Notes: a model not told the origin generated them from the sequence alone. A stretch of DNA of 43,397 nt, filler included, from Jimgerdemannia flammicorona (GCA_003990765.1; 2 parts of 2 records of this genome joined end to end with filler, not necessarily neighbours in it); one strand, 5' to 3'; numbered from the whole stretch's first letter, positions 1 through 43,397 are shown. Made by a program: numbers and translations.

Positions 1-2759
1 TTTTTGTTTTTTTTTGTCAAGTGGAAGAGGGGATTAGAAAATTGTCAGAGTGACATTAGGATCTATTTCCTCAAATTTGAACAATCGCAATGCATCACAA
101 TCGGTCTTGACGACCATGTCAAGGCGCATCATGCAGACGTTTCCATTCCCCATTCTACGTACCATCCCCGTTACAGATCATGTACGGCATCTCGCAACAG
201 CGTCAACTGTCATGGTCATGATTATCCATGAGTATATCGAAGTTACAATTATTAGGATATGCCAGAAATACTTCTAAATGATTCTGCTTCGATGAAGTAA
301 ACCTCACACATAATTCTTTCTCATCACTTCCCACATCCCCTCATCTACGCTTGCCGCCCTCCCTCCCCAGCACAATCGTTAATGAAGGCACCACGTCCTC
401 ACGTTACTCTGTAACGAAGAAACAGGTTGCGCGTCGATGCCATCCATATCGTCAGTAAGGCTGAAGCGTAGGGTAACGTCGAGGGGCGTATACTCGTCTG
501 GTTATATGTCGGCGATAAACTACACCTCAAGATAGGGAGACAGTAGTAAAGTAATGCGTCGATCGCGTGCGAAATGGTGGTGGGAGAGCTGTAAAGGTAA
601 CGCTCATCCAAATATTAACCCGCGTCCTTTTCCCTCTCAATCTCGCTCACATTTCCTAACCTCCATGTCCATTTATACATACGCAATTTCCGTCTCCTGG
701 CTGCTGACCGACGATTTACCGTTGGGCGACCTGCCGCTGGACGACGATTTACCACTTGAGGGCGATTTTCGTGAGCGACAACTTGCGACTGGAGGAGGAA
801 TGACGAGGGATAATGAAGGTGACAACCTGCGAATTTACTATCGACGTCTTACTGCTGAGCTACGACGGTGGCAATCAGCCTCGCTGGGAGTGGCGAATAG
901 CGACAATGATTTTCCTGCTGTCCTATGACGAGTTGCAGCTGAGCGACGACTTGCCGATGTAAGTGACGCTTTGTAGCTATGCGACGATTGACCTCCTTGT
1001 GGGTGGCCAATAGTCGCCAGAGGGTAATTAGCTGTGGGGGACGATCGTCGGCTGAGTGAAGACTAAGAGTGACAATCTGGCGCTGTGCGCCAGACGAATA
1101 TTGCAGGCGAGTGGCAACTTGGTAGAGTGGCCGATGTATTGTCGTGGGTAGCATTTGACTTTGGGACTTAAATTTATTTGTCTGTTTTCAATAATAAACC
1201 CAGCATCACGTGGTCACGAATTTTAAGTCAAGCCCTATACTCACACTTCGCTATTTGTGTTTGGAAAACCCGATAAAAATTTAGGCCGACACCATTATAT
1301 ATTATTGTATTATCACTATATTCTTGTTATATTATTAATATTATTTGTTATTTTATTAATTTTTTTAATGTATCATTTTTATTATTAACTAAATATAATT
1401 TTATTATTAGAAATCCAGCTGTATCTTTATAGTGCCCGCCGCCCTATCCCTCCCCGGCACTCTTTCGCCCCTGGTGACCTGGTAACCCGGTGTCCTGGAA
1501 TCGCCCCTGGTAACCTGGTATCCTGGAAGCCATAAGCCTGGAGCAACAGCAATCTGTGCCAATACGGAAAATTGCATCGGATGTTCGGACCTAGTCATTA
1601 TGGTGGGGCCGAGAAAAAAATTATACAATGCGGTGGTTTGGTGTCAGATTAAATTTTCCACCAAGTGTGCGACTGCCCATTGGATGGAGCGCCGTGATGA
1701 CGACGATAATGGCGAATGGCTTGTGGGCCTCCACGGTTCGATGATGACGCCTCCTCTGGTGACATCACCGTCTTGACATCTGTTTCATAATAGCCGACAA
1801 ATTCACAAACAGCTTGATACAATCCTGCGCGGTTGAAATACAAATTAATTCGACGGCCAACACCATCAAATACGGCGGTGATATACTTAATCAATGAATT
1901 CCAACGCGTTATAATATTCCATCACGTTACAAACCTTGATCAATTTTCAGCGCGTATGACCACATGTGACTTTGATTACTAGAAAGTATTCGCTTATAAA
2001 GCTTTTCATTCACAGCTCTCATACACATTCCTAAACCGTTCAATATCCAATTCGTGACCCATCAAGTTGATTGCATTTGTGATCATCGCGTTCGACTTCA
2101 TCTTGAGAACGAGTAAATACCATTTATTTCTTAAAACACCTTGAACCCTTTCATCCCGTGTTTACTACATACGATTCCACCAATATGTAAATGTAGACGG
2201 AAGCAGGATCCAATGGGGATTTGGTCGGGCAACGGAATTTGACCAGAATTTCGGGATCAGTAAGAGTTCTGGACGAAGAACATTCCGTTATGTAGGACTC
2301 CGTTGGTAGGCGGAATACGCGTAGGCTAAATACATTGACCCCGGGACAGAAATCCGAAATCCGAAATCGGGCGAAGGACGTAATAATGAAAAGGGAATCT
2401 TGAAAAGAACTCAGATGAAGGACATAACAATGAAAAGGGGGCCTTGAACGGAAGTCGTAACAGACATGGATTGAGTGAGCAGGGAGGTAGAAACAAGCTT
2501 GTCACGGGAATATATTGCAAAGTGGCGATGCAGTCTAGTCCTATTCTGTTGGGATTTACAACTCGATAAATGGTATACGTCATTATTGTGGCTTATGTAT
2601 ATGTCATCAATATCCACGTCACTATAAATCATTCGTAACACCTTGTTTTCAAGATTGCCGCTCTTGTGAAATACCAAATATTCAGAATTTATTGCTCAAA
2701 AATACCATCCAGGGTGAACAGAAATAAAGGCAAAGACAGACGAAGAGGCAGATGGAAGG

Positions 2760-3134
2760 TGTTATGTGCTCTGCAGAATTCTGCAATATTTAGATTTAAA
2801 CTAGGTGTAATATAGCAGATGCATATTAGCAGAAGTGCAGTCAATTTCTTTATCTTGAATACTTGATCTTCTTTGACTTCTCAGAATCCTCAGGTGCAGG
2901 GGTGGGGGAGTTTGCAGTTATCTGCCTGCAGACTTACTAGTTTCTTGTCTCTTTGCTTGAACTATTTGATCTAAGGTTTATTAATTATAAAAACTTGAGA
3001 TATGTATATAAGTTTGCTAGCTCTATGGTAGCTAAGTTAGGACTTCTTTTTCTTTAAGTTATTTTATACAGTTGAGAGATCTGTACATCTGTACAATCTG
3101 TACAATTATGAGTTTTATACAGTTGGATAAATTA
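2760..3134. mobile_element. Possible LTR fragment of a third, older element flanking the minus-strand element
   Basis: CpG-free sequence begins near TGTTA at 2760. It contains a TATA-like tgtatataag (about 3003) and short ctgtacaat repeats, and ends where the putative LTR terminus TGTAAC (3135) starts. Boundaries are uncertain. Confidence 0.3.
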
Positions 3135-4466
3135 TGTAACTGAGAGATTGAATAACTATAAACTATAATACTATACTATATTGAGAATTGAATTCAGGTA
3201 CTATGATAAAATGGTACTTCCTAATTCAGATCAACTGTCACAACTTCTTTCTAAATAAGTAATTTTATCTCTTTTACTACATGATCTACTTGATTATATT
3301 CTCTTAATAATAACTATTCACTTACTAGAAATCTCCTAGAACTACTTCTTGGAAATAGGCTAGGACTTGCTTGTTATTCTTGAATAATAATAGACTTAAT
3401 TAGTAATAGTAATCTGAATATAGAATATCAAATATTTCACAATGTTTCTTTTTTTACTAAGTTCTTTTTTTTATTTAATAATTATTTCAACTTAAAGTAC
3501 TCTTGATACTCAGCACAATTCTGATAGACTATAATATGTAAAATACATAATAGATGGGTCTGTACAATACTTTAAATACTGTCAAAGAAATACTCTATAA
3601 TTAGTGATTTAATAGAATACTATTATCTTTCTATAGCTTACTGAATAGCACTTATGATCCTGAGATCAAGACAGTACTTTATTGGTTAGCCATAGTACTT
3701 CTTAAGTTAGTTTTAGTAAATAGTAGTGAGGATAATTATGTCTGATAGTTTTTATAACTAAAAGGTAATTTCTTTTATTTTTTGAACAACATAAGATCTT
3801 TTCTACTTAGACTCTAGTTTTTGTAATTATGGAGTTTTTAATATATTTTAATATATCAGAACTTTATCTTTCATTTTGATAATCTCTAAGAGCTTACAGA
3901 TCTTCTCTATATTATATTATTATAATACTTATATATATCTTGATTATATAATCTTTAGTCTTATTTCTTATTTAATATAATCTCTATTTTTTGGCATTTA
4001 TATATTTTTATACTACATCACTATTAGATAATAGGATTTCTTTATAACTTTCTTCTCTGAATAGCAATTTCTGATAGTTGAGAAGTGTACTTTATAATTG
4101 TATATTTGAAAATAGATAATACTATTAGTAGATAGTGGTCTTAATTTTCAAAGTTATTACAGAACTTAGTAATAATATTCTTGAGAGTCTTGATAGTTCT
4201 TTCTATCTGTTAATTTCTCTATAGATACTGTTATATAGTGGTCACTAAGTTCTTCAAATATGTCAGATTCTCTTCAAGGTGTATCTCTTAGACTAACTCA
4301 AGTTTGTTATAAGCAAGTCCTTATTGAAGTGCCTTCCCAAGGTCTTATAGTCCTCAAACTTCTTATCTTTAAACTGTCTTGTTATCTCTTTAGATTGCTG
4401 GTAAGGAATTATATATATTACATATACTAAGAGGAACTGACTTTATTTCAAAGGAAATAAGAGGGA

Positions 4467-4474
4467 TATTTATA
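4467..4474 (-). promoter_or_regulatory. TATA box in the element A LTR
   Basis: TATAAATAtccctc on the minus strand, about 270 bp downstream of the U3 ORF. Element B has the same layout (TATAAATAccccct). Confidence 0.55.
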
Positions 4475-4744
4475 CAAAATATGATTTAATAGTTGCTAAG
4501 ATATAAAGCTAAATATAAATTTCAATAACCAAATAAAATACTGGAATACAGAAAACTATAGTTGTCAGTATAGATTTCAGTATTGATATAGATTGTTGCA
4601 TAAGTTCAGAGTACTGATAGAATTTCAGTAGTATAGGAAAAGGATGCTAGAAGAATTCAGAGTTACACAGAATCAGAATACCAGTGAAAGGATTAACTAT
4701 TATATGGGAAAAGGATTCTGGCAGAATTCAGTATCACTAAGAAT

Positions 4745-5566
4745 TTAAAACAGAAAGTTCAGAACCATGGGGGCTTCATCCTCATTACTGTCCTCAAAGA
4801 AGATGAGGTGTGTGAATATTTTATCCATTTTGCATGCTCTATAGCATGTTTCACATATATCATATGGGATAATATCATCACCAATCACATCATCACATTT
4901 GGTAGCAGAGAGAGCAAGAAGATCAGAGGCTCTCTAGTCTATAAGGTCCTCTTCCACAAAATAAGAGACAAATGTGGGGTCTTGGAGAGATCTAACCTAG
5001 ATGCTTGGGCCTTAGAATACTGTGATCAATCCTTACAGGAATTGATCTGGGTTGTTCTAGAGGATGGGATATCAGAACTCTTCTATTTCATTATTATTGA
5101 GAGTGATATTGGACTAGGCTTTTATAGCCATCATAGCTTCTAGTATATTGATACAGTGGGCCGATAGATCCCTGAAGTCTGAGACTCTAGTATACTCCAA
5201 GTTGGGGATTGATCATAGTACATGCCTGAAGATCTGATAAATCTTCTTGGTTATCCTTATTTCACATATATCTATAGAAGTGGCATCTTGTAGCTCTTGA
5301 GGGCTGGCTTGAGGGAATTCCCAGCAGAGAAGATTTCCTATTTCATATTCTTACTATATCTGGAAGCATTCAGTAGCAATGGTAATTCTTGTTTCTATCT
5401 TACAGCAGTAGAGAATATAATGATAAGAGTTGTTAGTACTCAGGTTGACACTAGGAGTCTTTGTAGTATAGATCCTTATAGCTCTTTGGATGTCTTGGAA
5501 TATCTTTTCCTAGACTGAGAGGTCTTAGTGATTCCTTGACCTTGAGGTTTGGTAAGCAGCAGGTAT
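4745..5566 (-). pseudogene. Decayed accessory ORF (about 273 codons) inside U3 of the element A LTR; apparent homologue of the 19712-20809 ORF
   Basis: One frame with no frameshift: (M, now ATA)PAAYQ...V*EKIFQDIQRAI...ECFQI**EYEIGNLL...ITKKIYQIFRHVL*SIPNLEYTRVSDFRDLSAHCINIL...FEDSNEDEAPMVLNFLF*. The stops are explicable by single transitions. Confidence 0.65.
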
Positions 5567-5820
5567 TTTATTTATAGTAAGTCTTTGAGCTATTTCAGAA
5601 TTAGTAGTTATTGAGTTGCTACTACTGTAATTCCTTGATCCTTTTTTTATATTTCTTGAGATGTCTATTTTATAGTCCCAATGACTTACAGTTGGTCATC
5701 ATGGCTCATCTTGTAGTCTGGGTGAGTCATGTTATATAATCTTCTTATTCTCTGATCTGGTGACGTGTAAGAAAAGACTATCTCCAGTACTGATATCATC
5801 ATTCTGAGGTTACTGTTACA

Positions 5821-5830
5821 TCTTCCTCCT
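5821..5830 (-). other. Polypurine tract of element A
   Basis: AGGAGGAAGA on the minus strand, directly 5' of TGTAACAG and about 350 bp after the integrase end. Confidence 0.65.
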
Positions 5831-6189
5831 GAATAAGAACTTTTGAATGTTTTTATTCATTAGTCCAGTCCTGAAAAATTTAGTGATCTCATAACCTCTG
5901 GCAGAGGGTTGAAAAGTGGTGTTTATAGACTGGCATCTTCTCTATGTATTTTGGTATAATGGTGAAGAGTCACTTCCTTCATATAGAGCAAGGGTCTGAT
6001 TCTGATCTTGACTAATTAGTTGATAGTTCAAACTCCTCTGGCTTTAAAAGTCTCAAAGATAAGAAGTTACTAGTACTGTATTCTTAAGAGAATAGTCCAG
6101 ACAGATTGTCTACTAGTTATGGGACATGCTGTTACAATTTATGGACTAGAACCTTATGGGTGGTTATTATATTTTACTTCTCTTATATA

Positions 6190-8730
6190 GGTTCATAGTA
6201 CTTCTTAAGTCTGTTCCTATATACCATAGTGGACAGTATGGTCTCTGAGAGTTTTCTAAGTCAGAAGGTAGTTCTCTTGATATCTTATACATAGAAGGGT
6301 TCTTCCCATTTGGGCTCCAGTTTTCATGACTATGAGGCTTCTACCATATTTTAATATAGTAGAACCTTTTCTCTGATTTGGATAAGTTCTAGAGTCTTGT
6401 AATTCTTCTCTACATTCTTCCTTATCAGCACTTATGACTTGATGATGTGATCTTCAGCCTTCTTTCTGATTTAGTATAGTCTCCAGATTTCAGAGTCTAC
6501 CCATCTCCAAGTTAGGTCTAGATTTGTGGCTGAGGTTCCATCAGAATCTTCTTCTCTAAAGAGCAGTTCTCTTGGGGTAAAGTGTGTACTCTTGACCATA
6601 TATCTCATAGGACAGAGAGAGCAGTTGGGAGATTGTTATCTCAATTGTCATATGTGTCTGAGATCTTCACCAGAATATTCTTGAGAGTCTTGTTGGTTCT
6701 TTCTATCTATCCATTTCCTTGAGAGTAGTATGTGGTAGTCTTAATATGCTGAATCTTGTATTTCTGATATATTATCTCATAGAATCCATGGACAAATTCT
6801 GTGCTGCAGTCTGTAGTGATTTGCTTTTGTATTTTGTAGCAGCAGATGATTTCTGATACAGAAAGTCACTAAAGAGAGAACATTGGCTTCTTGTAATGCT
6901 TCTGCTTCTATCTATTTGGTAAAGAGGTCTATAATAACTATAATATAGTGGTTTCCCGATAGTGTTACTAGTAGTGGCTCAATGATATCTATTGCAATGT
7001 AGTGGAAGAAGATAGGCTCAATTTGTAATAATCTGAGTGCCTGGTCTTGCTGATCTTATTTCTGTTTTTAGTACTTGTCATACTCTTTGACAAATTGGCA
7101 CAGGTCTTCTTTTATCTTTGGCCATCACATGGTTCTTCTTACTTGTTGTATATGTTGATTTCTCCTAGGTGTCCTTGTTTATATACTTCCTTTATTACTT
7201 GATACTTCCAGTGTTCAGATATTACAAGCTTTTATTCTTTTCTGAGTATGGTGTTATCTAGTTCAAATTGTTTCCAAGTCCAGTTAATGATGGTGATAGT
7301 CCAGGGTTTGAGGTAGTTGGGTATCTTCCACTGTCCAAGATAGCTAATTAATCTATAGTATAGCTCCTTATCTATGTTGATAGTCTTGATGGAGGTATCT
7401 TTGAGAGTACATCAGTATTGGTGTTGGTTCTCCCTGAGTGGTGCTTGACAGTTCAGTCATACTCTTATGTATAGTCTGTAGATCTATCTGGTATATATTC
7501 CTTTGGGGTTCAAAGTATAGAATAGCCAAGTAAGAGCAAAATGGTCTATTTGAATAGTGAAGTGTTTTCTGGCTAGATAGTAGTAGAACTTGTCTACTGC
7601 TCAAACTACTGCTAGGCATTTAAGCTTGCATGACTCATAGTTCTGTTCTACTCTATAGGTACCTCAGCTTATATAAGAGATGACATATTCATAACCATCT
7701 TTCTTCTGTGCTAGGACTGCTCTAAGTCCCATAGTACTTATGTCTGTTTGCAGAATGAACTCTAGATTCCAATCTGATATGGGTGCTTGGGTCAATCTAG
7801 TCTTGAGTTCATTGAAGGTTTCTTGCTATTCCTTAGTCTATTCAAATTTGGTCTCTTTCTTCAGTTGCTTGTAGATGGGTGCTATAATGTTGGAGTATCC
7901 TTTGATGAATCTTCCATAATAGGAGGCCAGTCCAAAGAAGGCATGGACTTCTATAGTTGTCCTGGGTCTTGGGTAGGATGTAACAGCCTCAATTTTCATA
8001 GAATCTATATGAATTCCAGTCTAGTTGATAATGTGTCCTAGGTAGGTAATTTCTCGGGCTACAAACTTAAACTTCTTAGGCTTGATATAGAGACCATATT
8101 CCTTGAGCTTCTTGAGAGCTAGCTGTATGTGGTTGACATGTTTCCACACAGTATTGCTGAAGATGATCATATCATTAATATAGACAAAGAGGTATTTTCC
8201 AATCTCATTGCTGAAGACTCTATTCATCATTTATTGAAAACTTGCTGGTGTATTGCATATTCCAAATGGCATTCAAAGGTAGACATAGGTGGCATCAGGT
8301 ATGAGGAAGGCTGATTTTTCACTGGCATCTTGAGTGAGACCAATCTGATGAAAGCCTGAGAACAGATCTCAGGTAGTATAGTATTTGGCTTTGCTTCCAA
8401 GAGTGTAAGGATTTCTTGAATATTTGGCAAGGATATCTATCCTTCTTGGTGATTGCATTGAGCTTCCTGTAATCAATATAGAGTCTTGGGGCAAACTCTC
8501 TAGGCTTGCTTTCTTTCTTTGGAGTGAGGACAATAGAAGAAGTCTAGAGGCTAATAGCTTGCTTGATAATTCCAGCTTCTTTCATTTCCTTGAGTTCTGC
8601 TTGCAGTCATTCTCTATAGGCAGGTGGTATAGGTCTGGCTTTCAGATAGATGGGCTTGATATCACTGGTGTCAACTTCATGATAGTACTTGGATTCTTGA
8701 TTGTGAATATGAAGTCTGTGGCAAGTACTT
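6190..8730 (-). pseudogene. pol: pol (RT, RNase H, integrase) of element A, heavily mutated
   Basis: ORF pieces 8021-8230 (LFVYINDMIIFS...HIQLAL...ITYLGHII) and 8227-8430. RNase H FILQTD-like motif about 7750. Integrase core and GPY/F-like tail ending VYRNRLKKYY. No chromodomain seen after it. Confidence 0.85.
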
Positions 8731-8866
8731 CTTCATTCTAGTTCAGGATCTTGAAAAGTTGTTCTTTTAGAGAAATGTTTTCTCTAACGATATATGTATG
8801 CTTGTTCTGATCCTTGTCTTTCTTATGCTCAAGTTCAGTAATTTTAGTAGTAGTATAGGCTCCTCT

Positions 8867-9280
8867 TCCAGTAGATCCAAAGTCTTGTTCTTCTCTCTTA
8901 GTCTTGATAAGTTCAATGGCTTCCATGATCTTAGGCTTCTTGACTTTATGGATCAATATCTGGCCAATCCTGTCATACTTCTTGACTTTGAATAGGGTGG
9001 TAGAGTTGTGATTCCTGGCTATGAGGAAGATTTTGACAGTGTAATCAGGGTCAATTACTCTCTCTTCAACTGAGATTTCACTTTTGGCCAGACTGCTCCT
9101 GGTCTTAATAATTCTGTTATAGTTTTCTGGCAACTTGACTCCAATTCCAGTACCAAGTAGAGTAGTGGTCTGTGGTTTGAGGGTAGCATCTTGAATGCTG
9201 GCAAGGTCCATTCCTATGGCTGCTTCAGTCTTATATTATGGAATCTTAACTTTGGGATAAAACTTCTTGACTTTAAGAGT
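8867..9280 (-). pseudogene. dut: Trimeric dUTPase domain of element A, between protease and RT
   Basis: ORF 8738-9211 and the upstream frame give GMDL (motif I), TRSSLA (II), VIDPDYT (III), DRIGQ (IV) and REEQDFGSTG (V). Confidence 0.9.
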
Positions 9281-9659
9281 AATGTCTGGTTCTTGTTTCT
9301 CCTCATCTTCACTGTCAGCTTGAAGCTCTGGGGGCTGGTCATCTTTTTTGACTTTCTTTTTACTTCAGCAGCTTCTTACTCATACTTTTGTTGGCAGATT
9401 TTCCTGACTTCACTGATACAGGACCAGCAGTCATTTAGGTGTTCAGAGCAATACATCCTAGTACTATGAGAGTATCTTTCTTAAGGGGTATAGCCTTCAA
9501 TGATCTTGTTGTACTACTGCTCATCTGTGAGATTGGGTGTCTTGTTCTTGTTCTTGTTCTTATTCACTGAGTGTATGAAGACTTCTGTATCCTCTTCATT
9601 TCTTTTCTCCATATCTGGTAGAACTTCTTTGTGGACATTGATAGAGACTTGTTCTATAG

Positions 9660-10882
9660 TTGATCTGCATCTTCTGGACATTGAGATCAATGATGGCCTT
9701 CACCTTGTGAAGTCATTGGTTACCAATGAGGATGTCATAGTTGGTGGCACTTGTAACAATCATATCTACTGAGATGGTAGCTCCTTCAATCTTGATGGGG
9801 ACTTCTTGGATTTTGTCTAGGAAGGTAGCTTATATGCTATCTGCTATAACATAGATCATCTTGGTGAACTCTTCGATGTCCCAGCCTAAGTGGTCACTTG
9901 CCTTCTTACTCATGAGACATCCTCTAGCACTAGTATCAATAATGGTATCAAAGATACAATATTCAATCTGACATGTGGTATAGGTTGATATCTTGCACTG
10001 GTCTTCAGTTTCTTCACCTGAGTTTTTGGATTCTTCTTATGCATTGTGAGCTTCTACAATCTAGTACTCTTGATTCTTGACAGTGATTGCAAGTTCTACT
10101 CTCAATTGCTGTCTGAAGGCAGAGACTTTGGCTAGCTGTCCAAAAGTAGTATTGATCTTCTGTTCCTTGAGATCCTTATAGATATCATATTGGTGGATCT
10201 TGGTCTTATGCAACTTCTGTTCTTTCTTGTTTTCACTTTATCCTGACTAGAGTAGTGAATTTGATAATTTGGTGGGCAGCTTTATCCAGCTCCATGTCTT
10301 GATCAATCTCCTCAGATTGGGTCTTGCTTTGAATAATAATAGCTGGGGTCTTCTTTGGTCTTCCAACTGGCTTGTGGTTGCTCTTCTTATTATATGGCTT
10401 GGACTGGGTTCTGTCATCTTCAGTAACAGGGTAGAATTCAAACTTCTCATAGTATTCTTCATCATCAGTGTCACTAATCTCCTTGATGACTACTATATTG
10501 GTTTGTTATCTAGTTCTAGTAGCATTACTGGGTTGGGCTTTATGTCTTGTTTTAGTCATACAACTCTTTGTATAGTGGCCTTCTTCTCTATATCTGAAGC
10601 ATGTGATATTGTATTCTTCTATAAAAGCTACAAATCTCTGTACTGGTCTCCTGTTGGCACTTCAGACTTCTCTAACAACATCACCAAGATGTGTAATCAT
10701 CTCAGCAAACTGCTTGGTGAGTTCCTCCACTGGGTCAGCTTTGGCTGTCTTGGGGGTAGTTGGGGATAGTTTTCTGTTTACAACTGTAGTTGGTATGATA
10801 CTGGTTGACTTTGATGGCTCTATCTTAATACCAGTTATTTTCTCTATTGAGTGTTTGGTTAGATGTCTGGCAGTTCAATATC
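9660..10882 (-). pseudogene. gag: gag C-terminus (zinc knuckle) and aspartic protease of element A, interrupted at 10882 by element B
   Basis: DPVEELTKQFAEM..., decayed CCHC knuckle at 10601-10560, and retropepsin motifs IIDTSARG and YDILIGNQ*L. Confidence 0.8.
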
Positions 10883-12913
10883 TGTAAGCACACAACCTCC
10901 AAGCCACTGAAATTACATGTCACCCTCAGAACAAATCTGGAAATCACCTACTTGATCACAAAGCTGAGTCAAACTGAAGTCACAGCGCACAAAGCTGAGT
11001 CAATACGAAGTCACAGAACACAAGATTTACACAAACGGAGTCTTACCAATCAGGACCAAATGCATATATACTGAGCACTGAGATGCATCGAAACAGAGAA
11101 CCAAAACAAACAACAACCACAAACTTCCAAACATACAAACATGACCACCGAGATCTACAACCATATCTGTGCTGACATTTGGAATGCCATTGTCAACCGA
11201 GCCACACCCCCTCTGCCCCTCATGAATATCCATAGCCTAGCACCCCTCTACTTCGTGGAAGCCTGATGGAATGCCAGGAATATGCTTAATGAGGCCCACC
11301 GGATCGGACAAATATCAAGCTACTACCAGATTGGCTGCCTCTTGGAAGATATGGTCGAACACCACCACGATACAGACATTACCCAGATGTCTCAACACCA
11401 GAAGCTCATCGTCGGCAAACATCGAGAACTCTTCTATGAGTACAACACCTTTATTCCCTATCTCCGAGTTACTACCAGCAAAATGTTGCTACCCTATCCT
11501 ATGGCCAAATTGATGACATGATACAAGAACTCAACCACAAGTACCTCGAATATGTCCAGACCACAGACAGAACCTTTCCACACCCCAATGATCATATCCT
11601 GCAAATGCCCCAAGTTGGATATGCCATGAAGGACATCTACAATATAATCCACTTCGATGAAGATGAAGCAGAAGACAATGATCCCTCTGACGCCGACATG
11701 ACCTCTAGCCAAGGATCTCTGCCAACCCTGATCACCCCGCCAACCTTCTCAATGAACTTACAATAGTTCATAACTACATACAGGACTTATTGGGACAATG
11801 ACCACTGGCACGAATACCAACCTGCATTCACCCCTGATTACTTCAATTACAATGAAGAGACCAGAGAACACAACCTGTACCTCCAGACAACCCTCGAGAT
11901 CGAACCAACAACCCCACCACCTGAGTATGAGTGACATGAACCACAGCCGCCAGCTTACTACAACCCCGCGACTCACAGTGCTGTAACCTATAGAAGGTAC
12001 GCAGACAGTGAATCCGATGAAAGCGAAGACAATACACCCATCCTTCACCCACCAACACCTTATCCAGCATATGAAACAGATGATGCTATCCTGTCGGATG
12101 GAGATAAAGTTCCAATGTACTATTACCTCAGCGAACAAGGAGAAGTAATCCGCAAACCATTATTCCTAGATGACTACTTCATCAGAGATGATGCAATTGA
12201 TGGTGATGTCATCGAAGACTACCCAGACAGTGCCTAAACCCATAAATAGTCTAGCAGTCATAGTATAGTTAGCTTAGCCTTGTACGACATGACTGTGAAC
12301 TGACTCAGCAGTCAGACAATCTCTTGACATGTCAGATCACACTTGTACTATGTGACTACATTCCAACTCAGTAAAGCACTTAGTGCTACATCCATATTCA
12401 GCATAGTCTAGATAGCCCCTCACTAGTATAAATACCCCCTCCCCCAGACCTCAGAATCCCAGACTCGAATACATAAGAACATTCCTGAATACTTCCCCAC
12501 AATATCCCTTTACACAACTACTCCTAGTATAGCAATATCATGAATAGCAAATAAACCTATTTCATAACCCACAAACCACTCTTAAGTAAATCCGCTCCCT
12601 GTTAGGTCCTACTCCTAACTCCATCACGAAATTTCCTAATTGGGTATTGTCTGCAGCGATACACCAATTGAACTAAGCTGGTCTTAGTTTCTTGAACTTC
12701 CTGAAATACGGAAAATCCTGAACATCCAGAACTAGTCCGAAAAAGGACTTTGGTTGAGATGTCAACCCGATCTTGAAATCAATAAGCGTAGAGGATGTAC
12801 TCCATACGAAATTGATCTTGACCATAAGAAAACGGTCTTCCAGAACATCCAGAATATCTAGAAAACCCTTCCAGAACTACATAACAGTTACCCTAAAAAG
12901 TAACCCTCTTACA
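10883..12913 (+). repeat. 5' LTR of element B (2031 bp)
   Basis: Direct repeat of 19423-21487 with TGTAAG/CTTACA termini, TATAAATA at 12427-12434 and AATAAA at 12550-12555. I counted about 20 mismatches to the 3' LTR in a 220-bp sample, mostly transitions. Confidence 0.95.
11141..12237 (+). pseudogene. Disrupted 5'-LTR copy of the U3 accessory ORF
   Basis: Colinear with 19712-20809. TGA at about 11264, a 1-bp deletion at about 11486, TAG at about 11764 and TGA at about 11932. Confidence 0.9.
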
Positions 12914-12916
12914 ACT

Positions 12917-12928
12917 TAGTAGCAGTGG
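12917..12928 (+). other. Primer-binding site, probably initiator tRNA-Met, with one G>A change
   Basis: TAGTAGCAGTGG lies 3 nt after the 5' LTR and resembles TGGTAGCAG, the complement of the eukaryotic tRNAi-Met 3' end. Confidence 0.65.
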
Positions 12929-14940
12929 TTTACAATCCAATTCCGCTTCAAGACGCTTCCTCACCCTACTACAAACCCCTCTAAGAATTCCTACAAGTTG
13001 GTATAAAGCCCAACCTCTGAACTGGAATTTATCCTGAACTATCTGACAATCTGGAGAGAATTGAACCTGATGTACAAGGACAATTTGACCTCCATACCTG
13101 CAACAAGTGGGATAAACTTCATTCAAAAAAAGAAGTACTCTGGTTAAACCAGCAAATAGGTGAAACCCTATTCACCGAACTCCTTGTACTACACCTAGCA
13201 AGTCAAGACGAAGAAGGTCTTATTGAAGCCTTCTTTACTCTTCTCAACAAGAGTTTTGTCAGCTTCACAAATCCGAGCAACCTAGGACAACCAGCAGCAG
13301 TCTTTCTAGCCTTAGTTCCTCATGAAGCCCAAGCCTCTGTAGCCAAGTGGCTCAACTCTACCGACTTTTACCACACCAGGACCAAGACCGCCTTATACTA
13401 CCGATTCCAGAACAGCAAGGCCCGCTATATCCTTAAGGAAGAAGCAAGAGAAACTCTTCATCAACTACCTGACCCTGAACCTGAAGCAGGCCCTGCTACA
13501 GCCCTATCTGAATCTGAAACCAATACCGAACCTGAACTTGACTTTGAATTAAGTCTATCTGAAATCAGATATACAACTGATTCTGTCTACTTTGATGCCA
13601 AGCAAACCCAATTACATGGGGACCAAACCAAAGAAGAGGAGGAGTATCTCACCGAATTCGATCCCGGATACACCACTGAAGGAGACATACGTCCATCAGG
13701 ACAGAATACACCTACACAGCAACAAACAGCTATCTATCAAGCCCTCACTCCAGACCCACAACTACTATTCCAGCAACTTATACAGACCCAAAGAACCCCA
13801 TCACACTCTGCACCAGTACCTCAAGTAGTACTAGTAACACCACTACCAGCAGTCCAACTGCCTCCAGCTATCAACATGGCGAACCAACAGATTCTTGATC
13901 TCACAGCCCAAGTAGCTATAATGGCAGCAACTATCACTGCCTTAGCTGAACAGACCTGACCTACCAAAAATCTGAGCCTACCTACCTTCAATGGTACTAC
14001 ACAAGAAGTCCAAAGCTTCATTAGTATAGTTGACACCAACTTTGAAGCCAATCAATGGACTAATGAGTGAGTTGCTGACCACATCCTGATAAACAATCAA
14101 GACCACACTCTGGAACAACTCTTTGCTACTACTACAGCCTATGTCCGCCGAGTTGTTACATTCTTCTGAGGACCTGCCGAAGAATGGTAGCGAACCCTTC
14201 CTGAAAAACCCCTCACATGGGATACCTGACCTGCAGTAGTTGCCCAGAATGCAGCAAACAATGCCCCAGGATATGGAGCCCATCCTGCAGCCCCTGGACT
14301 CAAACAACTCATGATTGCTCAATATCGCAGCGAGACCATGATTGCCGAATCTCAAGTAAAACTCTGCAACCTCAAATTCGATATATATAGCAAAGAAGAA
14401 TTTGAAACCTTCTGTACAAAACTTGAGTCACTTCTGAACACTGTTGGCCTAGGATACATTGCCAATGACGAAGCACGAAATAGTACAAGAGCAGACCATT
14501 TATTTGATGCCCTGCCTGAATGGCTTACTAGAAAAATCCGTGAGCAAGGCTGCCCAGTTGGTTGTGATCACCAACAATGGTGCCTGGCAAGAATCAAGAC
14601 CATGGTCAAGCGAATTCTAATGGCTGGACCAATTCTGTCCCAAAGACAATTTAACAATAAGGAAAAGACTTGGACCAAGAAAGAAGAATCCAAGCATGAA
14701 GCATCCCGAGCTCCCTCCACATCCACCTCTTGGACACCCAGAAATCATGAACCCACCCAGCCAAGTACCTTCAAGAAACTAACTGAAGGTGAAAGGAATG
14801 AACTTCGAAGAAGTGGAGCATGCTTCTATTGCCGAAAGACAGGACACATGGCCAGTGCCTGCTCTAACCGAAAACCCCAAACAACAACCTGAGCAACTGT
14901 CACCACTCTGCACCATCTCAACCACCTGACCACCAGAACA

Positions 14941-15348
14941 CTATACTTTGTCAAGTTAAGACAAACTGCTAAGGCCCCAACCAAAGAAAGTCAAAAAGCA
15001 ACTGGATATGATCTGTATGCAGCCGAAGAAGCTACAGTTTCTAACTGAGAAGTCAAACAAGTCTATACAGGAATCAGTATCCAAATCCCTGAAGGACATG
15101 TTGGAAGAATATGCGGTTGCAGCAGCCTAGCACTGAAAGGACTCTCAGTAGAAGGAGGAGTCATTGATGAAGATTATACAGGCGAAATCATTGTCCTCAT
15201 TCAAAACCACAGTTGGACACCCTTCAAGATCCCTATTGGCTTCTGCATTGCCCAGATCCTATTCGAAAAAATCGAGTCAACCCTGACAGTCAAAGAAGTC
15301 CCTGAACTACTGCCCACCATCCAAGGATCTAAAGGATTTGGCTCATCA
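14941..15348 (+). pseudogene. dut: Trimeric dUTPase domain of element B, between NC zinc knuckle and protease
   Basis: Not in the ORF track. Manual translation: LYFVKL...TGYDLYAAE...GRICGCSSLA...GGVIDEDYTGEI...FCIAQI...IQGSKGFGSS. All five motifs are present, with conserved Arg codons altered by CpG transitions. Confidence 0.92.
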
Positions 15349-18300
15349 AACAAAGCCCCAGCCCAACCTACCATAAGCAAAGAAGAACAATTCTACAAGA
15401 AGATCAAAGATGGATATGTACCAAGTGGCTGATGCCCTCATGGTATTGGAATGTACTCTTCCCGAATAATTGATGATTGCTTCTCTTGTGTCAATGAACT
15501 GGCTCAAAGAAGAACCAACAGAAGAAAGGCTCCTACAACTGAAATCACCAGCATTGGATCAGACAAACTGCTCACCCTTAAGGCTTTTGTCAATGGAGCA
15601 CCTGTCAAGATTATAATAGACAGTGGCACCTCAGGCAACTTCATCAATGAAGAAACAGCCAACAGACTAAAGGTCTTTACCTCTCCAGTGCAGCAAACTC
15701 AAGCAGTTGCTACAGCTGATGGAACCTCACATATTATTAGCAAAGAAGTCTGCAATCTACCCTTTCGAATTGGCGACTACCGAGTACATATTACACTCCA
15801 AATCATACCACTTCCTGACAATGAAATCATCCTTGGGACTCCATGGTTAAAACAAGAGAACCCTATGATTGATTGGGTAAACCATTCCCTGACTATTAAG
15901 AAAGGACGCTACAACTTCAAACTACAAGGCGAAAAGGACTCACTCAACTCTAGTGACCCTGGACCAAAGGTCACCCACATCAATAAGCTACAACTCAAGA
16001 AATTGGCCAAGAAATGCCCTCTCTTCACCATCTCCATCTGACTATCCAAAGGAGAACCCGAGAACTCTGAAGAAGATTTTTCCAAAGTTGACAGCTGTGT
16101 CAGACCACTACTCCAGAAATTTCGAGACATATTCCCAAAGAAGCTCCCGAAAGGCCTACCTCCCAAATGAGCAGTAGACCATGTAATCAAGACTATCCCA
16201 GATGCCAAACCAGCCTTCAAGTCAATCTACCACATGTCTCCGAGAGAAATTGATACACTCAAGAAGGAAATCGATGAACTCCTAGAACAAGGATTCATCA
16301 GACCCAGTGTATCACCCTATGGTGCACCAGTCCTCTTCATTGTCAAGAAAGGAGGAGACCTGCAAATGTGCATTGACTACTGCGATCTCAATGAACAGAC
16401 TATCAAGAACTGTTGCCCACTACTGAGGATTGATGAAATATTCAATAGGCTCACCAATCCACAATTCATGAGCTCTTTTGACCTGCGAAATGGCTATTGG
16501 CAAATTGCCATAAAAGAAGAAGACATCTACAAGACAGCCTTCCGAACTCGCTATGGACACTTCGAGTTTCTGGTTATACCCTTTGGCTTAACTAATGCTC
16601 CAGCAACCTTCCAGACACTAATGAATACCATTCTACATCCATACCTGGACAAATTTGTTGTTGTCTACATTGATGACATCCTAGTCTTCAGCAAAACTCT
16701 GGAAGAACATCTTGAACACCTTGAACTAGTACTACTAAAACTCCAAGAAAACCGACTCTTTGCAAAACTCAGCAAGTGCGAATTTCTTCTGAAAGAAATC
16801 CAATTCCTTGGACACATTGTCACTCTAAATGGAATCAAAGTGGACCCCAGCAAAATCTCTGCGATTAAGGATTGGCCCAGACCCAAGAAGCTAAAAGACC
16901 TCCAGTCATTCCTGGGATTAGCAATCTATTACAGGTGATTTGTTGCCAACTTTGCCAAAATTACTACTGCGCTCATCCAAATGATCAAGCACAGCAAGAA
17001 ACAAGAACAACCCTGGACCATGAAACAAGAGAAAGACTTCAACAATCTTGTAACTTGGGGACCCAAACAAGATACTGCCTTTCAAGCACTGAAAGATGCC
17101 CTGATAACCACACTAGTACTTCAAGCAGCAAACCCTGCCCTACCATATGAAGTTACTACTGATGCCTCTGATCTAGCTCTTGGAGCAGTGCTCATGCAAG
17201 AAGGACACCCTGTCACCTATCACTCCCGCAAGTTCAACAATGCCGAAATTAACTACGCAACTCATGAGAAGGAAATGCTAGCCATCGTAGACACTCTGAT
17301 CAAATGGCGACCATATCTAGAAGGAGCACACTTCACTATATTGACTGACTACAAGTTATTAGTCAACATCAAGACACAGGCTACCCTTTCCCAAAAGCAA
17401 GCCAGATGGATGAAAGTCCTCACCAACTTTGACTATGAAATTCAGTACCGCCCTGGCAAGGAAAATATTGTTGCCGATGCAATCTCCAGACCACCAATCA
17501 AAGAGGTTATCCAAACTCTGACCTTGGTTACCAATACTATCATGGAACAAATCATCGCAGCATGTGTCGATGATAAAGAAGCTCAAATACTCCGAGAAAT
17601 CCTGAACAAGGATGATGCTGACAAGTATACCCGGTACAATCAATATCAACTCAAGGACAATGCTATCTACTATAAGGACAGATTGTATGTTCCAAACAAC
17701 CGAGACCTCTGAAGGACTATCCTATTCGAATGTCATGATGCCCCTACAGCTGGACACTTAGGATTTGATAAATGCTACAAAGTTATCTCCCAAAACTTCT
17801 ATTGGCCCCGCATGGCAGATCAGCTCAAGACCTACATCACTTCCTGTGATGTCTGCCAATGAAACAAGTTCTCAACACTAGCAAAACCCAGCTTACTTCA
17901 CCCTATTCCAGTACTATCCGCAAATTGAGAACAAATCTCTATGGACTTCATTGTACAACTACCCCAAACCAAGAATGGGAAAGATGCAATTGTTGTCTTT
18001 GTGGACTATCTCAGCAAACAAGCCCACTTTGTGCCTACTACCACTACTGCAACAGCACCAGACATAGCCACACTCTTATTTGATAACATCTTCCGCTATC
18101 ATGGTCTTCCCAAGATCATTGTTAGTGACCGAGATCTGAAATTCACCAGCCACTTTTGGAAAGCCCTCCATGCGCACCTTGGAACAAAACTTGCACTATC
18201 CACAGCCTTTCACCCTGAAACCGATGGCCAAACTGAAAGAATGAACCAAACACTAGAACAAATGCTAAGGAACTATATCTCCTACAGACAAGATGATTGG

Positions 18301-18830
18301 CATGAACACCTCACCGCAGTCGAGTTTGCCTACAACAATAGCAAACAAGCCTCTCTTGGAATGACCCCATTCTTTGCCAATACTGGACAAAACCCAAACA
18401 CCCCTCTGACACTTATCCGAACTACCGATAAACCCTCCACAGTTGAAGCTATTGAAGAATTCCTACTCCGGATGCGCAATCTAAGTCAGATCGCAATTGA
18501 GAATTTATCACGAGCTCAAGAACAACAGTCACAGTATGTTAACCAACACCGCTGAGAAGAAATCTTTGACATTGGAGAAAAAGCCCTACTAGACATCAGA
18601 GGATACTGAGTTGACAACCTCAAGCACAGACCATCCACAAAACTGAACAGCAAGTTCATTGGACCATTTGAAGTCATCGCACAAGTCTCTCCAACCTCCT
18701 ACAAATTGGTGCTACCAGACACCATTAAGATTCACCTCAACGTCTCAAGCAATACAATGAGAATGATGACGAGCTATTTCCAAATCGGACCACCAAATCA
18801 CCTGCATCTGTCATTATTAATGACCAAGAA

Positions 18831-18977
18831 GAGTATGAAGTTGAACAAATCCTCAACAAACGTAGTAACAAGAATCATCCTGAGTATCTTGTCAAATGGA
18901 AAGGTTACCTGATCCACGATGCAACCTGGGAACCCAAGACCAATCTCCAGAATGCTACTGACTTAGTTCAGAAATAT
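18831..18977 (+). other. Integrase C-terminal chromodomain
   Basis: [49 protein letters not shown], with aromatic cage residues Y/W/Y present. Confidence 0.9.
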
Positions 18978-19408
18978 GATTCTTTAAACAACTAGAACCA
19001 AATACTCTGCACCTATCCATACATACTATATATTACCCTCCTAAACATTATAACTATCATGAACCAAGTCAAGAACTCAGCAAAAAACAAGACAAGAATA
19101 CTGAATCCCTGGAAAAATAGCAAAACTGAAAGCAAGCCTATTCTCCCTGTACCACTGGTGGGAAACAAGGCATAGACATTTAAGAAGATTTCTTAGAGGA
19201 AATTCTCCAGCAGTAAACGACATCAGAATCACTTCCGGCGCATGGCATTGAACACATGACCCTTTAACATGTGAATCCAATGCATTAGGCAACTGTACTA
19301 TGAGCATGCCACTTTCTGAAAAAATGGACCTTACCAGACTTTTGATCTCCCAAACAGTATAACAACACTAGAACAAATTAGAAGGCCCCGACGAGGACAT
19401 CGAAAGCT

Positions 19409-19421
19409 AAGAAGGGGAGAG
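19409..19421 (+). other. Polypurine tract of element B
   Basis: AAGAAGGGGAGAG, ending 1 nt before the 3' LTR start TGTAAG. Confidence 0.9.
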
Positions 19422-19422
19422 T

Positions 19423-21487
19423 TGTAAGCGCACAACCTCCAAGCTACCGAAATTACACGTCACCCTCTGAACAAAGCCACTGAAATCACACACGACCTCC
19501 GAACAAATCTGGAAATCACCTGCTTGATCACGAAGCTGAGTCAAACCGAAGTCACAGTGCACAAAGCTGAGTCAATACGAAGTTACAGAACACAAGATCT
19601 ACACAAACGGAACCTTACCAATCAGGACCAAATACATATATACCAAGCACCAAGATGTGTCGAATCAGAGAACCAAAACAAACAACAACCACAACTTCCA
19701 AACATACAAACATGATCACTGAGATCTACAACCGTATCCGCGCTGACATTTGGAATGCCATTGTCAACCAAGCCACACCCCCTCTGCCCCTCATGAATAT
19801 CCATAGCCTGGCACCCCTCTACTTCGTGGAAGCCCGATGGAATGCCCTGAACATGCTTAGCGAGGCCCACCGAATCAGACAAATCTCAAGCTACTACCAG
19901 ATCGGCCACCTCCTGGAAGATATGGTCGAACACCACCATGATACAGACATCACTCAGATGTCTCAACACCAGAAGCTCATCACCCACAAACATCGAGAAC
20001 TCTTCTATGAGTACAACACCTTTATTCCCCGCCTCCGAGTTACTACTAGCAAAATGGTCGCTACCCTGTCCTATGGCCAAATCGATGACATGATACAAGA
20101 AATCAACCACAAGTACCTCGAATACATCCAGACCACAGACAGAACCTTCCCGCACCCTGATGACCATATCCTGCAAATGCCTCAAGTCGGATACGCCATG
20201 AAGGATGTCTACGATATAATCCACTTCGATGAAGACGAAGCAAAAGACAATGATCCCTCTGACGCTGACATGACCTCTAGCCAAGGATCTCTGCCAACCC
20301 TGATCACTCCACCAACCTTGCCAATGAACCTACAACAGTTCATAACCATATACGAAACTTATTGGGACAATGACCACTGGCACGAATACCAACCCACGTT
20401 CACCCCCGATTACTTCAATTACAATGAAGAGACCGGAGAACACAACCTATACCTCCAGACAACCCTTGAGATTGAACCAACAATGCCACCACCTGAGTAC
20501 GAGCAACATGAACCACAGCTGCTGGCTTACTACAACCCTGCGACTCATAGTGCTGTAACCTATAGAAGGTATGCAGACAGCAAATCCGATGAAAGCGAAG
20601 ACAATACACCCATCCTTCGCCCACCAATACCTTATCCAGCATACAAAACAGACAATGCTATCCTGTGGGATGGAGATGAAGTTCCAATGTATTATTATCT
20701 CAGCAAACAAGGAGAAGTAATCCGTGAACCATTATTCCTAGATGACTACTTCATCAGAGATGATGCAATTAATGGTGATGTCATCAAAGACTACCCAGAT
20801 AGTGCCTAAACCTATAAATAGTCTAGCAGTCATAGTATAGATAGATTAGCCTTGTACGATGTGACTGTGAACTGACTCAGCAGTCAGACGATCTCTTGAT
20901 ATGTCAGATCACACTTGTACTACATGACTGCATTCCAACTCAGCAAGGCACTTAGTGCTACATCCATATTCAGCATAGTCCAGATAGCCCCTCACTAGTA
21001 TAAATACCCCCTCCCCCAGACCTCAGAATCTCAGACTTGAACAATCCAAACACAACTCCTGAGCACTTCCCCACAATATCCCTTCACACAACTACTCCTA
21101 GTATAGTAATATCATGAATAGCGAATAAACCTATTTAATAACCCACAAACCACTCTTAAGTAAATCTGCTCCCTGTTAGGTCCTACTCCTAACCCTGTCA
21201 CGAAATTTCCTAATTGGGTATTGTCTGCAGCAATACACCAATTCAACTAAGCTGGTCTTAGTTTCTTGAACTTCCTGAAATACGGAAAATCCTGAACATC
21301 CAGAACTAGTCTGGAAAAGGACTTTGGTTGAGACGTCAACCCGATCTTGAAATCAATAAGCATAGAGGACGTACTCCATACGAAATTGATCTTGACCATA
21401 AGAAAACAGTCTCCCAGAACATCCAGAATATCCAGAAAACCCTTCCAGAACTATGTAACAGTTACCCTAAAAAGTAACCCTCTTACA
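19423..21487 (+). repeat. 3' LTR of element B (2065 bp)
   Basis: Direct repeat of 10883-12913 with an extra repeat unit of about 32 bp near 19470-19500. Two AAGCTGAGTCAA motifs (about 19534 and 19564), TATAAATA at 20999-21006 and AATAAA at 21124-21129. Confidence 0.95.
19712..20809 (+). CDS. Intact LTR (U3)-encoded protein of unknown function, 365 aa from the ATG shared with the 5' copy (384 aa from 19655)
   Basis: Uninterrupted intronless ORF wholly inside the 3' LTR and upstream of the LTR TATA box. Helical-looking N-terminal half and acidic, Pro/Tyr-rich C-terminal half. Confidence 0.75.
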   Translation: MITEIYNRIRADIWNAIVNQATPPLPLMNIHSLAPLYFVEARWNALNMLSEAHRIRQISSYYQIGHLLEDMVEHHHDTDITQMSQHQKLITHKHRELFYEYNTFIPRLRVTTSKMVATLSYGQIDDMIQEINHKYLEYIQTTDRTFPHPDDHILQMPQVGYAMKDVYDIIHFDEDEAKDNDPSDADMTSSQGSLPTLITPPTLPMNLQQFITIYETYWDNDHWHEYQPTFTPDYFNYNEETGEHNLYLQTTLEIEPTMPPPEYEQHEPQLLAYYNPATHSAVTYRRYADSKSDESEDNTPILRPPIPYPAYKTDNAILWDGDEVPMYYYLSKQGEVIREPLFLDDYFIRDDAINGDVIKDYPDSA

Positions 21488-21649
21488 ACTATAGATCCTG
21501 CTGTGCCTGGTATAGTTGAGCTGCTGGACAATAGCTAGCCTAAGTTAATGGGGGGGCAGTGCTTGATGGGTGGTGGTGGGGGAGGGTTTTGGCCTATATA
21601 GTCTAGGTTCCCTTCTAATAAAAATCTGTGGGACATTGAGTCTGTTAAA
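21488..21649 (-). mobile_element. Probable continuation of element A gag up to the gap
   Basis: CpG-free like element A. One minus frame reads EGNLDYIGQNPPPPPPIKHCPPINLG*LL. Confidence 0.5.
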
Positions 21650-21749
21650 NNNNNNNNNNNNNNNNNNNNNNNNNNNNNNNNNNNNNNNNNNNNTTAATTA
21701 ATTAANNNNNNNNNNNNNNNNNNNNNNNNNNNNNNNNNNNNNNNNNNNN
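21650..21749. other. Assembly gap with artificial spacer (44 N + TTAATTAATTAA + 44 N)
   Basis: Symmetric 100-bp block. The 12-mer places stops in all six frames, which is typical of contig-joining linkers. Confidence 0.95.
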
Positions 21750-21850
21750 AAAAAAAAAAAAAAAAAATGTGTAAGAATAACAAAATGTGTAACCATCTCA
21801 CGCTAGCCACCTTCCCTCCCCCCCAATACACACTCTCTCTCACACGTCAC

Positions 21851-24267
21851 CTACGCACTGCTTTCCCCTTCCTCCACCGACCTCCTAGCCGCAGCCACAG
21901 CCAACGGATTGACCTTGCTCAGGGCAGTCATCATGCGCCTCAATCCGAGCTGCAGCATCTCCCAATCCATCGCGAACGTGAGACGGAACCACCCTTCTTC
22001 CTCGGCATGGAAGGACTCGCCCGACGCAATATAGACGCCATGATCAAGAAAAGAGCGGGCGAGCGCCCGTTCAGCGTGCCGAGCACCGTCGGGAATGGGG
22101 CCATTGCTGGTGGGTGGCTTTGGAAGGAACGAGCGGAGGTCGATGAAGATGAAATGGCCCGCTTGGGCGGGGAGATAGTTTATCGAATGCGAGCGGAGGA
22201 AGTGCGTGAGACGTTCGTACGATTCGGCGAGACGGCGTTGATTGGTAGTAAGGAACCTGAGGAACGTGCCGGGTAAGCGTAAAGATAAGATAATCCACGT
22301 TAGATCGTAGATTGAATAAGTTAATATGCCAGGGGTGCCAGCTAGCCAAACATAACTAGGGGTATCCGGTGCTCCTTGCAATAGACCGAGCCTCCATCCC
22401 AACTTATTTCCCCTCCACGCCATCATCATACGAGCAAATAAAATGGAAGGAGAAGAGAAAGAGAACGAGGAAAGCAGAAACAAAGAAAAATGTAAAAAAA
22501 AAAAAAAACGATGTTCTCTTCGATTCTTCCCACTTCCGAAAATCTCACGCCCATCATCAATGCCACCACGCTCCCCATTAATAAGAACAAAATAGTAGAT
22601 TAATCGAAATTAAAAAAAAAAAAACCACCTAGAAGAGCAAATATGACAGTATCATCCAGCTCCGGCGATTCTCCACCAGCCCTCACAATCTCATCCGCCC
22701 TCCCCACAAACATATAATATTCGCACGCAAACAATGAAAATGACCAACGTGACCGGAAAAGTATCAAGCCATGGCTCGTAAGACAAAAAAAACAACAAAA
22801 AAAAAAAAAAAACTCAACCTCGTTTGATAACGCATATGTAATCATATAAAATGGCTTGTTCTACTTACCAATCCACCCACGTATCGTCGGACAGCATATT
22901 GATGACCAGCGCCTCCGTGGCAGACGACACCCACGTAAAATCACTAAGTACAACGGTAATAAGGAGTTGAGTTAATTGCCATGCCACAATATCAACATTT
23001 GAGGAACCGCCCACAAACACCGCGAACGTATCCCAAATCCGCGGCCAGAATCAATGTCACGAACTGTTCTCGGATGACACCTCGCTTCCTAGGACATTGG
23101 CTCTTACACCCTAGAAATCTGGGGTTGTCACCTAGTTCCTCTTTTAGTCCACTTTATCAAACATACATCCGACCCATTTCTCTGTGCACAGAGAGTCATG
23201 ATACCGGTGTATAAGTGTAGATGCACACCAGCCCTTCTCGGCACCTTTAGCACTCGTACTCCACGTCCAACCAGCTCTTTCCGACCCACCGAGGCACCCA
23301 AAAATAAGACAACAATATATGAATCAAAATATCATTGCAAAATTTGATTACATACGCGATCGCCTTCATCGCATTCACAACATCTGGATTCCACGGCGAA
23401 ATATGGAACCCGACACGGAACCCGTTCAAGCAGAAATCCTTGGAAATGCCGTAGACAACCTGGACCAGTGCCGGATCGATGAGGGAGGCGAGGTTATCGA
23501 GCGAAAGAACAGACATGAAGGGGTCCGACTTAGAATCTCCGATGATGTGGTCGAAGTCGGATAAAGCGTACACTTCGTCGAAGATGGCGTGAAGGTTGTG
23601 CTTGGAGGCAAAGCGGAGGAGGCGCTCTATCACCGCGCGAGAGTAGCATCTGTAAAGGAAACAGGAATATTAGTTGAACAACATGGTAGAAACATCATTT
23701 AAAACGACGAACTCCTTCCACATGGACACACCCGAATCACCGCGTGGATAACTCGATATCCCTTTCCTGACTTCACCCTGAAATCTTTCCTTTACCTCAT
23801 CCCCGTACCTCACTTGACCAACACGCCAAAAAATCGACAATACCTGGCCAAAGGGTTGTGCGGGTTGCAAATGATCATAGCACGAACATTGATCCCATCT
23901 GCCACGGCTTTCTGATAAGCGCTCTCGAGACTTTCGACATGATCAACATCGAAAGGGGAACGCCCCTCGAGGTTAACGGTGATAGTGCGCGCGCCCGACC
24001 TGACGGTCACGTCCGAATCGAAGGTCCCGTAGTAAGGTGCGGTGATGAGTACGGCATCACCGGGGTCGCAGATCGCGTACGAGAGGCCGTTGATGGCCGC
24101 GCTGACGCCGTTAGTGACGGTGATGTGATCGGGATGTACGGGTGTCTTAGGGTCGAAGTACTTGTTCAACAGCTTCGCAACATGCGTGCGAAGCTCAACG
24201 GAGCCGTGCGGCAAGCCGTATTGTAGGTGCTATAGGGACCATGAGGGCGAGAAGAGAGGGAACGAGA

Positions 24268-24309
<42 letters not shown>

Positions 24310-24828
24310 AAAATAACGAAAAAGAATGGTCAGCGTATTGCCGTAGAGTATGCGAGAGGTTGGATCGGCTGTGCGAGAAACAGCCTAGCGTGAGATGCAA
24401 GTGCGAAATGGTAATATATGGGTAGACATACGGCATAATCCAGTTCGAAAAGGCTCGGTAGCTACGACGTGGAGATCATGAAGCACGTGCGAATATGGTC
24501 GGAATGTGAGCTCAAATGGTGTCTGTGCGCACGCTGTCAAATCGAATAGGTTTACGCTCCCACGCACAAAAACCATTCAACCGCCGACACAAATCCCCGC
24601 GCGATCCCTGCGCACCCCAAGCACGTCTTCGCCAGCATACATGGACGTTACCTTCTGCAATAACTCTTCTTGCATCAATTTATTCTCCGCGACGCCGAGG
24701 CTAATTAAGCCGTCAGCATTGTCGTTCCTGCTGTACTGGTTCCTCTGCATTTCTTGCAGACCTTCTTTGAGCAGATTGGTCTGCCTGAGGTCGGCGACGG
24801 CCCTTTTGGACAGATATGCCTTAGTCAT
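21851..24828 (-). CDS. PLP-dependent class I/II aminotransferase, ACC-synthase-like (6 exons, about 455 aa)
   Basis: Exons 24828-24652, 24461-24432, 24229-23844, 23649-23356, 22943-22869 and 22256-21851, with GT-AG introns in consistent phase. Motifs GLISLGVAENKL, PYYGTF, NPHNP, DEVY, YGISKDFCLNGFRVG (PLP lysine) and GWFRLTF. Confidence 0.9.
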
Positions 24829-25461
24829 GATTGGTGTATAATGAGGCTTTGCAATGAAAAGTGTACGATCTATGTTTCCAAGTGGTCGTTAAGGGCTGTC
24901 GTTAGTCGTTGGCAGCGGGTCGAGGGTGGCAGGGAATAGGAATAGGTGGAGGAGGGGGGGTAAGGGTGGGAAGGAGGTTGGGTCGGGAAGGAGGGGGTGG
25001 GCGCGTCCAGCGGGGAAAGGGGGTGGGGGTTTGAGTGTGTTTGTTTGTTTACGCGGCTTTAACAGAGTACCTATTGGGTGATGTTTGGCAGTGGGCTGGT
25101 GGTGTGGTGTCGTTGCGAAGCGAAAGGTACTACAAACACGCGGCCTCGGCACAAATGCAGCAGCACGTCCAGTCCATGTTGATTGGGAACCGCACCCCAA
25201 AAAATTTCCCCCGTCATCCAGATGGCACAGACCTTGTTACGATTAAATTGTGTTCCTGCACTGCTAAACAAAACAAAAACATATTACACCAATCCACATT
25301 GCTCAGCCGCTTGATTGCGCCTCCTCTCTGAACCTACGTGGAAAGGATGGAAAGAAAGAAAAAAAAACACCACCTCATTGTAGGCTATGTAGATAGATCC
25401 AACTTCATTGCTTTCATTTCCAACGTCGTCCCGTGCCTGGTTTTTCAATTTCGCTCCTTCC

Positions 25462-26993
25462 TCAGGCAACCTTCTCACCCAGCCCCAAGCTCGTCAAACC
25501 CCAAGTGACGTACGTCCACAAGTTTGGCGGCAATGTGTGAGCGAGGAACGTGGCCATGAACTCCAGGAAGGGGAAGCTGATGAGAAAAACGCCATCGGCG
25601 AGACCATCCTGTCATTTGTTCGGCATGTGATTAGAATTGATACAAAGGACGAGGTGGCGGAAATAGATCAACTCCTCGTACGAACCTTAATGTACTTTGC
25701 GGCGCGACGAGGATCGACGTGCATTATCAAGGGCAAGCTGGATTGCAACTTGGTTGAAAGAGCGGTCCGAACCAACCCGGGAGTGACAACTGTTGCGTCC
25801 AGATCGGCGGGTGCGGCGGATATGAAGGTAAATATTCCCAACACCAATGTATCCGAATGAATGTTATCACCAATAAACCGGGACGACGACGACAATTTGC
25901 GTAAGAGTCCTGAAGGAATCACGCGCAACCTACCGCTGACCCAGATATTATCCTGTTGGCCAAGGTAATGGAGATCGCGGGCGAATGCGGTGAGGGCCGA
26001 CTTGCTTTGGTTGTACCAAATCATGTTGGCCACGCCATAGAACGAAGCGACGGAACTGACGACGGCAATTTGGCCATACCCACGTTGCTGCATCTTCTTG
26101 AAGATGGGCATAATGGTCGCTTAAAAAATAATGCAAGCCAAAAGACGTTAGCACCATCAAAAATTCTGTACGCGCATCGGCGGTACAAATCGTTGTCCCC
26201 TCGAACTCACCATAAACAGAGGTTATGTTGACATCCACAATGTGTTTGTACATATCCTGCCAAGAAATGGTTCGCAAATCGAGGCCGGAGGTTCCAGCGT
26301 TGGCGATGACGAGATCGATCTATGGTGGAGAGAGCAAAGTGCGCCAGTGATCAAGCGAAGAAATCGATAAGACCACATTCAGTAGTACGTACTGTTTGCC
26401 TCGACCAAACGGTCTGCAATAGCTGCTCCAATTTGTCTTTATTTGAGAGATTGAATGTAATTGCCTCAACCTCAGCGCCTTGGAGGGAACATCGTCTGGC
26501 GACGGCACCAAGGCGGTCTAAAAAAAAAGGAGGGGGTTATAATGAATTGGCCAACGCATATCGCTTCGAACTTCACGCAATGACTCCTCGTAGCAGCGTG
26601 ATTCTTTTTCTTTTGATCTGCTAACACTTGCTTTCGACGTACCAACATCGTTCGCGAGCAAGATCAGCGTAACTCCGGGAGCTGCATATTCCAATGCCAG
26701 CTGAGCTCCAATACCGGATCTACGTGCAATAAGAAATGTCAGATAGTTCTATTTTCTTCAAAAATAAATAAATAAATAAATAAAATAGACAATCCAAACC
26801 ACTGCCTAGACACTCACGAAGCGCTGGTGATGAGAATGTTCCTCGGCTTCCTCGGCTTCGGCTTGAGTCCCGTCACACCCAGCGCCAGCTCGCACAGAAA
26901 CAGGACAAAGGTGGCCGGTATGACAGTGAACATGATGCAGAAGGTGCCAAGGGCCAGGACCCAGTTCTGGATGGCAGCGTAAATATGACCCAT
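25462..26993 (-). CDS. Short-chain dehydrogenase/reductase with N-terminal membrane anchor (multi-exon)
   Basis: MGHIYAA... hydrophobic N-terminus, ILITSAS/SGIG across an intron, IDLVIANAG, VVSS, catalytic YNQSK and VTPGLVRT. Last exon ends ...GEKVA*. One internal exon junction (about 25790-25940) was not resolved. Confidence 0.85.
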
Positions 26994-27521
26994 TGGAGAC
27001 TAAGAGTAGCTGTAGCGATGTTGAGTTCTGTGGGGAAATAGTGCTTTCTCATGCGAAAAGGGAAGAGAAGCGATTCGAACTGAGTCTTTTTTTTATTCAA
27101 GAGATCGCTATTCCTCACTGCTTCGTCACGGTGATTCAAGAGTCGCTCAAATGAGGTATCTGCTTTACATGACTGACGTGGGCAGAGCGAATATACTTAG
27201 TGTGATTTCATAGGAACGTAATGATAACGTGATTCTAGCGACATCTTGTTTCTCCTCCCGTTACTTTCGTGCATTGAAAATTAGCCATCGAAAAAATAAA
27301 ATCAATGAGCAAAACCGACCTCCGCGCCTATTAAAATCTAGCTCACGACCAGTACGTTTTTCCAGGCACACAGATCTCGCCTATTCCGATAGACTTGACA
27401 GTAGTGCAATGGTACCCTTTTTTAATTGTCAATAACCTCAAGTTTCCCAATTTTGAATTCAGGTATCGAGAGAAAAATGTATCTATTTTTGGCATCAATT
27501 TTACATTCCTCCGCAGAAACA

Positions 27522-29487
27522 TTACCGAATATTCCCCTCGGTCAACGACTTCACCGTCACGGGACCTTTACTCGTCATGAAAGGCACTCCCTTATAATGC
27601 GCCACCCTCTCCATCGTCAACCCAAACTCCACCGCCACCTTCCCAAACATGTTTTGTTTCGGGTTCAGCACCTCCCCTCCCCTCAGGGCAGTCTCGTACC
27701 CCTCCCAAGTGACGGCCTCGCCGATCTCGGCACCCTCAGGCGGCTCGAGCAGTTCGATGACTTTACCCTCAGCGTCTGACGCCGCCAGGACCATTGCATG
27801 GGATTCGACACCCTGGAACTTAGCCGGCTTCAAGTTGCAGACCGTGAGGATACGTCTGCCCTGCAAGTCAGCAAGCGGGATGTAATCGGCAAGGCCGGAA
27901 ACCACTGTCCGAGGACCCGTTGCGTCGCCGACTTCAATCTCCTCAATGTAAGATTTCGGGTTGTTGGGGTGGGACCTAGCGCTGATGATTTGAGCGACGC
28001 GGATGTCTGAGAATGAAAATATTGACACCTAGCCATAAGAATGATGGAGTCCTTTCTCCACGCGCAAACCGATAGATATTGCCGATGCCTCGATCGAACT
28101 ACCTAGCACTAGCATTCCTACCTAACCTCGACACATCTTCGGGCTTCTCGGAACCCTTCTTGCTCCCAGTCGCCGTTGCTCCTGCCGCCGGTACTACGGC
28201 CTCTTTCTTCGGCACGACCTTCTGCTTGACCTTATCCGAGACCTGCGGGTACGCCGTCTCTATGAGCTTGAGTAGCTCCGAGTCCTTATTGAACGTTTCG
28301 CGAATAGGCGCGAGCAGGGCGTTCAGGGCGGCAGTAGCGCCGGCCTTCAGATCGCCTGGATGCACCTTCTTGTCACGGAAATCAGCCTCAAGCGCGTGAT
28401 AATCAGTGTAGCGGATGTCGCCTCCAAATTTCTCGAGTCGACGGATCGTAAATTCAGGCTGCTTGCCGTAGAGGGATCCTAGCGGAAAGAGTACGGCCTT
28501 GATGAACGACAGGATGCCATTGTCGGTGACGTTACCTTCCTCGCAGAAGGCCTTCTTGAGCTTGCGTTCGACAGCCTTAGGGTCATCCAGCAGGTCAATC
28601 TTGGAGTCCGGATCCGACGAGGACATCTTAGACCCAGCGAGACCGGGGACCATGGGATTCATGAGATGGGCGCGTTTCTTGTAGCCGAGCTGCGGGAGGT
28701 ACTTCTCCGCCATGACGAAGATCTTGCGTTGGTCGACGCCGCCAAACTGCGCGTCCACCTCCAGAAAGTGCTCGTCCAAGGCCTGCATGCCCGGGTACAA
28801 GAGACCAGAGAGTAAGGGGGACTCCACCTGCTTCACGACCTCGGCGCCGGCCTTCTTGGCATCGTGCTCGGTGATGCATGCGCACAGACGGAAATTGTCC
28901 ATGCTATAAGCGGCCGAAAGCTGGTAGTTCGAGCCGACGACAAACTTGAGCTTGTCGATAGGGGTGCCAATGGAGGTGAGCATAGCCTTGATGATGGCCT
29001 CGTAGTACTTGGTGCGGTGGTTGACCAGCTCGAGAGGAGCTTTCATGTTATCCAGAAACGCATGTATATCGGCAAGTAATATCGTAACCTTGGTGATGGA
29101 AGAGGTGGATGTAAAATAGCCGTGTTAAGGAGGGTAACAGCAAATACATCCGGTGTATTATTGGTGAAGGGCACACGCATTCAATGCCAGCAGTGTTCCT
29201 CTTTTCCTTCCTACTCTGCTTACTTCTGAGAACTCGAGAGCCTAGATATTGTTCCCCCTTTCCGGAGAAAAACAAGAGCATCTCACCTGGCATCCAGCGG
29301 CCAAGAAGTCGGCAATCTTTGACATTGGCACGAAGTAGCCGATGTGAGGCTTGCCGGTCGGAGCGGTACCCCAGTAGAGCTTGAGATCCCGCTCGGCGAG
29401 GACTTTTTTGATCTCGTCCTCGCCTAGAACCTCCTGCAGGTTCCGAGTAATGAGGGTGAATTTCTCGTCGGGGTTGAGTTGAGACAT
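27522..29487 (-). CDS. TYS1: Cytosolic tyrosyl-tRNA synthetase with C-terminal EMAP II/Arc1p-like tRNA-binding domain (3 exons, 550 aa)
   Basis: Exons 29487-29287, 29088-28122 and 28006-27522 are in phase. Motifs [32 protein letters not shown] and KMSSS. C-domain LDIRVAQI...RTVVSGL...[20 protein letters not shown]. Confidence 0.96.
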
Positions 29488-29525
29488 GTTGCAAGCAGAA
29501 GTTGAGGCCTTGATTCACTAGGTCT

Positions 29526-29557
29526 TCTGAGTCACTGACTTTTAAATCTGAGTCACT
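29526..29557. promoter_or_regulatory. Tandem TGAGTCA (Gcn4/CpcA/AP-1-type) sites upstream of TyrRS
   Basis: TCTGAGTCACTG occurs twice, 21 bp apart, with cores at 29528-29534 and 29549-29555, 40-70 bp upstream of the ATG. Confidence 0.5.
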
Positions 29558-30255
29558 GGCTTGCGCAGCAATTTTAAAACGCGCCTTGTCCAATCAGAGG
29601 CGTTCACAAGCCACCACATTTTGTGGCTTGGCCATCGAGAGAGACGTCATCATCAAACCAATGTCATGTCTCTGACAAAGCTAATTGAGTATTGTGAAAA
29701 AAATAAAAAATAAAGGATGAGTAAATTCAACAATAATTTTATCATTTTATTTACTATAATATAATAAAGTATATATTATTTAAGTTTATATTATTTTATT
29801 CAATAGATATTTGAATAATATAAATATAATATTAATTTTTATATAATATAGTTATTAAATAAAAAAGTTGTAAAATTATATTTTTTATTTTACTTATAAT
29901 ATTCTAAAAGATCTATTATAAATATATTTATTATAATATTATTAGTTAACAACTAATATATCTAAACAAAATAAAAATAAGAGTAAATTGCAGTCAACTG
30001 TTCTCATCCATCATTCTTAAATGTGAGAAATTGCACTATTACAAGTGAGAGGATCAATAAACTTGCTCATGCACTCATCTGCAAAAATTGATGAAGGACA
30101 GTTTCGAATATCCATTAGCACCAAAATATTGGCAGATGTGGACCCATTGCTTGAATTCGTTATAAATGAATACGGTTCAGACGATTTCGACCTCGGTTCC
30201 GAAATTGATTCTGGCCCAGTTATGAGCCCGACTCGGCAAGCCACTAATTATTGAA

Positions 30256-30341
30256 AACATCGATCGAACAAACATCGATCAAATATTGACCAAATAAACA
30301 TCGATCAAACATTGATCAAACATCGATCAACATTGATCAAA
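30256..30341. repeat. Minisatellite of about 11-bp units AAACAT(C/T)GATC
   Basis: About seven imperfect tandem copies. Confidence 0.8.
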
Positions 30342-30951
30342 CCCGACACATGCACACAAGAGATGTTTGATTGCGGACTTGATCGTTTTTACGTGCGGAC
30401 TATTGCACACATCATCACTGCTGCGTCATCACTGCATGACCATGTTGCGGTCTACTAGTACGTCATCATGCAGCGCGATGTGCAATGATTATCGAGTATG
30501 ATGTAGCAATATATTTAACGTTCGATTTCCTACATTTATTTATTTTTATCGCAAACCCTCTACTTTCTCCGATTCCTTCATGTCGATACATGCGAACAAT
30601 CGGCAATGAGAGATTCAATGCAAGCAAGGAAGCCCCTGAAAGGCGGTTTTTCCAACGACGGCGCAAGATAGAACGAAAATAAATATAATGCGGAATCAAT
30701 ACACTCGCTGTCTATATTCTCTCGTGGATGCCGCTTGCAATGAATAGCCACGCAAGATAGACAGGCGGTTCACATAAACCAGCAGGCCAATGGAAGCAAC
30801 GAGCGAATATGAATGGGTGTAAACTTGCACATTAATGGCGAGCTACGATCAATGAGAAATAATGCGCGCATCGGACGAAAGATCAATGATGCAGGCAATA
30901 GAGGGACGGCGATGCAGCAGTGGTGGTGATGATTAGTAATGACGGCGGCAA

Positions 30952-30982
<31 letters not shown>

Positions 30983-33867
30983 AGACACAGTGCACAGAAT
31001 GTTGAAGAGAGATTGTATTCATTCATGGCAGACGCGGTTATGGCCACGCGGCAAATGTTTTTTTTATCAATGAAGGCAGCAAGCGCAAGCATGACCAGTG
31101 ATCAGAGTGACGTACTCACAGCGATAAATAGTATAAATAGTAAAGAAACAAAGAAAATGCACTCAAGAACATATTCAAGGGCAATGAGTATCGTGTAAAG
31201 AGAGTCATTATGCTGCAGAAGATTGTTGTGGGCCAATCGTGCGACTACGTCAGTGTAGTCGGTTTTTACGAAGACGAACTACTGGAGAAACAAGACACTC
31301 AAATCCTTGACTGATTCCAGCTACTGTTTATCTGTTGGCACCAAACGCTAACATGAACCCGCAGTAGCCGACGATACCGAATCTGAATTGTCCTACATAT
31401 ACCATCTTTCCTAACTAACCGAAGAAACCGAGGCAACCGATGTAATATATATATTGGTAAATTCCACTAAACAGCAAACGCTTGAAAACGATGCCGAGTT
31501 GCTGAAGAAGCTTCTAAAGACCTTCGGGTGGGTTGCCTATCGTAATGCATGACACGAGTGTTTCTGTTGAATAATATACCTTCAGCCGGTTTATCAAAAT
31601 GTGAAATCATTCAAACCTAATTCGGATTCAAAATCGATATCGCTGACATCCGTTTCATTCTCTGGCTTCATACGGATCAACGGGTCAAATGTAGATCGGG
31701 GTGGATATCTGAAAAATCTGTCGGTTGGTATCGTCATAACGGCATACTCGGATATCATTATGACCACTAATACTCTTTATATATATTTGTCCATGATCTG
31801 AATTTCGCCATCGAACGAATCACGGTCAGGCAACGTGACTAAAGTGGAACCTTCGCCTTCAAGAGTTCGACTATGAAACCAAACTTCAACCAACAGCGGT
31901 TTGATCGGCAAATGGCGATACGTTTCCTTTAACGATGTGGCCGTTGTGGATGAAAATGGTATGATGCTCGATATGATGCTCGGTATGATCCATGCGAAAA
32001 TTCAGGGGTCATATCGGCTTTGCGGGTGGATATCATACACGACGTCTAATGACAAAATGTCATAGTATCTTTTTTTTTTTTTTTTTTGGTCATACTATCT
32101 TATACTTCGCGATCCGTACAACTGCAAGTAAATATCGCACACATGTTTAATGCCATAATAGCAACTTTAAAATAAAACCGAGAGCACATGATTTTCTTAG
32201 ATCAAATACAGACTAGCAGTTGATCACAATGTGCGACATGTTATAACAAGACGACGCGGCAGTGATGACGTACAGTAATGACGTATAATGACGTATTAAT
32301 GACGTGGTAATGCCGCAGCCGCCGGAACGTTTACACGTCATTACCCGAATGGAAGGCACCAGATTAAAGGCCAATGGGCGGATAATAAGAAAATCGGACG
32401 ATATGGCCAGATACAACGGTGTCCGACAGGAGGCAATAATCTAAATGCAGGTAGTGGCAGCAAAACATACCATTTAAACATTCAGCACCATAGGTATGTA
32501 GTCACGGCATGTTCAGCCCGACCAGGATACAGCATCGGATCACTGGCTCGACCAGGTCCCTGCTATGATAAGCCTGTTGAGTATCAGGCCAATACGAGAT
32601 GCGTAGCAGGTCCGCAAAAACCAGGTTGAGTCTGGTTATACTGCTCGCATTGACCATAACGAAATGCCAGTGACATACTCTACTGAGTTGGCACATAAAC
32701 TAACTCAACTATACTGTGCGATGATTCAAAGTTGTACCTCCAGAAGTGATATGATCATGTAGGACTTGTATCCTGGTGGTGGCCAAGCCGTAAGATAATC
32801 CTTAGATTAAGCTGTTTAATGTATGAAGCGTCTCTCGGTCCCGTACCCACATTTGTAAAATACAATGATAGAGTGATCGTAGATATAATTCATCACCATG
32901 CAATTATTGCACGGTATAGCATTGGCGTTTCGGACGTCGCATGGACCATATTATCGGGTATATTTTTTATAACATAATCAACTCGTATGCTGTGATGGTA
33001 CTTGGGCTGTACCAACCAATATAGTGCGCTTATACGTGATCAACCTAATCAAATTGTCGACATCATCGATGGTTATTATGACTTCGAGCATGCATCAAAT
33101 ACCCATGAACAAATAATGGCAACCACAACAACATTAATTTTATTAGTTAGAAAAGGGTATCATTTTTTTTTAAAAAAAAAATATATATATTAATATAATT
33201 TCTCTATCTTAATTATATTAATATAATGGGTCTTATATATTATTTTATTTCTTATAATATTCTTTACCAATTGTCTTTATTTTATTTATTAATTAATCTT
33301 AACTAATATATATATATTTCATAAATGATTTATAAAAACAAAATTCATTATTATATTTTTAAATAAATATTTTAATTAAAAGACTTAATAATATATAAGC
33401 TATTTTAGATATTAAATAAATAATTTAAAACTAAATAAGCAAAATAATCAAAAGTTAATCCATATTTAATAAGTAATTTATAATATATTTATTTATTTAT
33501 TTATTTTTTAAAAAAGACTCAATATAATTTTATATTTTAAAAGTAACTATACTTATTCTACTTTATGGAGAATATTAAATCATTAAAACGTTATAAAGTT
33601 GGGAATGAAATAAGACACACAGACGAGATGACGTCACAAATTGACTGTCTGGTTTTGTTACAGCACGATCCAATATATTGGTAAAAATTCATATGTGCAG
33701 AAGAATGGTTAGATACAGGAAAGTGAATAAAACTTGGCCATACAAGAGAGGATGAAGAGAATACGGGTAGAATAGATCCACATTTTGCGAACCACTGCAA
33801 TTTCTCCAAGCAAATTCAACATCCTCTACACATCTACCCCGATCTTTACCCTCCCCTCACGTGGAAA

Positions 33868-35223
33868 TCAATCCCACATGGTGGAGATTTCCGAGTGCCA
33901 CGTCGACGCTCCTTCGAATCCGTTCTGACCGCGCTCGTAGTCGAACATAGCGGAAAAGATCTCTTGTTCTGTGTTCATGACAAAGGGTCCATATTGGACG
34001 ATGGGTTCCTAGATGAAAAAAAAAAAAAAAAAAAAAATCGAGCACGTGAGTCGCCTGGAGGTGTGAAACGAATACCATGGCCCCTCACATTCTCACCTTG
34101 ATCGGTTCTCCCGCGATGATAACAAAGTGTGCCTCGCTCGTGGTAGTCTCGATGGGAATGGTTTCACCTCCATTATCGCTCAGGACCAGTGTGTAGTGCG
34201 CTTCACCTTTCTGGTGGTTGCCGCCGAATAAGGCCGTGCCGGAGAGGGTGTAAATGAAGCCAGCGTAGCTTTTGGGTATGATCTGGGTGGTGGGGCAATT
34301 GATAACAACAGCAAATCAAGGTGAGAATCAACCCATCCAAGCTTTCATATGTAGGCGTCGAACATCCCACCTCAGCGAATTATCTTTACATTATACTAGA
34401 CGCCGGTATCGCATGACTCAATCTCTACAAATCCTGGTACATTTTAATAATACGATAATTGATTTACCTGCTCAACTTTCTTCCCCTTTGCCATTTTGAT
34501 ATCGACGTACATGGTCGGATTTTTGGTGATGACTCGGCTCTTGACACCGTACGACTCGCCAGCGATGACCTTGATCACGACACCTTCCTCGGGGTTAGCC
34601 CTTGGAATGTTTTCGTCCAGCAGTTCCTGGTAATTGGGCTCATCCATCTTGTGCCTGGCGGGGAGGTTAACCCAGAGCTGGAGCCCGCGCGAGAGGCCAC
34701 GCGTGCCGGGCATCTCGCTGTGAAGGATGCCTATGGGACGGATAAACGATTTAATCGATCACGTGCACCGTAATATCGGCTTAAAATTGGCAAAATGTGT
34801 ATTACCTCTGGCTGCCGACATCCATTGCAGGTCACTGTAAAGGTGGGTGGGAAGTGTAAAGGGAAATTCAAATCGTCATTCTCACTATATGGCGGACGAA
34901 CGTCATGTGTCCACGCTGTCCATATTTTTTCTTTTCTTGAAGGCTGAGCAAACCTACCCAGGTCCAATCTTGCCCTTATGACCTTTAAAGTCCTCGTGCC
35001 ACATGGAGCCTTCAAGCATGTAAGTGACGGTCTCAAACCCGCGGTGTGGATGGTCGGGGAAACCGGCTGGCGGGGAGATGGAAAACTCGTCGAGCATCAG
35101 GAATGGGTCAAGGTTGCGCAGCTCGCGACGACCGATGGAGCGACGAACAGTAGCGCCGGCGCCTTCAGGCTGTTCGCGCGACAAAACGGATTTGACGATG
35201 GTGCGGGTCACTTTGGTGGCCAT
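33868..35223 (-). CDS. Pirin family bicupin protein (5 exons)
   Basis: EGAGATVRRSIG, DPFLMLDEF, DHPHRGFETVTY, DLQWMSAARG, ILHSEMP, GLQLWVNLP and EPIVQYGPFVMNT. GT-AG introns; TGA at 33870-33868. Confidence 0.95.
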
Positions 35224-36349
35224 ATGGGAGGGTGCTTTTGGGTTTCAAAAGTTGCGGTTAGGTTTTTGACGGTCCAGTGGGAGCAGAAGGTATTTATTAC
35301 GAGGAAATGTGGGGCAGCATATTTTTTGCTCAGCCACGCTATTGGCTGGCCTCCCGATGACAAATTTGCTAAGCATCCATGCCGCCCACTGCCCTACGAC
35401 GCGGATTCTCTGCTTACATACTCGACTCTCACATACTGTGCCTGTATGTGTCCTCGAAACAATCAAACCGCCGTTCTCGGCATCTTGGGGATCTCTTCCC
35501 ACCCACACATCCGCGATTTGACCAACTCTGCAGGGGAACCTGGATGACAGTCTGCCGCATCATGTGAATCTCGCCAACCAAATCGTGGCGCAGCAATCCT
35601 TTTCTTTCCTTTTCGTCGTCACGGAAATCACCATCTCAGATTTAAAGCTCTAAATTAATCGATATCTGTTATAAGTTATATTACAGGTTATTATTAGTAA
35701 TAAAAGGATTATATATAAAATATAGTATTTTATGTAATTTAATATAAACTATAACTCCAAATATTTAAATATTATTACTCAATATTTTAAATTAGCTATA
35801 AGTTGATTTTTTATTTTTATTTTTATTTTTTATGAATAGTTCTTTTTTAAATCAATAATGAAATGAAACTTTATAATAATATAGCAAAATAATTTAAAAA
35901 TATATCAGAATATTTTTTATTAGTTTAATTATAAATATAACTTTGTTTAATCTGAGTTACTTTGTATGTACTTTTAGTTTAGGCCTTTTAATATTACTAT
36001 TATATTATAATTTTTATTTTAAACATAATATTAATAAGTAAATTACTCTATTATTATATATTTCAAAATAAAATATTTAGTAAACATTATAATATATATT
36101 TCAGCTATTTTACAAATACTCAAGTAGCATACTAAACTATCATGAAAGCTAAAGTTGAGTCAAATTTATACATAATAGTTATGGTGGGAAGTCACGAAGT
36201 GACACTGACTCACGTATCAACTGCAACGTCCGCTCTGACAGCTTTACATCGAGCGAGTTGTCTTATTTGTTTTGACGTTTAGACAATTATTTGGAGTCAA
36301 GTGAAATTTCAGACAGTTTGTCGGAGGTATATAACTCAGTTTTTCATGC

Positions 36350-38430
36350 TAGAATTATTTGGTCGCCTAGCTCATCCAAAACACTTTACATGAACCTAGA
36401 AAGCGTCTGGACCAAAGTTCCGTTAAGCGAAGTCAAAGATGTGGATGACATTAAGACAGAAACCGAAACCAAGACACCCATCATTGACAAATACGGTGCT
36501 AGCCAACCCATTTTCAAGGCTACAAGTCAATGATGTTAGTCAAATGCACAATAAAAACCTTGTCTCCATCCTCAAAGACTTCAACGTGGAAGGTCCACTT
36601 GAAGATATTGCCGCGTAATGAAGCACTTCCGGATAAATGGCCCAGTCTATACTGTTTTCACCATTTTTCTCATTGTCATTGCGTTCTTGACCAATTACTT
36701 TTCTTTCATTTTTTGACTTGTACAAAGTCCCTATGAAAGAAAGCGTGAGCAAGAGGAAAGTGGTTCCAAGCAAGATCCAAAAAATCCTTGGTGCCCAGAG
36801 CATTTCAGAGGCGAGGACGTTCAAGACAATCGCAGAGGACGGCAGGATAGAGCAAATGACCAGGTGTGTATTTTGATAGTGCCACTCAGGCATAATCCGA
36901 TTGCTATTTTTGCACTACACCGCGTCGCTTTGAAAAGTCGGTTTTCCTTGACCTATGCTTTGCGCGTACTACAATATTCACACCGCCGACCACTTCAACG
37001 ACCTGTTCGGTCCGCAAACACCTGGTCATGAAGTTGATCTGTCATCCATCGGATGTCGGTTTCCGGATATGATGAAGATGAATTTTCGTGATGTGAGAGG
37101 ATTTCGTTGTCAAATATCAACAAGAGCTTAGGACATCCAGAAATTGGCAAGGTGATCGATTATAGTGAGTTCCTGTTTCTCTCGTCTTTTGTTGGGTAAA
37201 CACTTGTAATTTATTTATTTAACCTGCTATTATACCTTGGTCGGCTCGCGGAACCATACCGTTTTCGTCGGAGTGGTACATTCAAGAAGTCGCTGAGGTT
37301 GATGAATTTTTCAAGACGAATTTCTTTGCTGTACTCAGAAGCATCAGCAAGCACTTTCTGGCGGGTGTTACCCCTGCATTTTGCGCTGGAATCAGCCCCG
37401 CTTCATGCGACCAGTAGTTTTACGGAGAGCACTACCTTCACAAGGACAATCTGATTATCCATTCTATATGGAAGTTGTACAATGCCAACCCTGGATACGA
37501 CGAATCAGACCCGCAAATTCCTCTTCTCTACAACCCCATCCAATTCGCCGAGTTAAATAGGCACCAATCCTAGAAAATACACTGTACACATCTTCTCTGA
37601 CATTGGAGAGTTCTCTGCGAAAGATCTTGTCAAACAGCTAATGTATGGATCGATTGAAGCGAAATTCAAGGCTAAATTTGACTACGTCGATCTTCTCAGC
37701 ATCGGGAAAAAGCAGGACCGAGGTATATGTTTTTCCTACGCACTTTATACCCTATCAGCCCAGGCAGAATACCAATAGTAATAATAATAACATCGACTTT
37801 TCCAGGTCATGGAAAGAATATATCTGCGGGTTGATGATGACATCACCTGATAGGTGCAAATTCTTAGGAGGCAATGTAAACGACTTCAAGAACCCTCTGC
37901 AGACCTTATGGAAAAAGACGCCGAGGTTACTGCGGACTACGAACGAGACGGTACTCCAAGGCATCACCGAGCTCCTAATAAATTTAGTCGTGTGCCTGAG
38001 CTTCACCTCGTGGTTGACGGAACCAAGAAGTATGGGGATGGTCGCTTTCCTCCGATGAACTTTAGAGCTGAGCGGACTCGCGGTGTTGCTAGTTAAATAA
38101 AGGATGTCATGTTATTAGGTCTGTTGAAAGGAGAGACAGGAGAGTGGCATCGACCACTCGACTATTCGGAGTCGGAGAGACTGGAAAAGTAGCTTATGGC
38201 GGAGGATGAGAACAGTCTACTTGCCAGGAAATATATGTATTGGTCAAAGGGCCTAGGCAGATCGGTATCAACGACGGTGGGTGGTGTCATGGAGGGTGGT
38301 GCAGTGCTGAATCTAAAGACAATTGCAAAGGGTGAACCGAAAGAAGGGCTTCTTGGACAAACGAATTACGACCAGGGAGAGACATGATCTCCTGTAAGGA
38401 TACGCCATTATGTCAATTGGGCCTGCTAAG
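36350..38430 (+). pseudogene. Frameshifted gene: Crinkler-like N-terminus, AAA-ATPase-like domain (PF09820/DUF1703-associated type) and C-terminal nuclease-like region
   Basis: Fragments across frames: KVPLSEVKDVDDIKTE; TPRRFEKSVFL (decayed RPRRFGKS Walker A, about 36920); MLCAYYNIHTADHFNDLFG; FFKTNFFAVL...FLAGVTPAF; LLYNP; NETVLQGITELL; RVPELHLVVDGTKKYGDGRF; LLARKYMYWSK. Family assignment is from recalled motifs, not a search. Confidence 0.65.
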
Positions 38431-39505
38431 TCCTGATCTGATGTACACTACTGAAATGATATCGACTTCGAATGAGTATCTATCCTGTATCCGAGTATTT
38501 GCTAAGAGTGAAGTTTAATGTTATCGTTTTTCATCTCAGTCACAATTCACCTGTGTTCATTGATCTGACATCAAATTGAATGTATTGTTAGGAACGGAAC
38601 GTTCAATATTAGACGCGTTGTGCAAGGAGAGGAATTGCAAGCATTACACAATGATAACAACTGTAATACCGATTACTCTGCTCGGTATTAAGTCTTACTA
38701 CAATGCTGAATATTTGTAATACTCGGTGAGCTAGAGCTCCGTATACACCCTCCCGACCGAGTCGCCCCGCTCCTTTACTGCTCAACTCCGGTTATTCAAC
38801 AACTGCGTCTGATTTCCGGTTGTAAAGGTCCGATTTCCATGTCGAATGTTCTCGAATTTGCTTCCGTAGATGCTGGGTTTCCCCATTATATGTCTTCCAT
38901 AGTGCTCCCGAATTCCTTTCTTACGATAGGACCAAACAATGAGGATGCGAAAAGAAAAATCCCGCCAAGGAGGAAGATCGAGTATTTGGCATCCTTTTGT
39001 TAAATCGAAGATTCAAGTTCGATAGCAGTATAGACCAATCCGAAACTGAATCCTGGTGGCACCCATGAGCATGGTTGTGACAATTTCTAAACGAGCGAAT
39101 CATAAAAACCGGCCCGTGCCCTTTCACCATACTTTCCCCACCTTTGTCCATATGCAGTATTCGCAGCAAAGCATTAGCTCCCTACTAATTGTGACTCATA
39201 CTAGGATACTTGCGCAGCCGATGCTGACTGTTGTGACTAAACTCTCCCGTGTCGAACTGTGCCGCCAATATTTTGATGACTATTCACTAATTCCTTTACT
39301 GGATTTTTTTTTTTTTTAGTACGGTGCGGAACTTTTTTCGGCAGCTGTGAGGGTGAAACCGGAAAAAAGGACTTGTGATATTAAAATACTAAAACAGTCT
39401 GTTATGATGATCCAACTTCCCCCAACCCGAAACGCGAAAGTGACACATTCAAACTATGGCTCTGTATTTGGATTAGATTAACTGTGCCTCCAAGTGACTA
39501 CTACT

Positions 39506-39547
<42 letters not shown>

Positions 39548-41016
39548 TTTTTGTTTTTGTTTTTTGAAGCTATCAGCTGCGTGGGACAGCTTTCTTTGAC
39601 AACAATCACATTTTCGCCTCGTGACTCTTAGTCTTGTTAGTTTGAGGCGCAAGATAAATAAGTTACCATTGGCTCTTTCCATCGGTTGATTGCTTAGGAT
39701 GCGACTAGGGGGCTGTTTAATTTCGAGAACGCTGAAAAAACACGCATAATATGAAAAGCACCGATCACACGTTTCCCGAGGGTTTTATTGGTTTGGAATA
39801 ACGTTATTAGGCCAACATATTCGTAGTTGTCTCATTCAGATTGCGCAATCCACGAACCATTCCCGATTTGGGAATTTGTGAATTGTATCGAAGAACGTCC
39901 GTGAATGATCCACCGGTGATGTAACACACTCCGGAGAATAATAAGGACGCCACTGGCACTAATCCATTCTCACTCCCCTAAAGTAAGACCCCACTGAAAA
40001 CGGTCATCCTTGGAAGTAAGAGAAACGGCAGAACCTTCCACTTGGCCACTATGAAGGTTCCAACTTCTCAACAATTGGGTTTATCGAAAGTCTTAGCATT
40101 ACACGGCTTTAAGAGCGGAATTACATGTGATCGTCGAATTTGGCAATGTCCTTCCATGTAATTATATGATATGTAATTTATGTATCATAGTCGTCGTGGA
40201 TATTTATGCTCATCACGGAATTGTATTCTCCGATGGCGATTAGGTGATACTTGGTTATCACCCACCGCTTATTTGCGGTATCAAATCCCGTTATCATGTA
40301 AGGCCTGGCTATCTTCTTATCAAAAGTTGTTTCTTGACAATTAAGCATGACACAAATTTATTCCTATAGGAAATATAGCATGGGCGGGGTATTCATTTTT
40401 GTTTGACAGTCACGCTTCTCTCTTCGTGGGATAGATAGTCAAACGAGACTGGGAGGATTCGGGGGATCTAGGAAACTCTTATCCATCTAGACGCAGATAT
40501 GCATTGTTGACCCGAAGATTTTATTTCGTTTGTGCTGTTTGCGTTGTTTCCCGATTATTAACAAAAAGAAAAAAAGAAAAGATAGCTATACACAGATAAT
40601 TTTTTGTTTTTCTGCTGGTGAGGCATCACAAAAAGAAACACCAATGGAAGTGAGAAAAGGAATATTACAAAGAACAGCGGAAAATACAAATACAGACAAC
40701 CAGAATCTATATAGTGTATGCTATGTTGTAGGCATTGGCTTGTGGAATACTGGTTGCGATGTTAGTAAAAAGAAAACAAAAACACGGAGCAACATCAAAA
40801 AGCAAGAAATTAAATACAAAGCTGAAATGCTTCAAAAAAGAAAAACAAAAAAGGAAAAAAAGGGACAGAGAGGGAGAGAGAAAAGTAAGGCAAAAGTCCA
40901 CCAATCTTCTTTTCTGTACATTATGCGCACACCAATTGCTCATTTGGAAACAGATTGTCTGTTGTCGGAGTGTACATTCGCAACGTTGAAAGGAATCGTC
41001 TGAATGCGAAAATGGG

Positions 41017-41778
41017 CTACGCACACACCAACCAACGACTTCCTTCCCACTCAATCTCCCTCCCCTTATCGCTGTACCACCGCTTTAAAGATGCGAGCCA
41101 CATTGAATCGTCCGCCGCCGATTTCGGTGAATGGAATACGAGCTGCTTGCTGACAACCATAGGTGGGGTCGAGACGGAGCGCTTGGGTGGATCATCCATG
41201 GGGGCAGTGCCGTGAGAATAGTCGAGAGGAGGCAAGAAAACGACCCGTGGAGCTGTCGGGCGAGGAATGTGCAACAGGAACTCGTCGCGGTCCCAGCTAT
41301 AGGGGCTGTCGTTTACGGTATTTGTCAGCTCCGCGGGAACCGAGTCGTCGTTATCGGAGTGGGTCATAACGTCGACAACGCAGGTGTCCATATAGAGCAT
41401 CTGGTCATTGTACACATCATCGTCTTCGTCCTCACCGTCAAGGGGGGCATCCTCCATGTCTTCGTCTTCGAGCTCACCGAGGCAGGCGTCGAGCCATGAC
41501 TGCTCTTCGCTCCTGTGGTCGATCATCACCTCATCGTAGTCAGCTTCATACTGGTCAACGTCGTGGTCGACGCAATCCAGACGAGCGACGAGATGGTCGA
41601 AAAGCAGGTTGTTGATAAGGACGAACTTGCGCAGACCTGTATCGATGCGAGATTGCGCAAACGATGTGAGCTTCGAATGCGAAAGAGTGCTAATGTGCTC
41701 GAACATGTTGGAGTGCTGAGGAGCCGAGCGAGCGTCTTGGACGCCGCTGATTTTGTGCAAGCTTGAGATGGGCGCCAT
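41017..41778 (-). CDS. Intronless 253-aa protein with a SERTA/Ecm13-like N-terminal motif and acidic region
   Basis: First ATG of the 384-codon open frame is at 41778. Motif HISTLSHSKL...DTGLRKFVLINNLL, then a D/E-rich tract with WLDACLGEL. Confidence 0.7.
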   Translation of the reverse strand: MAPISSLHKISGVQDARSAPQHSNMFEHISTLSHSKLTSFAQSRIDTGLRKFVLINNLLFDHLVARLDCVDHDVDQYEADYDEVMIDHRSEEQSWLDACLGELEDEDMEDAPLDGEDEDDDVYNDQMLYMDTCVVDVMTHSDNDDSVPAELTNTVNDSPYSWDRDEFLLHIPRPTAPRVVFLPPLDYSHGTAPMDDPPKRSVSTPPMVVSKQLVFHSPKSAADDSMWLASLKRWYSDKGREIEWEGSRWLVCA

Positions 41779-42200
41779 TGTGCTTGTCGCTGTTGTCGTA
41801 GATGTGCGGAGGTATGTAATATTAATCGTATCCGGAGGGTACTCTTTTAAAGAAGGGGGACGTTGACTGCGGCTGATGATATTTGCGGCGAATGTTTGTT
41901 GTTGCTGTTGCGGAGATAGTGTTGCTGTGTCTTTCAAAAGACAAGATTTGGCAGTGTTTTCCGACGCTTCATCGTTGAGGCGGAATGCTTGAGTGGAGAA
42001 CCCATGGGGGTAATTCCGAAAGGATAGAGTTGGAGGAGGGGTTGTGTGAAGAGCGAGCAGGGAGCCGCTGTTGTTGATGGGTCTGCTTTGTAGTTTGCAG
42101 GAATGCAGAGGCAGGGGGGGGCTTGCGCTTAGCAGGCCATAACTGTGAAAAGTGGGGAGAGGTGCCTGCAACGGATGGGAATCTGGCTCGGTGGCGGCGG

Positions 42201-42323
42201 TGAGTCACTTTATACAGCCCGTTACCCCGCCCGCTGGTCCAGTGCCGATTGGACGCTGACCCCTCCGCCCTTATCGGTCCAGCATCCTATCATGTGATCT
42301 GGATAACCTCCCCCCATGAGTCA
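42201..42323 (-). promoter_or_regulatory. Core promoter elements upstream of the 41778 gene
   Basis: TATAAA at 42214-42209, GC boxes at about 42226-42233 and 42262-42270, CCAAT at about 42252-42248, and TGAGTCA at 42201 and about 42317. Confidence 0.5.
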
Positions 42324-43355
42324 GAGAATAATGTAATTTGTAATTTGTTGTCCATCCGAGAGAGTCAGCGATAACGCCAGCTGACCAGCCGAAGGCGTCA
42401 TCCAATGGTGTCAGATCGTCTTGCTCATGGCGAGCTGGTCAAGGGTACAAGGGTGGTGCGTAATTCATCCCTCTGTTTCTCACTGGCTCTACACATGCGC
42501 TCCTTGAAATTAGCACATTTGTGTGGCGGCGTCTTTTCCCTCCTTCATTGCGTTATCACGCGTGGAAGAGACGGGAGGGACCCCGACAAAACTGGAAAAA
42601 AAGTCACTCACCATGCGGGTAACCTGATAGCGAACCTTCCCCCCCTGACGCAAAAGTAGAAAGTGTGCAGCCCCTTTTCGGGTCCCCGTCCTATATGCCT
42701 AAATGCCAAGCACAAATCATAACGACAGCACTGTGCCACATTTGTAACCGTCAGCAATGGATTCTCAGGGCGGTACCGATGTCAACAATAGGGCTCCTCC
42801 ATCCAGATTGCCGCAGGCGTGGCGCATTTTGTACCAAACAAGTGTGGGTTTCTGACGCCATACGCCGCAGTTCAAGTAACATTCCTTGCAGACAAAGCAA
42901 TACTACACGTAATCTTTGTGCCAACTCTACGAAGGTACGCCTTGACAGGCTCTCATGGACCTGAACCAACCCAAGTTTGGAAGAGGAGCAATTTGTACAA
43001 CCTCTCACGTGGTGTGTTGAATTTGTCCATGGGGTCACGCGCCCTTTGTCCTGACTGCGGTATGACGTCCCAAAATCCAAAATCGCGCGTTGTTCTCTCC
43101 TCCAGTGGATTTCCTGCTTAAATTTAATTGAATGACGGTAGTAATTTCGGATGTCGAGGTTCCCAACCTCCAAAAAAAAAAAAAAAAAAAAAAAAACAGT
43201 ATTAATGACTGAATGCATAAATAGCCACAGTATTTAACAATTTTATAAAATACAGTCGAGCCCTGGGTCATGTTGAAAAGGCATTAAGTACGGATGGCTT
43301 GAGTCAGACTCAAGGCAGGATTGGCCATTACTAGCCCAACACTGCATAAATCAGC

Positions 43356-43397
<42 letters not shown>

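Follow-up and report, generated by a model that had tools for sequence, protein, structure and literature searches.

A putative accessory gene family in the LTRs of two divergent Ty3/Gypsy elements of Jimgerdemannia flammicorona

Long terminal repeats (LTRs) are usually taken as non-coding control regions and are masked in genome annotation, so that a protein family located inside them would routinely be missed. The window analysed here, a stretch of 43,397 nucleotides (filler included) composed of two joined parts of the Jimgerdemannia flammicorona genome (GCA_003990765.1), contains two Ty3/Gypsy elements, A and B, each with an additional open reading frame downstream of pol. This raises the question of whether ORF A and ORF B are related accessory genes, and whether they belong to the U3 region of the LTR. 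The features of both elements are listed in Table 1.

Element B possesses the Pol order PR-RT-RNase H-IN of Ty3/Gypsy elements (Metaviridae), as identified by Pfam (RVP_2, 1.2e-11; RVT_1, 3.8e-32; RT_RNaseH, 1.5e-32; rve, 2.3e-8; SH3_Tf2-1, 3.1e-11). It also possesses a chromodomain at the integrase C-terminus (PF00385, E 3.9e-17, at about 18834-18980), which is a feature of chromoviruses, and a zf-CCHC match in the gag region just short of the Pfam cut-off (E 5.8e-4). The two LTRs are 91.6% identical over 2021 bp in a blastn self-match of the window. A check for a target-site duplication showed different insertion flanks, ATATC versus ACTAT/ATAGA. Element B is defective, its pol being broken, yet the 3′ LTR copy of ORF B has remained open. 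ORF B lies past the polypurine tract, within the repeat and upstream of the LTR TATA box; it starts 289 bp inside the 3′ LTR, and 190 bp separate its end from TATAAATA, which is followed by about 490 bp of R-U5. The copy in the 5′ LTR shows 88.8% amino acid identity to ORF B, and is interrupted by one frameshift (a 1-base deletion near 11485) and three in-frame stops. A gene situated past the polypurine tract belongs to U3 and is therefore duplicated along with the LTR, which is observed in element B and would equally apply to element A. Contigs of X16, a small sequencing run presumed to be RNA but of unproven nature, cover parts of the LTR.

Table 1. Coordinates of the features of elements A and B, counted from the first nucleotide of the window
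Feature	Position	Strand	Basis
Element B, chromodomain Ty3/Gypsy, ~2-kb LTRs	10883-21490	+	LTR pair and Pfam
Element B 5′ LTR, TGTAAG...CTTACA	10883..12913/12916	+	blastn self-match to 19423/19474-21490; similarity ends at 12916
Broken ORF B copy in 5′ LTR	11141..12237	+	tblastn in two frames, codon-wise comparison
Element B gag region, two stop-to-stop pieces	13021..14892	+	ORF list; weak CCHC knuckle
Element B dUTPase, upstream of protease	15049..15432	+	Pfam PF00692, E 1.9e-24
Element B PR, RT, RNase H, integrase, SH3-like, chromodomain	15433..18980	+	Pfam; pol split over several frames
Element B polypurine tract AAGAAGGGGAGAG	19409..19421	+	Directly upstream of the 3′ LTR start set by self-match
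Element B 3′ LTR, extra ~51-bp duplication at its own 5′ end	19423..21487/21490	+	blastn self-match, sequence read
31-bp tandem repeat, 2.2 copies, TGAGTCA in each unit	19529..19595	+	TRF score 92, motif search
ORF B, 365 aa, intact, wholly in U3 of 3′ LTR	19712..20809 (ATG 19712, stop 20809)	+	
Element B LTR core promoter TATAAATA	20999-21006	+	Sequence read; putative U3/R assignment
Element B AATAAA	21123-21128	+	Sequence read; putative R/U5 area
Element A internal part, 5′-truncated at element B LTR	5821..10882	-	Pfam on read-through frames, ORF-wise Pfam
Element A PR	~9979-9662	-	Pfam
Element A dUTPase, between PR and RT	~9250-8867	-	Pfam PF00692, E 2.1e-20
Element A RT	~8443-7916	-	Pfam
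Element A RNase H	~7837-7508	-	Pfam
Element A integrase	~7000-6200	-	Recognised by reading only
Putative element A 3′ LTR, begins TGTAACAG after AGGAGGAAGA (5830-5821)	4400..5820	-	Predicted; motif 5808-5820; 3′ end tentative
ORF A, decayed, start ATG now ATA	5566..4745	-	12 internal stops in 273 codons, no frameshift

Element A presents PR, RT and RNase H in the Ty3/Gypsy order according to Pfam, and its integrase was identified solely by inspection of the sequence. At E<=1, three frames of 5820-6400 gave no chromodomain match, although decay could mask one there. A second LTR of element A was found within the window neither by the blastn self-match nor by sensitive blastn, and for this reason the U3 location of ORF A is a predicted one. 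ORF A starts 254 bp after the junction of AGGAGGAAGA and TGTAAC (5830-5821 and 5820, respectively), and ends 271 bp before the TATAAATA at 4474-4467 on the minus strand. Sensitive blastn, tblastn and HMM searches of the window, including the region downstream of a second integrase fragment, gave no second copy of ORF A, and the Pfam read-through of 29000-41000 detected host genes only and no further element.

A preliminary description of this locus had placed an accessory ORF inside U3 of both elements, starting 250-290 bp into the 3′ LTR and ending 190-270 bp before TATAAATA. The measured distances agree with it, and the U3 placement is confirmed for element B by the LTR pair and the ORF in both LTRs, while for element A it is putative. 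The two elements are otherwise different, as had also been described: only element B shows a chromodomain, the dUTPase precedes PR in element B and lies between PR and RT in element A, and blastn detected no resemblance at the DNA level between the regions of the two ORFs.

It could be argued that only element B has an LTR-internal gene, and that the ORF of family A is a third ORF of the usual kind, placed after pol and ahead of the true LTR, the junction of AGGAGGAAGA and TGTAAC not being a border. The single putative LTR in the window agrees with this, as does the distance of about 70-170 bp from TATAAATA of element A to the next element fragment, compared with the R-U5 length of element B; such a short stretch fits either a truncated or a misjudged LTR. 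Nonetheless, element A has a run of purines and then TGTAA(C/G), as at the proven border of element B, the motif GTATAAATA(C/T)CCC is shared with the LTR promoter of element B, and the ORFs are situated at similar distances from the border and from the TATA box, which makes this explanation rather doubtful.

The proteins of both families are acidic (pI 4.5-4.9) and consist of two parts. The conserved N-terminal domain of about 130 aa is predicted to be helical and is near neutral, and the C-terminal part is family-specific, proline- and aromatic-rich and strongly acidic, with a net charge of -23 to -33. In agreement with the earlier statement that no named domain was recognised, five proteins matched no Pfam family at E<=10, PDB profile searches retrieved nothing significant, and the ESM Atlas gave no usable match. 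No membrane segment was found in four proteins of both families (maximum Kyte-Doolittle mean over 19 residues 0.64-0.97), so the signal peptide or transmembrane segment of env-like ORF3 proteins is not a feature of these sequences. Similarity to known retroviral accessory proteins was not detected by sequence (Pfam, PDB profiles), and the AlphaFold models, with pLDDT of 31.6 for the B family and 45.5 for the N-domain in the alignment of both families, were unusable and too poor for fold comparison.

Upstream of ORF B, the 31-bp repeats are located 115-180 bp before the ATG and are followed by the TATA-like CATATATACC at about 19634. Together they form a putative promoter, judged from sequence motifs; TGAGTCA is frequent throughout the window (18 sites versus 7 expected). 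The accessory gene would be the 3′-most ORF on the genomic RNA, and would probably be transcribed in addition from this short promoter within the initial 290 bp of U3, the transcript ending at the poly(A) signal of the LTR itself. Each LTR, solo LTRs included, may thus be a potential expression unit. The encoded protein might be a trans-acting regulator of element expression or of host silencing, in which the N-domain would serve for targeting and the acidic tail for the effector or activation function; by analogy with retroviral accessory proteins encoded in the 3′ region or U3, such a role is possible, and we regard it with some doubt.

A role in particle assembly or reverse transcription, as a Gag-associated protein or a nucleic-acid chaperone translated from a spliced subgenomic RNA, is conceivable in place of a regulator connected with the U3 promoter. 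The position as the 3′-most ORF suits subgenomic expression, as for other ORF3s in the passages cited (PMC5408684), and the U3 promoter of ORF B is predicted from motifs. The acidic character of the protein is unlike that of nucleic-acid chaperones, and apart from a short Arg-rich stretch in the A family no zinc knuckle or basic domain was found; such a role is unlikely.

Comparisons between ORF A and ORF B depended on the diversity of the sequences included. The early ones, which used the decayed ORF A and three close relatives only, lay between chance level and marginal: the Smith-Waterman score of ORF A and ORF B was 46, a value that 9-16 of 500 shuffles and 15 of 540 further translated windows also attained, hhalign gave P 0.026 with a probability of 1.9%, the E value in BLASTP against P0005 was 0.9, and of 400 shuffles, 152 attained the score obtained with P0005 and 274 that obtained with P0007. 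When the B family was compared with eight or nine A-family sequences, hhalign P values of 5e-4 and 4.2e-4 were obtained over 125-209 columns. The score of 32.9 was reached by none of 221 column shuffles and none of 188 block-20 shuffles (0/409), and the reversed controls scored 17.1 and 17.2. The A-family HMM matched ORF B with 15.3 bits in HMMER, above the maxima of 2000 global (11.5) and 2000 block shuffles (12.3). Similarly, BLASTP against P0012 gave E 0.004 for ORF B and E 0.001 for its relative P0003, and a MAFFT alignment placed both families in the same register at about 20% identity. These significant results were obtained after several earlier comparisons, and the hhalign probability was at best 32-35%, the B profile being nearly a single sequence (Neff 1.17). 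The signal grew with the A-family diversity added, from P 0.026 to 5e-4 and 4.2e-4, as true homology predicts.

The similarity is confined to the N-terminal ~130 aa. This colinear alignment, which had been made by eye in the preliminary description, was reproduced with Smith-Waterman, MAFFT, hhalign and HMMER; in the profile and shuffle tests it rose above chance only with the divergent A-family members. The internal proteins of the two elements are likewise distant, with tblastn identities of 36.4% for RT and 38.8% for dUTPase. The alignments of the two families were also run against metagenome contigs and viral contigs, which yielded pattern matches and no confirmed relative.

Another explanation is that ORF A and ORF B are unrelated, lineage-specific captures of the ORF3 type in the same place, which resemble each other through helical structure and alike composition. 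The non-significant early tests, the low hhalign probability and the identity of about 20% speak for it, and many unrelated kinds of extra ORFs are known in LTR retrotransposons according to the passages cited (PMC5408684). Nevertheless, shuffles that keep the local composition never reached the observed scores in hhalign or HMMER, the reversed controls stayed at background while the signal rose with A-family diversity, and register, orientation and place in the element agree for both ORFs. We therefore consider independent capture quite improbable.

Evidence that ORF B is a real gene comes from its two LTR copies, which differ by 99 substitutions, 51 of them synonymous. The expectation was 32.4+-4.3, or 35.2+-4.2 under a CpG-aware null, and 51 was reached in none of 5000 simulations under either null. 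Read in the other two frames, the same differences gave 27 and 23 synonymous changes. The changes are distributed 30/18/51 over the codon positions, with an omega of about 0.5. The ORF B frame was kept under purifying selection. Its relatives amount to two matches, P0002 and P0003, among 1.84 billion representatives; P0002 shows 66-67% identity to ORF B, with the frame kept and the same C-terminus.

The A family comprises eight database proteins and further cluster members with open frames, and intact relatives of ORF A occur in public metagenomes. The identities go as low as 37%, over 99% coverage, in P0012, and P0005, P0012, P0014 and P0016 have an MP... start in common. ORF A aligns with the intact P0005 in a single tblastn HSP spanning 1-271, and each of its 12 internal stops falls on a codon that is Q (8) or W (4) in intact relatives: the copy in the window was destroyed by C-to-T/G-to-A transitions. 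Its stop density is uninformative (13 stops, where the two remaining frames of this strand contain 15 and 24, and 17 are expected). Although stop density does not mark the frame, the existence of intact relatives shows that ORF A was once a gene.

That the ORFs are non-functional passengers, either frames open by chance or part of a captured host gene that drifts within a long LTR, would agree with the lack of a known domain, the two ORF B matches, the defective state of element B and the estimate that a 365-codon open frame could persist by luck, and is very improbable given the synonymous excess specific to the ORF B frame, the A-family frames open with conserved start and end down to 37% identity, and a domain kept across elements with RTs only 36% identical.

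The homology of the profiles, the intact relatives of both ORFs and the synonymous excess in ORF B bear out the proposal of an accessory protein family of LTR elements, and support ORF A and ORF B as likely members of one old family, maintained by selection and linked to LTR elements, whether inherited or exchanged. On balance, we favour the explanation that both elements carry a member of an old accessory-gene family, situated downstream of pol, past the polypurine tract and borne in U3. In this view the gene was held under purifying selection during the active period of the elements. More tentatively, it seems possible that this U3 gene family predates the split of fungal Ty3/Gypsy lineages whose RTs are 36% identical, and that each LTR is a cassette for a trans-acting expression or anti-silencing factor. 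The cassette would consist of its own upstream promoter and the LTR poly(A) signal, and a fungal retrotransposon would thereby carry an accessory gene of the retroviral kind.

Solo LTRs often far outnumber full elements. If the LTR itself drives expression of the gene, solo LTRs would stay gene-bearing units and the family would vary in copy number independently of the element. If it is conserved across divergent fungal Gypsy lineages, it would offer a handle on the response of retrotransposons to fungal repeat defences, against which, to our knowledge, few candidate element-encoded factors exist at present.

Accessory genes in or overlapping the U3 of the 3′ LTR are found in retroviruses, namely sag of MMTV, nef of primate lentiviruses and bel/bet of foamy viruses. 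Like ORF B, these are coding genes past the polypurine tract, duplicated with the LTR and located 3′ on the genomic RNA. They differ from the A and B families in that no Pfam similarity connects them and in that the host element here is a fungal retrotransposon without env. A search of the open-access literature on ORFs in LTRs and on additional ORFs of basidiomycete elements did not reveal any fungal element described as having an ORF within U3, and in the passages cited the crapaud paper reports LTRs with variable 5′ halves and describes no LTR ORF (PMC10787394).

Extra ORFs (ORF3) are described in Vesta, Juno and TelKA of bdelloid rotifers, and as env-like ORFs in Athila/Tat of plants (PMC5408684). 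Similar to ORF A and ORF B, they are additional family-specific genes downstream of pol, co-occur with dUTPase in some lineages, and include ORF types common to divergent elements. The passages cited do not state an LTR-internal location for them, and several encode enzymatic or membrane domains, whereas the A and B proteins have neither a membrane segment nor a known domain.

The preliminary description had further suggested a functional module of the accessory protein with dUTPase. Such a module is speculative, being drawn from co-occurrence in two elements, and variable dUTPase positions are already published: in basidiomycete Ty3/Gypsy elements, such as PosPlaTy3-3, -4 and -5 of Postia placenta and elements of Phanerochaete chrysosporium, dUTPase is found at the Pol N-terminus or between PR and RT (PMC2864245, in the passages cited). 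The dUTPase of elements A and B adds nothing new in this regard. These basidiomycete elements resemble A and B in the Gypsy domain order and in both dUTPase positions, and a figure legend of the same paper mentions an 'additional ORF with unknown function', which the passages cited place neither in the LTR nor elsewhere, and which may be equivalent to the A/B family.

Self-comparison of the window revealed a sole long direct repeat, 10901-12916 against 19474-21490 (2021 bp, 91.6% identity), and an extra 45-bp match between 10883-10927 and 19423-19467. The repeat pair 10883-12916 and 19423-21490 constitutes the LTRs of element B, the chromodomain Ty3/Gypsy element on the plus strand, and direct reading of the LTR ends showed a TGTAAG start and a CTTACA finish. 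The first LTR bases are tandemly duplicated over about 51 bp (19423-19473) in the 3′ LTR and not in the 5′ LTR; at this site, two contigs of a soil metagenome run skip 33 and 32 bases, respectively. The pol region of element B is broken across several frames, and the element is therefore defective. Its 5-bp flanks are unequal (ATATC vs ACTAT or ATAGA), and no matching target-site duplication was present (10878-10882 vs 21488-21495). ORF B, the 365-aa frame of the 3′ LTR, is a gene inside U3 of element B, since it lies within the LTR, upstream of TATAAATA, and its frame is repeated in the 5′ LTR, with one frameshift and three stops.

Features of the two Ty3/Gypsy elements and of the host genes in the window
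Feature	Position	Strand	Details
Purine run AAGAAGGGGAGAG	19409-19421	+	Read directly, immediately ahead of element B 3′ LTR
Element B CCHC knuckle	Between LTRs, first in order		Pfam E 5.8e-4, weak, just below cut-off
Element B dUTPase	Second in order, ahead of protease		Pfam 1.9e-24
Element B retroviral protease	Third in order		Pfam 1.2e-11
Element B RT	Fourth in order		Pfam 3.8e-32
Element B RNase H	Fifth in order		Pfam 1.5e-32
Element B integrase core	Sixth in order		Pfam 2.3e-8
Element B Tf2-type SH3 domain	Seventh in order		Pfam 3.1e-11
Element B chromodomain	Last in order		Pfam 3.9e-17
Tandem repeat, 31-bp unit, two TGAGTCA motifs	19529-19595	+	In the 289 bp of U3 upstream of ORF B
TATA-like CATATATACC	~19634	+	U3 upstream of ORF B
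ORF B	19712-20809	+	365 aa; start 289 bp into 3′ LTR; end 190 bp before TATAAATA (20999)
AATAAA of element B LTR	21123	+	Direct reading, downstream of TATAAATA
ORF A	5566-4745	-	12 internal stops; start 254 bp after AGGAGGAAGA/TGTAACAG; end 271 bp before GTATAAATATCCC
Class I/II aminotransferase	21851-24229	-	Host gene, three open pieces
Class I (Trp/Tyr-type) tRNA synthetase, start only	~29284-29394	-	Host gene
Pirin	~33919-35151	-	Host gene; frame changes between N and C cupin domains

Searches among 5.8 billion and 1.84 billion sequences detected only two relatives of ORF B, P0003 (91% over the first 128 aa) and P0002, which matches the C-terminal 250 aa at 66-67% and ends at the same place. 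The two LTR copies of ORF B differ by 99 substitutions, including 91 transitions and 37 changes at CpG, distributed 30/18/51 over codon positions 1, 2 and 3. Fifty-one of the 99 are synonymous, compared with 32.4 ± 4.3 expected from random placement of the same spectrum and 35.2 ± 4.2 under a CpG-context null; none of 5000 simulations under either null reached 51. In the other two frames, 27 and 23 differences are synonymous, and omega between the copies is roughly 0.5. Both U3 copies of one element are identical at integration; given the synonymous excess, much of the divergence between the LTRs must then have arisen between active lineages. The selection-shaped differences and the unmatched flanks suggest that the present element B arose by recombination between two related copies, in which case the LTR divergence (8.4%) could not date the insertion.

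Element A, on the minus strand to the left of element B, encodes a protease, a dUTPase (2.1e-20), an RT and an RNase H, in that order (Pfam, stops read through), and its integrase was recognised by reading. It lacks its 5′ part and ends at the LTR of element B, beyond which lies the host aminotransferase gene. As the preliminary description held, the two elements differ in the chromodomain, found by Pfam in B and not in A, and in the place of the dUTPase, which in A lies between protease and RT. Identity between the elements is 36.4% over 176 aa for RT and 38.8% over 116 aa for dUTPase. On the minus strand at 3691-4217, directly adjoining the end of the putative LTR of element A, lies another integrase C-terminal fragment from an A-like element. 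This fragment is more heavily decayed, shares 65% identity with 6194-6717, and is followed by no detectable ORF-A-like sequence.

Both ORFs had been placed inside U3. This is observed directly for ORF B, duplicated in the LTR pair; for ORF A the position is inferred from landmarks, because the window contains no second LTR of element A. The AGGAGGAAGA/TGTAACAG border resembles that of B (purine run, then TGTAAG), and GTATAAATATCCC resembles GTATAAATACCCC of element B.

The frame of ORF A is not singled out by its stop count (13, vs 15 and 24 in the strand's other two frames; 17 expected). A database search with the read-through ORF A returned intact proteins of 271, 247 and 215 aa (59-63% identity), a profile search added five further relatives, among them P0012 (342 aa, 37% identity, 99% coverage), and cluster members 323 aa long also belong to the family. 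Judged by these intact relatives, ORF A is a former gene. Against them, 12 of 12 stops fall at Q (8) or W (4) codons, the start ATG has become ATA, and a single tblastn HSP spans the frame with no frameshift or indel; this pattern means that ORF A was inactivated solely through C-to-T/G-to-A transitions, as in RIP or deamination. GC content is 0.24-0.31 in 3001-5000 vs 0.43-0.46 in element B. A 148-codon open frame antisense to ORF A (4697-5143, plus strand) had no Pfam match and is probably due to chance; over 4745-5566, its frame contains fewer stops (9) than the sense frame of ORF A does.

The homology of the two ORFs had been proposed from an alignment by eye. Smith-Waterman recovered this alignment with a score of 46, a value also attained in 16 and 9 of 500 shuffles and in 15 of 540 other translated windows. 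Tblastn with ORF B gave no match in the element A region, hhalign of the B family with four close A sequences gave P 0.026 (probability 1.9%), and HMM cross-searches of the window in six frames reached the reciprocal ORF region only at E about 4-10. With the intact A relative P0005, BLASTP of ORF B gave E 0.9, and shuffles reached the Smith-Waterman scores with P0005, P0006 and P0007, also A relatives, in 152, 25 and 274 of 400 cases. From the initial material, the ORFs were thus not demonstrably homologous.

Significance was gained once divergent A-family members were added. P0012 matched ORF B at E 0.004 over 107 colinear residues and P0003 at E 0.001 (BLASTP). Hhalign of the B family, whose profile is almost one sequence, gave P 5e-4 with eight A sequences (125 columns, B 6-130 on A 22-149) and P 4.2e-4 with nine (209 columns), several comparisons having preceded the significant ones. 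The hhalign score of 32.9 was reached by none of 221 column shuffles (maximum 25.1) or 188 block-20 shuffles (maximum 23.9), and reversed controls scored 17.1 and 17.2. The HMM of nine A sequences matched the same residues of ORF B at 15.3 bits (reversed, -1.1), a score that no shuffle reached among 2000 global and 2000 block ones (maxima 11.5 and 12.3), and MAFFT of both families gave the identical register. The N-terminal ~130 aa of ORF A and ORF B are therefore very probably homologous; the C-terminal parts could not be aligned but are similar in build.

In three DNA-type runs of separate studies, two of them soil metagenomes and the third an organism, contigs cover 30 of 30 bins of 13000-21490 at no less than 80% likeness, so B-like elements with the element B LTR are widespread and repeated. 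The great bulk of their differences from this region are transitions. In X16, a small run guessed to be RNA, summed contig depth was 1500-4000 over R-U5 (20952-21490), 0-16 over ORF B and about 0 over most of pol, figures that are unreliable and unable to rank regions; the R-U5 part may also occur in some other abundant repeat or transcript. Two contigs of X16 also leave the B LTR, at 19616 and 20346, into nearly one sequence starting with TGTAA(T/C)A. The LTRs in the window begin in a like manner, which suggests that in the X16 organism a different LTR element has become nested in B-type LTRs.

By its gene structure the window is eukaryotic, since the aminotransferase gene lies in three open pieces, consistent with introns. 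The arrangement of its cupin domains likewise implies introns or frameshifts in the pirin gene. The sole taxonomic hint was a neighbouring ORF's weak Atlas match to clusters mostly from Basidiomycota; no result pointed to Mucoromycota or Glomeromycota.

The dUTPase part of the finding is already known: passages of PMC2864245 place dUTPase of basidiomycete Gypsy elements either N-terminally in Pol or between PR and RT (Postia placenta, Phanerochaete chrysosporium) and suggest independent acquisition. A figure legend there lists, for a fungal element, an 'additional ORF with unknown function', and PMC5408684 describes extra ORFs downstream of pol as common in LTR retrotransposons. In open-access text, phrase searches brought up no fungal LTR retrotransposon described as carrying a conserved ORF within its U3.

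In agreement with the preliminary description, no named domain was recognised for these proteins: Pfam gave no match at E<=10, the Atlas search no usable match and the PDB search no relative. AlphaFold models (pLDDT 31.6 and 45.5) give only a hint that the N-domain is all-helical. The C-terminal parts of both families carry a net charge of -23 to -33, are proline- and aromatic-rich, and have no membrane segment. The preferred reading, held with low confidence, is that the product might be a trans-acting regulator of element transcription or of host silencing; the conserved N-domain would then provide the targeting, and the acidic tail would serve as effector. The main alternative is that it acts in particle assembly or reverse transcription.

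The gene would be transcribed from a small promoter within U3 and its transcript would end at the poly(A) signal of the LTR, a reading favoured because TGAGTCA and TATA-like motifs precede both ORFs (in element A, TGAGTCA 155 bp and TATAAAA about 100 bp upstream of the ORF start). Nevertheless, the case for a U3 promoter is weak because TGAGTCA is frequent in the window (18 sites vs 7 expected). From such a promoter, either LTR, or a solo LTR, could express the gene. Since U3 stands at the 3′ end of genomic RNA, the gene would be the 3′-most ORF of the element transcript. Some retroviral genes lie in or overlap U3, and the ORFs described here would be similar to them in being 3′-most on the genomic RNA.

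Follow-up and report, generated by a model that had tools for sequence, protein, structure and literature searches.

A probable accessory protein gene within the LTR of a Ty3/Gypsy retrotransposon from an Endogonales fungus

Organization of the element

The window, by which we mean the whole stretch of 43,397 nucleotides (filler included) that was analysed, contains one Ty3/Gypsy element, which lies on the plus strand and belongs to a fungal host of the Endogonales (Mucoromycota). The host was placed by a tyrosyl-tRNA synthetase (TyrRS) gene, likewise located in the window, which shares 96% identity with its Jimgerdemannia flammicorona counterpart. The element is bounded by two direct long terminal repeats (LTRs). 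The 5' LTR occupies positions 10883..12916 of the plus strand (2034 nt), starting with TGTAAG and ending with CTTACA followed by ACT, and the 3' LTR occupies positions 19423..21490 of the same strand (2068 nt), with the termini TGTAAG...CTTACA. Their core is 91.6% identical in a blastn comparison (10901-12919 versus 19474-21494), and near its start the 3' LTR carries a 32-nt insertion relative to the 5' LTR (19464-19495). A degenerate PBS-like site (12917..12928, plus strand) directly follows the 5' LTR and the polypurine tract AGAAGGGGAGAG (19410..19421, plus strand) directly precedes the 3' LTR, so that the direct repeats, their TG..CA ends and the two flanking signals together present the organization of an LTR retrotransposon. 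A contig of one of the sequence runs consulted (X4) continues past 21490 into an intact PBS-like word, which marks the LTR end of the family.

The internal region (13021..18912, plus strand) encodes, in the order of the Pfam matches, zf-CCHC (gag), dUTPase, RVP_2 (protease), RVT_1, RT_RNaseH, rve (integrase) and SH3_Tf2-1, where the dUTPase (15049-15432, plus strand) is found directly 5' of the protease. The succession of protease, reverse transcriptase, RNase H and integrase and the zinc knuckle of gag identify the element as Ty3/Gypsy. Because the internal region is broken over at least eight frames, the element is dead. A target-site duplication was not found, as the flanks mismatch (the 5' flank ends with ..AATATC and the 3' flank begins with ATAGAT, or ACTAT); its absence is compatible with an element that is old or recombinant, and is no argument against the Ty3/Gypsy assignment. 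Scanning the window for Rfam families and tRNA genes returned no matches. The runs in which matches to the LTR were recovered are mostly soil metagenomes, and the remainder is filed under two coded organism labels, which agrees with a host of this kind.

The reading frame within the LTR

The 3' LTR contains a long open reading frame (ORF) on the plus strand, which runs from an ATG at 19655 over 384 codons to a stop codon at 20807-09 (19655..20809). An alternative start, the ATG at 19712, yields a protein of 365 amino acids (19712-20809), and from stop to stop the frame spans 412 codons (19571-20809). An earlier note on this DNA had reported the 365-aa version as lying inside an LTR of around 2 kb, and indeed the frame is open and falls wholly within the 3' LTR. 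Its first ATG is located 232 nt into the LTR, past the polypurine tract. Since both the polypurine tract and the start of the LTR precede the ORF, it resides inside the LTR and is therefore present in two copies per element; it is situated neither between pol and the 3' LTR nor upstream of gag.

The second copy was found in the 5' LTR (11141..12237, plus strand). The same note had described the ORF as duplicated in both LTRs, which is correct in so far as each LTR carries a copy, but the one in the 5' LTR is broken by three in-frame stops (11264-66, 11764-66 and 11932-34) and by a frameshift that results from a 1-nt deletion after 11484. No further copy was found elsewhere within the window.

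The plus strand of the LTR has a skewed composition (A 708, C 592, T 446 and G 325), being rich in A and C and poor in T. When the LTR was shuffled 2000 times with its dinucleotide counts preserved, the longest frame encountered counted 250 codons, and thus none of the 2000 reached the 412 codons observed.

Selection on the reading frame

The two LTR copies of the ORF differ at 99 sites, distributed over codon positions 1, 2 and 3 as 30, 18 and 51. The dN/dS between the copies according to Nei-Gojobori is 0.185 in the frame of the ORF, whereas the two alternative frames give 0.81 and 1.0. Most differences between the LTR copies are transitions (145 of 164), 54 of them at CpG. As transitions and CpG sites dominate to this extent, the significance was assessed by class-matched permutations, which kept the number of changes and moved them only among sites of the same mutation class, the classes being based on CpG status, dinucleotide context or trinucleotide context. 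The null mean was 34-36 synonymous differences (sd around 4) versus the 51 of 99 observed, a number that was reached in 4 out of 5000 permutations when CpG status was respected and in 0 out of 4000 for both the dinucleotide and the trinucleotide context. The excess is limited to the frame of the ORF, both off-frames being not significant, and it is weaker in the N-terminal third (19724-20023; 11 synonymous and 13 non-synonymous differences and 1 stop). A lack of synonymous bias among copies had been named in the earlier note as one of the observations that would refute its reading; what we found is a bias (51 versus around 35 expected), and in this frame only.

The variation within the family points in the same direction. 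Contigs of four runs (X1, X2, X4 and X14) were aligned to the 3' LTR stretch, and the diverged contig pieces that matched the LTR numbered in the thousands, with 4288 in X1 alone. The best-supported 40 of the 532 variant places include 19 positions within the 384-codon frame (19655-20809), and none of these 19 variants creates a stop. At 6 sites both LTRs are unlike the read majority, and 5 of these 6 changes are synonymous. Among the sites that are private to the 3' copy 4 of 11 are synonymous, which matches neutral decay. No indel was located inside the ORF among 12 of the 18 indel entries (runs X1, X2 and X4, which are guessed to be DNA or are of unknown kind).

A HMMER search of 1.84 billion representative proteins, in which length was not filtered, recovered only two relatives of the ORF protein, both of them fragments, and nothing longer. 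No relatives were found at the DNA level in metagenome, genome and viral contig collections. The more divergent fragment, P0002 (247 aa), covers residues 134-383 in the alignment and is identical at 164 of 246 aligned positions (66%). The alignment contains two in-frame gaps and no stop, extends to the penultimate residue and includes well-conserved sequence blocks. To evaluate this pattern the DNA of the ORF was mutated neutrally in simulations until the protein identity of P0002 was attained. The replacements in P0002 are BLOSUM-positive in 52% of the cases versus 33% +/- 5% in the simulations, and none of 1500 simulations reached 52%. Around 2% of the simulations remained free of stops at this divergence, a figure subject to ascertainment bias, as the database fragments are open frames obtained by gene calling; the test on the replacement pattern is not affected by this bias. 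The second fragment, P0003 (128 aa, 91% identical), begins with the Met equivalent to the start at 19712. Both fragments look like further copies of the same LTR. Although the samples behind the evidence for selection are small (two DNA copies, two protein fragments and 19 of 532 variant positions), the three independent lines agree, and the LTR ORF very probably encodes a genuine protein, or did so when the family was active.

Given that the LTRs of an element are identical at insertion, one would not expect a synonymous excess between the two. In the simplest interpretation they probably come from two family members, which were joined by inter-element recombination. Such an origin fits the missing target-site duplication and it fits the mixed pattern of around three stops, which is the neutral expectation, together with a synonymous excess. 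A conversion tract or a local hot spot as the source of the LTR divergence was rejected, since the divergence is roughly even along the length of the LTR and amounts, outside CpG, to 5.2-6.4% in all three parts. We estimate, on basis of the null stop counts and two indels that fall within the ORF or immediately upstream of it, that with the observed load of changes the 3' copy had a chance of roughly one in ten to be open by luck, and it may lack current selection. The copy in the window is a fossil, as gag-pol and the copy in the 5' LTR are both broken.

Properties of the protein

The N-terminal half of the ORF protein is predicted to be helical and is near neutral (pI 6.15), and the C-terminal half (residues 176-384), in which Tyr and Pro are abundant, is very acidic (pI 4.06). 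Inspection by eye showed no signal or membrane segment. The protein matches no known family in the resources searched, i.e. Pfam, PDB and the Atlas. Pfam yielded no match for the whole protein and five pieces of it, neither at E-values up to 0.01 nor at values up to 10, and sequence and profile searches of the PDB returned only a chance match with an E-value of 0.22. The best look-alikes in the Atlas had scores of 0.84 and 0.88, too low to be anything but leads and within the range obtained for shuffled proteins, and the AlphaFold2 model built on the alignment of three sequences was unusable (mean pLDDT 31.7).

Several specific identities were considered and rejected. An F-box identity, suggested by Atlas scores of 0.82-0.87, found no Pfam match for the whole protein or its N-terminal pieces. 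Three W...YY hairpin motifs in the protein resemble WW-domain repeats; these could be discarded as well, in view of the lack of a Pfam match and of a PDB sequence match at E-values up to 10. Finally, a derivation from the element's own gag was dismissed, as there is no similarity between the two (best E-value 0.74).

Position within the LTR and mode of expression

Downstream of the ORF both LTRs carry the sequence TATAAATA (20999..21006, plus strand), a candidate core promoter that would put the U3/R boundary around 30-100 nt further downstream, and an AATAAA (21124..21129, plus strand), a candidate poly(A) signal after which the R/U5 boundary would follow shortly. The earlier note had positioned the ORF upstream of a TATA box and a poly(A) signal, and both motifs are present at the places it gave and kept in both LTRs, 125 nt apart. 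As the ORF lies upstream of the pair, the classic U3/R/U5 layout would assign it to U3. The contigs of run X14 show a depth step of around 100-fold just after TATAAATA, from 11.9 (bin 20924-21015) to 1234.6 (bin 21016-21107), a number to be read with the provisos that the RNA nature of this run is a guess, none of the listed runs being on record as RNA, that the starts, ends and levels of transcripts cannot be read from contig depth, and that the DNA beyond the LTR is a repeat, too. The depth in X14 is 0-33 over the ORF versus 1235-8942 over 21016-21383, and the other three runs change at most around 2-fold at the position of the step. The step is a weak hint that fits a transcription start just after the TATA box. 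Together, the consensus motifs and the contig depth make it probable that the ORF is placed in U3.

Upstream of the ORF a tandem repeat provides two TGAGTCA sites (19537-43 and 19568-74, plus strand), which the earlier note had already pointed out and which are indeed conserved in both LTRs as candidate upstream activating sites. They are followed by a TATA-like box, TATATA (19637..19642, plus strand), 70 nt 5' of the ATG at 19712 and likewise found in both LTRs.

The reading we favour, with a probability of roughly 60%, is that the ORF represents an accessory protein gene of a Ty3/Gypsy family in an Endogonales (Mucoromycota) fungus, which is carried entirely within the LTR. Located in U3, it would occupy the far 3' end of the genomic RNA, and in that position behind gag-pol it would not be translatable from this RNA. 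The likeliest route of expression would then be a separate mRNA of around 1.4-1.5 kb, which would start from an LTR-internal promoter composed of the two TGAGTCA sites and the TATATA, 70-175 nt upstream of the ATG at 19712, and which would end at the poly(A) site of the same LTR. That the ORF is driven by such a promoter of its own is suggested by the arrangement of these motifs, and we would put it slightly below an even bet.

The gene could also be expressed from a spliced subgenomic mRNA, for which the 5' LTR would supply the main promoter and a leader exon would be joined to an acceptor just before the ORF. Splicing is the route of the closest analogue, sag, the superantigen gene in the LTR U3 of mouse mammary tumour virus (MMTV), which the virus expresses via a spliced mRNA, and two acceptor-like sites occur upstream of the ATGs, at 19552 and 19583. 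Against it, we found no donor-like site of the narrow pattern GTRHGT in R/U5 and the leader (12440-13400 and 21020-21490), nor a branch-like site of the equally narrow pattern CTRAY in 19300-19715. The lack of these donor- and branch-like signals mildly favours the internal promoter, and we consider splicing unlikely.

Less probable still is a transcription start of the genomic RNA at the upstream TATATA (19637). In that case the ORF would be part of an R region of around 1.5 kb and would precede gag as the 5'-most ORF of the genomic RNA. In line with such a long R, the TATATA is found 70 nt before the ATG at 19712 and is itself preceded by two TGAGTCA sites, with all three motifs kept in both LTRs, and an RNA that begins there would have its first AUG at 19712, where P0003 starts. 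The canonical pair of TATAAATA and AATAAA downstream of the ORF argues against it, however, and the poly(A) signal would be situated 1.4 kb into every genomic RNA and would need to be bypassed in the 5' LTR. In addition, the step in X14 depth comes after 21016 and not at 19650, which weighs only weakly.

With a gene that is expressed from within the LTR, any LTR with an open frame, solo LTRs included, could serve to express a trans-acting factor of the family. The most far-reaching version of this idea regards the LTR as a self-contained gene cassette that consists of the promoter (the TGAGTCA pair and the TATATA), the 365-aa ORF and the LTR poly(A) site, and that allows full-length, truncated or solo copies with an open frame to express the trans-acting factor; we consider it unlikely. 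The factor might be an adaptor by which a host pathway is redirected against host silencing, and the weak F-box-like lead would fit with this. More generally, the likeliest role of the protein would be that of a regulator of the element or of a counter to host silencing, although any such assignment is at present speculative. With respect to solo LTRs, the earlier note had supposed that these would keep and spread the whole gene; they would retain it, but they cannot spread it.

Origin of the reading frame

The capture of genes by LTR retroelements is a known phenomenon, and the ORF could have been acquired as a host gene or gene fragment, in which case the coding signature would be inherited and the protein useless to the element. 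In favour of such an origin, the ORF protein lacks a TE-like domain. The outcome of the HMMER search is at odds with it, in that the only two fragments recovered both resemble copies of the same LTR, and a protein collection that includes the Jimgerdemannia flammicorona TyrRS has no named homologue of the ORF. Moreover, the thousands of diverged contigs that cover the ORF region imply many copies instead of few, and the synonymous excess between copies implies selection after the entry of the gene into the LTR. Both observations argue against capture, which we consider very unlikely.

That the ORF is merely a chance open frame in A/C-rich and T-poor repeat DNA, which was never coding, would agree with the rarity of stops caused by the skew of the plus strand and with the empty results of the family, fold and look-alike searches, but this explanation has been largely refuted by the shuffled LTRs, by a synonymous excess that is specific to the ORF frame and by the conservative replacements and in-frame gaps of the divergent relative P0002, and it is the most improbable of all.

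Implications and comparison with known systems

A selected gene that is kept in U3 would be doubled with each insertion, the intact unit would outlive the deletion of the element in the form of a solo LTR, and the gene would have to be expressed independently of the genomic RNA. If the LTR indeed acts as a cassette, this would be the first protein gene to be described in the LTR of a retrotransposon that is not a retrovirus, and solo LTRs would acquire a coding role. A selected gene in U3 would also change the annotation of LTRs and solo LTRs in TE-rich fungal genomes, such as those of the Endogonales. LTRs are usually masked as non-coding, and solo LTRs are very numerous in TE-rich fungal genomes. 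The gene would furthermore offer a tractable case to study what retrotransposons gain from accessory proteins and, since there are no relatives of known function, any function that is found for the ORF protein would be new.

Additional ORFs (aORFs) have been described for several LTR retrotransposons, including the plant elements Grande (gene23), RIRE2 and Retand and the Botrytis element Boty (PMC7264820). The ORF identified here resembles these aORFs in being an extra, family-wide ORF besides gag-pol that has no database homologues and possibly is regulatory. According to the same source, aORFs belong to the internal part of the element, where most of them are found after pol and before the 3' LTR, and they are often antisense; the phrases "within/in/inside the LTR" do not occur in that review, whereas the present ORF lies within the LTR and is found twice per element. 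A gene-like unit in the LTR itself is known from the Cassandra TRIM, whose LTRs contain a 5S rRNA-derived sequence (bioRxiv 10.1101/2023.07.14.548913). Cassandra is similar in that an independently promoted gene-like unit is present in both LTRs, albeit that the promoter in our case is putative. In contrast to the present protein ORF in a fungal element of the autonomous type, the Cassandra unit is an RNA gene of pol III, and Cassandra itself is a non-autonomous element of plants.

Among the fungal Gypsy elements, PosPlaTy3-3 of Postia placenta is an example with a dUTPase at the N-terminus of Pol (PMC2864245), to which the dUTPase directly before the protease in the present element corresponds. 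A figure legend of the same source lists an "add. ORF" for some fungal elements; the available text mentions no LTR-borne ORF for the elements described, unlike the element described here. A phrase search of the open-access literature, including the accessible parts of PMC2864245, PMC7264820 and PMC6431247, did not recover an LTR-borne protein ORF in a retrotransposon.

The closest parallel is found in a retrovirus: to our knowledge, a protein gene wholly within an LTR is textbook knowledge only for MMTV sag. Both systems have a sense ORF of around 320-380 codons inside the LTR, upstream of the promoter and poly(A) signals of the LTR, which in the present element are candidates. They differ in that the present ORF has no sequence relation to Sag, or to any Pfam family at E-values up to 10, and in that MMTV is a betaretrovirus, whereas we are dealing here with a fungal Ty3/Gypsy retrotransposon that lacks env and in which both the expression of the ORF and its placement in U3 are putative. 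The ORF is very probably a real gene, and it would then belong to the accessory genes of retroelements, with a location in the LTR for which MMTV is the main precedent.

Contig depth over the LTR and its 3' flank

Summed contig depth, which is not equivalent to copy number, was followed over positions 18900-21640 and rose in X1, a soil-metagenome run and one of the four runs aligned, from around 60-350 over the end of pol to around 660-1440 over the LTR ORF (19655-20809) and 2000-3200 over the R/U5 part. This profile hints at numerous solo LTRs or derivatives that share the LTR. The DNA just 3' of the 3' LTR (21497-21640) is repetitive itself: its contig depth was high in each of the four runs, and position 21497 was the starting point of many contigs. 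Beyond it lie two 44-nt runs of N (21650-21693 and 21706-21749), and an aminotransferase-like frame is found on the - strand at 21851-22609.

Internal methionine of the LTR ORF

The broken copy of the ORF in the 5' LTR (11141-12237) carries a single-nucleotide deletion after 11484, which removes the G of an internal ATG (20054-20056 in the 3' copy), Met134. The same Met134 is the first residue of P0002, a database protein fragment of 247 residues that is a diverged relative of the ORF product (164 of 246 aligned residues identical). That the deletion and the start of P0002 fall on one residue is probably a gene-calling coincidence, and an internal start of the LTR ORF at Met134 is the less likely reading.

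Mutation pattern and neighboring sequences

Transitions make up 88% of the differences between the two LTRs of the main element (10883-21490), one third of the differences is located at CpG, and on the + strand pyrimidine transitions outnumber purine transitions (88 versus 57). The composition of the whole element is skewed (A>T and C>G). Together, these features suggest decay by CpG methylation and a strand-asymmetric mutation process. The skew between 4 and 10 kb of the window mirrors that of the main element. A fragment of a second Ty3/Gypsy element, with dUTPase and RT (7916-9151, - strand), is unrelated to the main element (protein identity 36-39%).

Two further features were recovered on the - strand. 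The first (27522-29593) encodes a tyrosyl-tRNA synthetase whose C-terminus bears an EMAP-like tRNA-binding domain; the protein shares 96% identity with its J. flammicorona counterpart, which places the host lineage in the Endogonales (Mucoromycota). The second, an ORF rich in acidic runs (41017-42171) for which no Pfam family was found, is unrelated in sequence to the LTR ORF, and the length of exactly 384 codons common to both is a coincidence.
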